A program made the position numbers and the translations under genes. From a virus (Duplodnaviria > Caudoviricetes): DNA of 61,091 bases. The notes beneath the pieces were generated by a model. That model was not told the DNA's origin and did not search any database. It saw only the letters and a list, made by a program, of their open reading frames with translations. The DNA is taken from IMG/VR virus record IMGVR_UViG_3300043470_000556, positions 1 through 61,091 of that record; one strand, given 5' to 3'. Within the stretch, counting starts at the first letter, position 1. Each line of letters starts with the position of its first letter. Below are positions 1-61,091 of this stretch, piece after piece.

Positions 1-2
1 GC

Positions 3-2651
3 CTGTATTGTTGCACCAGAAAAAGTTCCGCCATAATTTCCTGAGAATCCTCTGGAATAATTGCCTGAATAATTTGCTGGTCCATTATATATACCTGCAT
101 AATTTCTAGATCCACTGTAGTTACCACTAAAGGTTCCGCCACCAGCATACTCGCCTTGGTAGTTTCTTGAACCAGCATATGGCGCAAGACCAGAGAAGAA
201 TCCTAGGTAGTTGCCAGAATATTGTCTAGAACCAGCATATGGAGCGACACCAGAGAAGAATCCTAGGTAGTTGCCAGAATAGGTTCTAGAACCAGCATAA
301 AATCCACCGTCACCATAAGTTCCTTCATAGTTGCCAGAATATACTCTAGATCCAGAGAAGTTTCTGCTGTATGTTCCTTCATAGTTACCAGAGAAATTAT
401 CTGTGTAATTACCAGAATAGGTTCTAGAACCAGAGAAGTTTCTGCTGTATGTTCCTTCATAGTTACCAGAGAAATTATCTGTGTAATTGCCGGAATATTG
501 TCTAGACCCAGAGAAGTTCTGCGTATATGCGCCATCATAGTTGCCGCTGAAATATCCTAGGTAGGTACCAGAATAGGTTCTAGAACCAGAGAAGTTTCTG
601 CTGTATGTTCCATCATAATTACCGCTGAAGTTTCCTAGATAATTGCCAGAATAGACTCTAGAACCAGAGAAAAATCCAGTGTATGTTCCTTGGTAGTTAC
701 CGCTGAACCCTTGGGCATAAGCACCACTGTAGACCCTAGAACCAGCATACGCACCACTGTAGACTCTAGAACCAGCGAAGTTTTCTCCTGGTGCACTGAA
801 ATTGCTACTGTAAAATGCAGGGATGAATCTTGGTCCAGGTCCTCCTCCAGGTCCAGGTCCACCACCGCCACCACCCACATAGTTACCTGCTGTATAGTAT
901 CCAGTGTAATTTGCTGGACCCAAAAAGTACGGCGTGACCCACTCAATTGTTGTTTCTATTGGACCAAATTCGTAAAGGTAGTTGATTTCTGAGTATGGTG
1001 TACCAGCGTATTGCGCAGTTCCAGCATAGGTTCCGGCATATGGTTCTGCCGTAAAGAATCCAGTATATGGTGGACCTGGAGGTCCAACATAGTTACCAGA
1101 ATAGGTTCTAGAACCAAGGTAGTTACCAGAGTAAGTTCTAGAACCAGAGAAAAATCCAGTGTATGTTCCTAAGTAGTTTCCGCTGAATCCTTGAGCATAG
1201 TTGCCAGAATAGGTTCTAGAACCAGAGAAGTTTCTGCTGTATGTTCCTTCATAGTTACCTGTAAAACTACCCAGATAATTGCCGGAATATACTCTAGATC
1301 CAGAGAAGTTCTGTGTATATGTTCCACCATAGGTTCCAGTGAAATATCCTAGGTAGTTACCAGAGTAAGTTCTAGATCCAGAGAAGTTTCCAGTGTATGT
1401 TCCTAGATAGTTACCTGTAAAGTTACCAAGATAATTACCAGAGTAAGTTCTAGAACCAGAGAAGTTTCCAGTGTATGTTCCTAGATAGTTACCTGTAAAG
1501 TTACCCAGATAATTACCAGAGTAAGTTCTTGATCCTTCATAGTTACCTGTGAAGTTTCCACTACCAGCATAGTTACCAGAATAGACTCTGGATCCAGCAA
1601 AGTTATTTGAGAAAGTAGCAAAACCCATGTAACCATCAGGTAAGAATCTACTATAGGTTCTAGATCCAGCAAAGTTATTTGAGAAAGTAGCAAAACCCAT
1701 GTAACCATCAGGTAAGAATCTACTATAGGTTCTTGAACCAGAATAATTTACAATTCCGCCATAGGTTCCTGAATAGTTACCCTGATAGTTTCTAGAACCC
1801 TCGAAATTTCCTGTACCTAAAAAGGTACCAGAAAAGAAACCAGTGTAATTGCCGCTGAAGTTTCCTACATAGTTTTGTGGTGAAACTTGTTCACGAGTAT
1901 CAGTGAATGTGTTGCCTGTTTGAATCCAAGTGCCGCCACTAGTGGGCGCATCCGTTTGGATTTTATATGTTCCGATACCAGTTTCAATAATTCTATTTCT
2001 GAAGACAGGAAGCATCTGTTCAATTTCTGCTTCGGTCATCTGCTTGCAGTTACCACCATTAAATATTCTTAGTGGTGTGTAATCTACTGTTGGTGCTGAA
2101 GATGCGACTGTTTTCTGCCACAGATATGTTACAGTGTTTCCACCTTGCGCTGTATCTGTTAGTGTGTATCTTGCGACCCAAGTTCCACCTGATGGAGCAG
2201 TTGCTTGTAGTTTGTATTGACCTGCAGTATACGACGATTCTGCGACCATCGCCTCAACGCAGAGATCCATCGTGTCATCAATATCACCGTCTGTCATTTC
2301 TTCCAGACGAGAATCCCATGCTAATGGTCTGTTGGTAATGTTTTCAGTCGCCGCAGCAGTAACCTGCTTCACATAATATGTTGTAGTGGAAGTAGCACCA
2401 GTAGCAGGATGCGTTCCGATAGATTCGTTTCTTGTCGTATCGACAAACGTACCGATCGACGTTCCTGCGCCTGAGTTATTTGTCGTGATGTTTATTTCAG
2501 CAGTACCAGTACCATCTGTTACTGCAGCAAATTTTTCTGTGATAACATTGGCAATATAATTTTTTACCTCTGCATCGGTCATGGTCTGCAACCCGCTGAT
2601 GTTTGCAGAAGTGATTGGGGACCCTGTTGCCTTGACCTTTAGAGGATTCAT
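3..2651 (-). CDS. Fibre-like virion protein with [YF]-x-G-x repeats (partial, runs off the window's left edge)
   Basis: Not in the ORF track because it has no stop in the window. ATG is at 2651, just after the stop of the 2653-3135 gene. Manual translation is open: MNPLKVKATGSPITSANISG..., then about 600 aa dominated by GSRTYSGNYLGNFTGNYLGTYTGNFS-type units, ending ...GTFSGATIQ. It lies at the distal end of the baseplate operon. Confidence 0.8.
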   Translation of the reverse strand, partial: MNPLKVKATGSPITSANISGLQTMTDAEVKNYIANVITEKFAAVTDGTGTAEINITTNNSGAGTSIGTFVDTTRNESIGTHPATGATSTTTYYVKQVTAAATENITNRPLAWDSRLEEMTDGDIDDTMDLCVEAMVAESSYTAGQYKLQATAPSGGTWVARYTLTDTAQGGNTVTYLWQKTVASSAPTVDYTPLRIFNGGNCKQMTEAEIEQMLPVFRNRIIETGIGTYKIQTDAPTSGGTWIQTGNTFTDTREQVSPQNYVGNFSGNYTGFFSGTFLGTGNFEGSRNYQGNYSGTYGGIVNYSGSRTYSRFLPDGYMGFATFSNNFAGSRTYSRFLPDGYMGFATFSNNFAGSRVYSGNYAGSGNFTGNYEGSRTYSGNYLGNFTGNYLGTYTGNFSGSRTYSGNYLGNFTGNYLGTYTGNFSGSRTYSGNYLGYFTGTYGGTYTQNFSGSRVYSGNYLGSFTGNYEGTYSRNFSGSRTYSGNYAQGFSGNYLGTYTGFFSGSRTYSGNYLGSRTYSGNYVGPPGPPYTGFFTAEPYAGTYAGTAQYAGTPYSEINYLYEFGPIETTIEWVTPYFLGPANYTGYYTAGNYVGGGGGGPGPGGGPGPRFIPAFYSSNFSAPGENFAGSRVYSGAYAGSRVYSGAYAQGFSGNYQGTYTGFFSGSRVYSGNYLGNFSGNYDGTYSRNFSGSRTYSGTYLGYFSGNYDGAYTQNFSGSRQYSGNYTDNFSGNYEGTYSRNFSGSRTYSGNYTDNFSGNYEGTYSRNFSGSRVYSGNYEGTYGDGGFYAGSRTYSGNYLGFFSGVAPYAGSRQYSGNYLGFFSGLAPYAGSRNYQGEYAGGGTFSGNYSGSRNYAGIYNGPANYSGNYSRGFSGNYGGTFSGATIQ
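30..1880 (-). repeat. Degenerate coding repeats (12-nt tetrapeptide period; 78-nt and 72-nt higher-order units)
   Basis: 'tctagaaccagagaag' and 'tagttaccag' recur. Spacing is 78 nt (e.g. 1371 vs 1449), and there is a near-exact 72-nt tandem duplication at about 1591-1733. Confidence 0.9.
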
Positions 2652-2652
2652 T

Positions 2653-3135
2653 TTAGTTTAACCTGTTACCACTCGAGTCATATACAATTAAACTTGTTAC
2701 GCGATACCAATCTACAGCATCTTGTGCAACAAATTCAACAGACGAATATGGTGACAAATTGACACCAACATTGACAGTTCCACCGTCAATAACATCTGAA
2801 GTATCTGGATACACAACAATGGTAACTGCTGTAGTATTAATAACCTTGATGGTCAAACCTGCAGCAGCAGTAGGAAGTTTTACACCCTGATTTGCTGTTG
2901 CTGTTGTGATCATGTTGAGAGTTTTTGTCAGCGCAGTTGCAGTACCTTGGGTAGTTCCCGCTGCTGCAACTGTGCCTGCAACCGATTTAGTTAGACTCCC
3001 AGTAAGTGCTAAATCTGCAAAGGAAGGACTTGATCCAGACTCATACTTATCATTATCCAAATTGCTGAAGTTAGTATCAACTTCAGTATTCGTCAGCGGA
3101 GTCCCCTTTACAGATCTAAGGGTAAGTGTGCTCAT
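2653..3135 (-). CDS. Phage structural/tail-fibre-associated protein
   Basis: The N-terminal motif LTLRSVKGTPLTNTEVDTNF is typical of T4-like fibre/baseplate attachment domains, and the gene sits in the structural operon. Confidence 0.6.
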   Translation of the reverse strand: MSTLTLRSVKGTPLTNTEVDTNFSNLDNDKYESGSSPSFADLALTGSLTKSVAGTVAAAGTTQGTATALTKTLNMITTATANQGVKLPTAAAGLTIKVINTTAVTIVVYPDTSDVIDGGTVNVGVNLSPYSSVEFVAQDAVDWYRVTSLIVYDSSGNRLN

Positions 3136-3146
3136 GCTTTATATCC

Positions 3147-3356
3147 TTATTTCTGTAGTATTTGTGTTAGTAAGTTTTTAATCTCAATCATTTCATTCTT
3201 AAGATTATTTATATCGTCTCCATATGATTCAATTTGCTTCATATGTTGTTTACGAGACTTATATGCCTTTAGAGCAGGCAGGTCATTCGAAAGTATTGCC
3301 TTCGAATGACCATCACGTTCATACTTTGTAGTATCAGTTAGTTTAATTCTTGTCAT
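3147..3356 (-). CDS. Small coiled-coil hypothetical phage protein
   Basis: Probable start is MTRIKL at 3356, coupled to the upstream stop. The C-terminus DINNLKNEMIEIKNLL looks like a coiled coil. Confidence 0.7.
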   Translation of the reverse strand: MTRIKLTDTTKYERDGHSKAILSNDLPALKAYKSRKQHMKQIESYGDDINNLKNEMIEIKNLLTQILQK

Positions 3357-3357
3357 A

Positions 3358-6300
3358 TTACACCTGCAACGCAATCGCTCTAAGTTCTCTTACTAATGGA
3401 ACTACAGAACTATTTGTTGATGATGGAATAACCTTCACTGCGAAATTTTTATAACCACTATAAGTTACACTTCCTGCAGTATATTCAAGAACTCCAGCAT
3501 TTTTATTTGCTGTTGGGATAGTATACTGGTATTCAACAAAACCAGATTTTCCAGTGCTGACTATAGGTGTTTGCGCAAGTTCTAATTGAATCCATTCTAA
3601 GTCATCAAAATTACTAGGGTCGGTCGCATTCTGGAATCTACCATATACTCTAACATCACAACCAGCAGGAATCTGATTGCTCAGATATACTCGGAGATCT
3701 TCGGCATCTTGACCATCGTCAAGAATAACACGACGGGAAATATACTTCGATGCTGCAGTTCCGTTGTTTCCATCTTCGCCAGAAATATCATCTGGTCCAT
3801 TAATGTCATTGGCAATAGCGATCATTGAACATTTTCTAGTATCGATCACAGGAGAAACAGTTGACGTTTGTGTCACCATACCTGCTCTTATACTTAGTGA
3901 TTTATCTCCGCCCAAGTTTGCTTGCTCATTTGAGTAAGAATATACTTGCGCTTCATATGTTAATGCATGTTCTTGTCCAAAGTTAAACCCTTCATATGAA
4001 TCTCCACCAGCACTCGCACCAGTAGCAGTTGGTGCTACAGACCAAGAAACTACCGCAGGAGTATGATCAATAAACCCGACATTAGTTTCCACAACATTAA
4101 GTTGTTTATTTTCGACTTCTACAATTTCAGCATAAGTCGTGCCATTCCCAATAATATCAGTAGCAGTGAATCTACCACCCCTTACTAAGATTTTACCGAC
4201 ATTATACAGAGAATCATACTGCTTCACGAATCCTCTATTCAGAGTTACCGCAACTGCCGCATCAGAACCGCTACCACTTGAAATAGTTAGTGACGGATTA
4301 CTCGTGTATCCTGTTCCTGGATTTGTAACCACAACATCTGTTACTGCTCCGCCTGCAATTGTTACTAGAACAGTCGCACCAGAACCACCACCTCCTGATA
4401 GAGAAAGTGGTATATCTCCATCCGTATACCCAGAACCTGCGTTTGTAATTGCAAACGAGAATCCATGGATTGCATCTCCTGGTTCAAAATTTCCATTTGT
4501 GAACGAGTTAAACTTCAAGAAGTCAACATCCATATTTTTCATTTCAATCAAACCGACTGTATTAATATCGAAGTCTGCGCGACGTAAAGTAAACTTAATA
4601 TCTTCTGCTTGCCACGCTGTCCACGATCTATCATTGGCAGATGTAAATAGCAGACCAATATGTGGTTGTTCAGAAATTCTATTTTCAGTACCAAGTTCGT
4701 TTGCGCCCAATTCAGAAACCCAAATATTATAATCTGGATTATTGCCTGCAGGAAGAAGAACAAAACAGTACTCTGTGTTGTTTTGCAGGTATACTGGCGA
4801 CGGGAACACAAAAGTTGTTGCCGCAGTTGCATCTTCACTGACTGTAATATCAGCAGGATTCAACGTGACTTCACCGAATGGAATAACTTTATTTCCTGGG
4901 TATCCATTTACCACTTCACGTAATTGGAGAGTGATTGGCGCAGTAGATGATTTGGTTCTGAAATATATGTCAAGGTTAGTGACATAACAACCAAATGGCA
5001 TACCTTCAACATAGAATGTCTGCGCGATAGGATCTCGATAGTTCCTGCCTCCTCTCTGACAGGAAACAGGAATTGATGATGTGCAGATCGGTCCTTCTTC
5101 TTCAGTTATTGTTTCAAGTCTTATGTTGTCCTGCCCCCCAAACCCATTAGGGCCTCTGAGTACTCGCTCGCCGCCGCCTTCTCTACAGATTGTTACTGGT
5201 GCACATGGATCTGGTTGAGGAGTATCTTCGGGTACGATTACATCTGGAGCAGGAGTCGGTGCTGGTGTTGGTGCTGGCGTCGGAGCAGGTGTCGGAGCAG
5301 GAGTCGGTGCTGGTGTTGGTGCTGGCGTCGGAGCAGGTGTCGGAGCAGGTGTCGGAGCAGGAGTCGGTGCTGGTGTTGGAGCAGGAGTCGGTGCAGGCGT
5401 AGGTGTCGGAGATGGTGCTGGCGTAGGTGCTGGTGTCGGAGCTGGCGTAGGTGCTGGTGTCGGAGCAGGTGTAGGTGCTGGCGTCGGAGCAGGTGTCGGT
5501 GCAGGCGTCGGAGCAGGAGTTGGCGCTGGTGTTGGCGCTGGCGTTGGAGCAGGTGTAGGTGTTACAACAATTGTTGTATACTCATTGAAAACATTAGTAA
5601 CTTCTGTATTGTTTACTGTTGTGTTGTTTGTTACTGTGTTATCAATATTCGTAGTGTTGTTGATCGTAGTATAGGTGTTGTTGATATTAGTTTGAACGAC
5701 ACCAACATTTCTATCTGCCAATCTATTTTCTGTTGTAGATGTTTCGAATACTGATCTCGAATCAGAAACAGAACCAACTGCTACATTAGCAACGCGAGTT
5801 GATACGACTGTATCTTGGACAGATTGTGACAATCCATTTGCTGACCATGTTTGCATCGCCGCAGTTGTTACAAATGGTTCGCGGTTAAATGGATCATCGC
5901 AGAGGCGGAAATTCTTATCGCCTGTGCGGAATGTTGCCGCCGGAATTCTAAATTGTCCCACACAAACACCTTGAGCATCTGTGATCAGGGAATCACCATA
6001 ATTACCATCGACATACGATGAATATGCCGCAGGATCGACAGGTGCAAGGTCTGTTGCTGGATCAAAATTCAGCGGCCTACAGTGCGGAGTGACACCAACA
6101 CCATCAAAGAACGGGAATACTCGAGTATTAGGTTTCAGTCTTTTTGCGATGAACGTCACCACAACTGAACGCATAAACGGAATAATCGAAGTATCCGTTA
6201 CACGAGAACCAATTCTTTGGGATTGTGTTTCAGGAGTTACTGTTATAGAAACGCCCTGACGAGTTTGGCGCTGCTCTGTTGTAGTAGTAACAACTTGTGA

Positions 6301-9300
6301 CTGCTCTTGGAAAAGCGTATCACCACTTATTGTTGCATTACCAGCAACAGTTTGCACAGTTTGACCAACTGTGCTTCTCCCAGTTACGACATCTTGCCAA
6401 TCACCCCACTGAGTTCCCCACGCATCTGCCATGTTTTCCCAAGCATCATAATTTCCGTCGAAGTTTACGCTTACATCTGGTTTGATTGCGGTATCCGTCC
6501 AGTTATCGACTGGCGGATCTAGTTCCATATTTCCGATGTAGTTAAAGAGTAACTCTCCAACACAATTTCTTGGTTTAGAGGCAGATGGATTTTTAGTCAG
6601 TTCAATGTTCACATATGGAAGAGTGAGCAAGTCGCCTGTCTGATATACGTTCGTTGAGTTAGCATAGTCAAATGCCATATCGATATTTTCTAGATGGAAG
6701 AAAGGACGCATCTCTTTCTTTACTGGATCAATCGAAATATGATATGCGCTGTCGAAAACGTTACCGACATTATGCCCAGTAAACGCATCAACTAGGATAC
6801 CGTTTTTAAATCTGTCGAGTCCTGCGCCGTCAGGAATAGACAAATCGCTTGCTGCTTTCTCGAGCAGAGATAGTGAAGTATAATACTCAAGACGATTGAT
6901 ACGTTGTTCGAGAACACCAATATCGCGCATAGTATAACGACGGTTATCAATGCTGCGGAATGTTACACCATAGTCAGGGCGATTAACAGTCTTCGCGACA
7001 TTTGGAGCAAGCGATGGATATGGCGGAATTGTTATAATTGCCAACGACATCGCATTTTCAGGTTCAGCAGGGATACCAGGATTCAGTGATGGCGTACCAT
7101 ATATGGTACTGAACACACCTTCTGAGTCGATAATAAGTCTATCTGTTCTTCCAAGATAATACTCGAGATCAGTAATAAACTGTTCGGTTGGAACTGGATT
7201 TGTAATACCAACAGAAGGAGCAGATAACGTCGTGCTCTCGGTCGGGTTGGTTGTCGCAGTTCCTAGTGCTGCGGAGTTTGCTGCAGAATCTGCATAACGA
7301 ACACGGAAATCTAGTGTGTCGCGCAAGTCATACGTTTCACCAGTGAGAGGTGATTTGTAAACTGGAATGTCTTGAGTTTTGATTTTCCCTGCAGTCGCTC
7401 CAGTATCATCAATTGGATACGAATCAACTACAAAGAAATTACCATCTGCAGAAGCACCATCGTGTGTGAAGTAATCAAGTTTAATTACCAACTTCTTATT
7501 CGTAAGTGACGGTGCACTAGGTTTCTTCGTAATCTTAGCATTACGATACTCGTTATCTCGTTGACCATTATCAAGAGTAAACGATGAAGCAATGTCTACG
7601 CCAGCAGCAACTACTGCAGCATCAGTATCAGTATCAGCGCCAATGAAGATATTTTTAATTTGATAGACGTCTGAGAGACCAAGAGAATACACACCACCAT
7701 TAGTTAGCGGGTGGGTATTCGTATTGATGATCACGTAACGATCTTCACGAAGAACTTTGAGAATAGGATTGGCGTTTCCTACTTGAACATTCACATATAG
7801 TTTGACTTGCGTAGGAGCAGATGAAACTGCACCAGCAAGATCAATAGTTATGGATGTTGATGAGTTCTTAGTAAATACTGCACCAGAAATATCTAAGACA
7901 GAACCAATTGGTCTAGCAACAGAATTTATTGTTTCTGCTTCTTTTAATACCAGTGTGAAATTATTTTTAATAATGGTTTCAGTAAACGAATCATACGGGA
8001 AAGATTCATCACCACTTAGAGTGATTGTTACTTGCCCGTTAACATTGAGTTCCCCATCGAATTCTTTAGTATAGATAAACGAGTTATCGTAGACTGCATT
8101 TGGTGCAATTGTTTTCGTGGCGCGAGCAGGAATTCTGTAGAGAGATTTATTAAAACTTGTTTCTCGGAGAACTGCATTACCGCCATCTAAAACAACATCG
8201 GCATGACCATCAGCAGTCGCATCGTTGTAAAATATACCACGCACATCTTTGAAATCGCCACTTGACATCGCAATGTCATAGAGATATAAACGATACTCTG
8301 CTGCAGCAGTTCCAACTGTTCCAGATTCATATACGATCTGTTTTACGCGAGCAGTACCAACTTGAGATCCTGCTGCGGTAGCAGCAGAGAATGTTCCATC
8401 AGTAACTGCGCCTTGTGCAACGCTGCGAAGACTAACTTTATCGCCAGTGTTTAAATCCCATAATCCGCAGAATTCTTTGACAAGGATATAGTTACCATAT
8501 GCAGTACTAATTGGTGCTTCTTGCACCGAAACTGTTGTAAGACCCTTTGGCACAACAACATATTCTGTTTGGAAAGTTTCATGTTCATAACCACGAACAT
8601 ATACCTTACCTGCCTCTAAACCAATAGCAAGAAGATCTTTGTTCCCACCACTTCCTGGATTAATAGTGTTTAGTTCTCGTAAACCATTATTGCCATCAAC
8701 ATTAAGATGCTCTTTGATCAGAACTGGAAATTGTCTTACTGCATAGTTGCCCGACTCATCATATGTGCGTCTCGCCATGTTTTTGCCGAGTTCGCCATAG
8801 ATATTTGCAGTATAAGTTCTTTGAATTTCACCATTGATAATATCGACCAATTGGTTAAACGTAGAAGGAATTGTGTCAGTCGGTTCATATGCGACAAGTG
8901 TGGTCGAAACTTGGTATCTATCTGCACCAGGAGCAGCATAGTTGAAAGATCCTTGTGCAGGATCCAATAAGGTTTGATCGTCTTCAGGAGAAACAGTATT
9001 TTCTACAATCTGGAATCCAACCTTCAGAGTTGGTCTTGAATCATATTTAGAAAGTATGATTGTTTGTGATGTATGATTGACGAATTTCCCGTCAATATAC
9101 ACGATACCATCATCCACAGTTAGAGCAGAAGAGAGACCCCAGTAACTGTTAATTGGATCTGCTTCATCAAATGTGTCATCGACAACAAACGTATCACCAT
9201 TTCTGCCCGACACTGTGGAAGATACTGTTAGAGTTTCTCCACCTGAAAAGTGAACCGCAGAAGAACCATCGCCGCTAGTATAACGAAGATACAAAGTTTT

Positions 9301-9657
9301 TAGATTTGGTAGTTCTGCTTCAGTGCCTGTTGCAACATCAAGAATAACTGCAGTCATACCTGATGTGTTTGTTACGGTATCGCCAATATATGTCGATAAG
9401 GTGTCATTATCTACATCTGCATCTGCAATTTTGATGAATGCTCTTTGTGAATCAAGTTTGAATTCACAACCTTGAACGACTGTACCATTCTTGAAAATAT
9501 GGTTTCCGAATTTACCAATTTGGGATTGCAACAGAGTCTGTAGTTGCGTAAGTTCGCGTGCCTGTACTGCATATCCAGGTCTGAACAGAACTCGATTGAA
9601 ATTTTTAGTATCATCAAAGTCATCATAGTATGGAGATACATTTAAATTCAGTGCCAT
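3358..9657 (-). CDS. Large virion structural protein (DUF4815/VrlC-like)
   Basis: The start [11 protein letters not shown]...[18 protein letters not shown], internal [24 protein letters not shown]...RFKNG..VD.F and DPIAQTF, and the end [11 protein letters not shown] are hallmarks of this T4-like family. Confidence 0.85.
5246..5563 (-). repeat. (Pro-Ala-Pro-Thr)n coding tandem repeat, about 26 units of 12 nt
   Basis: Visible in both the DNA (ggagcaggtgtc/ggtgctggtgtt variants) and the translation. Confidence 0.95.
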
Positions 9658-9671
9658 ATTTTATGTCTCTC

Positions 9672-11285
9672 TTAAAATTTTAGAATTGCTCTAATTTTTT
9701 CTATCTGGTCTTCTTGACGAACGATGAATTCTCTGTTATCCAGATATATAATTTCACCAGTGTTATTATTAATTTCCGGCGGTGTAAGACTATTTATAGT
9801 CAATCCAGATAACGACTGCGTTGTATTTGTAAGAATACTAGAAGATGTTATGATTGGAATAATAGGCAGAAGGTATATACTTTCTGTTGTTCCGTCATTA
9901 TTAGCATCAACTTTCTGGACTACAATGAATCTACCACCACTATCAGTTGTAACCACGTCATCCATGTTGTAACTAGAAGGCGATGACGTATTGATAACGT
10001 AACAGCAAGTTCCAGTAGATTCTTGGAAATTGTTATTGTTAATAAACCTTAATGGGTTTTTTATTACTCCGATTTGTCGGAAATCGTTATTGAGGAATAG
10101 ATCGGCAGAATCATTTGTGAGGTTTACCGAGAATCCCACATTGGTTGCAAACAACTCTTTTTGTGGATTCGACCCATGACCTGCTCTTGGTGAAATTACT
10201 GCAATAATTTCTGCGCCATTACCCTCAACACTACTAACTGATACTTCTGCAAATGTATATCCAGTTCCACGATTGGTGATAGTAACAGAGAGAATGGATC
10301 CATCGTCAGGATCGATATCCAAAATTGCTTCTGCTCCAGATCCATCACCAACAATATTTACTGCTGCGTCGCCATCAACGTAATCGATACCGCCTGAAAT
10401 AATTTCTAGTCTATCAACTGTTCCAGGAATTGCTGCGTTTTCTACATCTTCTTGCACTGTTCCAGATTCTGTGGCGCCCAAGGTTACCGATGCAGCAGCA
10501 CCAGAACCACCGCCCCCAGAGAACGTGATATATGCAAAACTATAACCTTCACCAGCATTATTTAAAGTGATGTTAGTAAGTTCGCCACCAGAAACAGATG
10601 CAGTCGCAAGTGCTCCGACCCCATCACCGTTGATAATTACAATCGGTGCAGTTTCATACGAAGATCCAGCATTAGTTATCGTAATGTCGTCAATTCTACC
10701 ATTGACATCGAATACAGGATCACCAGAACCTGCGATTTTTCTAACTGGAATATATTCTGGTGTTAAGAACTTAGTCTTATCCGACGCTTCAACCTTAAAC
10801 ATGAATTTCCAGATATAACCATCCTCAAGTTCGATCGAAGAGATTGAAGTTCCTGATGGTTGTACTATGCTTTCAGCACCATTGTTATTGGAAATACATT
10901 TATAGACATGATCATCAAGAGTCAGAACATAAAACTGTGAATTTTTTAATGATAGAGCACCACTGTATGCAGTAATCGCATTACCGTTTGAATCTAGTTC
11001 GCCATATTTGTCGTCATACTGATCATATACTGTACCTGATACCCAATTAATCCGTGGGATCATCAGAACCGTATCGCTTGACTGGATACGTTTTACGAAC
11101 AGCATGTTCCTGCTTGAGGTGTTTGCATACCGTGGTGAATCAACTGGAATTTCGGGTGATTCTTCATCATCCCATTCAGTTGTTCTGCCTACAAAGAAAT
11201 AGAAGAAGTCGTTCTCGTTGTAAATATCACGATAAAGACTTCTTGCTATTTCTGTGCGACCTGCTGATCGTAGAAGAAGTGCCAT
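9672..11285 (-). CDS. gp8: Baseplate wedge subunit gp8-like
   Basis: Motifs IPRINW.SGTVYD.YDD, FYVLT...VYKC..NN, DGYIWKFM, NDFRQIG.IKNP and GEIIYLDNR; synteny with gp6 and gp7. Confidence 0.85.
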   Translation of the reverse strand: MALLLRSAGRTEIARSLYRDIYNENDFFYFFVGRTTEWDDEESPEIPVDSPRYANTSSRNMLFVKRIQSSDTVLMIPRINWVSGTVYDQYDDKYGELDSNGNAITAYSGALSLKNSQFYVLTLDDHVYKCISNNNGAESIVQPSGTSISSIELEDGYIWKFMFKVEASDKTKFLTPEYIPVRKIAGSGDPVFDVNGRIDDITITNAGSSYETAPIVIINGDGVGALATASVSGGELTNITLNNAGEGYSFAYITFSGGGGSGAAASVTLGATESGTVQEDVENAAIPGTVDRLEIISGGIDYVDGDAAVNIVGDGSGAEAILDIDPDDGSILSVTITNRGTGYTFAEVSVSSVEGNGAEIIAVISPRAGHGSNPQKELFATNVGFSVNLTNDSADLFLNNDFRQIGVIKNPLRFINNNNFQESTGTCCYVINTSSPSSYNMDDVVTTDSGGRFIVVQKVDANNDGTTESIYLLPIIPIITSSSILTNTTQSLSGLTINSLTPPEINNNTGEIIYLDNREFIVRQEDQIEKIRAILKF

Positions 11286-11291
11286 TTTATA

Positions 11292-11741
11292 TTACGAGAT
11301 CGTTACCGTCCAAGTGATTGTCATGCTGTCTGACGCACCCTTGTTGATGACAGCAAATTCAGTGCGGCAAAGCATTGTTCCGCTGGTAAGAGCATTGAAG
11401 ATACCTGCTTCAGTAACAGCACCAGTGCCTGAACCTGCGCCAAACGTTGCAACATATTCAATTGCGTTTGCTGTTACAGTTGTTGAGGTAAGAGCAACAC
11501 GTGCACCTAGTGCGCTTTCAAGACCAGTATCGCCTGCTGCTGGGTTTGTTGTGCCTGCGCCAACTCCCATGTGTGACATAGCAGAAAGAGTTGTATCCTT
11601 CATGCGTGAAGCAATATACGCAAGACCAGTGTTGACAACAAGGTTAGGAACAGTTACTTCTTGCTTTACATTCCCTGTTGCGTCACGAAGAACGATGTTT
11701 AGTTCGCCCTTAGTACCTTTTACGTTTTCGATTAGTTTCAT
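11292..11741 (-). CDS. Tail-collar/fibre-associated small structural protein
   Basis: NLVVNTG...MGVG.G...DT.L...TEAGIFNA...MLCR..F..INK...ITWT pattern, typical of phage fibre-collar proteins. Confidence 0.65.
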   Translation of the reverse strand: MKLIENVKGTKGELNIVLRDATGNVKQEVTVPNLVVNTGLAYIASRMKDTTLSAMSHMGVGAGTTNPAAGDTGLESALGARVALTSTTVTANAIEYVATFGAGSGTGAVTEAGIFNALTSGTMLCRTEFAVINKGASDSMTITWTVTIS

Positions 11742-11758
11742 TTGAGTTTACCTTCTTC

Positions 11759-14700
11759 TTAGTTAAAATAAGTTACTTGACCAACATAATCCGAACCGAA
11801 GTCGCCATCAACATAGTCTTGCGTATTTACAATACCGTCTTCGGTGACTGTTACTGTTTCGAATAGTCCTTTAAGTGTATTTATAAGCGATTGTTCAGCA
11901 ACAGCAATAGAATCTATCGTTGCAGAGTCATTCGCCACAATTAATAATTCAGTTGCACCTGCATTGTCAGTTTTAACCAGATATGGAATTACGCCAGCGG
12001 TATCAGTTGACGTAACGGAATCAGTCAAATATTTATATAGATGATTGAATGATGTTTCAGTTGCATTTGCCTCATCTACATCAAACTCGTCACTACCCGT
12101 TGGACGTTCTATACCAGCAGCAGTATATTCATGTGTGATCACAGATTCTGTGAACGTTCTATAATACTCTACCGTTCTGGCGAATGTATCCGACTTGGTT
12201 GCCGTATCTGTTAGAGGTTTACTCATCACAAACGCTTGCGATTCTGAGGTATTCGTTATATCGGCAATAACTTTATTGAGATTGAATTGAGTATTTTCCG
12301 ACGAGACATAATTTTCGTCAAAGAAATCTTCAGCGTATGGTTCTTGTAGGAAAATTGCCTCTTGTAGAACCTTATCAAAGTCAGTTATTGCATTTTCAGC
12401 AGTAATGGTATTTTCGCTTACTTCACGAACGTACTGGACAACTCTATCAAATAGATCCGTAGTTGTTGTAGTATCATCTTCGTCTTCATAAATACCGATG
12501 TCAAAGTCAAAGGCAGTAGTTTCTGAAGTTGTAACAAGATCGGCAAGAACCTTATAAACATGACTGCTATTTGTATCTGCTACTGTCGCAGAGTCAGTAA
12601 GAACCTTGATAAACTCAACTTCGAAATAGAATTCGTTATTGCGATTAATACCACCCGAAGCAGAAAGTTCTTCGAGTACAAACTCATAGATATGCAGAGG
12701 TTGTATTGGTGTCGTAATATATTCGCTGAAGTCAACCGTCTGCTCGATGGTAAGTTCGCCGAAGATAGCAGTACCTGCTGGGTGAGTAGTATTCTTTACA
12801 ATATCCAACCATTTATTGGATGGAACATTTGATCGAACAACATATGAATAGTTTTGGTAGTAGAAGTTATCTTGTAGTCTGTTGACATTCGACAACATCC
12901 CACGCGAGTCTCTAAATCTACCCGTCTTAACGTTGACCGCACCTGTGGTAAATGACAGAGTAGCAGTGCATCCTAGTTCTGACTCAATTATCGCAGTGAA
13001 TGATTCGCGTTCAAAGTCAAACCCTGTATCGAAAATGCTTACTGCAGTTGGACAACCATCATCATCAACTGCATCGATTCTGATAGATGCCTTGTTATCT
13101 CTACCAACGAGAGTATATGGATTTATCGCTGTATCAGTTTCATTATACTTATTTAAAAAGTATCCAGAATTACTCGCTGTAGTGACGTATGTTAACCCTG
13201 TCAGCGTACCAGCAGTGGTTGATATAATACTGCCTGCAGTTGTTCGTAAAGTAAACCCAGTAACATTAGGCGATATACCAGTTACAGAAGAAACCTTATA
13301 GATAGTTCCTGAGGTATAACCACTAATAGCAGCAGTTCCTCCAAGAGTACCAGTAATTGTTACCGTATCATTGACTGCAAGTGTTGATGCACCACAAGTA
13401 AATTGACCCTCAGTTCCAGAAACAGCAACAGTTGCTGCCAACGTTCCGATTGTTCCTGGAGTTGTTTCAATTGTGTATGGACCAACCGAACCAGTTTCAT
13501 CTATACCAAAGATGTCACCTACTACGAACCCGCATGGTGGTGTTCCACTACAATCGGCAACATCGACTGATGCAAGTTGGCGAACAATATAACCATATCT
13601 TGTGATGATAGGTTCATCAGCAGTCCCCGAAACAATCTCAACTTTAGTGCGTATTGCTTCCGTGGAAAATGTAACAGCAGGTGCTGTGCTATACCCAGAA
13701 CCACCATTAGTAACTATGATATTTGATATTTGTCCAGAATCAGTTAATACTGCTCTTGCAGTTGCGCCGACACCCGTTTCCGAAGTAAACTGGATAGTTG
13801 GTGCTGCAAAGTATCCATTACCATTGTCGGAAAGAGGAGCATACAGTCTGTTATTTCCTGGATCAGCAGGAGCAATATTAATTGCAGTACCTAAAACTGC
13901 ATTGTTCGCAGTTAATGCTAATTTTATCTGGTTAGAATTTACAACGATTACATAATATGTGACATACTCTGTTAACCCACCAACAACATGACCTGCAGAT
14001 TTAGTATAGACTACAATATCACCAGTAGAATACCCGTGACTGTTTATTGTAATTATATTAGTGGAATCATTTACGCTTGTCGACGAATCAAATTCGGTAT
14101 AGTCGTCGCCAACTATCGCTTTAACTCTTCCATCTGAAACCAGCGCCTCGGCAACTGCGCCAGCGCCTGGAACTATAATTCTTGCAGTCTTTGGCAGACT
14201 TGTCACCAACTCATACACAGCAGGGAAAACGTAAGCAAATTTTGTAACATTGCTTATGTTGGTTTCAATCGTTCTTTCATATGTTACCGATGAGATATTC
14301 TCATAGTATGTGATTTTAATTGTTTTGCTGTTAAGATCAAAAGGATTTGCTGTGATCGATGAATCGACTGCCAGTTTTAGTGTTACGTCTTCGATCCAAA
14401 TACCATCAGATGCGCGAAGAATCTGCTCAGATGGATAGAAAATTTCAGTGCGTTCGTTATATAAGATTCTAAAGAGAAGTTCGATTGCCTTCTCAGAACC
14501 TTTTGCCTCATAGAACTGCTTGATGAATTTGATTAATCTTCTGTCATCAATTTGCGCATTAAGAGGAAAGTTCTGTGCATACTGGTGTTTAAACTTAGGG
14601 ATGAATGCATCAAGTGTTCTGTTGATGTCAAAATTCTTCTCGTAGTTGAGAAGGAAATTGTTTACCTGATTTTCTTCATCAAGAAACTCATAATACTTTT

Positions 14701-15055
14701 CTAAGAACGTGATGAATACAGGATACTCGGTGCGAACGAAATCCGGAAGTTGATTTGCAATTAGATGACTTAGTGATTGCTTGAAACCATTGTAACTGTC
14801 ATCGATATACACCATATTCGCAGTCGCTGCAGCACCATTTCCGTTGCCGCCTGTAAATGAGATAGATGGTGGCGAAAGATAATTATTTCCTGCAAATGTC
14901 ACTGTGATTGCAGTAACTCGTCCACCTGCAATAGTAGCAACTGCTGTTGCATTACCACCAATTACAACTGTTGGCGCAGAAGTATAATCTGCCCCGCCAT
15001 TTGTGACAGTTATACTGGCAACCTTTTTGTAGTATGAGGTGGTTTCTTCTGACAT
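11759..15055 (-). CDS. Baseplate wedge initiator gp7-like
   Basis: Motifs QLPDFVR..YP.F..FLEKYYEFL, FYEAKGS...LFRILY and LQDNFYYQNYSYV...HPAG; located between gp6 and gp8. Confidence 0.75.
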   Translation of the reverse strand: MSEETTSYYKKVASITVTNGGADYTSAPTVVIGGNATAVATIAGGRVTAITVTFAGNNYLSPPSISFTGGNGNGAAATANMVYIDDSYNGFKQSLSHLIANQLPDFVRTEYPVFITFLEKYYEFLDEENQVNNFLLNYEKNFDINRTLDAFIPKFKHQYAQNFPLNAQIDDRRLIKFIKQFYEAKGSEKAIELLFRILYNERTEIFYPSEQILRASDGIWIEDVTLKLAVDSSITANPFDLNSKTIKITYYENISSVTYERTIETNISNVTKFAYVFPAVYELVTSLPKTARIIVPGAGAVAEALVSDGRVKAIVGDDYTEFDSSTSVNDSTNIITINSHGYSTGDIVVYTKSAGHVVGGLTEYVTYYVIVVNSNQIKLALTANNAVLGTAINIAPADPGNNRLYAPLSDNGNGYFAAPTIQFTSETGVGATARAVLTDSGQISNIIVTNGGSGYSTAPAVTFSTEAIRTKVEIVSGTADEPIITRYGYIVRQLASVDVADCSGTPPCGFVVGDIFGIDETGSVGPYTIETTPGTIGTLAATVAVSGTEGQFTCGASTLAVNDTVTITGTLGGTAAISGYTSGTIYKVSSVTGISPNVTGFTLRTTAGSIISTTAGTLTGLTYVTTASNSGYFLNKYNETDTAINPYTLVGRDNKASIRIDAVDDDGCPTAVSIFDTGFDFERESFTAIIESELGCTATLSFTTGAVNVKTGRFRDSRGMLSNVNRLQDNFYYQNYSYVVRSNVPSNKWLDIVKNTTHPAGTAIFGELTIEQTVDFSEYITTPIQPLHIYEFVLEELSASGGINRNNEFYFEVEFIKVLTDSATVADTNSSHVYKVLADLVTTSETTAFDFDIGIYEDEDDTTTTTDLFDRVVQYVREVSENTITAENAITDFDKVLQEAIFLQEPYAEDFFDENYVSSENTQFNLNKVIADITNTSESQAFVMSKPLTDTATKSDTFARTVEYYRTFTESVITHEYTAAGIERPTGSDEFDVDEANATETSFNHLYKYLTDSVTSTDTAGVIPYLVKTDNAGATELLIVANDSATIDSIAVAEQSLINTLKGLFETVTVTEDGIVNTQDYVDGDFGSDYVGQVTYFN

Positions 15056-15058
15056 CTA

Positions 15059-16960
15059 TTATTCTTGCGAGTTAGCAATTGCAGTAACAGTCAGTCCTGC
15101 AGGAATATTTGCTAGCGAATTTGGTGCGCTTGTGTCTAGAGTTAACACAGTATTTCTAGCAGCGTATGGGAAAACTGCTGCCGTTGAAGTATTCGTAGTT
15201 GATGTCAGATCTGTCGTTAAGATATTTGGTGAATCACCAAACGGTTCAACATAGACTCTAATAGTATTGTCTAACGTGGATTCTGTTCCCGAATTAATGA
15301 GAAGATCGGTAATAGTAACAACACCAGTCGTATAGTCGACAGTTCCTACGTTGGATAGAACAATAACATCATCTGATACACGTTTCATCACAAGAGTTCC
15401 AATATCGCCAACTGTTGTATCATGTTGATCAGTTATATAAACCACATATTCCTGTGTTCCGATAGTCGTATTGAAAGTCGTAGTCTTTAATGTTTCAATT
15501 TCTAACGGTCCATTAAATCTTACCACGTAATCCTCAGGAAAATCTCCTGAAAATATCGGAATTCGTTTGTGCATCAGTACTTGAATGCTCGCAGAGAAAA
15601 TCGACTGGGTCGTTCCGACTACCGCCGAAAGCAATTTGGAATAATAGAAGTTCTTCTGTAACTTATTAACATTATTTGTGAAGAAACTTTGCACAACTGC
15701 TCTGACCTCAGACTCAATTCTAGAGGAGGTAAGAGATGTAATTGTCTTATTGTAGTTGACTGAAATATTCAATCCGATATATGTCTCGATCGGATCTACG
15801 AATTCGGGTTGAATAGAAACAACACTTCGCGGTCTAATAATATCTCTAGCAATAATATCTTTATCTGATTGTGAGATAATTGAACCAGGTAATGGTTGAA
15901 TAGAGACAAAAACTTTACCATAAATTGGAGGATTGTTTTCTTCACCACCCCAAACAGCAATAGAATTGATATTCCCAAACCTTGATCTGATCAATGTTTC
16001 ATAATCATCAGATGTCACAACACGATTCTTAGTGGAATTAAATTTCGGAGCATTGTAACGAATACTATCTATGCTTTCCTTTTCGCTACCGCCAGTAGCA
16101 GCAGATCCTAGATATACGAGTTTACTTTCGCCCGAAGCAGTGAAAGTTCTTGATGCTGAAAAGTTGGGAATAGAGTTCGCTGCTGAACCACTGCTTACGA
16201 CATAATCAATGATAACAATATTACCAACTTGTAGTTGCTGTCCAACAATATCATCACCAAATCTTATCTCATATAATCCAGATGGACCTTCTTCAACAAA
16301 AAATGCTCTAGTTGTTCCATCAACTGATACAATATCATCGTAGAAGTTCCATGTAGTAATTGATGTAACAGTGTTTGATTGTTGTACTCTAACTCTTATG
16401 GTAGTAGTATCAATATTACCATTTGGTAAAACGAATGGTCCAGATTTATTAGATTGATCAACAACGAATGTATTGGTTACTCGTTTGCCTTCGATCAGTT
16501 CCATCGGGAAACTGAATCCTGTTTGACCTGTTTCAAGAACAACTAATCCAGAAACATAATCTTCTCTCGGGAAGAAAGTATATGTGTTCTTTGCTGTTTT
16601 TGCCGTGAACGGTGTATCGCGTGTCACAGTCAAACTTGTATTGGTAAAAGATTCTGGTGGTCTAATTTGCAATGTGATATTTGCACGAGCAGATCTTCTT
16701 GATGTCGGTGTATATCCTAATGTTTTCGCAATAGATGTAACTGAGTTTCTCTTGATGGCGCTATCAATGAACATTTCATTTGCTTGAAGATGCGCGAGAG
16801 TTGCATTATAGTGTGTGTTATATGCAAGAATATCAAGAAGTATAGTAAGACCAGATCCATCAAAGTTGTAATCTTGGAACTCCTCTTGCGATTGCATGAA
16901 GGTTTTTAGATTTTCTTTGATGGTTGCAAAATCTAATTCAGTAACATTGAGTTGAGACAT
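15059..16960 (-). CDS. gp6: Baseplate wedge subunit gp6
   Basis: Motifs ELDF..IK.NL, DYNFDGSGL..LLDILAYNTHY and AVWGGEEN.PP.YGKV. Confidence 0.92.
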   Translation of the reverse strand: MSQLNVTELDFATIKENLKTFMQSQEEFQDYNFDGSGLTILLDILAYNTHYNATLAHLQANEMFIDSAIKRNSVTSIAKTLGYTPTSRRSARANITLQIRPPESFTNTSLTVTRDTPFTAKTAKNTYTFFPREDYVSGLVVLETGQTGFSFPMELIEGKRVTNTFVVDQSNKSGPFVLPNGNIDTTTIRVRVQQSNTVTSITTWNFYDDIVSVDGTTRAFFVEEGPSGLYEIRFGDDIVGQQLQVGNIVIIDYVVSSGSAANSIPNFSASRTFTASGESKLVYLGSAATGGSEKESIDSIRYNAPKFNSTKNRVVTSDDYETLIRSRFGNINSIAVWGGEENNPPIYGKVFVSIQPLPGSIISQSDKDIIARDIIRPRSVVSIQPEFVDPIETYIGLNISVNYNKTITSLTSSRIESEVRAVVQSFFTNNVNKLQKNFYYSKLLSAVVGTTQSIFSASIQVLMHKRIPIFSGDFPEDYVVRFNGPLEIETLKTTTFNTTIGTQEYVVYITDQHDTTVGDIGTLVMKRVSDDVIVLSNVGTVDYTTGVVTITDLLINSGTESTLDNTIRVYVEPFGDSPNILTTDLTSTTNTSTAAVFPYAARNTVLTLDTSAPNSLANIPAGLTVTAIANSQE

Positions 16961-16961
16961 C

Positions 16962-17360
16962 TTATCTACTTCTTCTTAGAACAGTTGAAAATGAAACGGG
17001 TTCCGCAACCCCGACAACATAAAAATATATGGTTACATTAAATGCATTCTGATCAAAGAGAGGCACAACATCTATCTGCTGCGATCTAACTCGTGGTTCA
17101 TACTTATTAATTAATAATTCTAATCGCAATTTCAACGAATTGGCAGTAACAATATCAACATTCTCAAACATCATACCGTAGATCGGCGAACCAATCTTTG
17201 GTTGAAACGGTCTTTCGTAGAAGTTCGTGAGAACGAGAAGTTTCAGTGCTTGTTTTACAGCATTAACATCGAACTTCCTCGCAACGTCACCCGTGATTGG
17301 GTGCGCTGCGAAGGATAAGTCTAGATCCGAATAGATTCTGTTTACTGTTTTTGTTGTCAT
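16962..17360 (-). CDS. gp25: Baseplate wedge subunit gp25
   Basis: Motif YSDLDLSF..HP.TGD...AVKQ...LT..YERPF.P.IG...YEPRV. Confidence 0.92.
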   Translation of the reverse strand: MTTKTVNRIYSDLDLSFAAHPITGDVARKFDVNAVKQALKLLVLTNFYERPFQPKIGSPIYGMMFENVDIVTANSLKLRLELLINKYEPRVRSQQIDVVPLFDQNAFNVTIYFYVVGVAEPVSFSTVLRRSR

Positions 17361-17365
17361 ATAGT

Positions 17366-17373
17366 TATTTATA
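17366..17373 (-). promoter_or_regulatory. T4-type late promoter TATAAATA upstream of gp25
   Basis: Exact consensus just upstream of the gp25 start. Further exact copies are at 9792-9799, 11878-11885 and 12030-12037. Confidence 0.75.
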
Positions 17374-17381
17374 TCAACTTC

Positions 17382-20300
17382 TTAGACGGTCGGAAGTTGT
17401 TTGAAATATCCTTTCGATATATATTTTCCAGTTGGACCGACCATAGTTCCACTCATCCCTGCACGTTGTTTTCCATCTCTATATACCCAACCTACGTGAA
17501 TCCAACCACTACCAGATTTTCCTGGTGTAAACTCGAGTAAGATTTGATCGTGTTTACAATTTTCGGTAATCCATTTTGCGATTTTAATAAATTCTTTCTT
17601 GCTTCTACCACCAATTCCTTCGATATCGGCAGCAGCACCATAACCATGAGCGCCTGGATCAACTCCTCCCCTAGTAGGGTGATGACTTCTATATGCGCAA
17701 GAAAGTTTGAGTTTACCCCATTTTGCTTGCGTAGGTTCAAGAATATTGACACAGAGACAACGCAAGTTATTGATGATGTCAGCTACTGTATGCCCATGTG
17801 GAGATTTGCGCAATCCCTTCCACCCATCTGGGCAACCATTACTTGGAAACACACAGAGGTCTTTAAGTTTGAAATTGGGCGATAGTTGCAGATTGCCATC
17901 ATACTTCCCAGACAATGGTGGTAATTGCACTGTTTTACCGTCGAGTATAACTGCGTTGCACGATTTCGTTGCAACACCAGAAGTACTCGGAATCATTCCA
18001 GTTGATGTTTCTGGGTCACCAGTATCGGATGTAGATGTATCATTTCCAGCAGTTGATGGATCAGCATCTGTATTAACACAATCTGGATTATCTCCGTCTG
18101 CGGGAGGAGTATCATCACCATCAGAATTCATGACATCGTTTTCACCATCATACCCAGTAGTAACATCATTAGTGGTGCGTTCGACAGGTTGTGGTGCAGA
18201 TACGGATACAGGTTGTTCTAGTTCGTATGTTACTGGGAGTTTTGCTGCAACCGCACAAACTGCATCTTCAGCGGATCCTGCAGAACCAGCAGATGAAGGA
18301 GCAGTAACAGAAGCAGAACCTCTGATATTTGTAACATCACCGCTGGATTCGTCGTTACCAATCAGATTGGTAGTTGCTGCCCGTAGAGTTGTAACATCTA
18401 GTGTAGAGGTTTTGATTGGTGCTGCAAGAACTGTCGGAGCGTTCAAACTTATGTCTCCTGCACTTTGTGCATTAATAGTTCCAGCAGATTTAATATTAGC
18501 ATTACCAGTCGATTCTTGATTGATCATACCAGCAGTTTTTAAGTTAATATCACCAGTCGATTCTTGATTGATCATACCAGCAGTTTTCAAGTTAATATCA
18601 CCAGTGGATTTAGCAAGAATTTCTGCATCAGTGCATAGGTTCATGTTACCAGTTGAATGATTAAAGAACGATCCGCCAGATTTGATATGCGTATTAACCT
18701 TGGATGTCAGGTTCAACCCTGCATTTGTTGTCAGATTATATTTACCAGTAGTCTTGGTAGTGACTGCTCCTGTTATTTCAGCATCAACCTTACCTTCATT
18801 TTTAACAGAAATATCACCTTCGTTTCTGAGATAGATACCATCTTGTACTGAAAGACCAAGCGATCCACCAATGTTGACATTAACGTCATTATGGATGTCA
18901 AGACTGACTTTACCGTGCATAGTTAGTGCAGTGTCATTCATAATAAACACATTACATTGTCCTGCAATGTGAACGTTGGCATTACCTTCAATTAAAACGA
19001 AACCATCTTTTTCTACGATAGAATACCCATTACCCACAATTTTATTTACTTGAGTTCCATCAGGTCCAGTCTCAGTAAAGGTTCCTGATCTGTGGGCAAT
19101 ATTTAATCGTTCGAATCCAGGAGTGTCGTCGATTTCTAATGCGTGTCCAGATTCACCTGCAAAAACTTTGTTAAATGGATACTTCGCAGCGTACGGAGTC
19201 GCTGGTTGTTCCCACGTGGATCCAGAACGACCTGCCATCTTTACCGCACGTTTTCTTGATGCATTTCTTGCTGCTGGTGAAGAACCCAATGACTGTGAAG
19301 ATTTATCACCTGCAGATGTTCTTGGGTCTGGGTTGATATTTTTAGAATTTACCCCAAGCGCAAGAGTATTAGTATCTGGTTTATTTACATAGTCTGGTTT
19401 AGGATATGATTTATTTGGATCTGCGAAACCTTTCTCAATTGGTTTTTCTACATTAGTGCCTTCGTGCGTCGGGAGAGCATTAGCAGATGGAGAATTTATT
19501 TGAGAAGTAGGTTCTGCTGATCTTGTATTGTGTTCGATACCATTGTCTAGAGTATTCTGAGAAGAACCTTTTAACGGTGCGTCTACCTTTTCTACTGTCT
19601 TGGTTTGTGTTACTGTTCCGTCTGCATCTGTTGTTGTAGTAACAGTTGTTACCGCACCAGATGATTGAACAGTTGAAACAGATGATGTAGAACTCCCGTC
19701 AGCAGAAGTTTGTGTTGCTTGTGAGATTGCGGAAGAAATTGTTTGCGTATCTGTAGTAAAGTTTGATTGAATTTCATTCTTCGCTGATACGCATGCATCA
19801 TATGTAAATTTTAATCTAGATCTATCTGCTTCTTGCGCTTTAGCATCAAGTTGCTTAATGAGAGTTTCTACGTCAGCGGGATCATCGAAAGCAATTGTTT
19901 TGTTGCTTTCAACATCATCAGTTTTAGTATTCTCATTAGTAGTTTTTAACTGTTTCAGTGCGGTAACAATAGATGGATATGTTTGGGGCAACCATTCCAC
20001 TACAGTTTCAATAGCAAGCAACCAAGTTCCACCAGATCCTCTACCATGTAGAGAATCACGTTCTGCTGCTTTTATTTGATTGAGTTTAGTTGCTGCATTG
20101 GAAGCGAGAGTCGCTGAATTTATATCTGACCCCTCAAATAAAACTCTTCCATTATCGACTCTATCCACAACAGAGAGTTTAAAAGTTTCTGCGCCAAGTT
20201 GTTCTAATGTCGTCACAATACCATTCTGTATAAAACTGAATGGATTTGTTACTGATGTGATGAACCCGCCAGAACCAAGAACACTAGCAGTTTTCTTTGT

Positions 20301-21395
20301 GGCAGTAACAACCTTAGCAGAGATAGTTCCAGCAGGAGTTAATTCATATGTGATCGTTCCATTATTAATTGTCTTAACAATTTTCTTAGGGACTTCTTTT
20401 GCCTCTGCAGGGGAATTAGATGTTTTTGTAGTTTCGACAGTAGTTTGTCCGACAGGTGTCTCAGGTTCAACTGCTGGAGGAGGTGTTACTTCTTCGTCCT
20501 TAACTACACTGGTAGTACCAGGAATTGGTCCAGGTGTTGCAACCTTTTCCGTTGGTAGTGCAACTGCATTGTACCCAACATCGAACCAGTACTTTGCAGA
20601 TATACCGCTTGTGTCTGTCTTAATGTTTCCTCGCAGATAGTTTTGCGCAGAATCAATATCCCAGCACAATGATAATGCCAAGGCACCAGCAAGAGTTTTT
20701 TTATCGACACTTTCATTTATTGCGCGAGATGTTAATAATAATTGATATGAAAATTTCAGTAGATTTGATGCAGCAAGATCTTGTAGTTGAGGTTGTTCAA
20801 TAAATCCAGTATGCATATCAATTGGATTTTGCGATGCTAACTCTGGATGAATAGAAACATTAAACCGAGGATCGCTTCCATTTACTATATAAATTAACAT
20901 ATAGTATAATGCATTATTGCGAGCATTAACAGGCGCTTGAATTATTCTTGTTTGTTTAGCGTTGTTGTACTTTGCGAATCGACTATACCAACTTTCATAT
21001 TCCTCGTTACCTTTCGAGGGAACAGGAATATTTGGCAGATTATTGCTGATCCATTTATTTAAATCGCTGCCGAATATTCCAGCATCAATAAGTTGCGTTG
21101 TGCCGAGTTTATATACGCCATACTCACCATCTGCATGAACAACAGTAAATTTCCATTGGTCACCAGTTTGTGTTAGTTGACCACCCTTTACTTCTAATAA
21201 GTTGTATCCAGGACCAGGAGGCGTTTGCCCGAAGTTATATACCTTATTATAATATTGTAGAGTCATCGCTTTTTGAATTTCTTTCAAAAGCGTAACTACA
21301 TCATCGCGAGTCAGAGAACCAATGGTCTCATCCTCAATCATGTTGATACTATCGACTGTTGTAAAATACGGCGTAAATGGATTATATTTTATCAT
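17382..21395 (-). CDS. gp5 C-terminal-type spike protein: degenerate lysozyme-like N-terminus, gp5 beta-helix region, C-terminal peptidase M15-like domain
   Basis: gp5 motif YPFNKV...SGH.LEIDDTPG.ERL...HRSGTF.E followed by 8-residue beta-helix repeats. The C-terminus LSPNF.L...LEP...AYRS...H..G.AAD...DQ.LLE...WIHV has peptidase M15A zinc ligands. Confidence 0.8.
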   Translation of the reverse strand: MIKYNPFTPYFTTVDSINMIEDETIGSLTRDDVVTLLKEIQKAMTLQYYNKVYNFGQTPPGPGYNLLEVKGGQLTQTGDQWKFTVVHADGEYGVYKLGTTQLIDAGIFGSDLNKWISNNLPNIPVPSKGNEEYESWYSRFAKYNNAKQTRIIQAPVNARNNALYYMLIYIVNGSDPRFNVSIHPELASQNPIDMHTGFIEQPQLQDLAASNLLKFSYQLLLTSRAINESVDKKTLAGALALSLCWDIDSAQNYLRGNIKTDTSGISAKYWFDVGYNAVALPTEKVATPGPIPGTTSVVKDEEVTPPPAVEPETPVGQTTVETTKTSNSPAEAKEVPKKIVKTINNGTITYELTPAGTISAKVVTATKKTASVLGSGGFITSVTNPFSFIQNGIVTTLEQLGAETFKLSVVDRVDNGRVLFEGSDINSATLASNAATKLNQIKAAERDSLHGRGSGGTWLLAIETVVEWLPQTYPSIVTALKQLKTTNENTKTDDVESNKTIAFDDPADVETLIKQLDAKAQEADRSRLKFTYDACVSAKNEIQSNFTTDTQTISSAISQATQTSADGSSTSSVSTVQSSGAVTTVTTTTDADGTVTQTKTVEKVDAPLKGSSQNTLDNGIEHNTRSAEPTSQINSPSANALPTHEGTNVEKPIEKGFADPNKSYPKPDYVNKPDTNTLALGVNSKNINPDPRTSAGDKSSQSLGSSPAARNASRKRAVKMAGRSGSTWEQPATPYAAKYPFNKVFAGESGHALEIDDTPGFERLNIAHRSGTFTETGPDGTQVNKIVGNGYSIVEKDGFVLIEGNANVHIAGQCNVFIMNDTALTMHGKVSLDIHNDVNVNIGGSLGLSVQDGIYLRNEGDISVKNEGKVDAEITGAVTTKTTGKYNLTTNAGLNLTSKVNTHIKSGGSFFNHSTGNMNLCTDAEILAKSTGDINLKTAGMINQESTGDINLKTAGMINQESTGNANIKSAGTINAQSAGDISLNAPTVLAAPIKTSTLDVTTLRAATTNLIGNDESSGDVTNIRGSASVTAPSSAGSAGSAEDAVCAVAAKLPVTYELEQPVSVSAPQPVERTTNDVTTGYDGENDVMNSDGDDTPPADGDNPDCVNTDADPSTAGNDTSTSDTGDPETSTGMIPSTSGVATKSCNAVILDGKTVQLPPLSGKYDGNLQLSPNFKLKDLCVFPSNGCPDGWKGLRKSPHGHTVADIINNLRCLCVNILEPTQAKWGKLKLSCAYRSHHPTRGGVDPGAHGYGAAADIEGIGGRSKKEFIKIAKWITENCKHDQILLEFTPGKSGSGWIHVGWVYRDGKQRAGMSGTMVGPTGKYISKGYFKQLPTV
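18504..18610 (-). repeat. 48-nt tandem duplication in the gp5 beta-helix (STGDINLKTAGMINQE x2)
   Basis: Direct repeat of 'accagtcgattcttgattgatcataccagcagtttt'. Confidence 0.85.
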
Positions 21396-21404
21396 AGTTA
21401 TACC

Positions 21405-22409
21405 TTAAACTTTGTATTTATTTCTGTAGTATGCGAATTTCTTTTTTCTATCAGCAAGTCCAAGCACTCCACCATTAATTTGCCTGGTTACGTACTCGAC
21501 ATCACCCCATCTATTATTTTTACCGACTTTAGGTCGTTCTACGTTGAAATACCAAAGTAGTATTTCTGCTGCGACCTCTTTAGTTGCTGCTAAATCTGGA
21601 TTTTGTTCCAATGGTTTTTTAATGTATTTCCCACAGTTTCGATAACTATTTTTCCATGTAAGTCCTAGAAATCCTCTTCCGCGATATTTCTTACCATCTC
21701 CTGGTTGTGTATTACCATTTTGTCTCGCTCTTTGCCTGCCGTCTGCATGAATACTTTGAATATCATAACCGCTATGTACTTTTTTCCCGCGATTGAGACC
21801 AGAAATAAAATATTCGTCGCTACCAACTTCAGTCATTCTCGTGAATCCGCCAGATTCGTGTGAGCATTGTGCCATGATCATAGCTTTAGCAAGTGGAGTA
21901 TATCCGTTTATTTTCTTTCCATTAATATCTAACCAAGATGACAAATATTCTTCTAGATTTTTCGCATCGCCCGTTGGTTGAGTCACTTCACCAATATCAC
22001 CACCAGTATCAGTCCCCCCGCTGCCTGTTGCATCATCACTAGAAGATCCAGATCCCTCGGATGGTGCGCAATTTGCAGATGCCAACCCACCAGGAATTGA
22101 ACCGACTGTACCGAAGAACATAGGGTGTTGACCGTTTTCACCGTCCGCGAAAAATCCAACAACCCAAGAACCCTCTACTGCGCCTGTTGGTGACCACCCA
22201 ACACCAGAACTTCCCGCCGAGTTTGCAGGCATTACAGGTATTGCCCATGGAAGGTCTTCTGCAGGAAGTACTTCATTATCTTCAGTGTGATACCCAATAA
22301 TTCTTACTCGGCATCTACCTAGTCGCAGCGGATCGTTTCGATCCTCAACCACACCAAACCACCAATAAAAGTTTGCATTATTGTTAGATGTAATATTGTC
22401 CATTGCCAT
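21405..22409 (-). CDS. gp5: gp5 N-terminal OB-fold fused to a glycoside hydrolase family 19 (lysozyme/chitinase) domain
   Basis: WWFGVVEDRNDPLRLGRCRVRI.GYH...LPWA...WVVGFF.DG matches the gp5 OB-fold. MAQCSHESGGF...GN.QPGDG.KYRGRG...LT...Y...T..INGG..GL.DR matches GH19. Confidence 0.88.
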   Translation of the reverse strand: MAMDNITSNNNANFYWWFGVVEDRNDPLRLGRCRVRIIGYHTEDNEVLPAEDLPWAIPVMPANSAGSSGVGWSPTGAVEGSWVVGFFADGENGQHPMFFGTVGSIPGGLASANCAPSEGSGSSSDDATGSGGTDTGGDIGEVTQPTGDAKNLEEYLSSWLDINGKKINGYTPLAKAMIMAQCSHESGGFTRMTEVGSDEYFISGLNRGKKVHSGYDIQSIHADGRQRARQNGNTQPGDGKKYRGRGFLGLTWKNSYRNCGKYIKKPLEQNPDLAATKEVAAEILLWYFNVERPKVGKNNRWGDVEYVTRQINGGVLGLADRKKKFAYYRNKYKV

Positions 22410-22412
22410 ATT

Positions 22413-24494
22413 TTAACTTCCTATCTCACTATTGACACGTTCGAGAACCTTCGCATAACTTTTTGGATGCAATCCGTCATTCGAAGGGAATTCCGAAAGT
22501 TTAATCGTTTTGTCACCATATTTAGATGCTACGCCTTGAATCTTTTGTGCAATCACACTATCATACGGAAGAATCCAGATAACTTTCTTAGTTTGTGTTT
22601 TAATAGATTCTCTTACTGCAGTCGCATTTTCGGCAGTCTTAATATTCGGGAATCCTTTATCATTAGATCCCATTGATATGACTGTATAATCAGAACCACC
22701 TTTTGCAGCATAATTTTGTTTAATCCTGTCAGTATTCCAACCAACGGTAGCATTTGTTGTTGCGTCCTTGGCAGAACTTCCTAGACCTTGTGCAATACTG
22801 TCGCCGATAAACGAACCTTTACCAACTGGTTTCGTCGGTGTTGCCGCTGGCGCAGCAGGATCAGTTGTGGTTGGCGCAGAATCAGAAGTTGGAGTACTAG
22901 TACCATCCGATCCACCAAGTTCTTCAACTTCATAAATTTCTTGCGCATAAGAATCTTTGGAAATTTCCAAAAACATAGTGTGCCGCAAAGGAGATATTTG
23001 ATGATGTATCGCAGTTATCATGTAGATACCTGTTACAAATTTGTCCCATATCAATGCTTCAGAATCCTCTTTAGTTTTCTCCCCGACGGAGGGGTAATAT
23101 AATTGAATCATTCTACCAACTTCAGCATCCGTTCTTCCAGGAACTGTTATCTGCAATCTTAATGTGGTTAAGTCCAGCAACGAACTATTTCTCTGCGACA
23201 CAAATTCTTCGGGATGAAGATCGATAGAATCTACGGTTGAATCCAGCACACCAGGATTCACAGTTGAAACAAACGGTTTAGTATCTGATGATCGCAACAC
23301 GTTAATTGGAAAAATCATTTTGTATTGTTTGTCGGTTTTGGTAGGATCTTCGTTGTCAATGTCGGGGAATTTATATGCCCCTGATGATGGATCCAATGTT
23401 CCATCTTCCATGTGGTGGTATTGTTTATAGTTGAATCCATGATCATAATAATATGCCGTATATTCTTTCTTTACCATATTGAATGAATGAACAGTGCTGG
23501 CAAAATGACCTAAATCTTGACTCTGGATGACATCAAGATTAGTAATAAATTGCAATGCTTCTATGGTTTGGAATCCCTTGACCAACGAAGATACCGTTTG
23601 TAAATTAGATAAATTCGTATTATAAACGAAGGCTGAATATATGTCTCCGTTTTCTAACTGATTTTTGACAAGACCTTCGATTGACGCGAAATAGAATGCT
23701 TTGGTTGTTTCATAAAACATAAAAGTTGGAGATTTATTATTGTTTCCAATAGATCTCTTCGCCAACCAATTTATACACTGAAAGGGTGACCACATTGGCG
23801 AAACAAATGTTATTTCTGATTGGTGGGGAGCGTCGGCGATATACAGTTCGGTATATGCTGTCTCATCCGCGATATTGTATGATGACTCGCTATCCGTCTC
23901 AGGCGTCTCAGGATTGGTTGATCCTGTGCTAACTTCGCTTTTACGAGTAAAAAATCTTTGTGCTTTTATGTTTTCTTTAAAAATATCAGCAACGATTTCG
24001 TCTGTGGTGCCTTCGAATTTTTTACATACTTTTACAACGTTATCAGAAGATGCTTCTATAGAGCAAAATAACAACTCATAATATTGCTCCCTGTCATTGT
24101 TTAGTTTACGATTCTTGACTGCATAAACTGAAAATGACTTTTGGATTTTATTGATAGGATCGAATGTTCCAAGATTACTTTTGGTATAACCGCCCAGTTC
24201 TTTCCATGGTGTTTGAATATCCATGGTGAGAACCTCATCACCAATGATTGGCAATCTCCCAATAAGATTCAACGAATCGCGAATAATTACTGAACCGTGC
24301 AGAGCTGGAGAAAAAATATCTTCATACAGATTTATTTCCATCATGAATGGTTTCAGATCTAGAGGATCTTCTGATGACACGACATTTAGAGTCAGAGATG
24401 AAATAATTACATCTCCTGGTTTTGTCATTGCATCACTGATTGCGGTTGGTGGTGATGCAGTAGTTTTTCCTTGACCTACTGGTGATTCTGCCAT
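22413..24494 (-). CDS. Baseplate hub (gp27-like) with C-terminal SGNH/GDSL hydrolase domain
   Basis: The N-terminus EINLYEDIFSP.L.GS..I.DS..L...LPIIGDE and later ITVPG...G.YMITAI.H match the hub. The C-terminus has FIGDSIAQG, MGSND and DGLHP (SGNH blocks I, III, V). Confidence 0.75.
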   Translation of the reverse strand: MAESPVGQGKTTASPPTAISDAMTKPGDVIISSLTLNVVSSEDPLDLKPFMMEINLYEDIFSPALHGSVIIRDSLNLIGRLPIIGDEVLTMDIQTPWKELGGYTKSNLGTFDPINKIQKSFSVYAVKNRKLNNDREQYYELLFCSIEASSDNVVKVCKKFEGTTDEIVADIFKENIKAQRFFTRKSEVSTGSTNPETPETDSESSYNIADETAYTELYIADAPHQSEITFVSPMWSPFQCINWLAKRSIGNNNKSPTFMFYETTKAFYFASIEGLVKNQLENGDIYSAFVYNTNLSNLQTVSSLVKGFQTIEALQFITNLDVIQSQDLGHFASTVHSFNMVKKEYTAYYYDHGFNYKQYHHMEDGTLDPSSGAYKFPDIDNEDPTKTDKQYKMIFPINVLRSSDTKPFVSTVNPGVLDSTVDSIDLHPEEFVSQRNSSLLDLTTLRLQITVPGRTDAEVGRMIQLYYPSVGEKTKEDSEALIWDKFVTGIYMITAIHHQISPLRHTMFLEISKDSYAQEIYEVEELGGSDGTSTPTSDSAPTTTDPAAPAATPTKPVGKGSFIGDSIAQGLGSSAKDATTNATVGWNTDRIKQNYAAKGGSDYTVISMGSNDKGFPNIKTAENATAVRESIKTQTKKVIWILPYDSVIAQKIQGVASKYGDKTIKLSEFPSNDGLHPKSYAKVLERVNSEIGS

Positions 24495-24500
24495 TATTAA

Positions 24501-25013
24501 TTACCTACTAATCAAATTCGAATACGCAGACACAAATTCCGCTAAGTATTTTGGATCCAAAATCTTTATCTCTCGCTTACCATTATTTAGTTCTTCTTCG
24601 TACTGAATATTAGTCACTTCTTCTATATTTCCGTTTGCAAGATCTGCAGCGTCATAATCAACAATCAATTTATCAACATCTACTGTTCTATAATGATGTG
24701 TTTCATAGATTCCTGTTTCACCATATTTCTTTTTACAATATGCGAGTAAATCTGAAGAACCCATCGGCCACTCTTTTCGTGCATCGACGATATCATTTAT
24801 TGCCATAATAACCCAATGATAATCTGGACTGTTGTAAAACTTATCGGAAACTTGTTCGATTGTGTAACCATCCGGAATGGTGACTGTTTGTAAAAAAACA
24901 ACATTATTCTTAAATCTATTTAATGAGATTCTGCGAAAAATATCAGTTACAAGTGTCGCTGTGTTTGGCGTAATCGTATTGACTAGTAATCTCGGGAACA
25001 TAGAAAATAACAT
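24501..25013 (-). CDS. gp53: Baseplate wedge protein gp53
   Basis: Motif F..FP...DIFRR...D..T.E.VS.KFY.....HWVI...N.I.D...EWP...TN..YEE..N..KR.IK. Start adjusted to MLFSMFP. Confidence 0.85.
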   Translation of the reverse strand: MLFSMFPRLLVNTITPNTATLVTDIFRRISLNRFKNNVVFLQTVTIPDGYTIEQVSDKFYNSPDYHWVIMAINDIVDARKEWPMGSSDLLAYCKKKYGETGIYETHHYRTVDVDKLIVDYDAADLANGNIEEVTNIQYEEELNNGKREIKILDPKYLAEFVSAYSNLISR

Positions 25014-25014
25014 A

Positions 25015-26247
25015 TCAGTATCCCTTCTCAATTCTGTCTGTAGTCAAAGTTTCCAACTCAGAGAATTGCAATCTGACAAATGCTTCAGTAGGACATCCAT
25101 TAGAGAACGTGGTAAACCCTTCTGCGCCGTAATCTATAACCATATCTGTCAGCACGCAGTTTGATATTTTTCTGACATATGTATTCTCGGCACCATTGTG
25201 ATAGTAGATTATCATAAATTCTGATGGATAAGTTTGGAACAGACCGTTAGGGCTCAGGGTTGGATGCATGTGCGAAGTAAACAATTTAAGTATACCGTTT
25301 TCACCGAAAACGACATCTGCTTCTGCTTCATTATATGGTGCAAATCTATAATCAAACGAGAACTTTCTAAATCCCATAGATCTAAATAATTGTTCTTTGT
25401 ATGGGTTTTCTACTCTCTTTGAAGTTGCCTGCAACACATTATTAAACTGATCAAATCCAGCAATGTTCGCAATACGACCTGCCTTTCTTATCATGTAATC
25501 AGCAGTTTCTGTACCTTCAGTAAATAAACCTCCTACTGATGCTTTACCCGAAGCGAGACCACCAATGAGTGCACCTAGATCTGCAGTCTCGTAGTTTGCA
25601 TTATAACCTGATGAGATTTTTTCTGGTATATACAGAATGATCTCATCACTACCAATTACTAGACGTTGTTCCCCCGCGATTGCGCTGGCAGCAACACCAG
25701 CTGCAGCACCAGCACCTGCTCCCAAAATTCCACCAACAAGACCTGCCGCCATTTTTACGCCGATTGATACTGGTCCGCCTGTAGCGTTAGGATTTTTGTT
25801 TACAGTTGTTCCACCATTTTTATTTAATACCTCCCCGAGAGAGGTCGCTGCGCCAGCACCACCAGCAGCACCCAAACTGGCCCCAATTAACGCACCTGCT
25901 GCTCCTGTTGCAATTTTACCGTTTTCTGGGTCGACTCTATTCTGATCTGTCTGATCAAAAATTCTACCACCACCAGATGACAATAATTCCTTACCTCGTT
26001 TTGTTCCTTCGCGCACCAGAGGATAGAAAACAACGTAATGTGGGAACTCTGCAGAATTCCCAACATTTATCGGATAACGTTTCTGTCCATCTTTATCGAG
26101 TGGCGTTTCTAGGAAATTGAGTGGTGCACTACCTCTACTGAACCGACTTTCTGTTTTCGGTTGAGGTGCCGCAGTTGCTGCGGCAGGTGCAGTTGCTCCT
26201 GGAGCAGGAGTTTGTGCGGGAGGTGCAGGTGCAGGAGTTAATGCCAT
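25015..26247 (-). CDS. gp48: Baseplate tail-tube cap gp48
   Basis: Motif NPY.EQLF..MGFRKFSFDY.F.P....E...YPSEF.I...CVLT.M..DY...L.FSELE.LT. Confidence 0.85.
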   Translation of the reverse strand: MALTPAPAPPAQTPAPGATAPAAATAAPQPKTESRFSRGSAPLNFLETPLDKDGQKRYPINVGNSAEFPHYVVFYPLVREGTKRGKELLSSGGGRIFDQTDQNRVDPENGKIATGAAGALIGASLGAAGGAGAATSLGEVLNKNGGTTVNKNPNATGGPVSIGVKMAAGLVGGILGAGAGAAAGVAASAIAGEQRLVIGSDEIILYIPEKISSGYNANYETADLGALIGGLASGKASVGGLFTEGTETADYMIRKAGRIANIAGFDQFNNVLQATSKRVENPYKEQLFRSMGFRKFSFDYRFAPYNEAEADVVFGENGILKLFTSHMHPTLSPNGLFQTYPSEFMIIYYHNGAENTYVRKISNCVLTDMVIDYGAEGFTTFSNGCPTEAFVRLQFSELETLTTDRIEKGY

Positions 26248-26283
26248 CTAGAATAAATATCCTATTAAGTATAGAGTTTGGAA

Positions 26284-26291
26284 TATTTATA
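26284..26291 (-). promoter_or_regulatory. T4-type late promoter TATAAATA for the leftward baseplate operon
   Basis: Exact consensus about 36 nt upstream of the gp48 ATG. Confidence 0.75.
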
Positions 26292-26749
26292 TGAGTTATG
26301 GCAAGGAAACTTTGAAAGGTCTGTATAAAATACAGAATTCAAAGAAATACATTGGAAATCCGAACAATATTGTTTATCGCTCCAGTTGGGAACTGAAGTT
26401 CATGAAGTGGTGTGATAATAATGACAACATATTGGAATGGGGATCTGAAGAGTTGCCCATACCATACATCTCTCCTTTAGATAATCGAGTACATAGATAT
26501 TTCGTGGATTTTTATATCAAGGTTCAAGAAAAAAGTGGTGTTACAAAGAAGTATCTGGTTGAGGTAAAACCGCAGAAGTTTACTAAAGAACCCAAGGTGC
26601 CTGCTAGAAAAACAAAGAAGTTTCTACAGGAAGTTATGCAATGGGGAGTAAATCAAGCAAAGTGGAAATTTGCTACTGAGTTTTGTGAAGATAGAGGATG
26701 GAAATTCATCATCCTAACTGAAAAAGAGTTGGGAATCCGTAATAAATAA
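26291..26749 (+). CDS. gp4: Head completion nuclease gp4 (TnsA-like)
   Basis: Motif KY.GNP.NI.YRSSWE.KFM.WCD...W.SEE..IPY.SP.D..HRYF.DF...EVKP...N.AKW..A...LTE.EL. Confidence 0.92.
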   Translation: MSYGKETLKGLYKIQNSKKYIGNPNNIVYRSSWELKFMKWCDNNDNILEWGSEELPIPYISPLDNRVHRYFVDFYIKVQEKSGVTKKYLVEVKPQKFTKEPKVPARKTKKFLQEVMQWGVNQAKWKFATEFCEDRGWKFIILTEKELGIRNK

Positions 26750-26763
26750 GAAGGAGAATATCT

Positions 26764-26925
26764 ATGGCAAAAGCAAAATCTGGTGGCGGAAATACTAAAA
26801 TTTCCTTTACTAATCAGAAAAAGGGCAAAACATCAATTGGTGGTAGTGCCTCTTCGATTAAGTTTTCAACCATGAATAAACGTAAACGTGCAAACTATAA
26901 AGCATACAGAGGACAAGGTAGGTAA
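26764..26925 (+). CDS. Small basic protein (53 aa, ends KAYRGQGR)
   Basis: Manual translation: MAKAKSGGGNTKISFTNQKKGKTSIGGSASSIKFSTMNKRKRANYKAYRGQGR. Strong RBS (aaggag); the stop abuts the gp2 start. Confidence 0.8.
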   Translation: MAKAKSGGGNTKISFTNQKKGKTSIGGSASSIKFSTMNKRKRANYKAYRGQGR

Positions 26926-27498
26926 TTGGCAAATCCGTTTCAGAGACTTCGTGCCAAGGCAGGTGATGGACAAAAGTCCATGGATTGGTATATGAACAAT
27001 GTGAAAAACCTCGTTGGCGCGAGGTTGTCTCAGAGCAGCGTAATGAAATCAGATATTGGTGAATTGAAAACCAATATCGAGATTGGTTCGATGTATCTGT
27101 ATTTCTACGACCCAAAGTTGAAGGAAGAACTTCCTTTCTATGACACCTTTCCGTTGGTGTTACCATTCGGTCCAGCAAAAGGTGGATTCTATGGAATCAA
27201 CTTACATTACCTGCCTTACATGCTACGAGCACAAGTTCTTGGCGAGTTGTTAGATTACAAGACAACCAAGACATATTCTGAAACAACCAAGTTGCGCATG
27301 TCATACAATCTATTAAACAACTTGAAGAATGCGAATGAAGTCAAACCATGTATCAAACATTACTTGACCAATCATGTTAACTCGCAATTCATGAAAGTCA
27401 ACCCTGAAGATTGGCAAGCAGCAATATTCTTGCCGATCGAGAACTTTGTAGGTGCTACAAAGGAACAGGTATTCAGAGATTCTAGGAGCAAATTCTAA
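26926..27498 (+). CDS. gp2: DNA end protector protein gp2
   Basis: Motif MY.YFYDPK.KE.LPFYD.FPLV...GINLHYLP...KPCIKHYL..HV...W..AIFLP; TTG start. Confidence 0.9.
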   Translation: MANPFQRLRAKAGDGQKSMDWYMNNVKNLVGARLSQSSVMKSDIGELKTNIEIGSMYLYFYDPKLKEELPFYDTFPLVLPFGPAKGGFYGINLHYLPYMLRAQVLGELLDYKTTKTYSETTKLRMSYNLLNNLKNANEVKPCIKHYLTNHVNSQFMKVNPEDWQAAIFLPIENFVGATKEQVFRDSRSKF

Positions 27499-28163
27499 TG
27501 GCAACAGCAGGTCACACAATTGCAGATTTTCTCGCTAGAGTTCGCGAGACTGACTTCGCAAGAGCCAGCAGATTCGAAGTAAGGTTTCAGACTCCAGGAG
27601 TTCTTGGTGTAGGTGGTGATACAAAAGAAATTTCATTAATGGTTGAAGATGGATTGTTTCCAGGAATTCTCGTCGGAACAAGACCAGTCAGAATAAACAA
27701 TCTAAATGAACAAAGAGCAAATGTGATTGACTTCGGCGGCGATGCAATAACATTCACATTTTTAGTCGATACCACATGGGCGGCAAAACGTTTCTTTCAA
27801 GACTGGATGACATCTATCGTAAATCCTATTTCTAGATATCTAAGTTATCCTTCTGAATATTATTCAAACATCACTCTGGTATCATTGAATTTAAACAACG
27901 AAGTTATTGCTGAGTGGGAAATCATAGATGCGTTTCCTCGTTCGATGGCACCTATTTCCGTGTCCTCCACTAATTCTGAAGTTTTACGTATGCCAGTAAC
28001 GTTTGCATACAAGAAATGGATATCTATTGGGCACAATGGAGAACCAAATTCAGAATCTGAATCTGACTATATCAATGATAATATCGTCGGTGATGATAAT
28101 ATCGACGCTGATCAGTTAATAAATGATGTTGAGAATGACATCCCACAATTTGAAGACATTTAA
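27498..28163 (+). CDS. Tail-tube-fold protein (gp54/gp19-like)
   Basis: Motif AR.SRFEV...ITFTF..D....K.FF.DW...DAFP.S...I......VTFAY.KW. Confidence 0.75.
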   Translation: MATAGHTIADFLARVRETDFARASRFEVRFQTPGVLGVGGDTKEISLMVEDGLFPGILVGTRPVRINNLNEQRANVIDFGGDAITFTFLVDTTWAAKRFFQDWMTSIVNPISRYLSYPSEYYSNITLVSLNLNNEVIAEWEIIDAFPRSMAPISVSSTNSEVLRMPVTFAYKKWISIGHNGEPNSESESDYINDNIVGDDNIDADQLINDVENDIPQFEDI

Positions 28164-28179
28164 TTATTTGGAGTAAATT

Positions 28180-28866
28180 ATGGCACTACCTACAATATCA
28201 GTACCAACATTTGACGTTGAAGTGTATTCAACAAAACAAAAGGTATCAATGAGACCATTCCTCGTAAAAGAGGAAAAGATTTTAATTCTAGCAGCAGAAT
28301 CTAATCAACGAGCAGATATGATTCGCGCGATGCAACAAGTCATCAACTCTTGCTCTGATGGTAAGATCGACGCAGAGAAACTACCATTCTTTGACATACA
28401 GAACATCTTTATTAAATTGCGCTCGCAGTCTATTGGTAAGGATTCAGAGTTTAACTTGATCTGCGGTGAGTGTGGTCACAAAACTCCAACTATTTTGGAT
28501 CTGGATCAGATTGAATTACAGATAACTCCTGAGCACAAGAATAAAATTATGATCACTCCCGACGTTGGTGTTATCATGAAGTATCCAACTGCAGAAGTTC
28601 TAGTAGATGATGACTTGCCTGTGTTTGATTTAGTTGTGTCATGTATTGATAAAGTCTTTACACAAGATGAAATCCATGACGCTAAAGATCAAACTACTGA
28701 GGAAATTGCTACCTTCATTGAAGGATTGACGAATGAGCAGTTTGAGAAGATCGTAGAATTCTTTGTGACGGCACCAAAGATCTTCCACAATATTGATTAC
28801 ACCTGCTCTAAGTGTGGAACAGAAAATACTGTAGTCGTGGATGGTGTTGAAAATTTTTTCGGATAA
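28180..28866 (+). CDS. gp26: Baseplate hub assembly protein gp26
   Basis: Motif MALP.I..PT...RPFLVKEEKIL..A.E...FD...IF.KLR..SIG...CxxC...MKYPT...CxxC...G...FF. Confidence 0.9.
   Translation: MALPTISVPTFDVEVYSTKQKVSMRPFLVKEEKILILAAESNQRADMIRAMQQVINSCSDGKIDAEKLPFFDIQNIFIKLRSQSIGKDSEFNLICGECGHKTPTILDLDQIELQITPEHKNKIMITPDVGVIMKYPTAEVLVDDDLPVFDLVVSCIDKVFTQDEIHDAKDQTTEEIATFIEGLTNEQFEKIVEFFVTAPKIFHNIDYTCSKCGTENTVVVDGVENFFG
28854..28860 (+). other. Candidate -1 ribosomal frameshift heptamer T TTT TTC
   Basis: X XXY YYZ motif in the gp26 frame, ending one codon (GGA) before the gp26 stop. The -1 frame is open into gp51. Confidence 0.6.
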
Positions 28867-28886
28867 CCCTTTCTCATGATAACTTG

Positions 28887-29033
28887 ATGAATTTCTACAA
28901 AATCAACTTTATTTTAATGCATGAACATAAATATAGTTTGACTGAATTAGAGAATATGATGCCTTGGGAGAGGGAAGTTTACATAGGGATGCTTATGGCG
29001 CATCTTAAAAAGAAAGCAGAGAATCAGGAATAA
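28887..29033 (+). CDS. gp51: Baseplate hub assembly catalyst gp51-like (below the ORF-track cutoff)
   Basis: Manual translation MNFYKINFILMHEHKYSLTELENMMPWEREVYIGMLMAHLKKKAENQE. NF.LM..HKYSL.E.E.M.PWER..Y is the gp51-like motif of aquatic T4-like phages. Confidence 0.85.
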   Translation: MNFYKINFILMHEHKYSLTELENMMPWEREVYIGMLMAHLKKKAENQE

Positions 29034-31598
29034 ATGGAACAGCAACAGCAAACTAAAGGTATCGGCAAGGAAAGTCAACTTTCTAAGATTGCTGCTGCAG
29101 TAAATCCAGGTTCGATGGCAGAGGCAAATCCTACTGCTACACAATCTATGATCTCAACTTTCATGCAGACCTTTGAGTCTTCAGCATTAGAACTACGCGA
29201 AGAAACTAATGATGATCAAAAAGAGTTGATCAAAACAATGATCGACGAGATCACCAAGTTACAAACTAAAAACATGAAAGAGTTTGAGAAAGCAATCGGT
29301 AAGATTGTTGGTATCACAAAGGATCTTCAAGACTCTGACAATCCATTATTACAAAAACTCGGTAAAGAGATGGAAGAAAAATCTCGCGAGGAAGTAGTAA
29401 AGGCATCTGGGTATACTTTAACTGGCGAAAAAGATACATTCCTAAATCGTCTTGGTCGTTCGGTTGGAATGAACACCGATGAAGAACCTGTAGAAAAAAC
29501 TAGAGAAGGTATTGGTAAACTCGCTAAAGGGTTTGCTTCCAATATCGGTGGAACTCTCAAACGTGGATTTAATATCGCAGTAGGAAGAGAAGCACCCGAG
29601 GGTAGTTTCGCTGATAATGTGTTTACTTCCGATGAACAGAAACGCGAACGTCTGTTGTCCAGAGTAGATTCTGAAACGAATGAGACTCAAACTGTATCTG
29701 CGAATGAAACTATAAAGAAAGTCATCGAAGAATACTTCAAAGAGGATAAGCAGAAATCAGAATCCTCAGAAAAAACCAGTAAAGAGACATTAACTGTTTC
29801 TTCTTTAACTGAAGCATTTAAAACTGCTCTTGATCAACACTTCAGCGAGAGTAAAAGTTCAACTGGTTCTTTCGAGAAAAATAATATTGAATCATCTTCA
29901 CTAACAGAGGAACAGAAAAACCTTCTCTCTGAAATAAAGGATCGCAGTGCGGATGTCGAGTCTACACAATCGATCGTCAATGATAAAAGGAAGCAATTGT
30001 CTGGCGACCTTGAGGATGAAACAAAATCAGATGAAGAGATAAAGGAGAGCGCAAAAGAACTCGACGCAGTAACCGAAGTTCTTCGTGAAAAGACTGAAAA
30101 ACTTACTGCGGTAATGGACAAATATGAAGCATCAGTTGGAACTTCAAAATCACCACCTGTAAACAGCGAAGCACAAGAAGATGCTGCGGGTATCTCTAAA
30201 GATGCAACAATTGAAGCACTGCAAAAAACTGCCGATTCCAATGTTTTAATACAAGAGTATTCTAATACTACCCAAGAAAAGACAACTGAAACAGTCGATG
30301 TATTGAAAGAAATACTAGAACTGATGAAGAAGATGTCAGCAGATAATCAAAGTGGTGGTGCTGGTGGTGATGGAGGCGACGGTGGCGATGGCGGTGGACT
30401 GGATATCGATCTCCCAGATAGAAGAAGAGGTCCACGAAGATCCCGAGGAAGAATTCGTGCTCGTGCTCGTATGGCCAGTCGTGGTATCAGAGGTAGAGTA
30501 GGAGGACTTGCTCGCGGTCTAGTAAGTGGTGCCAGAACAGTTGGTAGTGCTATTCTCAGTGGTGGTGCCAGAACACTCGGAATGCTTGGGTTGGGAACAG
30601 TAGGTGCTACTGGCGCTGCTGGTGCCGCTGGCGCTGCTAGTTTGGGTGCTACTGGTGCTGCTGGTGCCGCTGGTTTAGGTGCTACTGGCGCTGCTGGCGC
30701 TGCTGGGTTGGGGACAGCGGGTGCTGCTGGCGCTGCTGGTTTGGGAACAGCAGGTGCTGCTGGTACTGCCGCTGCCGCTGGTACTGCTGCTGCAGCAACC
30801 AAGTCAACTGGGTTCTTAGGTAAGATTGCAAGTGGCGCATCAAGTTTGGGTTCTAAGGCAAGTGGTCTGTTGAGTAAAGCACCTGGATTGGCAAAAGGTC
30901 TTGGATTCGCAGGTAGAGTTGCCGGAAAACTCGCACTTCCGCTTGCAGCAGGTATGGCAGCATATGATGGATATAAAGGATTTAATGCTGATCCCAATGC
31001 AACGACTGGACAGAAGTTTAAGAATGCTGGCAGAAATGTTTTAAGTGGTCTAACATTTGGATTAGTCGACAGCACAGAAGATAAAATGGCAGCAGGTGAA
31101 TATACTGGAACACAGAAAGGTTCAGTTGAAAAACCTTCTGGTGGTGGATTCTTCTCGCGAAATAAGGGTGTGGTCGCAGGACCTACAGGACGTGAAAGTG
31201 CTGCTGCTGCTTATGATAAAATGGCAGGCAATAAAGGTTCTACTAACATAGAACCCAAAGCAAAAGAAAACACTGGCAATTTCTTCTCAAGAAATGCAGG
31301 CATGTTGACAGGTGCGGCATTAGGTCCAGCAGGTATGATTGCTGGTGCTGCTTATGATAAAATGTCTAGTAGCAAAGCGGAAACAGGCAAAAATATGGAT
31401 GGCGCTTTAATTGAACAGGGAACTGAAGCAACTAAAGAAAAACTGCAGATTAATGTTCCTCCGCCAACAGTGATCAATCAAGGTGGTGGTGGTGGCGATC
31501 AAACATCTCCGCCGATAACTTTCCCAGGAGGCGTCGGAAAAGTAAGGACAGATGACCCTACTTGGTTGGTGTTCCAAAAAAGAAGAGCAGTAGCATAA
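29034..31598 (+). CDS. Putative tape-measure / gp29-like hub protein
   Basis: Follows gp26/gp51. Long charged helical N-half and a Gly/Ala-rich hydrophobic C-half. Confidence 0.6.
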   Translation: MEQQQQTKGIGKESQLSKIAAAVNPGSMAEANPTATQSMISTFMQTFESSALELREETNDDQKELIKTMIDEITKLQTKNMKEFEKAIGKIVGITKDLQDSDNPLLQKLGKEMEEKSREEVVKASGYTLTGEKDTFLNRLGRSVGMNTDEEPVEKTREGIGKLAKGFASNIGGTLKRGFNIAVGREAPEGSFADNVFTSDEQKRERLLSRVDSETNETQTVSANETIKKVIEEYFKEDKQKSESSEKTSKETLTVSSLTEAFKTALDQHFSESKSSTGSFEKNNIESSSLTEEQKNLLSEIKDRSADVESTQSIVNDKRKQLSGDLEDETKSDEEIKESAKELDAVTEVLREKTEKLTAVMDKYEASVGTSKSPPVNSEAQEDAAGISKDATIEALQKTADSNVLIQEYSNTTQEKTTETVDVLKEILELMKKMSADNQSGGAGGDGGDGGDGGGLDIDLPDRRRGPRRSRGRIRARARMASRGIRGRVGGLARGLVSGARTVGSAILSGGARTLGMLGLGTVGATGAAGAAGAASLGATGAAGAAGLGATGAAGAAGLGTAGAAGAAGLGTAGAAGTAAAAGTAAAATKSTGFLGKIASGASSLGSKASGLLSKAPGLAKGLGFAGRVAGKLALPLAAGMAAYDGYKGFNADPNATTGQKFKNAGRNVLSGLTFGLVDSTEDKMAAGEYTGTQKGSVEKPSGGGFFSRNKGVVAGPTGRESAAAAYDKMAGNKGSTNIEPKAKENTGNFFSRNAGMLTGAALGPAGMIAGAAYDKMSSSKAETGKNMDGALIEQGTEATKEKLQINVPPPTVINQGGGGGDQTSPPITFPGGVGKVRTDDPTWLVFQKRRAVA
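30598..30800 (+). repeat. Gly/Ala low-complexity coding repeat (GATGAAGAAGL/GTAGAAGAAGL units)
   Basis: Repeated 'ggtgctactggcgctgctgg'-type units. Confidence 0.85.
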
Positions 31599-31625
31599 AA
31601 AAGGGGAGCGAAACGCTCCCCTTTT
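31599..31625. terminator. Bidirectional intrinsic terminator
   Basis: aaaaggggagcg-aaa-cgctcccctttt, a perfect stem between convergent genes. Confidence 0.9.
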
Positions 31626-31628
31626 CAT

Positions 31629-32555
31629 TTAGTCATCAGCGAGACTCGAGAAGTAACTCATCGTGTCATCGTCGCTGTCTTCCTTCCAAGGCGGACTGTC
31701 ATCTGTTGCCTTGGCAGCAGGTGCATTACGCATCTTGGTTTCAACGAACAGTTCGTCTTCAGCATCAAGCGGATTAACCTTCTCCGCAGTTGCCATACGC
31801 GAACCACCACCTGTCAGAACAGCATTCATCTTCGCCTTCAGTTCATCATATGACTTGAAGTTCGAAGGATCGAGGAAGGTTGCGAGAGAATGCGCATTCT
31901 TCCAAACCTGCTCCAACTTATCCTCATCATCGTCGAGAGGAGTTGGACCGTCGAATTCTGACTTATCGTAGTTGCGATAACCTTCAACCTGACGAATGCG
32001 CAACTTGAAGTTAGCACCTTCCCAAAGGTCGAATGGGTTGACTGGTTTCTCATCTTCAAAGGTTGGTTGCATTACATCCTTGATCTTGTCAAAGATTTTC
32101 TTACCATACTTGTAGAGGAATACCTTACCTTCATTCTCTGGATTTGCGGGATCGCGAATCACAAGAACGTTGGAGATGTAAGAAAGACGACGCTTTTGCT
32201 TACGAGCGATTTCCTTATTCGCTTCGATACCTGAGTTCCAAAGTTCGGAATTCAGTTCGCCGACGGGATCTGGTTTGTTGATTGTGGTCAACGAGTTTTC
32301 GATATACCACTTACCAGTTGGACCCTGGAAACCATGATCAAAAACGCGAACCCAAGGAAGTTCCTCGCCAGAAGGTGCGGGAAGGAAACGAAGAACTGCC
32401 TGTCCATTACCTGCCTTATCGACAGTTGGTTTCCAGAAGCGATCGTCGTCGCCACGCTTTTCATTTGATGGGTTTGCGATTGACTCAACTGCCTTCATGA
32501 GTGAGTCGAAGTTTCCGCGATTCTTGCGAAGTTCGGATAGTGAATTAATAGACAT
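31629..32555 (-). CDS. gp32: Single-stranded DNA-binding protein gp32
   Basis: Motif DDRFWKP.VDKAGNG.AV.RFLPA...HGFQGP.G.WYIENSLTT...GANFKLRIR.V.GYRNYDKSEF, plus an acidic tail. Confidence 0.96.
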   Translation of the reverse strand: MSINSLSELRKNRGNFDSLMKAVESIANPSNEKRGDDDRFWKPTVDKAGNGQAVLRFLPAPSGEELPWVRVFDHGFQGPTGKWYIENSLTTINKPDPVGELNSELWNSGIEANKEIARKQKRRLSYISNVLVIRDPANPENEGKVFLYKYGKKIFDKIKDVMQPTFEDEKPVNPFDLWEGANFKLRIRQVEGYRNYDKSEFDGPTPLDDDEDKLEQVWKNAHSLATFLDPSNFKSYDELKAKMNAVLTGGGSRMATAEKVNPLDAEDELFVETKMRNAPAAKATDDSPPWKEDSDDDTMSYFSSLADD

Positions 32556-32584
32556 ATTTTATTTCCTTATATTGCGTTGTATGT

Positions 32585-32758
32585 TTAATATTTGCGTTGT
32601 GTATTGTAATCATCATAGTCATCATACTCATCTGCATCATGACTACTGGAGTATTTATACAAACTCTTACGGTGTTTATTTGATTTATCAACACCCTTGC
32701 GTACTTCTTTTACTCTGGGTTCTGACCCATAGTAGTCTTTACTTCTTGAATTGCTCAT
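32585..32758 (-). CDS. Small hypothetical protein
   Basis: MSNSRSKD... start overlaps the gp59 stop (TAATG). Confidence 0.6.
   Translation of the reverse strand: MSNSRSKDYYGSEPRVKEVRKGVDKSNKHRKSLYKYSSSHDADEYDDYDDYNTQRKY
32652..32659 (-). promoter_or_regulatory. T4-type late promoter upstream of gp32
   Basis: Exact TATAAATA about 100 nt upstream of gp32. Confidence 0.55.
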
Positions 32759-33360
32759 TAACAGACCACTTGGCCTTTCTCCTTGATCCATAGTTGAGAG
32801 AATTTCGCCCGATCGATTCGAACGAACGGACGATACTTAATTATCAAAAGATTTAAATCATTCCAGATAAAATCATTTAACAATTCAGTATTTAGATTAT
32901 ACCTGAAATCTAGTAGTTTGTCAAGTATAATAACTGTTTCTAGTGAAATTTTTTTACCAAGTAACATTTTAATTACTATTGGATGTTGATTGTCATAAGA
33001 TACAAAGGGATCTTGTTCTAACTTCTCTGCTTCTAAGAGTAAGCGACTAATATCGTCTGCGAACATGTATGACAACCGATCGTGTCTACCTTTCCACTTC
33101 TCATAGATGTCGTCAGAATCTGCGCTAAAGATGCCGCCGTTCTTATCTCCTGCTGCAAAGTTTGCAACAAAGTAGTTGATAATTTCTTGACGAGCGACGA
33201 ACTTCTTCGCCAGTTTCCTGAATAGGAAAACATCTCTTCTTTTTAAGAAGGCAGACTCTGACGACTTGACAGCACCTTTAGTAACGGTGATGTCATAAGA
33301 CGCAGTAGTGAAATGTAGTTTAAGTGCCATATAGAGGCGATAAACTTCATATGCTTCCAT
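32758..33360 (-). CDS. gp59: Helicase loader gp59
   Basis: Motif Y..YMALKLHFT...YD...F..RRD...F.KL...ISLET.IILD...KY.PF; T4-like order gp33-gp59-gp32. Confidence 0.9.
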   Translation of the reverse strand: MEAYEVYRLYMALKLHFTTASYDITVTKGAVKSSESAFLKRRDVFLFRKLAKKFVARQEIINYFVANFAAGDKNGGIFSADSDDIYEKWKGRHDRLSYMFADDISRLLLEAEKLEQDPFVSYDNQHPIVIKMLLGKKISLETVIILDKLLDFRYNLNTELLNDFIWNDLNLLIIKYRPFVRIDRAKFSQLWIKEKGQVVC

Positions 33361-33635
33361 TAAAGTGGTAATTTCCCGCCAGATTTACGCTTCAGCATAT
33401 TTAGTTCTTCTGCTTCTGCTCTAATCTTTTCTTTAAGAGAAGTGGTGAGTAAAACAGCAACTGACTCCATCTCAATATCCTTTTTGACACAATAGTCGAG
33501 GAGAATATCCAAACAAGGAATACCATTCTCGAATGATTGTTTCTCTATGAATTGAGAGAACTCAGTTGCTGAATTATACTCTTTTGTAATTAAAAATTCA
33601 TTGGTTACTTCAGAACCATCCATTACCATATTCAA
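33360..33635 (-). CDS. gp33: Late-promoter transcription coactivator gp33
   Basis: Motif FS..IE.......D.LL.YC....IE.E.V..L....LKEKI..EA..LN.LK...LPL. Confidence 0.88.
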   Translation of the reverse strand: MNMVMDGSEVTNEFLITKEYNSATEFSQFIEKQSFENGIPCLDILLDYCVKKDIEMESVAVLLTTSLKEKIRAEAEELNMLKRKSGGKLPL

Positions 33636-33640
33636 AGTTA

Positions 33641-34246
33641 TTATCCTGCATAAAAAATGTGATCACCGATTTTTGCAACACGCCTCAAATTCCATCTTGG
33701 ATTGACATAATCCGCATGGTAGAATAGCACGTTACGTCCAAGTATACCGTGATTTGCCCCAGAAAGCAATACTTTTTCAGCAACTTTTTTAGATTCTGAA
33801 TATTGCTGGGCACTACGCACAGTCTTCTTTCCTTCGCATACCCATGAGAACTGGCAAACACGCTTTGTTCTCTGATACACGACTGAGCATACAGACTTCG
33901 GGAACTTGGGACTTTTCACACGATTGATAGTTACTGCAGCAACCGCCAACTTTCCTTGAGTTGACTGGTTTCCTGCTTCAAAGTAAATATTGTCTGCTAG
34001 ACATTTCAATTCGCGATTATTTGCTAAATGTATGTTTTGGGTTTCAATTTTTCTTAGTGCGGTTTTCTTTTTTTCTTCTGCCGCATCTTCTTTAATCTCT
34101 TGGATTACTTCTACAAAGCCGAGGGAATATTCCCTCGTATCTCTCTCGATAGCATCTTCAGCATATGAATTGATTCCATATAAACTATATACTAATACTG
34201 TAAAAATCGAAAGAAACTTGAAAAACTTCTTGTTAAAGGAAGTCAT
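33641..34246 (-). CDS. Cell wall hydrolase (SleB/Hydrolase_2) with N-terminal membrane anchor
   Basis: Motif CLA.NIYFEA.NQ...G..AVA.VT.NRV....FP..VC.VVYQ...CQFSW...FYHADYV.P.W...IG.HIFY. Confidence 0.9.
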   Translation of the reverse strand: MTSFNKKFFKFLSIFTVLVYSLYGINSYAEDAIERDTREYSLGFVEVIQEIKEDAAEEKKKTALRKIETQNIHLANNRELKCLADNIYFEAGNQSTQGKLAVAAVTINRVKSPKFPKSVCSVVYQRTKRVCQFSWVCEGKKTVRSAQQYSESKKVAEKVLLSGANHGILGRNVLFYHADYVNPRWNLRRVAKIGDHIFYAG

Positions 34247-34371
34247 CTTATTTCCTAATACTTGTTAAACTTGAGAGGGTATTATCCAGTGACTCCCCAC
34301 ACTGGTTGTCCGGAGACAAAAAAACCTACTATGCGTGCTTTTTCAAGTAGAGGCGTAGTAGGTCATGCAAA

Positions 34372-34379
34372 TATTTATA
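34372..34379 (-). promoter_or_regulatory. T4-type late promoter upstream of the cell wall hydrolase
   Basis: Exact TATAAATA in the intergenic region. Confidence 0.6.
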
Positions 34380-34423
34380 AGTGCAGAACCGTAGTGGAAC
34401 TCGGTCCACCTTCTTACTAGAAC

Positions 34424-34781
34424 GGTTGATAGTTTTATTCTGTTTCGAGGAAAAACTATCAAAAACCCAATGCTAGCTTAAGCAGCTAGGGCAAAGGCAA
34501 CGTTATCGTTTGCATTTACTTTTTGTGGGCGCTTTACCCAGTCAATCAGTCTACTCTCGCCTTCAACTCGCAGTCGAATCCTAAGTACGCCCCCATCATA
34601 GATACTCTGGCTAGAGAGTACCTGCGATTCCAAACTCTGCCTATTCTATTGCCCGGATTTCAGCAATAGTAATCGAAACTTTTATTAGCCGGTGTGTATT
34701 CGGCCCAGAGTATCTATGGTGGAGGCGAGGGGAGTTGCACCCCTGTCCTACGCAGCATTCAGATTGTATCAACAACTGATA
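34424..34781 (-). ncRNA. ssrA: Circularly permuted (two-piece) tmRNA
   Basis: On the minus strand the acceptor piece GGACAGGGGTGCAACTCCCCTCGCCTCCACCA (CCA end at 34717) comes before the 5' piece GGGGGCGTACTTAGGATTCGAC (starts 34594). The acceptor stem has G3:U70. The tag ORF at 34513-34478 encodes ANDNVAFALAA*. Outer ends are approximate. Confidence 0.93.
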
Positions 34782-34784
34782 TTC

Positions 34785-34815
34785 TATTTATACTATACAT
34801 GACGTAGGAAGTCAA
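34785..34815 (-). promoter_or_regulatory. Overlapping sigma70-like (TTGACT-17-TATAAA) and late (TATAAATA) promoters for the tmRNA
   Basis: -35 at 34815-34810, -10 at 34792-34787, TATAAATA at 34792-34785. Confidence 0.7.
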
Positions 34816-34820
34816 GTCTT

Positions 34821-35018
34821 TTATGCTTCCCAGGGAAGTTTTTTTCCTACTGAACCCCATTTACCCTTGGGACAGGATGCACGATTTAGTTTTGTTTTTA
34901 CTGGCATCAAACATCCGCATTGATTGCATATCCGTTTATGTATTAGATGTTCACACTGCCTACAAATTTCCATCCGTTGTTCGGAAAGTTCACTCACTGG
35001 TATAATACCCATTTTCAT
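34821..35018 (-). CDS. Small Cys-rich protein (DUF6171-like)
   Basis: Pattern R..IC..CE......C..CGC....KT......CP.GKW. Confidence 0.7.
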   Translation of the reverse strand: MKMGIIPVSELSEQRMEICRQCEHLIHKRICNQCGCLMPVKTKLNRASCPKGKWGSVGKKLPWEA

Positions 35019-35673
35019 AATAGTCGCGAGTGCGAAGAAGTTTCTTCACCCAATCATCGCGCTTTTCAATGAACACTTGTGGAGCATCGTCCTCAACTGC
35101 GATTAGGATTACCAACCATGGAACAGGAATACCAGTGCGTTCTTCATACATGATAGCATATGCTGCTGTCTGCATGAAGTAACTTTCAATGTAAGATTTA
35201 GATTTCGCTTTGTTGGAAGTCTTGAAATCAATAACAGCACGTTTACCATTATACTCAGCAATACAGTCGACGCGACCTGCCATACGCAGATGATCACTGT
35301 AGAGAGCAAGTTCCTGACAATGAATATTGCTGATTGGTTCTAAGATAGTTTTGAATTTGTTAAACATCTCAACATCAAGCATCGACGCTTTGACTTCATC
35401 AATCTTGTCGCTAACATTTTCGTTCTTAAGATACGTTTCGGTTAGCGTGTGAATCTTAGTTCCACGAGTTGATGCTTTGTTTGAGATTTTATTTGCTTCT
35501 TCCTCACCAACACGCTTTCGCCAAGCAGCGATAGAGTCGCGAGAGAGAACACCTAAAACGGTGGTGGCAGAGGGATATGCAGTGCCACTGGCATTTACAT
35601 AAACTCTACCACCATCTTCGCTCGTAGTTGATTGGGCAAAATCTTCATATTCATATATCGTTTCAAACATCAT
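34990..35673 (-). CDS. PD-(D/E)xK exonuclease (T4-like, Cas4-superfamily fold)
   Basis: Motif YPS.TTVL...WRKRVGEEEA...RGT..H...E..LYS..L..AGRVDC.AEY....IDFKTS...YF.Q..AY. Confidence 0.88.
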   Translation of the reverse strand: MMFETIYEYEDFAQSTTSEDGGRVYVNASGTAYPSATTVLGVLSRDSIAAWRKRVGEEEANKISNKASTRGTKIHTLTETYLKNENVSDKIDEVKASMLDVEMFNKFKTILEPISNIHCQELALYSDHLRMAGRVDCIAEYNGKRAVIDFKTSNKAKSKSYIESYFMQTAAYAIMYEERTGIPVPWLVILIAVEDDAPQVFIEKRDDWVKKLLRTRDYYENGYYTSE

Positions 35674-35679
35674 AAATCC

Positions 35680-35707
35680 ATTATACTATAATTGACAGAA
35701 AAGTCAA
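35680..35707 (-). promoter_or_regulatory. Sigma70-like promoter TTGACT-16-TATAAT
   Basis: Intergenic, immediately upstream of the exonuclease ATG. Confidence 0.65.
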
Positions 35708-35711
35708 GCCC

Positions 35712-36464
35712 TTAATTATGTTTTTCTTCGTATTCTAACCGAGCAAGGATATATTCCTTTACCAGTTTCGACCTGACAATATCATTAACAGAAAATTCAA
35801 CCGTCTTGAATGATGGCATCAGTTCTGCGATTGCGATAAACTTCTGGAGACCAGACATATCGTTCTTCTTATTTAGGTCGGTTTGACGGAAGTCTCCACA
35901 GAAGATAATCTTGGAGTTCTTGCCGATACGAGTCATAATAGAGTTGAGTTCCATGTCAGTCATGTTCTGGCATTCGTCAACGATTATGATTGAATTATCA
36001 AGTGTGATACCACGCACGAACGAGGTGATTAGGAAATGAACGGTCTTTTGCTCCTGCATGCGCAGGAAGGGTTGGATGTGATTGAACAAGTCATCACAGA
36101 TCTCAACATAAGGTAAAGTATAGACCTCTGTTTTTTCCTTCTCGTCACCTGGAAGGTGTCCGATATCTCTTGATGGTACTGCTGAACGCACAACAACAAC
36201 ACGCTCAAAATCTGTTGTTGGGTCCAGGACTTCTTCAAGTGCCTTATACATGGAAATAAAAGTTTTTCCTGTTCCTGCTACACCATGCAGTAGCATTGCA
36301 GTGGACTGTTGATTGTAAAGATCGAAGAAAAGTCGTTGATTCTGTGTCTTTGGTTGGATATGTCTTAGATCGTCATACTTAACTTTGCATAGTTTACTTT
36401 TTTCGATAGTTACCTTTGGTTCAGAATTCGATACAACTTGGAGATTGTTTTTTCTTCTCGTCAT
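35712..36464 (-). CDS. phoH: PhoH-like ATPase
   Basis: Motifs G.AGTGKT, RG.TLDN..IIVDE.QN, TRIG.NSK..FCGD..Q.DL and DIVRS.LV. Confidence 0.95.
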   Translation of the reverse strand: MTRRKNNLQVVSNSEPKVTIEKSKLCKVKYDDLRHIQPKTQNQRLFFDLYNQQSTAMLLHGVAGTGKTFISMYKALEEVLDPTTDFERVVVVRSAVPSRDIGHLPGDEKEKTEVYTLPYVEICDDLFNHIQPFLRMQEQKTVHFLITSFVRGITLDNSIIIVDECQNMTDMELNSIMTRIGKNSKIIFCGDFRQTDLNKKNDMSGLQKFIAIAELMPSFKTVEFSVNDIVRSKLVKEYILARLEYEEKHN

Positions 36465-36495
36465 AAACAGTCCTTATTCTTACTAGAGTGAATAC

Positions 36496-36528
36496 AAAAA
36501 AGGCGACTCCACACAAGGTGGGGTCGCC
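36496..36528 (-). terminator. Intrinsic terminator-like hairpin upstream of phoH
   Basis: Minus strand ggcgaccccacc-ttgt-gtggagtcgcc followed by T6. Confidence 0.7.
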
Positions 36529-36601
36529 CTTTGTTACCGAGGAAGTTCGGTATCTGAAATTGGAATGGGGATACTATTTTTTAAACTCATACAGGTATTT
36601 A

Positions 36602-37144
36602 TTAAACTGCATCGCTCCACCACTCTGGAATAGGACGATTTTTCCACTTTGCCATAGTTTTTTTTGCGCCGATGTAATAGTTACGATACGACTGCAGGGA
36701 GTCGCCCTGCACCTTGTATTCGTCTGGCATAGCAGGTGTTGGTTGTGTCAGATAACCTACTGGAATATTTTTTGGTGGTTGTCGCAACCAGTATACTAGG
36801 CGATCGGTTGCATGAATCTTACCGTAGCGATGCGTATATTCTTGCAAAAGTTCCTGGAATAAACACATCAACCAATTGTAATTATTGTTGGACTGTCGCG
36901 CCCAAATAGCACTGGGGTGATTAATGTGTGATGCTTTGTAAAGCATATTTTCCATCTGATCATGTTCAAGTCGCCAACGCTTGATTCGACGCCCAGAAGA
37001 GGCATCAATATATTCTTTGCCGTCAAGCATGCGATGTGCTGTTGACAGTAATTGGGCATACTCTAAAATCATTTTAACAACGTGTTTATCATTGTGATAT
37101 GTAGCACAAGTTTTGACGTCGCGGTCAAGGTAAAAAATATTCAT
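36602..37144 (-). CDS. Pyrimidine-dimer DNA glycosylase / DenV-related protein
   Basis: Motif MNIFYLD.....CA..H.DKH.VKMILE.AQLLSTAH...H.NHPS..W.R...EYT.RY.K.H...AMPD. Confidence 0.75.
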   Translation of the reverse strand: MNIFYLDRDVKTCATYHNDKHVVKMILEYAQLLSTAHRMLDGKEYIDASSGRRIKRWRLEHDQMENMLYKASHINHPSAIWARQSNNNYNWLMCLFQELLQEYTHRYGKIHATDRLVYWLRQPPKNIPVGYLTQPTPAMPDEYKVQGDSLQSYRNYYIGAKKTMAKWKNRPIPEWWSDAV

Positions 37145-37150
37145 AATATA

Positions 37151-37438
37151 TCAGTTCTCAAGTTTAAAGGGAATTTCCTCAATCGACTTACGAATGCATT
37201 CGATATGCGCTTTCGTAGTATTAGAAATATACTCTGATTCAAGTGAAAAGTCAATACATTTTATGACATCGACTGGATCCATTTTGATCAGATCGTCAAT
37301 AATTACACGATTATCAGTTTCACCAAATGCGTTTACGCAGAATAAAACAACATCAATGTCCATGTCCGAATATAATGGTATTCGGTATAACCGCTTTCCG
37401 TTAACAAACTTATCAGGGAATTTTAGAATATCCGCCAT
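37151..37438 (-). CDS. Hypothetical protein
   Basis: ORF packed between its neighbours, same orientation. Confidence 0.7.
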   Translation of the reverse strand: MADILKFPDKFVNGKRLYRIPLYSDMDIDVVLFCVNAFGETDNRVIIDDLIKMDPVDVIKCIDFSLESEYISNTTKAHIECIRKSIEEIPFKLEN

Positions 37439-37442
37439 AATA

Positions 37443-37964
37443 CTATTTATTAAAATGCGTTGAAAAAACTAGATGAAGTCTGTTGGCAGAAATTGAAGCA
37501 TTTATCGCAGTATGTTTGACATTTGTTTGTAAACTATACAATCTACCAATATCTGGCATTCGTTCTACCATGTCATCTACAACAAAGAATGCATCGGCAT
37601 CAGTGATCAACGGTATGTGATACCGAATAGAATCAGGGTCAACATGGTAACTCAAGCATGTTATCGGCGTCATGTTCATAAATCTAATTCGATCTATCGT
37701 CAGGTTACCATTAGAATAGTTGTATATTTGATTCTCTAATTTTTTGATCAACGGGAAAATATGCTGCGTATAATCCTGTCTTTTGAGAGTATTCTGATCG
37801 CGCAGACTACCTGCTCCAAGTTGAAGTTTTTCTTCAAAACTTAGCGCCTCGTCACCTTCTCTATATTTGAGATTGTGTTGTTTCATTGCTGGTAATTCTG
37901 ACCATAGTTTAATATATGGCGCAGGATCTATAGTAAATTCTAATTCTTTAATATACCTTGACAT
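37443..37964 (-). CDS. 2OG-Fe(II) oxygenase (aspartyl/asparaginyl beta-hydroxylase-like)
   Basis: R.RFM...P...LSYHVD (HxD)...RYHIPLIT...HTA.N....R.HLV. Start adjusted to MSRYIK. Confidence 0.75.
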   Translation of the reverse strand: MSRYIKELEFTIDPAPYIKLWSELPAMKQHNLKYREGDEALSFEEKLQLGAGSLRDQNTLKRQDYTQHIFPLIKKLENQIYNYSNGNLTIDRIRFMNMTPITCLSYHVDPDSIRYHIPLITDADAFFVVDDMVERMPDIGRLYSLQTNVKHTAINASISANRLHLVFSTHFNK

Positions 37965-39372
37965 TATAAAGTCCCTCGAACATCTTAGCGTCCTTGGTAT
38001 CATTTACCATAGGAAACCCTTTGATGTTAAGACTAGTATTAAGCAACATTGGGCAACCTGTTTCTTCATACCAGCGTGACAACAATTCAAATAATCCTGG
38101 ATGCTGCTCTTTGTTTACAGTTTGGACGCGAGATGTGCCATCAACGTGAACGATAGCAGGGAACTCTGTAGGAAATTTACATCTTGCAGTAAACTGCATG
38201 TAAGGGGATACTTCAACTGGCATGTCAAAATACTCTGCTGCATATTGCTCAAGGATGACTGGTGCGAATGGTCTAAACTTTTGTCTGCGCTTGATTGCAT
38301 TTACTTTGTCCTTAATGTCTGGTCTAGATGGATCAGCGAGGAGACTTCGGTTACCAAATGCCCTCGGACCAAACTCTGCTCTTCCACTAGCAACTCCAAC
38401 TATACCCTCTTTACGCAAAGAAGTCAATAGATTTTCTACGGGATATTCGGTTTCAATATTCTCACCGAGATATGGACCTTGCCAGTTTAGTTTTCTGCGG
38501 TTGTTTGCAGCAATAGCACCAAGAGAACTACCAGCATCTCCTGGGTTAGGAATAATCCAGATATTTTTGAAGTATTTTTTAGCGATGTGATTTGCCGAGC
38601 AGTTAAGTGCGCAACCCCCTGATAACACTAGATTATTTTGTGCTGGATCATTCTTCTTTGCGCGATGTAGAAGTTTATCAAATTCTTCTTCATATATCTT
38701 TTGCGCCGATGCGGCAAGATCGTAGTGATCAGGATCTTCTTTTTTCATCCACCACTTACAACCACGATGTAGATTTACTCGCTCATAGAGTTCGCGCATA
38801 TCCCAATAGTGCTTGTCAGGATTACCATATGCCGCCATACCCATGAGGATATATTCATCTTCGTTTGGTTTCAACCCAACTCTGTCTGTTATAGCAGAAT
38901 AAAATAATCCAAGAGATTTCGGATAATCCATACTCCATTGTTTCTTCATAACATGTGCGTAACATGTCCAGATAGATGCCGTATCAAACTCACCGATAGC
39001 ATCAATTACTAGAGTGGTTGCTGATTGAAATGGAGAGGTATAGAAACCTGCTGCGGCATGCGACTCATGATGTGAAGCAAATTCGACTGGAACTTCGAGA
39101 CCGAATTCTTTTAGATACTGCCTTACGCTAAAGCGAATAATTCCTTGCCCCGAAAGTAGTCTGCGCATACCTCTGAGTTTTGGTTTTTCATACCAATGAA
39201 TCTTTTCTGGTTTACCAAACTCTAATGCCGCATTGATCAGATCGGCATTTAGATGCTTGTCATTTTTGATTCCGCTATACCGTTCTGCGTGCGAAGCAAA
39301 TAAAATTCGTTCACCCTGCACCACAGTAAGAGCAGCATCATGCGCTGCAGCAGATATACCCCATTCAATCAT
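37948..39372 (-). CDS. Carbamoyltransferase (NodU/CmcH/TobZ family)
   Basis: Motifs HDAA, ER.S..K, HH.SHAA, DAIGE, SLGL.Y, E..LMG.A.YG, GGCALN, GDAG..LG, EFGPRA.GNRS.LA, KRR..FRPFAP, H.DGT.R.QT and LNTSLN. Confidence 0.95.
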   Translation of the reverse strand: MIEWGISAAAHDAALTVVQGERILFASHAERYSGIKNDKHLNADLINAALEFGKPEKIHWYEKPKLRGMRRLLSGQGIIRFSVRQYLKEFGLEVPVEFASHHESHAAAGFYTSPFQSATTLVIDAIGEFDTASIWTCYAHVMKKQWSMDYPKSLGLFYSAITDRVGLKPNEDEYILMGMAAYGNPDKHYWDMRELYERVNLHRGCKWWMKKEDPDHYDLAASAQKIYEEEFDKLLHRAKKNDPAQNNLVLSGGCALNCSANHIAKKYFKNIWIIPNPGDAGSSLGAIAANNRRKLNWQGPYLGENIETEYPVENLLTSLRKEGIVGVASGRAEFGPRAFGNRSLLADPSRPDIKDKVNAIKRRQKFRPFAPVILEQYAAEYFDMPVEVSPYMQFTARCKFPTEFPAIVHVDGTSRVQTVNKEQHPGLFELLSRWYEETGCPMLLNTSLNIKGFPMVNDTKDAKMFEGLYNVKVY

Positions 39373-40703
39373 TTGTATAACCACTCCAGTTCTGGAAATG
39401 TTTCTTTGAAGTTCGTGCCGCGAGCAATATCCATTTTCGAATATTCTTCCATGAATATTAAGTAATCTTCTGTAGGATACTCAAAAAATTTAAAATCAGA
39501 CTGCTGCATCTTTCGCATATTTCTAATTTTACTCATTGCAGTTTTAATTTTTTTCTTCTTGTTAGATAACGCAGGAGTGCCATTCACAACACAAGACAAA
39601 TACCAATCTTCAAATTCAGTCAAACAATTATCAACATATTGCCAATGCTGCTCTGGCATATTAACAATACTTAAATGTGTTGGGTTGCGAAGAAGATTTT
39701 GAAACATGTATGATTCAAACAAAGTGGTATTACATAAACTTGTTTGGTAAATTCCACAATCAATAAATTCTTGCACAATTTCTTTCAACCGATGTATATT
39801 GAACGCACTCAGAACAGGAACATATACTAATTTTTGTTTTGCCCATCCGACAGATCTATTTACTATTTCGAATGAATCGTGTATTTTTTTAAGATTCTCT
39901 GAGATTTTGTTCCAATCTCCAGGCCAGCGAATATAATTAAATCGCTCACCGACTTCGTCGATACTCGCCATGATCATTACGCTTTTGAATTGTTTCCAAT
40001 ATTCTAAAACATCTTTACCACGATATGTTAGAGTGCTGCAATTAGTAGAATATACTAGAGTAACTTGATTTGCTCTACCGCATTCTATAAGTTTTTCTAG
40101 TGTATACCAATGGTATTTTGATATCATCGGTTCCCCACCTGCAAAATAGATATCTCTAACGCTATCCAAATTGTCATCAATAAGTTTAAATGCAATAGAG
40201 TCATCTTTTGGTTCTATAAACTTTGATTCCGTTTGAGGTCTGCCCAATTTTTCATTTAGATCATACCACTTAGAACTCAACCCATGTCCGCACGTAATAC
40301 ATGCTTGGTTGCATCTATTACTGAATCTGAAATCCATGTACTTTAATTTGTCTGTTGTCATTTCACCAGATGGTAGGAGATGCGAAATATAATGATCATA
40401 CTCATCCGCATAAACATTGTTTCTATGCGTCCTAGAACTTTCTGAAGCAAATTTTTCAGTATCATAACACCCAGAACAAATGGGATTTTCTACGCCATCT
40501 ATCATATTTTTTCTGAATTGCTTGTACTCTTCTCCATTCCAGATCTCATTCCATGAAGAAACTTTGTTTATGTTTCCTAGTGGTTTCTGTAGTGTATCGC
40601 CCACACAACATGGCATAACGTTACCATCTGGTGAAACGTATGTATGCAATAATCCCAACATACAAAATGAAGGATTTTTTTTGAGATTGTATTCTCTAGT
40701 CAT
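39369..40703 (-). CDS. Radical SAM protein with N-terminal twitch/SPASM-like domain
   Basis: CNQACITC motif, FAGGEP, and N-terminal C...PCC...CSGC. Confidence 0.9.
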   Translation of the reverse strand: MTREYNLKKNPSFCMLGLLHTYVSPDGNVMPCCVGDTLQKPLGNINKVSSWNEIWNGEEYKQFRKNMIDGVENPICSGCYDTEKFASESSRTHRNNVYADEYDHYISHLLPSGEMTTDKLKYMDFRFSNRCNQACITCGHGLSSKWYDLNEKLGRPQTESKFIEPKDDSIAFKLIDDNLDSVRDIYFAGGEPMISKYHWYTLEKLIECGRANQVTLVYSTNCSTLTYRGKDVLEYWKQFKSVMIMASIDEVGERFNYIRWPGDWNKISENLKKIHDSFEIVNRSVGWAKQKLVYVPVLSAFNIHRLKEIVQEFIDCGIYQTSLCNTTLFESYMFQNLLRNPTHLSIVNMPEQHWQYVDNCLTEFEDWYLSCVVNGTPALSNKKKKIKTAMSKIRNMRKMQQSDFKFFEYPTEDYLIFMEEYSKMDIARGTNFKETFPELEWLYK

Positions 40704-40794
40704 AGATGAACGGATCTAATTCCTGCAATTTTTTAATTTTTCTTTTGATTTTTCTATCTAGGAAAAACTGTCGTATAATAGCAATCAATTTCAT
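40696..40794 (-). CDS. 32-aa basic peptide ending DPFIYD
   Basis: Manual translation MKLIAIIRQFFLDRKIKRKIKKLQELDPFIYD. Overlaps both neighbours (TAATG upstream, ATGACTAG downstream). Confidence 0.7.
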   Translation of the reverse strand: MKLIAIIRQFFLDRKIKRKIKKLQELDPFIYD

Positions 40795-41588
40795 TATAGT
40801 ACACCTTTCGAAACTAATTCATCGTAGATTTTATCTGCGTAGATAATATGACTTTGCAGTTTTGGATGAGACCAAGTATGAGGTTCTAACTTATGTTCTT
40901 CCCGTATATTCTGAAATGCAAAGTCTGGAAGAAGTAAATTATCGAACTCGAAAGAATCTAACCATGGAAGTTTCTTCTTATATCCAGAGAAAAAGTTTTT
41001 CCATCCATCCAAAGAATGCACAGTCATTGTCAAGAACATTCTACCATTGAAATATTTCGTTGCCATGTCATCAAGGTGTTTTAAGTCTCGTATATACTGA
41101 TAAATTAAATTGACATCATTCACATAATCTACCATTAATGCATCATAAAGTTTGGGATCCCCCCAAGTTTCTCTAAAATTAAACACTTGGTTTACTTCAC
41201 TTACATTCTCTGTCAAATAGAAAAACCTATTGGGAGATGTGATTCCGACCAGAATCAAATCGGTTTCTTTTATACTTCCTTCGTGCATATCTCTTTGGAT
41301 TCTAAACATAACATTTGAGATATTAGAACCATTTACAGCTCTATTCGAACAGGGTATATTTACTTTTTTTGCTAGTTGACTCGGCCATGCAAGAGTTTTA
41401 CCATATGCTTCTGCTTCTCTTGCCAAACCACCATATACTTTTTGATACGCTTTATCACCCAACCCATGTTCTGCTTTCAATCGATCAACTTCATCGTGGG
41501 TTTTACCCAAAATCTCTGCATCACCAAGTTCTTGTCCCGCAGTAAAACTGCATCCATATGCAATTATTTTGTTAAAATTGGATACCAT
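40794..41588 (-). CDS. SGNH-like protein
   Basis: Motif AYGCSFTAG...WP..LA...N.A..G.N...R, with C-terminal HP...H. Confidence 0.65.
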   Translation of the reverse strand: MVSNFNKIIAYGCSFTAGQELGDAEILGKTHDEVDRLKAEHGLGDKAYQKVYGGLAREAEAYGKTLAWPSQLAKKVNIPCSNRAVNGSNISNVMFRIQRDMHEGSIKETDLILVGITSPNRFFYLTENVSEVNQVFNFRETWGDPKLYDALMVDYVNDVNLIYQYIRDLKHLDDMATKYFNGRMFLTMTVHSLDGWKNFFSGYKKKLPWLDSFEFDNLLLPDFAFQNIREEHKLEPHTWSHPKLQSHIIYADKIYDELVSKGVL

Positions 41589-42718
41589 TCTGCAAAACTT
41601 TCTTTAAAATAATTATTCCTATACTTATCATGCTTCTCTGTAATAGATAGCATCAAATTAAATTCATCCGGATTGTGCACAGAAGTATTTAACATGTTTG
41701 TTATGTTAGTCAGTTTATCTGAGTAATCTAACAACCGCTTAGATACTAGTGGTTTTAAATCTTCGGGAATATTAGTAATACTAAATTGTGTTGGGTGAAA
41801 CAACATATTATAATAAATTCCGATATTCGGATAATGTTCTCTAACAAACATATCAAACTCCACAACATCCCAAATATTATATATGCTAACAGTATAACAA
41901 AAATCTATTCGAATATGATCATTTTGCTTAGACAAGTTGGAATACTTCTCAATAACATCCAGTGCAGTATTCCACTTTCCAGGATATCTCATGTATTCAA
42001 ATTTCTCGCCGATCCCATCTATGGAAAGAGAGATATTTACTTTTTTGAAATTCTTGAGAGCAGTTTCCTGCTTGCTATTCAGATACATTGTTGCGTTAGT
42101 GTTAAAATGGATTTCTTGATCAGTAGAATAACCATCAAGAACACACTTATCGAGAATTTCCCAAGATCTTTCTACTAGTAATGGTTCGCCACCATAAAAA
42201 TCAATAACACTACATTGTGGAATCCATTCTTCCAATGTATTCCAAAAATCTGTATTCTCGGCAGAATAGATTTGGCGTATGTTTTTAAATTTTTGCATAA
42301 ACGCATTTTTAGGTACATGCGAATTGTTTACATCATACCACTCTGTCACCCAAGAACTGCTTATTTCTGGATTGCATGTTCGACACTTTAGATTACAAGT
42401 ATTTCCTAATTTCAAATCTAAAATTTGTGGAGTTTCTTTAATCTGCAGAGTTCTAGTGTTTTCTCGTTCTCGTTTACTTTCTCTACCATGGTGTTCTTCA
42501 GACCAACAAACTTCACAAGTTGAATTTTCAATACCATTTTCTAGATCTTGTAATAGTTTTTTTCTGGCGTCAGAATTCCAGATTTCAGTTAATGTATTTG
42601 TAGATAGATTATATTCCTTGCCTGTGTCATCTGCAAATGGTTTTGCCAGACAACAAGGTCTAACTCTACCAACAGTATCAACTTCTAATCCGCAAGATGC
42701 ATGCAGGCAGGTTTTCAT
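41564..42718 (-). CDS. Radical SAM protein with N-terminal twitch/SPASM-like domain
   Basis: CNLKCRTC, YGGEP, SIDG...Y.RYP..W, and N-terminal C...PCC...CEVC. Confidence 0.9.
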   Translation of the reverse strand: MKTCLHASCGLEVDTVGRVRPCCLAKPFADDTGKEYNLSTNTLTEIWNSDARKKLLQDLENGIENSTCEVCWSEEHHGRESKRERENTRTLQIKETPQILDLKLGNTCNLKCRTCNPEISSSWVTEWYDVNNSHVPKNAFMQKFKNIRQIYSAENTDFWNTLEEWIPQCSVIDFYGGEPLLVERSWEILDKCVLDGYSTDQEIHFNTNATMYLNSKQETALKNFKKVNISLSIDGIGEKFEYMRYPGKWNTALDVIEKYSNLSKQNDHIRIDFCYTVSIYNIWDVVEFDMFVREHYPNIGIYYNMLFHPTQFSITNIPEDLKPLVSKRLLDYSDKLTNITNMLNTSVHNPDEFNLMLSITEKHDKYRNNYFKESFAEWYPILTK

Positions 42719-43917
42719 ATTTGCTTTGCCCACGGATGAGTTTCAAATACGTCTTGGTTTCTAATCTTGTCTAACAACAGTTGCTTTTGAACAAACTTCT
42801 TTTGTAGATCCGAATTATGCAAGTTAGACTTGTTGCTTTCCAGATAGTTAATGGTATTATTAATTTCTACTACATTAATTTTTATCTGTGGTTTGATATT
42901 TTTGAATTCTTGTAGATAGTACTCATAGATTTCTTCTGGCATAACATCTGCTTGTAGAAAATCAGGTCTATTAACAGGAATTACGCCCATAGAAAGTCCA
43001 AGATCTTCGCACCAAAGAAATAGATCACGAAGAGAATTATTGGATATTGTTAAATTCTGTAATGTTGGAGTAACTCCGCATTCTATATTTCTAAGATCTT
43101 TAATTTCTGCCATCAACAATTTCATATTTGATTCAATAGTTTCCCATTTCGCGGGATTACGAATATACTCATATTGCTTACCAACACCATCGATGCTAAC
43201 ATTAAGTTGAACAAATCTGAATTTTTTCCACATATCAATGAACTTTTTGCCAAGAAAAATACCATTTGTATTATATACCAATTTAATCTTGGATGCAGAT
43301 CCAGTTTCTAACAAATAGGTAAGCAGTTCTTCGTGGGCATCAATAATAAGAGGTTCTCCACCAATCATATAGATTTCCTGTAGTGTGTCAAGATGCGGAG
43401 AAACAACATCACGCATACTCACAGCATCAACCCACTCAGTGCTGTCATAATCCATTTCGTAATACGATCTAGATTCAGGGTGCTTTTGTGTTTCTTTACC
43501 AATCAGAGAACTACTGAATGGTGCACACATTCTACATCTCAGGTTACACTTTTTACCAAGGTCAAATTCAATTCTGTGAATGCCCAAAGGAGTCTCATCA
43601 TGGATCCTCTCGCGCAACTCTGGATATCTCTGATTAATAGATTCCCTAAAACTCTTCATACCAGAGTCTTCCATTTTCCAACAACGACCGCACATTGGAT
43701 GACGTTCGCCCACCAACATAGATTCACGCAATTCTTTGTGAGTATGTGTGTTTAGAAAACTGTCGAGGGTGTAATCTTTCATTTCAGTTATATTTGCTCG
43801 AACACCCTTCTCGCTCTCAATATCAGCATGCAGTGCATTACAACAGGGTCGTAACCCTCCATTAGATCCTACGCTCAGTAGAATCCATGGATACACACAA
43901 ACTGTATTATTTTGCAT
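42715..43917 (-). CDS. Radical SAM protein with N-terminal twitch/SPASM-like domain
   Basis: CNLRCRMC, IGGEP, TNG, SIDG, and N-terminal C..PW...PCC...CGRC. Confidence 0.9.
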   Translation of the reverse strand: MQNNTVCVYPWILLSVGSNGGLRPCCNALHADIESEKGVRANITEMKDYTLDSFLNTHTHKELRESMLVGERHPMCGRCWKMEDSGMKSFRESINQRYPELRERIHDETPLGIHRIEFDLGKKCNLRCRMCAPFSSSLIGKETQKHPESRSYYEMDYDSTEWVDAVSMRDVVSPHLDTLQEIYMIGGEPLIIDAHEELLTYLLETGSASKIKLVYNTNGIFLGKKFIDMWKKFRFVQLNVSIDGVGKQYEYIRNPAKWETIESNMKLLMAEIKDLRNIECGVTPTLQNLTISNNSLRDLFLWCEDLGLSMGVIPVNRPDFLQADVMPEEIYEYYLQEFKNIKPQIKINVVEINNTINYLESNKSNLHNSDLQKKFVQKQLLLDKIRNQDVFETHPWAKQI

Positions 43918-45196
43918 TAGATTTTTCCCGTTGTTCGTGTTCTTGCTGTTTTACCAACCCTCTGCTTGTTGTTCCAAGTTCGCCTTGGTCTAAGTGATTG
44001 TATTCATCACCACAACATGCAGTGCATTGGTGACTTCTCATCGAACTTCCCTTTTGGAAACTCAATGGGAGAAATCTTTGATACAATGGAGAACTTACAA
44101 TATCCTGAATAGAATTTTTCTTCAACGATATCGAATCCATACCACCGTTTAGTTCTATCATCTGCAAAGATGTGTCATTGGGATTCCAATGTTCTGAATT
44201 CGCTCTCCACAATTCACCACCAAGGAAACAGCAAGGATAAACATTACCTGCGCCGTCAACAAAAATTTCGTTCAGTTGTTGATACTTCGATTTCTTTGCG
44301 CGACAAACAATTCCCAAAGAATTGTGTGGAATAGAAATAGATGTGTTGTTTTCGTTGTCATAGACATCTATGTCTGTTTTTCCAGGTTTGGGTATCATTC
44401 TATTAAATTCATCATTAGTAATATACTGAGGAATTATACCGAACGATCTTTTAAATTCAACAGAATTCTCATGTTGATATATTGGGTTTCTTGGTTGCCG
44501 TAATGTATGGGTTTTTACTCCATTGTCCATAACGTCATACAGTCCGCGACCTTCATCGTCATACCGATGCCAGCGAGTTGTCTTTTTAATATTAAAATAT
44601 TGGAAACCTAGATCTTTTGCGATTTGTTTCGCTTGCTCGACCTGATGCTCATTGTGTTCAAATACAATATAATCCCACTTAGCAATACCACCTGCAGCAG
44701 TATATGCCTTCATGTTTTCATGGATTTTTTCAAAACTGGTATTTCTGCGGTATAAATGATTCGTATCCCATAGACCATCAACTGAAAAGATAACATAATC
44801 TTGTCTGGTACCATCTGGTCCGCCATTCATGATTTTCGCTAGTTCTTCCCACCATGACTTTGGTCTTGCACTACCATTGGTATGAATTACTAATCCTACC
44901 TTATCATTACATTCGCGAATATATTTGTAGATTTCTAACGTGTCTCTCGCGGCAAGAGGATCCCCATAGTTACCACAGGCATAAACTCTGCGCATTTGTT
45001 GCAGAAATTCTTTTGGAAACCAACTTTTAAATTGATCCAATGTAATTTCTGTCATAGGCAATCGTGGATTAATCTCGGATCCATTTTTAATATGCCTTGG
45101 ACACATAGGACATGCTGCATTACATCGAGTTGTTAACTCTAAATGCATCCCATTTAAATCGCGATACGACTCGTATAGCGGTTCAATTTGCATCAT
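43907..45196 (-). CDS. Radical SAM protein with C-terminal SPASM/twitch-like domain
   Basis: CNAACPMC, CGNYGDP, HTNG, FSVDG...YR, and C-terminal G.VYPCC...C...C. Confidence 0.9.
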   Translation of the reverse strand: MMQIEPLYESYRDLNGMHLELTTRCNAACPMCPRHIKNGSEINPRLPMTEITLDQFKSWFPKEFLQQMRRVYACGNYGDPLAARDTLEIYKYIRECNDKVGLVIHTNGSARPKSWWEELAKIMNGGPDGTRQDYVIFSVDGLWDTNHLYRRNTSFEKIHENMKAYTAAGGIAKWDYIVFEHNEHQVEQAKQIAKDLGFQYFNIKKTTRWHRYDDEGRGLYDVMDNGVKTHTLRQPRNPIYQHENSVEFKRSFGIIPQYITNDEFNRMIPKPGKTDIDVYDNENNTSISIPHNSLGIVCRAKKSKYQQLNEIFVDGAGNVYPCCFLGGELWRANSEHWNPNDTSLQMIELNGGMDSISLKKNSIQDIVSSPLYQRFLPLSFQKGSSMRSHQCTACCGDEYNHLDQGELGTTSRGLVKQQEHEQREKSNAK

Positions 45197-46595
45197 TAAT
45201 TTCCTTACACATGTAATAGAAGTCTTTATATTCAGGAAACAGTTCTAGAAGACCCAATCCAACAGATCTCTTATCGTATTCAGTAAAGAATTTGTAAAAA
45301 TCCTTTCTTCCGTTCTCGATTAACTTCTCATCAATTCGCGGACCACCCTGATAAAAGTAATTACGAACACGCTTGAGTTTTTCGTATTCTTGCTCTTGGA
45401 ATCCATGGACCAATCCTGGTTCGGCAATATTATTTTGAATGTATTGAAGATCAGAATCAATATACCGACCAAATTCTTCTTTCGGTAGAAGATTGATCAT
45501 CCAGTGTGGTGGTTCCTTGAGATAAGGAGTATCAAACATAATACGATTTTGGTATGGGTTGACGTTCCACTTCTTGCGCAGTTCCAGAATTTTCTCTAGG
45601 AACGGACGGAAAGATGCAACACAAAGAATATTATATGTGCACATAATGCTAATTGAAACATCAGGAACTGTCTCAAGAAACGTCTCAACATTCTTCAACC
45701 AAAGATCCTGATTTAAACCACGACGCATATACTCTGCTTGTGGACCCCATGCTTCCAACGAGGTATACATCTTAAAGTCTTTGATTTTTTTCTTATCAAG
45801 AAGATTCTTCACAGAGTCAGAAAGACGCTGCACTCGATTATTGCTTACACCCATATTACTGTTGATGTTCAATTCTAGGTGCTGCGTGTCATCACCTGAT
45901 TCAATTTCCTTAAACAACTTCATTGTGTTGGGATTGATCAATGCTTCACCGCCTGTTAGACGAAGAACACGGAGATCTTTCTTTAGATCAGGCCACCATT
46001 TCCAGAATGCATCAACATAGGGATTGTCTTCGTCATCTTTATATACCTTCGTAGTCTTAAGATAATCGATACCATACTGATTGTAACTAATGTCATAGTT
46101 ACCATGATCACGAATTTCTTGTTCCCAAAGAGATGATGCTTGAGGGCAACAGTAACCGCACTTAAAGTTGCAACCATTGCCAAAACTTACTTCTAAGAAA
46201 TATGGATTATAATCCTGATCCCACGGGAGACTTTTAACCATCTCAGTTTCTGTCTTGGCATCAATCCAAGTACTGGCATTGTGGAACATTCGATCGCTGA
46301 AGTTTTCTCCAGGAAGGTTTTCTACGTTCCAACAGTAATAACATTCTTCCGGACGTCCGCCCTCGAGCATGATCTTGCGCTGCTGTTTCTTCCATTTTGT
46401 GTTATGTAGTGCAGAAGGATTCTCTGCAATTTCTTCCAATGGAATGCGTTGTGGGCGAGGATGATAGCAACTGTGGTTGTCGCCCATGTGCAAATACAAT
46501 GTTTCATGGCGCCATTTCTGCAAACAGAATCCATTCCCAACTGTATTGAGAGTGTCCCGAACTTCGCGGACTTTGTCGAGATAACTATTGCTCAT
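45183..46595 (-). CDS. Radical SAM protein with N-terminal Cys domain
   Basis: CNFKCGYC, LTGGEA, and N-terminal FC..KW...HSCYHP...CYYCW. Paralogue of 46585-48234. Confidence 0.9.
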   Translation of the reverse strand: MSNSYLDKVREVRDTLNTVGNGFCLQKWRHETLYLHMGDNHSCYHPRPQRIPLEEIAENPSALHNTKWKKQQRKIMLEGGRPEECYYCWNVENLPGENFSDRMFHNASTWIDAKTETEMVKSLPWDQDYNPYFLEVSFGNGCNFKCGYCCPQASSLWEQEIRDHGNYDISYNQYGIDYLKTTKVYKDDEDNPYVDAFWKWWPDLKKDLRVLRLTGGEALINPNTMKLFKEIESGDDTQHLELNINSNMGVSNNRVQRLSDSVKNLLDKKKIKDFKMYTSLEAWGPQAEYMRRGLNQDLWLKNVETFLETVPDVSISIMCTYNILCVASFRPFLEKILELRKKWNVNPYQNRIMFDTPYLKEPPHWMINLLPKEEFGRYIDSDLQYIQNNIAEPGLVHGFQEQEYEKLKRVRNYFYQGGPRIDEKLIENGRKDFYKFFTEYDKRSVGLGLLELFPEYKDFYYMCKEINDAN

Positions 46596-48234
46596 TTTTG
46601 CATCTTTCATAAAAATTAATTAATTCGGGGAAGGTTTCTTTGAAATTTGTATTTCTTCGCCTATCCAACTCGTCAACATATTGAGCAAATCGAATCATAC
46701 TAGTATTTAGTCGACTCTGCTCCATTCCTTGTCGCATTATATCTAGGTCTCGTCTAACTTTGTCGATTTCATACTGCTTAAATCCACGGAAACTGGTGGA
46801 GTAATCATCTCCTTGGATATTTTTTTCCATAAACTCCACGCTACTTTCCATCATAGCAATCATCTCAGAATCCGCCATCTTTATACTCAACCAACTTGGA
46901 GTATGGAGAATGGGTATATCAAACCAAATTCTTTGACTGCGAGGTTTAACTATAGGTTTCTGCCCAGGAACATCAAAGACAATATCATTTTGTTTGTCGT
47001 ATGCGAATTCTTCGCGTAAGTCAAGAATCCATTCTAGGAATTTTTGTAACTTTGGGATACTCAGAAGATTGAATGTATTAATGATTGTAATATTAGTGCA
47101 GTTCGTCTCTCTCAAAAATGTTCTAACGTTCGAATCTAAGATATCAAAATTCATCCCAGTTCGAATATACTCAGCTTGCGGACCTACGCTATCACAACTT
47201 ACAAACAATGAAAAGTGCTTCATCACAGGAGCAGTACATTCAAACTCATAAGAAAATCCGCCATCTTCTTTACTTTTTCCGGATTCTGTTAGTTCGGGAA
47301 TGTTTTCTGGTTCTATTGATGGTAACTCGCTATGGTAAAGACGCTTATTCTTATCACCAATGATATAGTGTTGCCACTCTTTCCACTCAGTCCCATTTTT
47401 AGGATCGGGAACAAAACATTTTACCGTATGGTGTGCTGTTTCCATTTTCTTTACTTGAGTCAGAAACTTGTCAAACAATTCTTGCTTAGGTGGACACAAA
47501 TTGCTGGTAATACTCAATTCAAGATCTGGATTGGGGTGATGATAAACGTAATCCAATACTTTAAATGTATTGTTATCCATTAGAGGTTCGCCACCAGTCA
47601 TTCTAAAAATCTTTAGCGTTTTATATAATTCAGGCCACCATTTCCAGAATGCTTCTACGTATGGATTTTCTTTCTGCGAAACTTTCTTTGGCATCAATCC
47701 ATAGTCAGTTAATGCACCAAGATGATTATGTGCTGCATCCTTCAGAATATATGCACCATATTTTTCTGCTTCTTCTTGCCAAGAGGTACTAAGATGCGGG
47801 GAACAATATACACATTTAAAATTGCACGCCTGATTGAAATTTACTTCAACATACGCTGGTGTGATTGTTTTGTCTAGGGATTTATTAGTTGCAATTTTTT
47901 CAAAGTCGGGTGAATTCCACCACTCACTGCTACGATAGTGTCGATCACTCGTGTGACCTGCATCTTCGATACGCCAACAATACGAACATCCATCAGGACG
48001 TTCGCCTTTACGCATTTTAGCACGTTCTTCAATTTTCTGTGGGGTATTGTGGAGCAATCCTGGATTTTCCGACAATCCCTCTAGAGGAATATCGTGCGTC
48101 GGCGGATGATAGCAACTATGCGTCTTACCATTAGTAAGATGCATACTCACCATATTCCATTTTGCCAAACAGAATGTAGAACTTACTGTTTCAAGTTTCT
48201 GCTTGGTTTCTTCTGCCGAGTCTCTATAATCCAT
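46585..48234 (-). CDS. Radical SAM protein with N-terminal Cys domain
   Basis: CNFKCVYC, MTGGEP, and N-terminal FCLAKW...HSCYHP...CSYCW. Confidence 0.9.
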   Translation of the reverse strand: MDYRDSAEETKQKLETVSSTFCLAKWNMVSMHLTNGKTHSCYHPPTHDIPLEGLSENPGLLHNTPQKIEERAKMRKGERPDGCSYCWRIEDAGHTSDRHYRSSEWWNSPDFEKIATNKSLDKTITPAYVEVNFNQACNFKCVYCSPHLSTSWQEEAEKYGAYILKDAAHNHLGALTDYGLMPKKVSQKENPYVEAFWKWWPELYKTLKIFRMTGGEPLMDNNTFKVLDYVYHHPNPDLELSITSNLCPPKQELFDKFLTQVKKMETAHHTVKCFVPDPKNGTEWKEWQHYIIGDKNKRLYHSELPSIEPENIPELTESGKSKEDGGFSYEFECTAPVMKHFSLFVSCDSVGPQAEYIRTGMNFDILDSNVRTFLRETNCTNITIINTFNLLSIPKLQKFLEWILDLREEFAYDKQNDIVFDVPGQKPIVKPRSQRIWFDIPILHTPSWLSIKMADSEMIAMMESSVEFMEKNIQGDDYSTSFRGFKQYEIDKVRRDLDIMRQGMEQSRLNTSMIRFAQYVDELDRRRNTNFKETFPELINFYERCKNEQ

Positions 48235-48815
48235 TATTTAAAACCAACTGCCATGTATCTATAGAAATGCCCACACTTCAACATACCAGCGTATTCTGGG
48301 GTTTTAATCCTGTTGATTGTTAAGAATTCTTCTAGACTATCGGCAATGCGGACATGCTCAGGATTTTCTAGATTATTTCCTTGGACGATATATTTAGTCG
48401 TACTAGGAATAGAGTCCCACCAAGCATCATATACTTCTTGCGTAACATGTTCGCTACTTGTATTGATCACCAGATCGGGATGCACGTTGATCGGCATACC
48501 GTTTTTCATGTCATGTTGACGGAAGACAATATCATGATAACACTCATCGATAGCAGTGAATACATGCCTACAACTAGAATCTAAGTCAGTGGTTAGAATT
48601 CGTGCATCAGGAAACTTGTGTGCAATAAACTGCGCAAGGATTCCATACCATCCACCGAAAATTACGATAGATCGATCCATAGGAGTTACATGTTCGAGTA
48701 ACCACTTCTTACTTTCGATCTGACTTGGCCAGAAGTTCTCGGAGAATCTGTATGCATTCTCTGGATTATTCCGGATGTATTCCATCCAATTTAATACAAC
48801 ATCAAAATTAACCAC
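48234..48815 (-). CDS. Class I SAM-dependent methyltransferase-like protein
   Basis: Gly-rich motif IFGGWYG, acidic D.D, and DLVINTSSEH. Confidence 0.65.
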   Translation of the reverse strand: MVNFDVVLNWMEYIRNNPENAYRFSENFWPSQIESKKWLLEHVTPMDRSIVIFGGWYGILAQFIAHKFPDARILTTDLDSSCRHVFTAIDECYHDIVFRQHDMKNGMPINVHPDLVINTSSEHVTQEVYDAWWDSIPSTTKYIVQGNNLENPEHVRIADSLEEFLTINRIKTPEYAGMLKCGHFYRYMAVGFK

Positions 48816-49209
48816 GGCGCATCCTCGCTACTTCAATTGCTTGTTCTTCGTTGATGATAGGAACCGCATTTGATTTATGCATGGTCGCGATACCTTTAAT
48901 CAACGTTCCAGTATATGTATTCTCCTTGCGAGCAAAGGTTACGCCGAGTCCGTCGCCTGAAGGATACTTCTGACGATGGTCGCTGACTTCATACTTGGGG
49001 AGAGGTGTGCCACGCAACTTGGGTTTATAATTGCCTTGGCGATATTGCACATACTCGTCGAAGGTCTTAGTCTTACAACCAATCCGTTTCATCTGCTTGT
49101 TGTACTCAACCCAGTCCTGGGAATACTTCGCAGTTACGCCTTTGTTTGTGGTCTTGCGCTTCTTCGTATTAGTGGTGGTGTACGCATGAGACATCAGGTG
49201 CATAGTCAT
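48808..49209 (-). CDS. Conserved hypothetical phage protein
   Basis: C-terminal YTG....GIATMHKSNAVP motif, recurrent in T4-like phages. Confidence 0.7.
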   Translation of the reverse strand: MTMHLMSHAYTTTNTKKRKTTNKGVTAKYSQDWVEYNKQMKRIGCKTKTFDEYVQYRQGNYKPKLRGTPLPKYEVSDHRQKYPSGDGLGVTFARKENTYTGTLIKGIATMHKSNAVPIINEEQAIEVARMRRG

Positions 49210-49239
49210 AACAGAATCCTTTTTCTAACTCAACATACT

Positions 49240-49268
49240 CTTATACCCTATTCGAGCAAAATTGTCAA
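49240..49268 (-). promoter_or_regulatory. Sigma70-like promoter TTGACA-17-TATAAG (leftward, toward the rSAM cluster)
   Basis: -35 at 49268-49263 and -10 at 49245-49240. Confidence 0.65.
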
Positions 49269-49292
49269 GCCATAAAAAATTAAAAAAAGAAC

Positions 49293-49321
49293 TTGACTTT
49301 TCCCATGTTTCGAGGTATAGT
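49293..49321 (+). promoter_or_regulatory. Sigma70-like promoter TTGACT-17-TATAGT with upstream A-rich tract
   Basis: -35 at 49293-49298 and -10 at 49316-49321; divergent from the previous promoter. Confidence 0.7.
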
Positions 49322-49345
49322 GATTATATTGAAATGGAGAATGTG

Positions 49346-49543
49346 ATGGTTATTGACAATATTGTGAGTCGTGAAGAAGAACTCCTAGAACTCCTAGGAA
49401 TTCCGTGGAATGGTTGGGGATACGAACTTGAAGAGTTCGCCCAAATAAACTTCGAACTCGAAGCGAACGGTGTTCCCACTTATAAATCATTCGAGGAATA
49501 TCTCGAAGGTCGTCTTGAATATAAGAAAAGGATTGCAGCATAA
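49346..49543 (+). CDS. Small acidic hypothetical (early-type) protein
   Basis: RBS ggag then ATG at 49346, downstream of the promoter. The track's start at 49262 lies upstream of the promoter. Confidence 0.65.
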   Translation: MVIDNIVSREEELLELLGIPWNGWGYELEEFAQINFELEANGVPTYKSFEEYLEGRLEYKKRIAA

Positions 49544-49758
49544 TGGCATATATTACTACTGAAGTCGAAGTTTATATGGACGACTTTGATGATCGAGAAC
49601 TGATCGAAGAACTCACAGATCGAGGTTACTACGTTAGCAAATCGAGTAGCGATATTCCTGTCGCTCAGAATCTTTATGATGCATGGGTCTACAAAACTGG
49701 CAATTTTGAGGATCTATTTCGCGAATTTTGCCGAGCAACAATTGGGAGAAGTTTTTAA
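49543..49758 (+). CDS. Small acidic hypothetical protein
   Basis: TAATG coupling on both sides. Confidence 0.7.
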   Translation: MAYITTEVEVYMDDFDDRELIEELTDRGYYVSKSSSDIPVAQNLYDAWVYKTGNFEDLFREFCRATIGRSF

Positions 49759-49928
49759 TGACCGTTTCTATTTTTGAAGAAGATGCACCATATTTCGACG
49801 AATTGGTCGATGGTAGCGTTGGCGCATTACAGAATGCATTGTTTGATGCAGACCTGGACGAAGAAGCAAACATCATAGAACAGATTATGTGGAAGTTAGT
49901 AAATAAGATAGAACTGGAAAAGCAATGA
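49758..49928 (+). CDS. Small acidic hypothetical protein
   Basis: TAATG-coupled start, MTVSIFEE. Confidence 0.6.
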   Translation: MTVSIFEEDAPYFDELVDGSVGALQNALFDADLDEEANIIEQIMWKLVNKIELEKQ

Positions 49929-50051
49929 GCACATCAATTCACCAACAAGAACTAGATACGCATTTCGACAAGATCGAGAGCGAAATGACACAACAGGAAG
50001 TAACAGAAACTCCTATTGTGTTTTTCCGATTCGGCGAGGATAATCCACTTC

Positions 50052-52103
50052 TTACTTGGTCAGGGCTCTATAAACCCCGTCAAAGTTAGCAGGAGGTTCG
50101 CCCTCCATGCGCTCGAGCATCATATCATAGTAATTATTTAACTCTCCACGCCAGCAGTCTTTAAGATCGCTGGCGTATTTTTTAGCAACTTCCCATTTAC
50201 CTTGGCGATAAAGTTCGATGAATTTCTTATGCTGTAACTCTGATGCTGCTTCAAAGAATGGCAGAACTGTATAGATTGAAACTGGTTTTGTTTTGCCTTT
50301 AACAGCAATCAAGTCAAGTTCGACTACTTGGTATACATCCCCCACCGATTCGGCCGTTTGTGGTCCGACGACGAGTTTGACGCCATAAGGTTTGGATTGA
50401 CCTTCGAGACGAGCAGCCAGATTAACGCCGTCACCCAGACAAGTATAATCGAAACGCTGATCGCTGCCCATATTGCCAACAACCACAGTGGCAGTGTTAA
50501 TACCAAGACCCATACCGAAAGCGGGAATGCCTTCTTCTTTAATGTCTTCATTGAAAATCTCCAAGTCTTTTAGCATCTGAAAGGAAGTTCGAACTGCGTC
50601 CAGTGCATGTTGCTTATTATCCAACGGTGCATTCCAGAATGCCATCTGCGCATCACCGATATACTTATCAAGTGTACCGTTGTTTTCGAGAATCGCCCTT
50701 GTCATAACTGTCATGTAACGATTCATAATCTTTGTTAGACCTTGAACGTCATCGCCGTAGTGCTCAGAAATCGTAGTGAATCCACGAACGTCTGTAAACA
50801 TGATCGACAGTTCTCTAGAGTCACCACCAAGTTGTAGTAGTTCTGGTTGACGCTGTAGTTGTGCAACAAGATCTGGCGACAGGTACGTACCGAACTGCTT
50901 CTTAATTTGTTGCTTCTGTAGATACTCGCTAATGAACTTGGCAGTGTAGAGATGAATGTAGATTAGAGCAATCGCGAGTACGTTAAATGTAACATCAAGC
51001 AAAATACCCTGTTGCGCAAACAGGTATACTGGTAAATAGAAATATCCGCCCAACAGAACTGCGATAAATATAATCGAGAATCTGAATCGAGAAAGAATGA
51101 TCAATGCCAGCGCAAGACCCAGAAAAGCAGCAAGATCCGCAATTGCTGACCAGTTCGGTATCGCAACCGAATCCCCATTTATCAGAGTTTCAAGAATACT
51201 CGCCTGAAGGACGTGGGGATGTTGCTCACCTTGTGGAGTCGCTACAGGGTTCGCTATACCAGCAGCAGTTACGCCAACAATCACAATTTTCCCGTCAAGA
51301 CGAGGAATATCACCACCTACTTCAACAGATGGAAATACGTAATTGGGGTTGATGAACACCCGACTATATTCATCTGTTTTAATTGTTTCAAAAGAAGGAA
51401 TTCGTAATGCTTCGACCCCAGTCTGATTTATCTTGGCTTGATATGAAGAGTCTCCTGCAGCTACACGCAGCATCTCTAGAGCAAATGCGGGATAGTATTC
51501 GCCTGATGTTTGAGATAGAAGAGGAACTCGCCTTACAACCCCATCACTCTCGGGTAGGGTTGACGTTATCCCAACACCGACTGCGGCTTCTTGAAGAATT
51601 GAGATATTACTTAGAACGCACGGGTATTGAGGAAGAAATTCAGTTGCTTCTCCATCGCCGATTACGGCAACGCCTGTCCTCCGAATTGTCGCACTTGCCC
51701 GAGAACAAGAATCGCTTACCGTCTGACTCAAAACCACTGGATACTGATTTAGGGTATCCGCAAGAACTCGATCAGTCCCCATCCGATCAGACTCAGGCAT
51801 AAGTATAGTGCTACCAACAACAGCAGCCCCTCGACTATAAAGGTCGTTAATAATTTTAGCATGGACTTCCCTCGGGAAAGGCCACTGACCATATTTCTCA
51901 ATTGCTTTCTCCCCAATATTGACTGTTACAATTTGCTCGGATTGCGTCGGCGAACCGAGCATCAAATAATCATAAAACTTCAATCTCGTGGATTCAACCA
52001 TGTATGGATCAGATAGTTTTACCCAAAGAAGAATACTAAAAGTAAGTAGTGCCAACCAAGGCGAGAGTAAAACTTTTTTAGTTCTTTGTGTAAGAGTATC
52101 CAT
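50052..52103 (-). CDS. CHASE2-domain class III adenylyl cyclase (membrane-anchored)
   Basis: N-terminal TM; CHASE2 motifs (V.I.E..I..YGQWP.PR, DGVVRRVPL, GKIV.VG.TA.G); three TM helices; cyclase motifs FTDVRGFT, DKYIGDA.MA, GIN...GNMGS..R.DYT..GD.VNLAARLE and VKGK. Confidence 0.95.
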   Translation of the reverse strand: MDTLTQRTKKVLLSPWLALLTFSILLWVKLSDPYMVESTRLKFYDYLMLGSPTQSEQIVTVNIGEKAIEKYGQWPFPREVHAKIINDLYSRGAAVVGSTILMPESDRMGTDRVLADTLNQYPVVLSQTVSDSCSRASATIRRTGVAVIGDGEATEFLPQYPCVLSNISILQEAAVGVGITSTLPESDGVVRRVPLLSQTSGEYYPAFALEMLRVAAGDSSYQAKINQTGVEALRIPSFETIKTDEYSRVFINPNYVFPSVEVGGDIPRLDGKIVIVGVTAAGIANPVATPQGEQHPHVLQASILETLINGDSVAIPNWSAIADLAAFLGLALALIILSRFRFSIIFIAVLLGGYFYLPVYLFAQQGILLDVTFNVLAIALIYIHLYTAKFISEYLQKQQIKKQFGTYLSPDLVAQLQRQPELLQLGGDSRELSIMFTDVRGFTTISEHYGDDVQGLTKIMNRYMTVMTRAILENNGTLDKYIGDAQMAFWNAPLDNKQHALDAVRTSFQMLKDLEIFNEDIKEEGIPAFGMGLGINTATVVVGNMGSDQRFDYTCLGDGVNLAARLEGQSKPYGVKLVVGPQTAESVGDVYQVVELDLIAVKGKTKPVSIYTVLPFFEAASELQHKKFIELYRQGKWEVAKKYASDLKDCWRGELNNYYDMMLERMEGEPPANFDGVYRALTK

Positions 52104-53532
52104 TACATGGTCCAGTCGTGCATGTTATTTCCATTTTCGCAGAGTCGGCAGCAGTCAAGTTATTTTGTGTGACAGTTACACCAATTCCAGGACTATTTAG
52201 TAAAAGTTGAAATTGCTTTGCAGACGCACCTAATTGAGTCACCGATGCAGTAACTCCGCCGAATGGTGCATCAATTTGTAAAAAGTGATTACCTGCACCC
52301 TGTTGTAAGGTGCTGATATTATTAGAGTTTCCTAAAGCATTGATAAACAACGATTTTCCGTTAGCATCTTTTTGTTGTGCAGTTATTTGATTGCTTAGAC
52401 CATTGGTCACAATCTCGGCGTATTTACCATTATATTGTTGTGTCAACGATACTATATTGTTATTACCAGTTACTGATACTTCTGCTAAGTTCTTACCGAT
52501 TGGTGTTGTTGCTGTGCCTTGATTGATAGTAATGCTGTTGCCGCTACCATTGATTGTCATAGCTGGTGCGCCATTGACACCACGAATCTGGTTCTGCTTA
52601 GAAAACTGTTCAATATAAACTGAGTTGTTAGACCCAGTTGCATTAATGTATATTGAGTTTTGTGTAATTGCGTTTGTTTGATTAATCTTTAGCGATTGGT
52701 TAGCACTAATCGATGCCAGTGGATAAGTTGGTTCTGGTGGTGTTGGCGCAGGAGGTGGTGGAGCAGAAGAACCAGCATTTGGTTGAACTGGAGTAAACGT
52801 TGTTCCGTTTAAAGAGGTTGTTCCTTGCATCTGATCGATAAACAGAATTGGTGACAATGCGGTATCTCCAAGATTGAACGAAGCAAATCCTAATAGATAA
52901 TTTCCGTCAGCAGGAACGGTGAACACGGCAACTTGCCAACCAGTGGCACCATATGAATTTGTCGAATAGTTACCAGTTCCAGGATTAGTAAATCCGAGAA
53001 GAGCAAAGTTTTGAGTTTGCCCATTGATTGTTGGAGTGCCATTGCCACCAGTAACAGTGATCATCGATCCGTCATTGTATGGAACATAGTCAGTAGATAG
53101 ATACTGCCAAGCATAAGTGTAAGTCACACCTGCTTGGAGAAATACTGTTCTACTAATAGAAGTTGCGTTTGTGGGATACATGTTGCCATTAGAGTAAATG
53201 GTATTCTTGATTGATGTAATCACAGAACTTTGTAGTCCCAGCGTCGTCATGGCACTATCAAAACCAGGAGAACCTCCTCCTGCTTGTAGTGACACCATGT
53301 AAGAACCATATGGAGTAACTGTCCAGCACTTACCTCCACCTGGACAATAGTTAGTCATACCAGTTGTAACTTGAACACCCGAACCATCTGGACCCCATGT
53401 GGTTCTTGCTGTAGTCGAACCATTACTGACAGTCCATCCAGCATAGTCGCCATTCTCGAAACCGTAGTTTGTAACTTGCGCAAATGTTGGCATTGCAAAG
53501 AACAGTAGAAAGAGAGCAATTAGTCTTTTCAT
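52078..53532 (-). CDS. Secreted protein: N-terminal beta-sandwich, Pro linker, C-terminal curlin-like repeats
   Basis: Signal peptide (..PTFA|Q), NYGFENGD..GW, and C-terminal G.NN.(V/I)...Q repeats. Confidence 0.7.
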   Translation of the reverse strand: MKRLIALFLLFFAMPTFAQVTNYGFENGDYAGWTVSNGSTTARTTWGPDGSGVQVTTGMTNYCPGGGKCWTVTPYGSYMVSLQAGGGSPGFDSAMTTLGLQSSVITSIKNTIYSNGNMYPTNATSISRTVFLQAGVTYTYAWQYLSTDYVPYNDGSMITVTGGNGTPTINGQTQNFALLGFTNPGTGNYSTNSYGATGWQVAVFTVPADGNYLLGFASFNLGDTALSPILFIDQMQGTTSLNGTTFTPVQPNAGSSAPPPPAPTPPEPTYPLASISANQSLKINQTNAITQNSIYINATGSNNSVYIEQFSKQNQIRGVNGAPAMTINGSGNSITINQGTATTPIGKNLAEVSVTGNNNIVSLTQQYNGKYAEIVTNGLSNQITAQQKDANGKSLFINALGNSNNISTLQQGAGNHFLQIDAPFGGVTASVTQLGASAKQFQLLLNSPGIGVTVTQNNLTAADSAKMEITCTTGPCNGYSYTKN

Positions 53533-54674
53533 CTTGCACCTGTTTCTTGTATTACTGTAATATTACCTTGTGGTCTGCCAGTTCCAGATGTTGTCCACTT
53601 GTCGTCCATAAAGTTATAAACATCCACAAGTCCATTCTGCACAGAAACAACTTGTGCTTCTGACCCCTTTTCTAACCAGATAGTGATTGCTTGTTGCTTG
53701 TCCTCGGATAAGCGAGTATACACCCACCCGACCTGAACGTTTTTCTTAAATGTAGGAGACACGTTAGTATAAACTGTTTCTGCTGGTTTCGTACCCTCAT
53801 TAAATTCAGCATAAACATCTAAAAGTTCTTGAGGTGTTGCTGGACGAAGCATCGCTATGGAAACTTGTTCGACGTTATCATTTGTGCCTGCATCTGGATC
53901 TTTATTATCGTCGGATGCTGCTTTAGAAGGATTGACAAATTTCTTTAAACTGTCTCTGGCAAGTTGCAAGAGACTTTGACCATCATCTGTTTCTAGTGGA
54001 ACAATCTGAACGTTATTGTCTAGTGACTTAATCAACGGATTGATTACCACTGGTGGTGCAGGAGGTGCAAAGTTGTTTTCGACAACAGTTGCTTGGAATG
54101 GTTTGTCTAATGTAACTACGCCCGATGCCGTAATGACATCAATCATACCATTAGGACATTCGGCAGTTTGTTTTGTAATATCTAATTCGTTATAGCATTC
54201 TGGAACCAGCACGACTGTAGAACGACCTGCTTCATCAACCGACATAACGAAGTCTGTCCCACGAACTGCGATAGTAGCAGTTGGTGTGCGAATGTTTACG
54301 CCTTTTCCGTTACCTTTGGCGATTTTACCTGAAGTGTATCTGACTGTTCCAAGCGCGACCCGAAGTCCAAGTTTGCCCTTCGTTTTCCCTCCCCCATCAT
54401 AGACAAAGTCGTCCACAAGAAGTCGAGAGTTTTCTGTAATATTGACTGTAGTCGAATCATTGAATGTAATCCTAAATCTACCTTGAGAGTTGGTGGACAC
54501 TGTGTCCATCTTTTCAACACCAGAACCTTTAGTTGCTGGTGTGGTCTTGGCGCCACGCTTAATAGCACCACCACCTCTGAAATCTGTTATCGACCCAATA
54601 CCAGCAACGGCAGGAGTCGATAACAGAAAAATCAGTAGAAGATTAGTGACCAGTTTTGATATTAAACGTGCCAT
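53529..54674 (-). CDS. FecR-domain periplasmic protein
   Basis: Signal peptide and D.V.T....RI.F.D.T.V.I.ENS.L..D...G..RY.SG.I...IRTP.ATI.VRGTDF. Start is uncertain (track gives 54686). Confidence 0.85.
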   Translation of the reverse strand: MARLISKLVTNLLLIFLLSTPAVAGIGSITDFRGGGAIKRGAKTTPATKGSGVEKMDTVSTNSQGRFRITFNDSTTVNITENSRLLVDDFVYDGGGKTKGKLGLRVALGTVRYTSGKIAKGNGKGVNIRTPTATIAVRGTDFVMSVDEAGRSTVVLVPECYNELDITKQTAECPNGMIDVITASGVVTLDKPFQATVVENNFAPPAPPVVINPLIKSLDNNVQIVPLETDDGQSLLQLARDSLKKFVNPSKAASDDNKDPDAGTNDNVEQVSIAMLRPATPQELLDVYAEFNEGTKPAETVYTNVSPTFKKNVQVGWVYTRLSEDKQQAITIWLEKGSEAQVVSVQNGLVDVYNFMDDKWTTSGTGRPQGNITVIQETGAR

Positions 54675-55416
54675 TAGATCCCACACTGTTAATGTTGATC
54701 ACAGTTTCCGATGCACCATATTGTTGTGTTGTAATAGTGTTTAGAGAACCTGTTAGATTTACATACAGAGAGTGACCGAATGTTCCACCAAGATCAGTTT
54801 GAGTAACATCAAAATCATTGTAGTTACCTGTTACTAGAATTGTTTGTGATGCATTTGGTGATAGTGCATCCATATTGATTGTGTTATTGTTACCGCTGAA
54901 GTCCATCGAGTTACGGATATTAGCACCTGAACCATGGAAAACAAACGAGTTGTTATTACCAGTGAACCTAGCATTCATATCAAGTTGATTACATGAAGTA
55001 TCTGCTTGTAATGTTCCGCAACGGATATCAGCGGTATTCAGGTCACCGATTTGACGAATTGTTACATCGGCGATTCCTTGTGCTCCTGTGTCGGATACGA
55101 CACCCATATAAAGCTGGTTTCCATTGCCTGTTTGAATTGCGATGACGCTTTGATTATCACCACGTAGGTAAATAGGATCGATAGCAGAACCGATGACATT
55201 AGCAGTCCCAGTTTGAACAACGTTAACATCTACGTTACCCCCTTCTTGATCAATATAAACCTTGTTGGTTGTAGCAACAGAATTCGCATCTGTTTCATTT
55301 GGCGAAGTCGTTACAATTGCTGGAGGTGTTGGTGCTGTTGGTAGCACAGTTTGTGCAATCGCAGATGTTCCATAACAAAGAGCAGCGCCAACGAATAAAA
55401 ACTTACTTAGTTTCAT
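54643..55416 (-). CDS. Curlin-repeat-like secreted protein (CsgA/CsgB-like)
   Basis: Signal peptide MKLSKFLFVGAALCYGTSAIA, N.VYIDQ.G, and repeated Q.G..N / G.NN units. Start adjusted to 55416. Confidence 0.7.
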   Translation of the reverse strand: MKLSKFLFVGAALCYGTSAIAQTVLPTAPTPPAIVTTSPNETDANSVATTNKVYIDQEGGNVDVNVVQTGTANVIGSAIDPIYLRGDNQSVIAIQTGNGNQLYMGVVSDTGAQGIADVTIRQIGDLNTADIRCGTLQADTSCNQLDMNARFTGNNNSFVFHGSGANIRNSMDFSGNNNTINMDALSPNASQTILVTGNYNDFDVTQTDLGGTFGHSLYVNLTGSLNTITTQQYGASETVININSVGSNGTFNIKTGH

Positions 55417-56227
55417 TTGTCGTTTCCTTTTGTTTGAATCTCCATAGACTTTTCTTTTCACCATCCTTGATTAACTCAACAACGGCCGTTTCTATGGCAG
55501 AACGGATCGCATAACTACCTGCTTCATTACTTGTTTGTTGTCCATCAAATTCAAATGCTTTTGTTGCCATGTCGAAGAATGTGAAAGCAGTAACTCCCTC
55601 GGAAGTGGAGAGAACAGTTTTCTCCACAGTAACCGAATTAAGAACTTCACCAGTCTGGACAGAAACAAGGCGAAGACTGACTGTAACTTGGTCTTGTGTA
55701 TATTGCTGGTATGGACCGACGCCGAGGAAACGAGCACCAGTACCGCCAGTCTTGATGTTTGAGTTGTAGTCGATGATACCACCTTCTATGATGATACCCG
55801 CAACTTTCAACGGAGGCAGAGGTTCCGCACCTTCGCCTGAAATCTGTTCGCGCATCTGGCGGACAAGTTGACGTTCTTTGATCAGCGAATCAATACCGAC
55901 ACGCTCCACAGGAACAAACCACTTACCGTCGCCTGTATCTTGTAGTGTTTTGATCAAATATGCATCAGCACCCTGAGTAACCGCAGTAGAGAAACTTGCA
56001 AGGGTTGACGATGGTTTACGTTGACCAGTTCTATCAGTGAACGAGTATAGAGCGATAGGAATTGGTTGTCCATCTAACTCTGGTAGATTCTTGAACAGTT
56101 TTGGATTAGCAAAACGCTTGACTTCGGCATCGTCTCTAAAGAGATATGATTGGTTGGTGGTAGGATGAAGTGCACCAACACAACCAGAAGTTGCGAGAAG
56201 AAGTGGAAGGAGAATTAACTTTTTCAT
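55403..56227 (-). CDS. csgG: Curli secretion channel CsgG (lipoprotein)
   Basis: Lipobox-like LATSGC; A.Y.F.D.TGQRK...FSTAVTQG...L...WF..VER...L.KERQ..R...EGGII.Y...GG.GARF.G.G...Y..D.V.V.LR.V...TGEV...AIE.AV. Start adjusted to MKKLIL. Confidence 0.92.
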   Translation of the reverse strand: MKKLILLPLLLATSGCVGALHPTTNQSYLFRDDAEVKRFANPKLFKNLPELDGQPIPIALYSFTDRTGQRKPSSTLASFSTAVTQGADAYLIKTLQDTGDGKWFVPVERVGIDSLIKERQLVRQMREQISGEGAEPLPPLKVAGIIIEGGIIDYNSNIKTGGTGARFLGVGPYQQYTQDQVTVSLRLVSVQTGEVLNSVTVEKTVLSTSEGVTAFTFFDMATKAFEFDGQQTSNEAGSYAIRSAIETAVVELIKDGEKKSLWRFKQKETTNETK

Positions 56228-56237
56228 GGTCATCTCC

Positions 56238-56687
56238 TTAGAACGCAAACGTAGCAATAGGAACAGTAACAACCGTAGTGTTACCATTTTTATCGACAAC
56301 AGTTAGTGTGACTTCTGTTCCAGTTTTAACATAACTTACAGAATTGCCATCAAGATTGAATGTTCCTGTGCTGGCATTCCCACCTTCTGCGAACAGATTG
56401 TTTGAAAGTTGTGTAGCAAGTTGCGCATACACCTGAGAGGTAAACAGCGCCATGAACTTTGCCAGAGGAGTGTTTGATGCCTCTGCTCTTGCTAGTGCTG
56501 CCTTTGCTGCCTCAGCATCTTTGATTGCCTGTTCACGCGAACGCTCTTGCGCATCAATCGATTGCACATGCGAAGACCACCCGTAACCAGTAAAGGAAGG
56601 TGATTTAAATTGTTGAACTATGGGGTCGGCAAATGCTGGACTACTTAGACTTAGTAGTAGCAGGAGCATCGTCGCTCGTTTTAACAT
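56238..56687 (-). CDS. csgF: Curli assembly protein CsgF-like
   Basis: Signal peptide followed by QQFKSPSFTG, similar to the CsgF mature N-terminus F.NP.F.G; immediately upstream of csgG. Confidence 0.8.
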   Translation of the reverse strand: MLKRATMLLLLLSLSSPAFADPIVQQFKSPSFTGYGWSSHVQSIDAQERSREQAIKDAEAAKAALARAEASNTPLAKFMALFTSQVYAQLATQLSNNLFAEGGNASTGTFNLDGNSVSYVKTGTEVTLTVVDKNGNTTVVTVPIATFAF

Positions 56688-56778
56688 CTTTCTCTTCCTT
56701 TATTTTTTTATTATCTGAAGAAAAATTTAAATCAAACGTAAATACTTTAAGGATCTCAATCTTTAGATTTATGGTCAC
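56641..56778 (-). CDS. Small hypothetical protein (45 aa)
   Basis: Strong RBS GGAGG then GTG. Translation MTINLKIEILKVFTFDLNFSSDNKKIKEEKDVKTSDDAPATTKSK; overlaps both neighbours. Confidence 0.45.
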   Translation of the reverse strand: MTINLKIEILKVFTFDLNFSSDNKKIKEEKDVKTSDDAPATTKSK

Positions 56779-57019
56779 TGTGATCCTCCTTTATTTGCAA
56801 TACAACGCTCACCTTCTGGTTTAATCTTATCAAATCGTTATCTAACATACGAACACGGTCAATCAACGCAATTAAAATCACATTGGTTTCACCAATCAAC
56901 GGCATCAACTTATCAGTTACGAATTTATAAATGAACCAAACGAAATAACCCATGCCGACAGATGCGACAATTGGGAATCCATATTGCTTAACTAGTTCTG
57001 CTACAATAGAAGGATCCAT
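56756..57019 (-). CDS. Small single-TM protein with coiled-coil tail
   Basis: YGFPI.A..G.G.F..F TM segment and LIDRVRMLDNDLIRL; paralogue of the next gene. Confidence 0.8.
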   Translation of the reverse strand: MDPSIVAELVKQYGFPIVASVGMGYFVWFIYKFVTDKLMPLIGETNVILIALIDRVRMLDNDLIRLNQKVSVVLQIKEDHSDHKSKD

Positions 57020-57306
57020 TAATCTTTCCGAGCATCGTTCTTCCCGTCTGCTCGTGCAATTCTATCTAGATCTGGTTTGAGACCTAAAGCGGAACTGACA
57101 ACTGCATCAACGCGAATAATATCATGGTTCATAGTTTTCACTCGGTTATCTAACCCCATGATGATACCCTGCATTCCCTTGAGTGCTTTAACAACACTTT
57201 CAAGAATGTAGTTGATGACAAAATATACGAATACACCCGCAAGTAAGGCACCTGCGATCGGGAAACCAACGTCTCCGATTAGTTTAAAAATAACATCGTA
57301 ATTCAT
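57019..57306 (-). CDS. Small single-TM protein with coiled-coil tail
   Basis: VGFPIAGA...G.FVYF TM segment and LDNRVKTMNHDIIRVD; TAATG coupled. Confidence 0.8.
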   Translation of the reverse strand: MNYDVIFKLIGDVGFPIAGALLAGVFVYFVINYILESVVKALKGMQGIIMGLDNRVKTMNHDIIRVDAVVSSALGLKPDLDRIARADGKNDARKD

Positions 57307-57311
57307 ACGAC

Positions 57312-57319
57312 TATTTATA
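57312..57319 (-). promoter_or_regulatory. T4-type late promoter at the head of the curli/cyclase operon
   Basis: Exact TATAAATA in the 18-nt intergenic gap. Confidence 0.7.
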
Positions 57320-57324
57320 AGATT

Positions 57325-58590
57325 TTACTTGGCACCGTTAAATTTAACTGCTAAATTCAGGAATTGTCCCAATTTATGTTGAACGCCAACCTTGTTGGAT
57401 CTTATACTGAAATTGAGTTTAGTAGTCTTCAGATTACAAGTCAATGATATGTCAAAATTCTGTTTTGACGTGGTGGATTTAGTAATCTTCAGTCCACCAG
57501 TTTTCTTAGACCTTACGACGCATGATTTAATTATATCCTCGTCCGTCTGCATTTCAAAATCGCCTGTCGTTTCAATTGCCTTCACAACAACCAGAGGAAC
57601 ACCGTCTTGTTCGCCAGCAACGACTTCTGTTAACCATTTCTTTGTGGTGGCATCATTTGCTGATAATATTTCTACCAGTTTAGATCTCATGTACTCCAAG
57701 ACAGCATCATACCGCTTATCATAATCTTGTTTGTTAGAAATCTCGTATTTACCCAATGAATCGTAAAACTCTCTAGATCCAATCTTCTTAGGGTCTTTCG
57801 GCATTCCTGGAATATCAACATAGAACTGATTGTATGCCTCAACCTTCATCTTTTCGAAATCCGCTTTCTTACCGAACCACTCCACAATAGGATTTACATA
57901 TGTGTTCAACTTAGGTTCTTGCGTTTTAGCACCACCCGATTTTATAGAGGCACCAACCATAGAGTTGTCATTGAACTTTAAGAATATGTCACCTTTGTGG
58001 TTTGGAAGAACACCAGTTGGTTTATTTCTATATCCCCAGTAAACATCAGTTACTGGTTTGCCTTTATCTTGTTCGCGGATGAATTTAAGGACAGCAAGTG
58101 CGCCAGTTACTTTCTGTTTGAACTTCGTTGAGGTTTCTGCTTTATCTACGAATTCTTTCCCAGCAATGTTATCATTTCTAATATAGCAACTTAGATCTGG
58201 TCTGTTATTTTTTAATATTGCTGCGTAAAACTTATCAGTAGTAGTTAAATCCTGATTTTCAATCTTCGTTAAGAATGCGATACAAGGGAACAGTTCGGTG
58301 ATTGAAGAATTTAGAGTTGTTTCCTGCATCCCTCCACCACGTTTGTTCTTGTAAAGGATATTAAGACTTTGTCCCTCGATGACAGTTGCAGGAAAAGAGG
58401 AACCTGAAACGATTTGTTCTTTAAACTTGACTTCGTTATCTTTCAACGTCGACTCAAGAATACCCTTTGACTCTTGCCTGTCTTTATCGCAGTCGACTAC
58501 AATCTTTGAGGGCGTGGAAGATCTTATAGAAAACCCGTCCACACCCTCGATGATTTGTTTAATTTTATTGAGTTGCTCTATTGTTGCCAT
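57325..58590 (-). CDS. Putative PD-(D/E)xK restriction-endonuclease-like protein
   Basis: T.LNS.ITEL.P, W.YR.KP...H.GDIF..F...GASIK, a D...SxK variant active site. A TATAAATA lies at 58616-58623. Confidence 0.5.
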   Translation of the reverse strand: MATIEQLNKIKQIIEGVDGFSIRSSTPSKIVVDCDKDRQESKGILESTLKDNEVKFKEQIVSGSSFPATVIEGQSLNILYKNKRGGGMQETTLNSSITELFPCIAFLTKIENQDLTTTDKFYAAILKNNRPDLSCYIRNDNIAGKEFVDKAETSTKFKQKVTGALAVLKFIREQDKGKPVTDVYWGYRNKPTGVLPNHKGDIFLKFNDNSMVGASIKSGGAKTQEPKLNTYVNPIVEWFGKKADFEKMKVEAYNQFYVDIPGMPKDPKKIGSREFYDSLGKYEISNKQDYDKRYDAVLEYMRSKLVEILSANDATTKKWLTEVVAGEQDGVPLVVVKAIETTGDFEMQTDEDIIKSCVVRSKKTGGLKITKSTTSKQNFDISLTCNLKTTKLNFSIRSNKVGVQHKLGQFLNLAVKFNGAK

Positions 58591-58623
58591 CTTTATACTC
58601 ACATATGTTATGTAGTATTTATA

Positions 58624-59742
58624 TCAACGGATAATATCGATGGTATCAATAGTGTCATTATTCCAAACTTCAAGATTATGTCGCAATCTTCCGTCGGATT
58701 TAAGAGTTTCGTACCTCGACGACGCTTTTTTCTTCCACCAGCGAATAATATTCTCTGAATAGTGCTTGTCAAAGTTTTCTTTGCTCTTGATCAGCGTTTT
58801 ATCGGTTCCGAGAATGTAATTTTTAGAATTTTCGTACCCATAAGTCGAAATATAAAACCGTTTTTGCGTTGTAACGTCTTTGTTCGCTTGAATTGCGTTT
58901 GAAAATGCCAAAAGTTCGCTTGAATTGTGATATTTTAGCGAATTTTTGATAATTGACATCATTTTGTTCTGCATTTTCATTTTATACGACGCAATTCCTT
59001 CTCGACCGAACAAAGGTTCGCCATTATTCTTGCTCGCAAACCAATTTAGCGTCTCAAACCAAAATTCATCGGAGAATGATAGGAGAAAATTGCTAACAGT
59101 GTCGCCAGTGTACCGCAAAAATGGTTTTAGACCATCATATTGCGATGCTTGCTTGATATTCCCGTATAATGATGTCGTCTCAAAGAGGCAAGTTTCCATG
59201 TCATACTTCTTATTGAACATTTCACGAAATTCATGAGAAGCACAAAGAAGTGCGAGCAGTTTACCACCGAGATAATTGAAACCGAATGGTTGTGTAGGGA
59301 CAATGATGAATCCCATAACAGCATGTTTGTTAAATCTCTTTAGATCGGGGACTTGCCCGAACCATTCATTTCTCGGTCTAGAATTAATGAATGGACTTGC
59401 GACTCGACAGAAACCAACATACTTACCGCTGTTCTTTTCACGAACAATAAACTTAATTTCTTTACCGAATGAGTTTTCGTTGCAGAATGAAGAAGTAATC
59501 TCCACCATGGTTGAAAACTCGCTGGCAGTTGGTTCGAAAATCTCAAACTCCATATCTTCTGGGTGCATGTTAAAATCAGAGAACAACATATTCTCTGGTT
59601 CACAACCTGGAAGTGTGGCGGGAAGAGTTTTAAGTCTCTCAAGTTTTTTCATGCGCATGTGGTCGTCGATACGATTATAGTTTGACATATAATCGATGAA
59701 TCGACGACCAATATATTCTGCGTCTGCTTTTTCTAGTATCAT
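58624..59742 (-). CDS. DUF4338/DruA-like protein (GNAT-like fold)
   Basis: Motif F.V.E...GKYVG...SP.IN..PR...IVP.QPFGFNYLGGKLLALL...ETTSLYG...SQY.GL. Confidence 0.65.
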   Translation of the reverse strand: MILEKADAEYIGRRFIDYMSNYNRIDDHMRMKKLERLKTLPATLPGCEPENMLFSDFNMHPEDMEFEIFEPTASEFSTMVEITSSFCNENSFGKEIKFIVREKNSGKYVGFCRVASPFINSRPRNEWFGQVPDLKRFNKHAVMGFIIVPTQPFGFNYLGGKLLALLCASHEFREMFNKKYDMETCLFETTSLYGNIKQASQYDGLKPFLRYTGDTVSNFLLSFSDEFWFETLNWFASKNNGEPLFGREGIASYKMKMQNKMMSIIKNSLKYHNSSELLAFSNAIQANKDVTTQKRFYISTYGYENSKNYILGTDKTLIKSKENFDKHYSENIIRWWKKKASSRYETLKSDGRLRHNLEVWNNDTIDTIDIIR

Positions 59743-59748
59743 TAACTG

Positions 59749-59777
59749 ACTATACTACATTTACAGAGATAAGTCAA
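59749..59777 (-). promoter_or_regulatory. Sigma70-like promoter TTGACT-17-TATAGT
   Basis: Intergenic, with the same -35 hexamer as the promoters at 34815, 35707 and 49293. Confidence 0.65.
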
Positions 59778-59779
59778 TA

Positions 59780-60589
59780 CTAAAATAGATCCGCTAGAGA
59801 AGATTCTACCTTACGATACTTCTTGTTACGGTCATGGAGTTTCAACTCTGCGTGACCAGTGGTTTCTCGGATATACATTGTGCAAAGTTCGGGGAACTCA
59901 TCAGCAATAATCTTCACGCTGTCATACACATATTCCTTAGTGCGAACATCTTGAAGACCACCTTCTTCTTTGTAGTAACGAGACTTGACCGTGTAGTTGT
60001 CAAGACGAGCAAGAACACCATTCTTGATATACTGGCGAATAGAATATTCGTAATCTTCGCCGTGGTTGGTTACTCGAGCGAGAAAATCATCATGTTCAAC
60101 AATCACACCAAACATCGAGGCAATGATATAGCAAATGTCATTGTATACTCGATCTTTCATAAAGAAAGCATTTGATGCTGCGTAGATACCAAAGGTCTTA
60201 GCACCTACCTTTTCACATTCTTCAAATCCACGAATAAAGATTTCTCGCTCGAGATCTTCGACACGACCCAACTTCTGTTCGCTGATTTTAACTTGAACTT
60301 CTTCAATGTCATCATCGAACATCATCAGTCGTGTACCTTCCGGATACCAACGTTCAATAAAGTTACGTTGTGCGCCGATAGTTGGAACACCGCGAATAAT
60401 CTCGATATCCTTAGCGTAAGGGTTTTCCTTTAGCGCATTAGCATATCGGTCATACTCACCTTCTTCCTGATCATTAACAAAGATCTTGATTTTAGCAGGA
60501 TCGATGTTGTATGATTCAAGAACTTTCAATGTCTTATTCTGAACAGTCTGTTCGCGATGATAAGACGGAATAGCAATACTATATTCCAT
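59780..60589 (-). CDS. TET-associated glycosyltransferase (TAGT/GREB1-like, GT-A fold)
   Basis: Motif IAIPSY.R...RNFI...MFDDD...EDYE.S...GG.Q..R; TAATG-coupled to the oxygenase. Confidence 0.75.
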   Translation of the reverse strand: MEYSIAIPSYHREQTVQNKTLKVLESYNIDPAKIKIFVNDQEEGEYDRYANALKENPYAKDIEIIRGVPTIGAQRNFIERWYPEGTRLMMFDDDIEEVQVKISEQKLGRVEDLEREIFIRGFEECEKVGAKTFGIYAASNAFFMKDRVYNDICYIIASMFGVIVEHDDFLARVTNHGEDYEYSIRQYIKNGVLARLDNYTVKSRYYKEEGGLQDVRTKEYVYDSVKIIADEFPELCTMYIRETTGHAELKLHDRNKKYRKVESSLADLF

Positions 60590-61089
60590 TAAAATAGATC
60601 TCCAAGTGTTGATGATGTTTGGTATGCTTTAGGGTGATACTTGGCGACTGTATCTCGACCAAGTTTAGATTCAAGGTAGTCATACCATTCTTGTTCGTCC
60701 CACATTCCTGGAGATACTCCATTCCAGAGTGGACGATAGTGATGATGTTCTTTGTTAGTTCTACGGTCAATAACATATTGCTCGCGAGTTGTCTCGTATT
60801 CATATGAACCAAGTTCTAGCATGTTTTCGCGCAGATAACAAACCAACGAAATACGCTCAGCATCTGGACGTGTTAGTTTAATCTCAGTGTTACCATGGAT
60901 AATCTCGTGATTGCTCACAAGCAACAAGTCACCTGGACGAACATTCACTGCGATACGATACTCGGGGAATACTAGATAACCACCAGTATAGTCACCACTA
61001 CCAACGACCAGAAGATTGCTGAGACCATCAGCAAAGTCACCAGCGTCGCGATGCGCTGCTGTACGGAAGGACTTGTTGACAGTGATGGT
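60589..61089 (-). CDS. TET/JBP-like 2OG-Fe(II) oxygenase (partial; start beyond the window)
   Basis: The frame is open to the window end. TITVNKSFRTAAHRDAGD (HxD)...GGYLVFPEY..AVNVRPGDLLL...H..HGNT...RISLVCY.RE (H and RxS). Confidence 0.8.
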   Translation of the reverse strand, partial: TITVNKSFRTAAHRDAGDFADGLSNLLVVGSGDYTGGYLVFPEYRIAVNVRPGDLLLVSNHEIIHGNTEIKLTRPDAERISLVCYLRENMLELGSYEYETTREQYVIDRRTNKEHHHYRPLWNGVSPGMWDEQEWYDYLESKLGRDTVAKYHPKAYQTSSTLGDLF

Positions 61090-61091
61090 GG

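Follow-up and report, generated by a model that had tools for sequence, protein, structure and literature searches.

Among described phages, Pelagimyophage genomes contain LPS-type auxiliary genes, including a UDP-glucose 6-dehydrogenase gene, and variable "radical SAM cassettes", according to the available part of the source (PMC7029224). A phage carbamoyltransferase of the superfamily that includes CmT478 of the present study acts on 5hmC in DNA and on 5hmdCTP; in the available part of that report, the enzyme is compared with TobZ, and its relatives on modified contigs are accompanied by thymidylate-synthase homologues and by MazG-like pyrophosphohydrolase and deaminase genes (PMC8670742). 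In the searched literature, we found no characterisation of the NF033640 radical SAM family and no described substrate for any of its members.

In the present study, we analysed a 61,091-nt stretch of DNA (the window) from a freshwater T4-like phage and found an operon dominated by six radical SAM enzymes. It exemplifies a hypervariable type of island, a "methyltransferase plus radical-SAM array", that is carried by uncultured aquatic T4-like and other phages and is widespread yet unstudied.

Organization of the cluster and its promoter

The features of the locus are listed in Table 1. The first-pass annotation described a biosynthetic cluster of eleven co-oriented genes at 37443–48815, all with overlapping stops and starts. 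The cluster is real: co-oriented genes, including six for radical SAM enzymes, a carbamoyltransferase, and a hydroxylase-family protein, were confirmed, and metal and catalytic motifs are intact in all six radical SAM enzymes, CmT478, and Hyd186. However, ORF analysis identified ten genes in this interval, and the number is eleven only when g133, which lies outside it, is counted. Overlaps of 1–56 nt were found at eight of the nine junctions within the interval; the SGNH264/rS444 junction, ahead of rS444, is a 90-nt gap and the sole intergenic gap of the cluster.

Table 1. Features of the radical SAM cluster and its upstream region
Feature	Position	Strand	Description
g133	48808..49209	-	first operon gene; no Pfam match
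MT193	48234..48815	-	class-I SAM-methyltransferase-fold protein; island marker gene
rS549	46585..48234	-	N-terminal-twitch radical SAM enzyme with ~90-aa insertion
rS475	45183..46610	-	N-terminal-twitch radical SAM enzyme
rS429	43907..45196	-	radical SAM core N-terminal, SPASM/twitch-like Cys domain C-terminal
rS400	42715..43917	-	N-terminal-twitch radical SAM enzyme; modelled representative
rS389	41564..42733	-	N-terminal-twitch radical SAM enzyme
SGNH264	40794..41588	-	SGNH/GDSL-hydrolase-like, by motif only
rS444	39369..40703	-	N-terminal-twitch radical SAM enzyme
CmT478	37948..39384	-	ATP/carbamoyl-phosphate-dependent O-carbamoyltransferase, TobZ/NodU/CmcH type
Hyd186	37443..38003	-	small cupin-type Fe(II)/2-oxoglutarate oxygenase, Asp/Asn beta-hydroxylase family
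promoter	49240..49268	-	sigma-70-like TTGACA-17 nt-TATAAG; divergent intergenic region, upstream of g133

The sigma70-like promoter proposed upstream is present. Direct reading located its hexamers at 49268–49263 and 49245–49240, and both are kept in all five of the related loci that were aligned, which differ in the spacer. A generic consensus scan, which requires T at position 6 of the -10 hexamer, did not list the site because G occupies that position here. Across the region, promoter-like sites were not enriched relative to shuffles (55 found versus 48.4 ± 6.9). We regard the site as a predicted, conserved operon promoter of the sigma-70 type.

The first gene product, g133, is basic and variable at its N-terminus and carries a strongly conserved C-terminal block of approximately 35 aa (YTGTLIKGIATMHKSNAVP...). 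An HMM of this block detected g133 in the related loci L009–L011 and in 22 of the 80 best viral loci, all closer T4-like relatives, and in none of the 80 bacterial loci. Thus, g133 is lineage-specific, not a universal component of the island.

Radical SAM and tailoring enzymes

Exactly one CxxxCxxC motif is present in each of the six radical SAM ORFs, at residue 137 in rS549 (CNFKCVYC), 147 in rS475 (CNFKCGYC), 25 in rS429, 124 in rS400, 113 in rS389, and 131 in rS444. An auxiliary Cys cluster in each, as originally noted, was corroborated by a motif scan and SPASM matches. In five of the six enzymes, it is an N-terminal four-Cys set (C7, C25/26, C76, and C79 in rS400; Cys 22, 41, 83, and 86 in rS549), and Pfam SPASM matches this region in three (residues 7–80; 9–77 in rS389, 28.9 bits; 14–80 in rS444, 52.2 bits). 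Scores of these five against NCBIfam NF033640 (cut-off 170 bits) range from 284 to 328 bits: rS549 304.1, with the match split into two stretches, rS475 284.1, rS400 312.4, rS389 288.5, and rS444 328.1. The equivalent Cys set of rS429 is C-terminal (C298, C322/323, C391, and C394), with SPASM matching residues 309–394 (27.1 bits) and Pfam Radical_SAM at 39.1 bits; NF033640 gave only 44.1 bits, under the cut-off. By its domain order, rS429 is the non-permuted counterpart of the other five. The nearest paralogue of rS475 in the window is rS549, and identity between the two subtypes is 31–42%.

Structural matches of the rS400 AF2 model (pLDDT 95.6) are confined to the radical SAM core (residues ~112–365), and the fold matches are tied (SkfB, Z 14.0; BlsE, 13.9; PFL-AE, 13.5; anSME, 13.5; viperin, 13.3). 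SkfB is a RiPP enzyme and BlsE a nucleoside-sugar enzyme, both covering the core only; judged on this model, structural neighbours do not discriminate the substrate class.

MT193 had no curated family above cut-off in Pfam and other family searches, and its earlier description as methyltransferase-like is retained through the predicted fold (AF2, pLDDT 95.5). The nearest Foldseek neighbours were small-molecule O-methyltransferases, which methylate hydroxyls (TMq 0.52–0.68), and GGW.G, D77/D79, and N118-T119-x-x-E122-H123 are invariant. MT193 is a probable O-methyltransferase.

The carbamoyltransferase was verified by both of its Pfam domains (Carbam_trans_N, 134.4 bits; Carbam_trans_C, 176.1 bits). 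CmT478 also matches phrog_1601 (E 5e-102) and, among PDB sequences, NovN, GdmN, and TobZ (E 1e-34 to 1e-47), and has an HHESH motif at residue 105. Enzymes of the TobZ/NodU type transfer carbamoyl groups to hydroxyls of sugars and of other compounds, as the PDB titles of these matches also indicate. Hyd186 matches the hydroxylase family PF05118 above its cut-off (29.6 versus 22.6 bits) and has H120-x-D122 and downstream His residues. It is missing from L009, L010, and L011, metagenome contigs join across it, and it is an optional cassette. SGNH264 had no Pfam, NCBIfam, PHROG, or PDB-sequence match; G12-C13-S14, G87, and H241-P242, invariant across seven homologues, are the sole basis for its SGNH-like label. 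Its language-model neighbours are viral clusters, one with Lipase_GDSL in 17%.

A variable island in viruses and related arrays in bacteria

At E ≤ 1e-3, the MT193 family comprises 1,664 representatives, and in IMG/VR at least 570 places were confirmed to hold a family member. The best 80 of these places formed the viral locus set, and the following counts are on the 79 with an MT ORF. At least one radical SAM gene lies within ±10 kb of this ORF in 74 loci, within three genes of it in 71, and immediately adjacent in 48, and each locus has 0–13 radical SAM genes (1–13 in the 74 carrying any). The genes are, therefore, not shuffled independently without co-occurrence, and no cofactor-pathway model came near its cut-off. 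L009 and L010 share the gene order of the window at 39–92% protein identity (65–92% for the six radical SAM genes, MT193, and CmT478; 39% for SGNH264), and L011 and L012 have the same methyltransferase gene followed by different radical SAM sets. Homologues of rS429 occur in 37 loci, and 46 have members of a third radical SAM family of ~326 aa. The carbamoyltransferase, hydroxylase, and SGNH-like genes are optional cassettes because they are present in only 15, 5, and 8 loci, respectively. The initial view of one pathway needs to be narrowed: the genes look co-transcribed and combine twitch/SPASM-type radical SAM enzymes with tailoring enzymes, but they are not one fixed pathway because only the methyltransferase-like gene and a variable radical SAM array are conserved across loci.

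Arrays of these gene families are also present in bacterial chromosomes of 1–3.7 Mb. Among the 80 best bacterial loci, 36 are from Bdellovibrionota, four have MT193-like genes, and six have a carbamoyltransferase; radical-SAM-like places per locus reach 10 in L036 and 11 in L048.

Among 130 proteins chosen to represent the co-occurring viral families, Pfam identified UDP-glucose/GDP-mannose dehydrogenase in 8, NAD epimerase/GDP-mannose-4,6-dehydratase in 5, and DegT/EryC1 sugar aminotransferase in 3, together with the Asp/Asn-hydroxylase family (9, the top recognisable neighbour), the fatty-acid-desaturase family (5), and QueC-like PP-loop proteins (4). The neighbourhood is enriched in nucleotide-sugar genes, and most of the co-located genes that can be recognised encode nucleotide-sugar enzymes, with most co-occurring families lacking any annotation and the sugar signal being a minority of families. 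A full-length epimerase/dehydratase family (E 9e-45) occurs in 12 viral loci. An NDP-sugar-dehydrogenase-like gene lies directly behind MT in seven; its products are short (~248 aa, model positions 73–288 of 413) and may lack the nucleotide-sugar-binding end. Among 95 bacterial neighbours, Pfam detected GT2 in two, NeuB in one, and a CMP-sugar cytidylyltransferase in one; a SIS-domain family is present in three bacterial loci.

We searched for fusions with the 150 best of the 1,664 MT193-family representatives, 146 of which were newly returned; of these 146, 44 were at least 300 aa. In five of the 44, a 227-aa family (A10) is fused to the MT domain. A10 occurs in 22 viral loci and is absent from the 61-kb window, the cluster of which encodes no glycosyltransferase. 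Precomputed GT2-type Pfam matches are present on 8 of 120 listed A10 homologues, and two are named glycosyltransferase by their source, suggesting that A10 is a glycosyltransferase domain of a divergent GT2-like type. No full phage-encoded route to glycosylation is evident: among three island-bearing viral records at least 90% complete, A10 and GT8 were found in none and GT2 in one.

Proposed substrate class and function

We tentatively favour a role of the island in tailoring a carbohydrate-type substrate, which would be a nucleotide-sugar, a small molecule derived from a sugar, or a glycan, because its recognisable neighbours are mostly nucleotide-sugar enzymes and the MT domain is fused to a GT2-like domain. 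We rank this above the modification of peptides or proteins, of DNA or nucleotides, and of lipids, in that order. It is unlikely that the array edits a RiPP-like peptide or a protein of phage or host origin (cross-links, epimerisation, or C-methyl-type changes), with the Asp/Asn-hydroxylase-family oxygenase, methyltransferase, and carbamoyltransferase as tailoring enzymes. Peptide pathways with multiple radical SAM enzymes exist, PF05118 is named after protein Asp/Asn hydroxylation, sub-threshold NCBIfam matches are mainly peptide maturases, and RiPP maturases are among the best core matches (8vpo and SkfB by profile; SkfB, CteB, and SuiB by fold). However, the maturase matches concern the shared core only and are tied with non-peptide enzymes, Pfam and NCBIfam found a RiPP-recognition or PqqD-like domain in none of the six radical SAM enzymes, and the overlapping genes leave no space for a small precursor ORF. 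The variable N-terminal part and very conserved C-terminal block of g133 could represent a follower-type recognition sequence, but its restriction to closer T4-like relatives and absence from bacterial loci argue against this. The nucleotide-sugar genes and GT2-like fusion would also be left unexplained. With no conserved precursor peptide or recognition domain seen, the virion-protein modification and phage RiPP put forward in the first-pass annotation lost ground, while its surface glycan would best fit the neighbourhood.

Somewhat more doubtful still is the elaboration of a DNA base, an attached sugar, or free nucleotides. In this phage, it would follow the conversion of 5mC to 5hmC by TET and the action of the TET-associated glycosyltransferase, and CmT478 would carbamoylate 5hmC. 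The window encodes Tet_JBP (60589–61089, partial) and TAGT (59780–60589), QueC-like PP-loop proteins recur across islands, the best NCBIfam match of the ~326-aa radical SAM family is prokaryotic viperin (58.6 bits versus a cut-off of 180), and the available part of PMC8670742 describes 5hmC/5hmdCTP carbamoylation by a related phage enzyme. However, TET and TAGT lie ~11 kb from the cluster, separated from it by two unrelated features, a curli-like module and a CHASE2 cyclase gene, and Tet_JBP is present in one of five island-bearing viral records and missing in two of the three at least 90% complete; the link to TET/TAGT suggested at first was not borne out. Moreover, few islands (15 of 79) have the carbamoyltransferase, the arrays sit in bacterial chromosomes too, the cluster is without thymidylate-synthase, MazG-like, or deaminase genes, and the window, ~35% of the genome, has no thymidylate-synthase homologue. 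We consider it very improbable that radical SAM, desaturase-family, and LpxO-like hydroxylase-family proteins remodel the acyl chains of a membrane lipid or lipid A. PF05118, which includes the lipid A hydroxylase LpxO, leads the recognisable neighbours, desaturase-family proteins occur in seven viral and three bacterial loci, and tetraether lipid synthases gave weak sub-threshold matches and a structural match (GDGT-MAS, Z 11.7). However, the lipid-synthase similarities are far under cut-off, the window has no desaturase-family member, Pfam and NCBIfam found no acyl-carrier, acyltransferase, or lipid A gene in the window cluster, and the carbamoyltransferase, epimerase/dehydratase, DegT, and GT2-like fusion are not lipid enzymes.

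For the favoured carbohydrate tailoring, we infer the individual reactions as follows. Host RNA polymerase would read the operon from the conserved sigma-70-type promoter. In each radical SAM paralogue, the [4Fe-4S] cluster of CxxxCxxC and SAM would generate a 5'-deoxyadenosyl radical that takes H from a specific substrate C-H, with the single auxiliary twitch-type cluster handling the electron. The outcome may be oxidation, epimerisation, deoxygenation, decarboxylation, or alteration of a C-C bond, with each paralogue acting at its own position. MT193 would then O-methylate a hydroxyl, with the invariant Glu-His as the base, CmT478 would O-carbamoylate a hydroxyl via carbamoyl-adenylate, Hyd186 would perform a hydroxylation step, and the SGNH-like protein may add or remove an acyl ester. 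The likely role of the island would be to diversify a cell-surface or other glycoconjugate during infection.

Organization of the cluster and its surroundings

The first-pass annotation described the cluster as eleven co-oriented, overlapping genes, including six radical SAM genes, and this observation holds with minor corrections. All genes are co-oriented; however, the interval is filled by ten minus-strand genes, and the eleventh, the 133-aa gene g133, lies just upstream. Adjacent genes overlap by 1–56 nt at 8 of the 9 internal junctions. At the ninth, a gap of 90 nt separates SGNH264 (an SGNH-like gene) from rS444 (a radical SAM gene). The features with coordinates are summarized in the table. 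The intergenic stretch at 49262-49330 keeps AAAAGTCAAG, the plus-strand TTGACT -35 element of a divergent promoter-like site, and the same element is kept in the related viral loci L009, L011, L105, and L106.

Positions of the cluster, neighboring features, and bacterial QueC-like genes
Feature	Position	Strand	Description
gp5-like protein	21405-22409	-	gp5 OB domain plus glycoside hydrolase family 19 (chitinase class I-type), replacing the T4-type lysozyme
TnsA-like endonuclease N-terminal domain protein	26291-26749	+	81 bits; between baseplate and tail genes
tmRNA	34428-34819	-	ARAGORN tag ANDNVAFALAA; Rfam permuted tmRNA 89.1 bits, alphaproteobacterial tmRNA 56.4 bits
Radical SAM cluster	37443-48815	-	Ten genes
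g133	48808-49209	-	Upstream gene
Promoter	49268-49240	-	TTGACA-17-TATAAG; both hexamers kept in five related loci, spacer varies
Divergent promoter-like site	49293-49321	+	TTGACT-17-TATAGT; faces small plus-strand genes
Curli-like module	50052-56687	-	CHASE2 plus cyclase (683 aa), curlin-repeat-like (484 aa, weak match), FecR-domain, unannotated (273 aa), CsgG, CsgF
TET end locus	58624-61089	-	Partial Tet_JBP oxygenase 68 bits, TET-associated glycosyltransferase 45 bits, DruA-like 47 bits
QueC-like paralogues, bacterial	L036:1225-1995, L036:5231-6010, L036:12493-13251, L022:8000-8803, L022:8831-9592, and others		~255 aa

The 61,091-bp IMG/VR viral record, of which the window is the entirety, is classed as linear and ~35% complete. 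It encodes T4-type gp32, gp59, baseplate, gp6/gp8-like, and gp5-like proteins. The gp32 protein shares 56.6% identity with its counterpart in Methylophilales phage Melnitz, 54.5% with that in Pelagibacter phage HTVC008M, and ~53% with those in cyanomyophages. Since a permuted, alphaproteobacterial-type tmRNA is encoded, there is a hint of an alphaproteobacterial host. The TnsA-like protein may be a nuclease of the homing or mobile type.

Upstream of the cluster, two to three small plus-strand ORFs are followed by the CHASE2-adenylate/guanylate cyclase gene of the curli-like module. In at least 8 related viral loci, the methyltransferase gene is likewise preceded by a module with this gene order. 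The CsgG, CsgF, FecR, and curlin-like genes beside the array are the 'curli operon' of pelagimyophages (PMC7029224); the accessible part of that paper makes no mention of a sensor cyclase at the module. The Tet_JBP, TET-associated glycosyltransferase, and DruA-like genes look like a separate DNA-modification locus. Downstream of the cluster are a small unannotated gene, a DenV-like glycosylase (weak match), PhoH, a PD-(D/E)XK nuclease, and the tmRNA.

Enzymes encoded by the cluster

The CxxxCxxC motif, which ligates the [4Fe-4S] cluster that binds SAM, was reported earlier for all six radical SAM proteins and was confirmed, with exactly one copy in each. Four of the proteins exceeded the cut-off of PF04055 (29.5 bits), with scores of 39.1, 42.2, 32.4, and 34.2. 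Although rS475 (28.7) and rS549 (21.2) fell below this cut-off, both passed the more specific model NF033640 ('twitch domain-containing radical SAM protein', cut-off 170 bits), which defines by sequence a subfamily catalogued by NCBI. Five of the six proteins are members (rS549 304.1, rS475 284.1, rS400 312.4, rS389 288.5, and rS444 328.1 bits). They align end to end, with an insertion of ~90 aa in rS549. The sixth, rS429, scored 44.1 bits and is not a member.

The NF033640 members have in common an N-terminal C...(P)CC...CxxC set that precedes the CNxxCxxC core. Pfam SPASM matched the N-terminal 70–80 residues of three proteins (7-80, 9-77, and 14-80; model positions 1-67 of 67), ahead of the core. 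However, the seven-Cys motif of SPASM domains, which have two auxiliary clusters, was not found in this domain; approximately four auxiliary Cys are conserved across 18–48 sequences, at rS400 positions 25, 76, 79, and usually 7. The pattern is that of a putative twitch-like, single-cluster domain. In rS429, the core comes first, and the C-terminal Cys set (C298, CC322/323, and C391xxC394) follows the same C...CC...CxxC pattern as the N-terminal set of the other enzymes (C7, CC25/26, and C76xxC79). By our reading, rS429 is the probable non-permuted counterpart of the other five. The mirrored patterns suggest that one and the same auxiliary domain may have been moved or permuted when the N-twitch family arose. 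The window paralogues are only 20–24% identical to rS400, whereas orthologues in L009 are 65–92% identical. The paralogues are therefore old, and they presumably differ in specificity.

A radical SAM structure model (pLDDT 95.6) matched SkfB, BlsE, PFL-AE, anSME, viperin, CteB, SuiB, and MoaA approximately equally (Z 12.8–14.0; Foldseek, VIA-align), over the core only. Since peptide, sugar, and nucleotide enzymes match this evenly, the structure picks no substrate class. Among the sugar-type enzymes, the fold matches were BlsE (Z 13.9, rmsd 3.7, 214 residues), DesII (Z 11.6), and AprD4 (Z 9.2). These enzymes share the radical SAM core with the cluster proteins, some of them have a single auxiliary-cluster domain, and their chemistry is of the kind proposed for the cluster. 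However, their auxiliary domain follows the core rather than preceding it, identity is 10–17%, and the likeness is no higher than that to peptide maturases. BtrN is another twitch/SPASM radical SAM enzyme that acts on a sugar or nucleoside-sugar substrate. The sugar twitch/SPASM enzymes work singly in their pathways, in contrast to the arrays of 5–13 paralogues found here. Searches of the available literature found no described substrate for NF033640 members and no description of such arrays. They also returned nothing relevant on SPASM radical SAM proteins of Bdellovibrio or on phage twitch radical SAM proteins with a carbamoyltransferase.

The marker gene of the island encodes MT193, which is predicted to adopt a class-I SAM-dependent methyltransferase fold. 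Its AF2 model (pLDDT 95.5) gave at least 500 PDB structure matches at E<=1e-3, and the 40 listed were all methyltransferases. The closest were small-molecule O-methyltransferases (TMq 0.52–0.68). In sequence, no Pfam methyltransferase family reached its threshold for MT193, which belongs to no curated family. PDB sequence and profile searches gave no credible match for MT193 (family A5), the SGNH-like family A7, the unannotated island families A8 and A9, the GT2-like 227-aa family A10, or the long fusion protein P0342. The GGW.G motif and D77/D79 of MT193 are invariant. Similar to COMT/monolignol OMT, PigF, RedM, and SibL, MT193 has a Rossmann-type SAM fold, and an invariant Glu-His follows strand 4. 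Small-molecule O-methyltransferases carry their catalytic base after strand 4, and it is a His in the plant enzymes. Unlike these ~350-aa enzymes, MT193 has only 193 aa, lacks a dimerization or cap domain, and is 12–18% identical to them.

The MT193 family comprises 1,664 representatives at E<=1e-3. The best 150 of these included 146 newly returned sequences, 44 of which were at least 300 aa long, and 5 of the 44 fuse one to three copies of A10 to the methyltransferase domain. A10 was found in 22 viral loci. Of 8,000 candidates scored against it, at least 7,114 proved to be homologues, mostly tandem duplications of ~530 aa without Pfam annotation. Among the 120 homologues listed (P0387-P0506), 8 had a GT2-type Pfam match and 2 were named glycosyltransferase by their source.

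CmT478 is clearly a predicted O-carbamoyltransferase of the TobZ/NodU/CmcH type. It matches Carbam_trans_N (134.4 bits, cut-off 24) and Carbam_trans_C (176.1 bits, cut-off 27), contains HHESH at residue 105, an instance of the HHxxH motif of these enzymes, and has PDB sequence matches of E 1e-34 to 1e-47. However, it is shorter than the solved enzymes (478 versus 576–702 aa), and its score for the NodU equivalog NF041651 (147.6 bits) is far below the cut-off of 1000. Hyd186 is assigned by sequence to the Asp/Asn beta-hydroxylase family (PF05118, 29.6 bits, cut-off 22.6), and the HxD...H triad is kept (H120-V-D122 and His 164/177/183). SGNH264 had no Pfam, NCBIfam, PHROG, or PDB-sequence match. 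Its SGNH-like label is a putative one from the GCS, G, and HP motifs: of the SGNH blocks I (GxS), II (G), III (GxN), and V (DxxH), the invariant G12-C13-S14, G87, and H241-P242 fit blocks I, II, and V, but the Asp of block V is not conserved.

Conservation and turnover of the islands

Scanning IMG/VR with the MT193 family profile gave at least 570 confirmed places (of 600 pattern matches), and the best 80 loci were analyzed. A methyltransferase ORF was present in 79 of these. At least one radical SAM gene occurred in 74 of the 79 loci, within three genes of the methyltransferase gene in 71 and adjacent to it in 48; a carbamoyltransferase was found in 15, an SGNH264 homologue in 8, and a Hyd186 homologue in 5. 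Near-duplicates among the viral loci mean that these counts overstate independence. The number of radical SAM genes per locus ranged between 0 and 13.

Related loci illustrate this variability. L009 and L010 keep the gene order with 39–92% protein identity (65–92% for all but SGNH264, at 39%) and lack Hyd186. L011 keeps g133, MT193, rS444, and CmT478, and its middle part consists of two other N-twitch genes and unannotated genes. In L012, an MT193 homologue (39% identity) is followed by approximately eight N-twitch genes and then PhoH. The cluster is a conserved unit, but not a fixed eleven-gene pathway. The earlier interpretation is partly supported.

We also considered a fixed partner radical SAM gene beside the methyltransferase gene and rejected it, as the next gene varied among the 77 loci tallied (unannotated 28, rS475-like 12, rS429-like 12, rS400-like 11, rS549-like 7, rS389-like 3, Hyd186-like 2, and other radical SAM 2).

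Isolate phages yielded little. Among 50,697 phage records, megablast of the cluster gave no match, and tblastn found no MT193 homologue. With rS444, tblastn found only single genes of 22–26% identity in 17 records, namely KVP40-like Vibrio phages and one marine virus fragment. PHROGs offered only a 'radical SAM domain-containing protein' family and a carbamoyltransferase family.

Among the closest described systems are the variable regions of pelagimyophages, which contain radical SAM cassettes, LPS genes, and the curli operon (PMC7029224). The window phage is likewise T4-like, with CsgG/CsgF, FecR-like, and curlin-like genes beside its array. That paper only mentions the 'radical SAM cassettes', which differ between two close genomes. 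It also states that radical SAM, LPS, and curli genes are missing from its freshwater SAR11 myophage genomes, yet DNA of the window phage appeared mostly in lake and river runs.

The stretch at 36000-50500 was wholly or partly present in 20 of 24 listed public runs, and at least half of the sampled words were found in 19. The positive runs span 18 studies, two of which are possible sources, and are mostly labeled lake-water or riverine metagenome. In runs X20 and X12, contig depth was far lower on the radical SAM array than on the flanking MT193, CmT478, and cyclase genes; a drop in depth does not equal absence. In the RNA-library run X20, contigs lay on rS429, with 3 other letters in 270, and on rS475, with 3 in 266; a further contig was ~94% identical across g133-MT193. 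This is not proof of transcription. In X12, one contig bridges Hyd186 by joining 37151 to 37999 through 343 other letters, and similar joints across Hyd186 occurred in X3 and X20. These joints agree with the gain and loss of cassettes. Joints inside the array with sides of 21–30 letters were left out as possible paralogue artifacts.

Bacterial relatives were found at 242 confirmed places in a genome collection, of which the best 80 were kept; 36 of these 80 loci belong to Bdellovibrionota-type taxa. Several are on contigs of 0.9–3.7 Mb, and their genes are therefore chromosomal. Within the best 80, ten radical-SAM-like places were present in L036 and eleven in L048. The same 80 loci contained rS429-like genes, MT193-like genes in 4, and a carbamoyltransferase in 6. 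SIS-domain and desaturase families were found among the bacterial family representatives, along with a QueC-like PP-loop family that occurred repeatedly. The QueC-like paralogues (QueC 23 bits) are interleaved with radical SAM genes in the Bdellovibrionota islands and are up to 58% identical within and between loci.

Substrate class and significance

Most families co-located with the islands have no annotation. The annotated viral neighbors, counted by loci, include a third radical SAM family of ~326 aa (46), rS429-like genes (37), a second SGNH-like family (13), full-length NAD epimerase/GDP-mannose-4,6-dehydratase (12), PF05118 (9), NDP-sugar-dehydrogenase-like genes directly behind the methyltransferase gene (7), and a desaturase family (7). 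Pfam searches of 130 viral family representatives gave PF05118 (9), UDP-glucose/GDP-mannose dehydrogenase (8), epimerase/dehydratase (5), fatty-acid desaturase (5), QueC-like (4), and DegT aminotransferase (3), as well as evident flanking genes (adenylosuccinate synthetase, IMPDH/GMP reductase-type, and amidase). Among 95 ORFs neighboring 12 bacterial loci, Pfam identified 14 further radical SAM proteins, 3 B12-binding radical SAM proteins, 2 GT2, 2 PF05118, 1 NeuB, and 1 CMP-sugar cytidylyltransferase-type protein.

A carbohydrate-type substrate is suggested by the combination of sugar enzymes among the few annotated neighbors, the O-methyltransferase-like fold, the O-carbamoyltransferase, the SGNH-like proteins, and the glycosyltransferase-methyltransferase fusion. 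We tentatively consider radical tailoring of a sugar or glycan to be the best explanation, while giving it somewhat less than an even chance. Against it, the window cluster contains no glycosyltransferase, nor does the window encode A10. Three island-bearing viral records have a completeness of at least 90%; neither A10 nor GT8 was found in any of them, and GT2 was found in one. Furthermore, the dehydrogenase-like neighbors are truncated relative to UDP-glucose dehydrogenase. Modification of peptides or proteins, which the first-pass annotation also listed, appears unlikely. Over the core, the RiPP maturases SkfB, CteB, SuiB, and TigE/8vpo give the best sequence-profile and fold matches; however, these matches tie with non-peptide enzymes, the auxiliary domain is permuted in the cluster enzymes, and neither a recognition domain nor a precursor peptide gene was seen in the cluster, although the tools used could have missed them. 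The gene g133 occurs only in close relatives, which led us to reject it as a universal precursor or substrate, and this lineage restriction also speaks against a peptide pathway.

Modification of nucleic acids or nucleotides would accommodate the carbamoyltransferase, as a characterized phage enzyme of this class acts on 5hmC, and TET-linked DNA hypermodification had been listed as a candidate role of the cluster. The link to TET is weak. The TET locus is not adjacent but ~11 kb away, with unrelated modules between, and Tet_JBP occurred in 1 of 5 island-bearing records; among the 3 with a completeness of at least 90%, 2 lacked it. According to PMC8670742, the 5hmC carbamoyltransferase sits with thymidylate-synthase-type and deaminase genes, whereas CmT478 sits in a radical SAM array; the thymidylate synthase family PF00303, sought as a sign of a dCMP-hydroxymethylase homologue, had no match in the window, which represents ~35% of the genome. 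We regard nucleic acids or nucleotides as a quite improbable substrate. A role in lipid modification is suggested only by the desaturase and PF05118 hydroxylase-family neighbors, the latter belonging to the family that includes LpxO, and seems very improbable. Some other function accounts for the remainder.

Returning to sugar or glycan tailoring, we speculate, with considerable doubt, that the islands form a so far unrecognized class of combinatorial 'radical glycan-editing' systems, in which arrays of permuted twitch enzymes act with a dedicated O-methyltransferase. Rapid turnover of cassettes would then vary an exotic sugar, carried either by the cell surface or by 5hmC-glycosylated phage DNA, as part of an arms race, and the system would be common to aquatic phages and predatory Bdellovibrionota.

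The superfamilies of the parts are already known, the N-twitch subfamily is catalogued by NCBI, and 'radical SAM cassettes' are mentioned in PMC7029224. What is new is an auxiliary tailoring island made almost entirely of radical SAM paralogues. Its novelty follows because we found no paper in the available literature on the substrate or the arrays apart from that mention, and no MT193 homologue in isolate phages among the 50,697 records. The known sugar-editing radical SAM enzymes are few and act singly, whereas a single domain-permuted, uncharacterized family forms arrays of up to 13 genes in these islands. The marker methyltransferase family is large, with 1,664 representative clusters and at least 570 viral loci. 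The ten-gene operon provides a concrete, cloneable route to a first function for NF033640. Should sugars or glycans indeed be what the arrays edit, the islands would represent a large reservoir of new C-H functionalizing chemistry and would give abundant phages of freshwater and the sea a new way to alter a glycoconjugate while they infect.

What the first reader, a model, noticed from the sequence alone, without database searches (positions are those of the whole stretch)
50052..57319. Phage operon coupling a curli secretion apparatus to a FecR protein and a CHASE2 adenylyl cyclase: a candidate trans-envelope signalling system
Seen: one overlapping-gene operon in the order two TM paralogues, small ORF, csgF, csgG, curlin-like, FecR-domain, secreted curlin-repeat protein, CHASE2 cyclase. 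No csgC, csgD or csgE is recognisable. Established: CsgG/CsgF form the outer-membrane curli channel, and curli-like genes have been reported in some aquatic myophages. In Sinorhizobium meliloti, CHASE2 cyclases (CyaD1/D2/K) are activated through the outer-membrane receptor NsrA. Inference: instead of bulk amyloid, this could be a surface sensor in which a CsgG-displayed curlin-repeat protein relays via FecR to CHASE2 and produces cAMP. That would let the infected cell sense contact or superinfecting phage and adjust lysis timing, aggregation or host CRP-type regulons.
Basis: partly seen in the sequence, partly recalled or inferred. Interest (0 to 1): 0.88.

Follow-up and report, generated by a model that had tools for sequence, protein, structure and literature searches.

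The report
Phage curli operon with receptor cyclase
A freshwater T4-like phage carries the curli-secretion gene cluster already described in marine phages, and comparison with bacteria suggests that it joins a fibre-export machine to a separate periplasm-sensing enzyme that makes cyclic AMP.

Summary
One tightly packed minus-strand cassette (57306-50052) encodes two small membrane paralogues, CsgF, CsgG, a curlin-repeat protein, a secreted FecR-domain protein, a second curlin-repeat protein with an extra N-terminal domain, and a CHASE2 class III adenylate cyclase. The "small ORF" is doubtful.

The cluster is not new. The same order is annotated in Pelagibacter phage HTVC008M and Methylophilales phage Melnitz. 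PMC9599517 describes the module, FecR and the cyclase included.

Three points add to this:
- FecR plus CHASE2 cyclase is an alphaproteobacterial pair that lies apart from curli genes. FecR lay beside 28 of 80 bacterial cyclase homologues and CsgG beside 0 of 80. FecR and the cyclase lay beside 0 of 7 bacterial csgG loci.
- In many of those bacteria the FecR domain heads a giant RTX/VCBS adhesin.
- Within phages FecR is co-inherited with CsgG and curlin, not with the cyclase.

The trans-envelope sensing idea is plausible but unproven. A complex prediction gave no answer. I rate this a new, apparently freshwater member of a known kind, of moderate interest.

The parts
57312..57319 (-). TATAAATA motif, T4-type late-promoter-like, ending 6 nt before the first ATG of the cassette
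   Evidence: 11 matches in the window, all on the minus strand, against 3.95 expected; 0 of 100 shuffles reached 11. Position read. That this motif is the T4 late-promoter consensus is recalled knowledge.
57019..57306 (-). Small membrane protein, paralogue A (95 aa): one N-terminal hydrophobic helix and a charged helical tail
   Evidence: phrog_18771 at 6.2e-30. No Pfam family. Hydrophobic segment at residues 17-35. Alignment A4.
56756..57019 (-). Small membrane protein, paralogue B (87 aa)
   Evidence: phrog_18771 at 5.9e-30. 28% identical to paralogue A. No histidine-kinase domain; only sub-threshold YvrJ matches in 7 of 18 family members, best E 0.07.
56641..56778 (-).
   Evidence: It overlaps paralogue B and csgF, so its conservation is confounded by those overlaps. 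It is unlike the small CDS of HTVC008M.
56238..56687 (-). CsgF homologue with signal peptide (149 aa)
   Evidence: PF10614 at 8.8e-18. phrog_35372 at 1.3e-34.
55403..56227 (-). CsgG outer-membrane lipoprotein channel (274 aa from the ATG at 56227)
   Evidence: PF03783 at 9.4e-53. Full-length alignment to E. coli CsgG structures, 1e-47. Signal peptide ending in a lipobox cysteine.
54643..55416 (-). Cur1: secreted curlin-repeat protein (257 aa), about 22-23-residue repeats
   Evidence: Family profile A2 hits the curlin-repeat protein 8c50 (3.3e-5) and CsgA 8enq (2.7e-4). Curlin_rpt found in 8 of 12 family members at E<=0.1; the window's own copy scores E 0.014, below the cut-off. Periodic invariant G/N/Q columns.
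53529..54674 (-). Secreted FecR-domain protein (381 aa from the ATG at 54674): signal peptide, FecR-like N-terminal half, variable C-terminal half
   Evidence: PF04773 at 5.4e-13, residues 61-161. phrog_37870 at 1.8e-60. Alignment A5. All below cut-off: LipL45 7.4e-9, Lsa33 9.7e-8, retention_LapA 0.0016.
52078..53532 (-). Cur2: secreted fusion of a variable N-terminal domain, a proline-rich linker and C-terminal curlin repeats (484 aa)
   Evidence: Curlin_rpt found in 8 of 10 family members; the N-terminal domain is PA14 in 2 of 10 and GLEYA in 1 of 10. Alignment A3. The AF2 model has strand repeats at 292-457 (mean pLDDT of the whole model 57.4). Weak leads to a carbohydrate-binding module.
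50052..52103 (-). Receptor adenylate cyclase (683 aa): TM helix, periplasmic CHASE2 domain, further TM helices, class III cyclase domain, conserved ~70-aa tail
   Evidence: PF05226 at 2.8e-39 and PF00211 at 1.3e-16. phrog_35576 at 4.4e-238. Closest structures are adenylate cyclases: 6fht 2.5e-33, CyaB 3r5g 5.3e-32. D438, K480, D484, N561 and R565 are invariant in 23 phage and bacterial sequences. Hydrophobic segments at 10-28, 319-337 and 367-385.

Best explanation
This is a freshwater member of the phage type VIII secretion (curli) module already described in marine pelagiphages. It is probably transcribed late as one operon. It is best read as a fusion of two bacterial modules that lie apart in bacteria.

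The modules:
- Module 1 is a curli export set. CsgG forms the outer-membrane channel, CsgF sits with it, and there are two secreted curlin-repeat proteins. One of them (Cur2) carries an exchangeable, lectin-like head.
- Module 2 is an alphaproteobacterial pair: a secreted FecR-domain protein and a CHASE2 receptor adenylate cyclase.

Shown here:
- The domains and the intact catalytic residues of the cyclase.
- The conserved gene order across phages.
- The separate bacterial origins of the two modules.
- Co-inheritance of FecR with CsgG and the curlins in phages.

Inferred:
- The infected cell exports curlin fibres that carry binding heads.
- The FecR-domain protein works in the periplasm with the CsgG/curlin machinery, which lacks CsgE.
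- As in its bacterial relatives, the FecR-domain protein is the periplasmic input to the CHASE2 domain. The state of the surface fibre or channel would thus set cytoplasmic cAMP.
- cAMP then acts on host receptors.
- The two small membrane paralogues are inner-membrane accessories of unknown role that track the CHASE2/TM part of the cyclase.
For: Domains. Catalytic residues are invariant in 23 cyclases.

Conservation: the order is conserved in HTVC008M and Melnitz and in 47 of 47 informative viral loci. The module, including FecR and the cyclase, is published with metatranscriptome hits (PMC9599517).

Curlin identity of Cur1 and Cur2. PA14 or GLEYA heads occur in relatives of Cur2.

Two separate bacterial modules:
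- 0 of 80 bacterial cyclase loci have CsgG, CsgF, curlin or the TM genes within 10 kb.
- 28 of 80 have a phage-type FecR, 10 of them immediately upstream on the same strand. The background is 0-4 such genes per genome.
- 0 of 7 bacterial csgG loci have FecR or the cyclase within 10 kb.
- In 18 of the 28 loci the FecR domain lies in an open reading frame of at least 900 aa. In four of the five such proteins scanned it heads a cadherin/VCBS and/or RTX repeat protein. That is a surface fibre encoded beside the cyclase, parallel to the curlins in the phage.

Co-inheritance in phages: FecR distances correlate with Cur1 (rho 0.83) and CsgG (0.79).

Expression and accessories: a late-promoter-like TATAAATA sits just before the first gene. 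No CsgE or CsgC is present in the window.
Against: - There is no experimental or structural evidence for any contact between FecR and CHASE2, or between FecR and CsgG.
- FecR distances barely correlate with the cyclase (0.26) or its CHASE2 part (0.21). Tightly co-adapted partners would not be expected to behave so.
- In S. meliloti the FecR-domain protein beside CyaD1 was not needed to perceive the tested plant signal (PMC5498481).
- Cur2 is missing from 19 of 47 cassettes, so it cannot be essential.
- PMC9599517 reports that the cyclase is not always present in podophage versions.
- No cNMP-binding protein was found in the window, nor over the cut-off in 5 related records, so the receiver of cAMP is unknown.
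- The correlations come from related, non-independent sequences.
Confidence: 0.45

Rival explanations
1. The system is a dedicated surface sensor rather than a fibre factory. A curlin-repeat protein displayed on CsgG relays contact or superinfection through FecR to CHASE2, and cAMP adjusts lysis timing or host regulons.
For: The domain topology forces outside-to-inside signalling for the cyclase. FecR is co-inherited with CsgG and the curlins and is syntenic with CHASE2 cyclases in bacteria. Cur2 has a binding-type head. A precedent exists for an outer-membrane protein feeding CHASE2 cyclases: NsrA (passages of PMC7529298 and PMC13001267).
Against: Cur1 has about nine curlin repeats and matches CsgA-type fibre subunits, which fits polymerisation. 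Cur2 is dispensable in 19 of 47 cassettes. The FecR N-terminal domain does not co-vary with CHASE2. No evidence bears on superinfection or lysis.
Confidence: 0.15
2. Two functions that merely travel together. The curli genes make adhesive fibres for aggregation, 'sibling capture' or superinfection defence. FecR plus the cyclase is a separate host-takeover unit that raises cAMP in response to some periplasmic cue unrelated to curli.
For: The two modules lie apart in all bacteria examined. Cyclase and FecR evolve independently within phages. The aggregation and defence hypotheses appear in PMC7029224 and PMC9599517.
Against: FecR always sits between the two curlin genes, inside the curli block, and is exchanged with that block rather than with the cyclase. 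Gene order is kept across very divergent phages, down to about 40% identity. The genes overlap tightly.
Confidence: 0.25
3. The CsgG (with or without CsgF) pore is repurposed as a gated secretin or pinholin that times lysis, as proposed for Melnitz. The other genes gate it.
For: Proposed in PMC9004378. The constriction loop of CsgG differs from E. coli's. The two small single-pass proteins with charged tails have a holin-like size and shape (the resemblance is my inference). A late-promoter-like motif precedes the cassette.
Against: That paper assumed that no curlin subunits exist, but two are present here and in Melnitz's own annotation. CsgG is an outer-membrane channel, so opening it would not depolarise the inner membrane. 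Nothing here ties the cassette to an endolysin: the only lysozyme-like domain found in the window lies in the baseplate hub protein.
Confidence: 0.07
4. The ungated CsgG pore serves as an import channel for nutrients or cofactors (iron complexes, vitamins), with FecR as an iron-related regulator.
For: Suggested in PMC7029224 and PMC9599517. No CsgE gate is present.
Against: The FecR protein lacks the features of the FecIRA anti-sigma system. It has a cleavable signal peptide rather than a cytoplasmic anti-sigma domain plus TM helix, and there is no FecI or FecA among the cassette proteins. Its relatives head adhesins. The idea does not explain CsgF or the two curlins.
Confidence: 0.04

Closest known systems
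Pelagiphage T8SS (curli) module of HTVC023P-type podophages and pelagimyophages (PMC9599517), HTVC008M (KC465899) and Methylophilales phage Melnitz (MZ577097)
   Same: Same genes in the same order: two small paralogues, CsgF, CsgG, curlin, FecR, second curlin, cyclase. No CsgE.
   Different: - Only 39-40% (cyclase) and 41-42% (CsgG) identical to the two isolates.
- About 40% G+C.
- Near-identical DNA occurs in lake-water metagenomes, whereas freshwater pelagimyophages were reported to lack the operon (PMC7029224).
- The cassette sits about 18 kb from the SSB gene, not next to it as in the isolates.
- The paper calls the small paralogues histidine kinases, which domain searches here do not support.
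- The word CHASE2 does not occur in that paper's main text.
Bacterial curli system CsgBAC-CsgDEFG (E. coli) and alphaproteobacterial csgF-csgG-curlin loci
   Same: CsgG aligns over its full length with E. coli CsgG. CsgF and curlin repeats are present. Alphaproteobacterial loci have csgF-csgG with curlin-like genes beside them.
   Different: No CsgE, CsgC or CsgD. A FecR-domain gene, a CHASE2 cyclase and two small membrane genes are added, and none of these was found beside 7 bacterial csgG loci. One curlin is fused to a separate N-terminal domain.
CHASE2 receptor adenylate cyclases of Alphaproteobacteria (CyaD1/CyaD2/CyaK of S. meliloti) with neighbouring FecR-domain proteins
   Same: Same architecture, at 31-39% identity over the full length to alphaproteobacterial homologues. 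A FecR-domain gene is the neighbour (smc02177 beside cyaD1). A signal from outside the inner membrane drives cAMP.
   Different: In bacteria the partner is often a giant FecR-headed cadherin/VCBS/RTX protein, or the input needs the beta-barrel protein NsrA. No T8SS is involved. No Clr/Crp-type regulator is encoded with the phage version.
N-terminal retention module of T1SS RTX adhesins (LapA/MpIBP type)
   Same: The N-terminal ~70 residues of the phage FecR protein resemble it weakly: PDB 5ix9 at E 0.051 and NCBIfam retention_LapA at E 0.0016. The bacterial giants next to the cyclase also match it weakly (5e-6 to 2e-4).
   Different: All scores are below the family cut-off of 50 bits, so homology is a lead only. 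That this module plugs the outer-membrane channel from the periplasm is recalled knowledge and was not tested here.

Membership tests
Type VIII secretion / curli system | CsgG outer-membrane lipoprotein channel | tested here: met
   PF03783 at 9.4e-53. Full-length match to E. coli CsgG structures at 1e-47, with a signal peptide ending in cysteine.
Type VIII secretion / curli system | CsgF accessory protein | tested here: met
   PF10614 at 8.8e-18, above the cut-off. phmmer found no PDB match.
Type VIII secretion / curli system | Secreted curlin-repeat subunits (CsgA/CsgB type) | tested here: met
   Family profile A2 hits the curlin structures 8c50 (3.3e-5) and 8enq CsgA (2.7e-4). Curlin_rpt is found in 8 of 12 and 8 of 10 family members at E<=0.1. 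The window's own copies score below the Pfam cut-off, at E 0.014 and 0.0071.
Type VIII secretion / curli system | Periplasmic accessory CsgE, chaperone CsgC, regulator CsgD | tested here: not met
   No CsgE or CsgC match in the window at E<=0.1. None of the eight cassette proteins matches these families. These parts are not universal outside Gammaproteobacteria, according to PMC9599517.
Type VIII secretion / curli system | Formation of extracellular amyloid fibres | not testable with these tools
   Needs Congo red/ThT binding and electron microscopy of expressing or infected cells.
CHASE2 class III adenylate cyclase | Periplasmic CHASE2 domain between transmembrane helices | tested here: met
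   PF05226 at 2.8e-39, residues 25-335. Hydrophobic segments at 10-28 and from 319 onward.
CHASE2 class III adenylate cyclase | Class III catalytic domain with metal-binding Asp pair, adenine-specifying Lys, and transition-state Asn/Arg | tested here: met
   PF00211 at 1.3e-16. D438, D484, K480, N561 and R565 are invariant in 23 sequences. The best solved relatives are adenylate cyclases. The roles of these residues are assigned from recalled knowledge of class III cyclases.
CHASE2 class III adenylate cyclase | cAMP synthesis | not testable with these tools
   Needs an enzyme assay or complementation of a cya mutant.
FecR anti-sigma factor (FecIRA signalling) | FecR periplasmic domain | tested here: met
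   PF04773 at 5.4e-13.
FecR anti-sigma factor (FecIRA signalling) | Cytoplasmic anti-sigma domain and membrane anchor, with FecI sigma factor and FecA receptor partners | tested here: not met
   The protein starts with a signal-peptide-like hydrophobic stretch, and the FecR domain begins at about residue 61. No other Pfam domain is present, and no sigma factor or TonB-dependent receptor occurs among the eight cassette proteins. It should be called a FecR-domain protein, not FecR.
Histidine kinase (label given to the small paralogues in PMC9599517) | HisKA phospho-acceptor and HATPase_c domains | tested here: not met
   The proteins are 87-95 aa with no Pfam family at E<=0.01. None of the 18 family members matches a kinase domain even at E<=10. 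No PDB match has E below 0.089. The basis of the paper's label may be in supplements that I could not open.
NsrA-type outer-membrane receptor pathway | Beta-barrel outer-membrane protein required for CHASE2 cyclase activation | not tested
   No NsrA sequence was at hand and the NsrA paper is not held. CsgG would be an analogue, not a homologue.

The most novel reading that the evidence does not exclude
FecR-like domains are a general periplasmic coupling device. They link a cell-surface fibre held in an outer-membrane channel to CHASE2 receptors, giving contact- or load-sensing that is read out as cAMP. In Alphaproteobacteria the fibre would be a giant RTX/VCBS adhesin. In phages it would be curli exported through CsgG. 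Phages rebuilt this pathway on a curli chassis so that an infected cell reports what its new fibres have bound, for example sibling cells, particles or other phages.
Probability: 0.17. Interest if true: 0.85.

Novelty: new member of a known kind. Interest (0 to 1): 0.5.

Why it matters
The function of phage curli modules is an acknowledged open question in the three papers read.

This work gives the question a sharper, testable form:
- The "FecR" and "adenylate cyclase" genes are not iron-regulation or generic cAMP genes. They are a receptor pair with its own bacterial history, usually partnered with a giant adhesin.
- FecR is genetically tied to the secretion block, so it is the candidate bridge between the two halves.

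If the coupling is real, it would be the first trans-envelope signalling device known to be installed by a phage. It would also hint at what CHASE2 domains sense, which PMC5192318 notes is unknown.

The window further shows that the module is not confined to marine SAR11/OM43 phages.

Tried and rejected
- **Complex prediction.** Complex prediction of the CHASE2 periplasmic part (residues 30-322, alignment A6) with mature FecR (24-381, alignment A5) scored 0.00 in both runs, verdict "no answer". This is evidence neither for nor against binding.
- **Structure models.** The AlphaFold2 model of FecR had mean pLDDT 40.1 and was not used for fold search. The model of Cur2 had mean pLDDT 57.4. Its Foldseek search of the PDB gave 0 matches at E<=0.001. 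The weak top matches are carbohydrate-binding modules and remain a lead only. The atlas look-alikes of the Cur2 head that carry a Pfam family (CBM_4_9, Cleaved_Adhesin, DUF642; 0.80-0.84) are under 0.9 and are leads only; the two at 0.90-0.91 are unnamed viral clusters.
- **Sequence searches without result.** Megablast of the cassette against phage records found nothing. phmmer of CsgF against the PDB found nothing. The TM paralogues gave nothing significant against Pfam or the PDB.
- **Small ORF.** The 45-aa ORF is not supported.
- **Promoter and terminator scan.** The generic sigma-70 promoter and terminator scan was uninformative: 36 promoter-like sites against 21.8 +/- 4.1 expected, and no terminator after the cyclase.
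- **cAMP receiver.** No cNMP_binding domain in the window. In 5 related viral records, 1 sub-threshold hit and none over the cut-off.
- **Bacterial context.** The neighbours of the Bradyrhizobium FecR-adhesin/cyclase pair are unrelated transport and metabolic genes, with no T1SS or Crp gene among the 10 ORFs scanned.
- **RNA runs.** Contigs from two metatranscriptome-labelled runs that are 90-99% alike cover 27 of 30 and 19 of 30 bins of the stretch. The tool warns that this does not show transcription, and the uncovered bins mean nothing.
- **Unavailable sources.** Supplements of papers were closed, so the basis for the "HK" label and the operon figures of PMC9599517 could not be checked.
- **Correction.** My mid-session note of "31 of 80" bacterial loci with FecR was a miscount. 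The scripted count is 28 of 80.

Full report
**What is there.**
The window is an IMG/VR virus record estimated to be 35% complete. It encodes T4-type baseplate wedge and hub proteins and a gp32-like SSB. It also carries a permuted alpha-type tmRNA. It is therefore a T4-like myophage fragment.

Between 57306 and 50052 on the minus strand lies a run of eight genes that overlap or nearly abut. In order they are:
- two paralogous 95- and 87-aa proteins with one hydrophobic helix (phrog_18771, no Pfam family);
- CsgF (PF10614, 8.8e-18);
- CsgG (PF03783, 9.4e-53);
- a 257-aa secreted repeat protein (Cur1);
- a secreted FecR-domain protein (PF04773, 5.4e-13);
- a 484-aa secreted protein with C-terminal repeats (Cur2);
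- a 683-aa CHASE2 + class III cyclase protein (2.8e-39 and 1.3e-16).

The cassette ends against convergent plus-strand genes. It begins 6 nt after a TATAAATA motif. That motif occurs 11 times in the window, all on the minus strand, against about 4 expected; 0 of 100 shuffles reached 11. I recall this motif as the T4 late-promoter consensus, so late transcription is an inference.

No CsgE or CsgC is present in the window.

**The individual proteins.**
CsgG aligns over its whole length with the solved E. coli CsgG (1e-47). It has a signal peptide ending in a cysteine, and its constriction loop differs from E. coli's at several positions.

Cur1 and its relatives show invariant G, N and Q columns spaced 22-23 residues apart. 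Their profile hits a curlin-repeat protein (8c50, 3.3e-5) and CsgA (8enq, 2.7e-4) among solved structures. Pfam Curlin_rpt is found in 8 of 12 Cur1-type and 8 of 10 Cur2-type proteins at E<=0.1. The window's own copies score below the Pfam cut-off.

Cur2 is a fusion of a head domain, a proline-rich linker and curlin repeats. The head differs among relatives: PA14 in 2 of 10 and GLEYA in 1 of 10. For the window's own head there are only weak, mutually consistent leads to a carbohydrate-binding jelly roll (from a model with pLDDT 57).

The cyclase keeps the residues that I recall as defining an active class III adenylate cyclase: two metal-binding Asp, Lys, Asn and Arg. These are invariant in 23 phage and bacterial sequences. 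A Thr sits at the second specificity position. The closest solved relatives are bacterial adenylate cyclases. Hydrophobic segments flank the CHASE2 domain, so the sensor faces the periplasm and the enzyme the cytoplasm.

The FecR-domain protein has only a signal peptide ahead of the domain and a variable C-terminal half. It is not a FecR-type anti-sigma factor.

The small paralogues have no kinase domain. No family member (0 of 18) matches one even at E<=10.

**It is already known.**
The same order is annotated in Pelagibacter phage HTVC008M and Methylophilales phage Melnitz. I read passages of three papers:
- PMC7029224 reported the curli cluster in pelagimyophages and said that freshwater representatives lack it.
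- PMC9004378 proposed a lysis-timing pore and did not mention FecR or the cyclase in its main text.
- PMC9599517 described the full module in podo- and myophages: "HK", CsgF, CsgG, CsgA/B, FecR, a second CsgA/B and adenylate cyclase. It noted that FecR, HK and the cyclase are not part of bacterial curli operons, reported metatranscriptome hits, and proposed aggregation, superinfection defence or import.

The word CHASE2 does not occur in the main text of PMC9599517 or PMC7029224. A library search for CHASE2 with curli found one unrelated paper, and CHASE2 with RTX and adhesin found none.

**How widespread and how constant.**
The cyclase found at least 586 relatives in IMG/VR, of which the best 80 were kept. 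Of those 80 loci, 47 had at least 5.6 kb upstream of the cyclase:
- all 47 have CsgF, CsgG, a Cur1-type curlin and FecR upstream on the same strand;
- 28 of 47 have Cur2;
- 41 of 47 have the small paralogues upstream, and 46 of 47 have them somewhere in the locus.

In seven loci at least one of the small paralogues lies downstream of the cyclase on the other strand (L060-L062, L064-L066, L082).

**Two bacterial modules.**
I scanned one genome per species with a cyclase alignment. The best 80 loci are mostly alphaproteobacterial and 31-39% identical over the full length.
- With profiles built from the viral proteins, 0 of 80 have CsgG, CsgF, a curlin or the small paralogues within 10 kb.
- 28 of 80 have a phage-type FecR gene, rising to 25 of 49 where both flanks are at least 5 kb long. 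Ten are immediately upstream on the same strand and four are divergent.
- Five of these genomes hold only 4, 1, 1, 1 and 0 such FecR genes in 1.4-7.3 Mb. My estimate of chance adjacency is therefore about 1%.

In 18 loci the FecR domain lies in an open reading frame of 900-2100 aa. I scanned five of these proteins (982-2026 aa). Four carry cadherin-like, Big_9/VCBS or BapA/LapF-type adhesin repeats and/or RTX repeats; the fifth (L151) matched only FecR. The four that were also scanned with NCBIfam include three with a weak match to the LapA-type retention module. In the Bradyrhizobium example this gene and the cyclase form a pair flanked by unrelated genes.

Conversely, the window's CsgG found 6 of 301 sampled genomes of that class. 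Around 7 bacterial csgG loci, csgF (6 of 7) and curlin-like genes are adjacent, but FecR, the cyclase and the small paralogues are absent (0 of 7). Four of five genomes with the closest cyclases have no CsgG at all.

Papers add further cases:
- FecR-domain proteins beside CHASE2 histidine kinases in Burkholderia (PMC5192318);
- the same beside CHASE2 cyclases in Campylobacterota (PMC9239204);
- the same beside cyaD1 in S. meliloti, where the FecR-domain gene was nevertheless not needed to perceive the plant signal tested (PMC5498481).

**Mosaic structure inside phages.**
I compared pairwise distances in 43 non-redundant cassettes.
- FecR distances follow those of Cur1 (Spearman 0.83), CsgG (0.79) and CsgF (0.65). 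They do not follow the cyclase (0.26) or the small paralogues (0.11).
- The cyclase follows the small paralogues (0.67-0.68).
- Split by domain, the CHASE2 and TM parts of the cyclase follow the small paralogues (0.67-0.71). They follow the FecR N-terminal domain hardly at all (0.21), and its C-terminal half moderately (0.52).

A concrete case is five loci (L026, L030, L036, L039, L040). Their small paralogues are 89-96% and their cyclase 73-75% identical to the window. Their CsgF, CsgG, Cur1 and FecR are only 41-43, 44, 27-29 and 29-31% identical, and tblastn with the window's Cur2 found no second curlin gene in them.

The block csgF-csgG-cur1-fecR is thus exchanged as a unit. The sequences are related, so the coefficients are descriptive, not tests.

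**Reading.**
The topology of the cyclase means that its only evident input is periplasmic. The conserved bacterial neighbour, a secreted FecR-like domain, is the best candidate for that input. In phages the same domain is genetically tied to the curli secretion block.

FecR is therefore the natural candidate bridge between an outer-membrane fibre machine and an inner-membrane cyclase.

Several findings count against a tight relay:
- FecR and CHASE2 do not co-vary.
- The S. meliloti result was negative.
- Cur2 is optional.
- No cAMP receiver is known: no cNMP-binding domain was found in the window, nor over the cut-off in five related records of 129-361 kb.

Nothing suggests that fibres are not made. 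I put about 0.45 on the composite reading (fibres plus a FecR-mediated link to cAMP), 0.25 on two independent functions, 0.15 on a pure sensor, and less on the lysis-pore and import ideas.

**Habitat and expression.**
Near-identical DNA is held by 11 runs at half or more of the sampled words. Ten are labelled lake water and one only "metagenome". One of them may be the source sample. A laid lake-water run carries contig pieces with no differences. Contigs 90-99% alike occur in two metatranscriptome-labelled runs, which does not prove transcription.

**Verdict.**
The thing itself is a new, apparently freshwater, member of a published kind. The added value lies in four points:
- the CHASE2/FecR pairing and its adhesin-linked bacterial counterpart;
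- the mosaic inheritance;
- the exchangeable head of the second curlin;
- the correction of the "histidine kinase" and "iron regulator" labels.

Noticed in passing
window 34387-34819 (-): A permuted (two-piece) alpha-type tmRNA gene with tag peptide ANDNVAFALAA, as reported for phage Melnitz. No glutamine riboswitch reached the Rfam gathering score anywhere in the window.
   Followed up: partly
window 50052-57400; runs X1-X14: Near-identical DNA is held mainly by lake-water and freshwater metagenomes. PMC7029224 stated that freshwater pelagimyophage genomes lack the curli operon. The host is unknown. G+C is about 40%.
   Followed up: partly
L078, L082, L054 (viral records of 361, 328 and 259 kb): The same cassette occurs in much larger virus records. 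One is 361 kb with direct terminal repeats and rated complete. The module is therefore not confined to ~140-170 kb T4-like genomes.
   Followed up: no
L091 5290-12139; also L089, L094, L098, L104, L111, L115, L118, L123: In Bradyrhizobium, Methylobacterium and related genomes, a 1200-2100-aa FecR-headed cadherin/VCBS/RTX adhesin-like gene ends just before a CHASE2 adenylate cyclase gene. This two-gene unit is not mentioned in the papers I could search.
   Followed up: partly
L060-L062, L064-L066, L082: At least one of the small membrane paralogues lies downstream of the cyclase on the opposite strand instead of at the head of the cassette (both where the locus reaches far enough). In L063 they were not found in the DNA held.
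   Followed up: no
L001 7973-9808 (HTVC008M cyclase): The HTVC008M cyclase lacks the conserved ~70-residue C-terminal tail that the window, Melnitz and the bacterial homologues share.
   Followed up: no
window 3206-58623, minus strand: All 11 TATAAATA motifs lie on the minus strand. Several sit just upstream of gene starts, for example 26284-26291 before the gene starting at 26247 and 58616-58623 before the gene starting at 58602.
   Followed up: partly
window 59780-60589 (-) and 46585-48234 (-): The flanking genes include a glucosyltransferase-like protein (phrog_842, beta-glucosyl-HMC-alpha-glucosyltransferase, 4e-13) and a 549-aa radical SAM-like protein (phrog_14086, 2.8e-6). These hint at DNA hypermodification genes near the cassette.
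   Followed up: no
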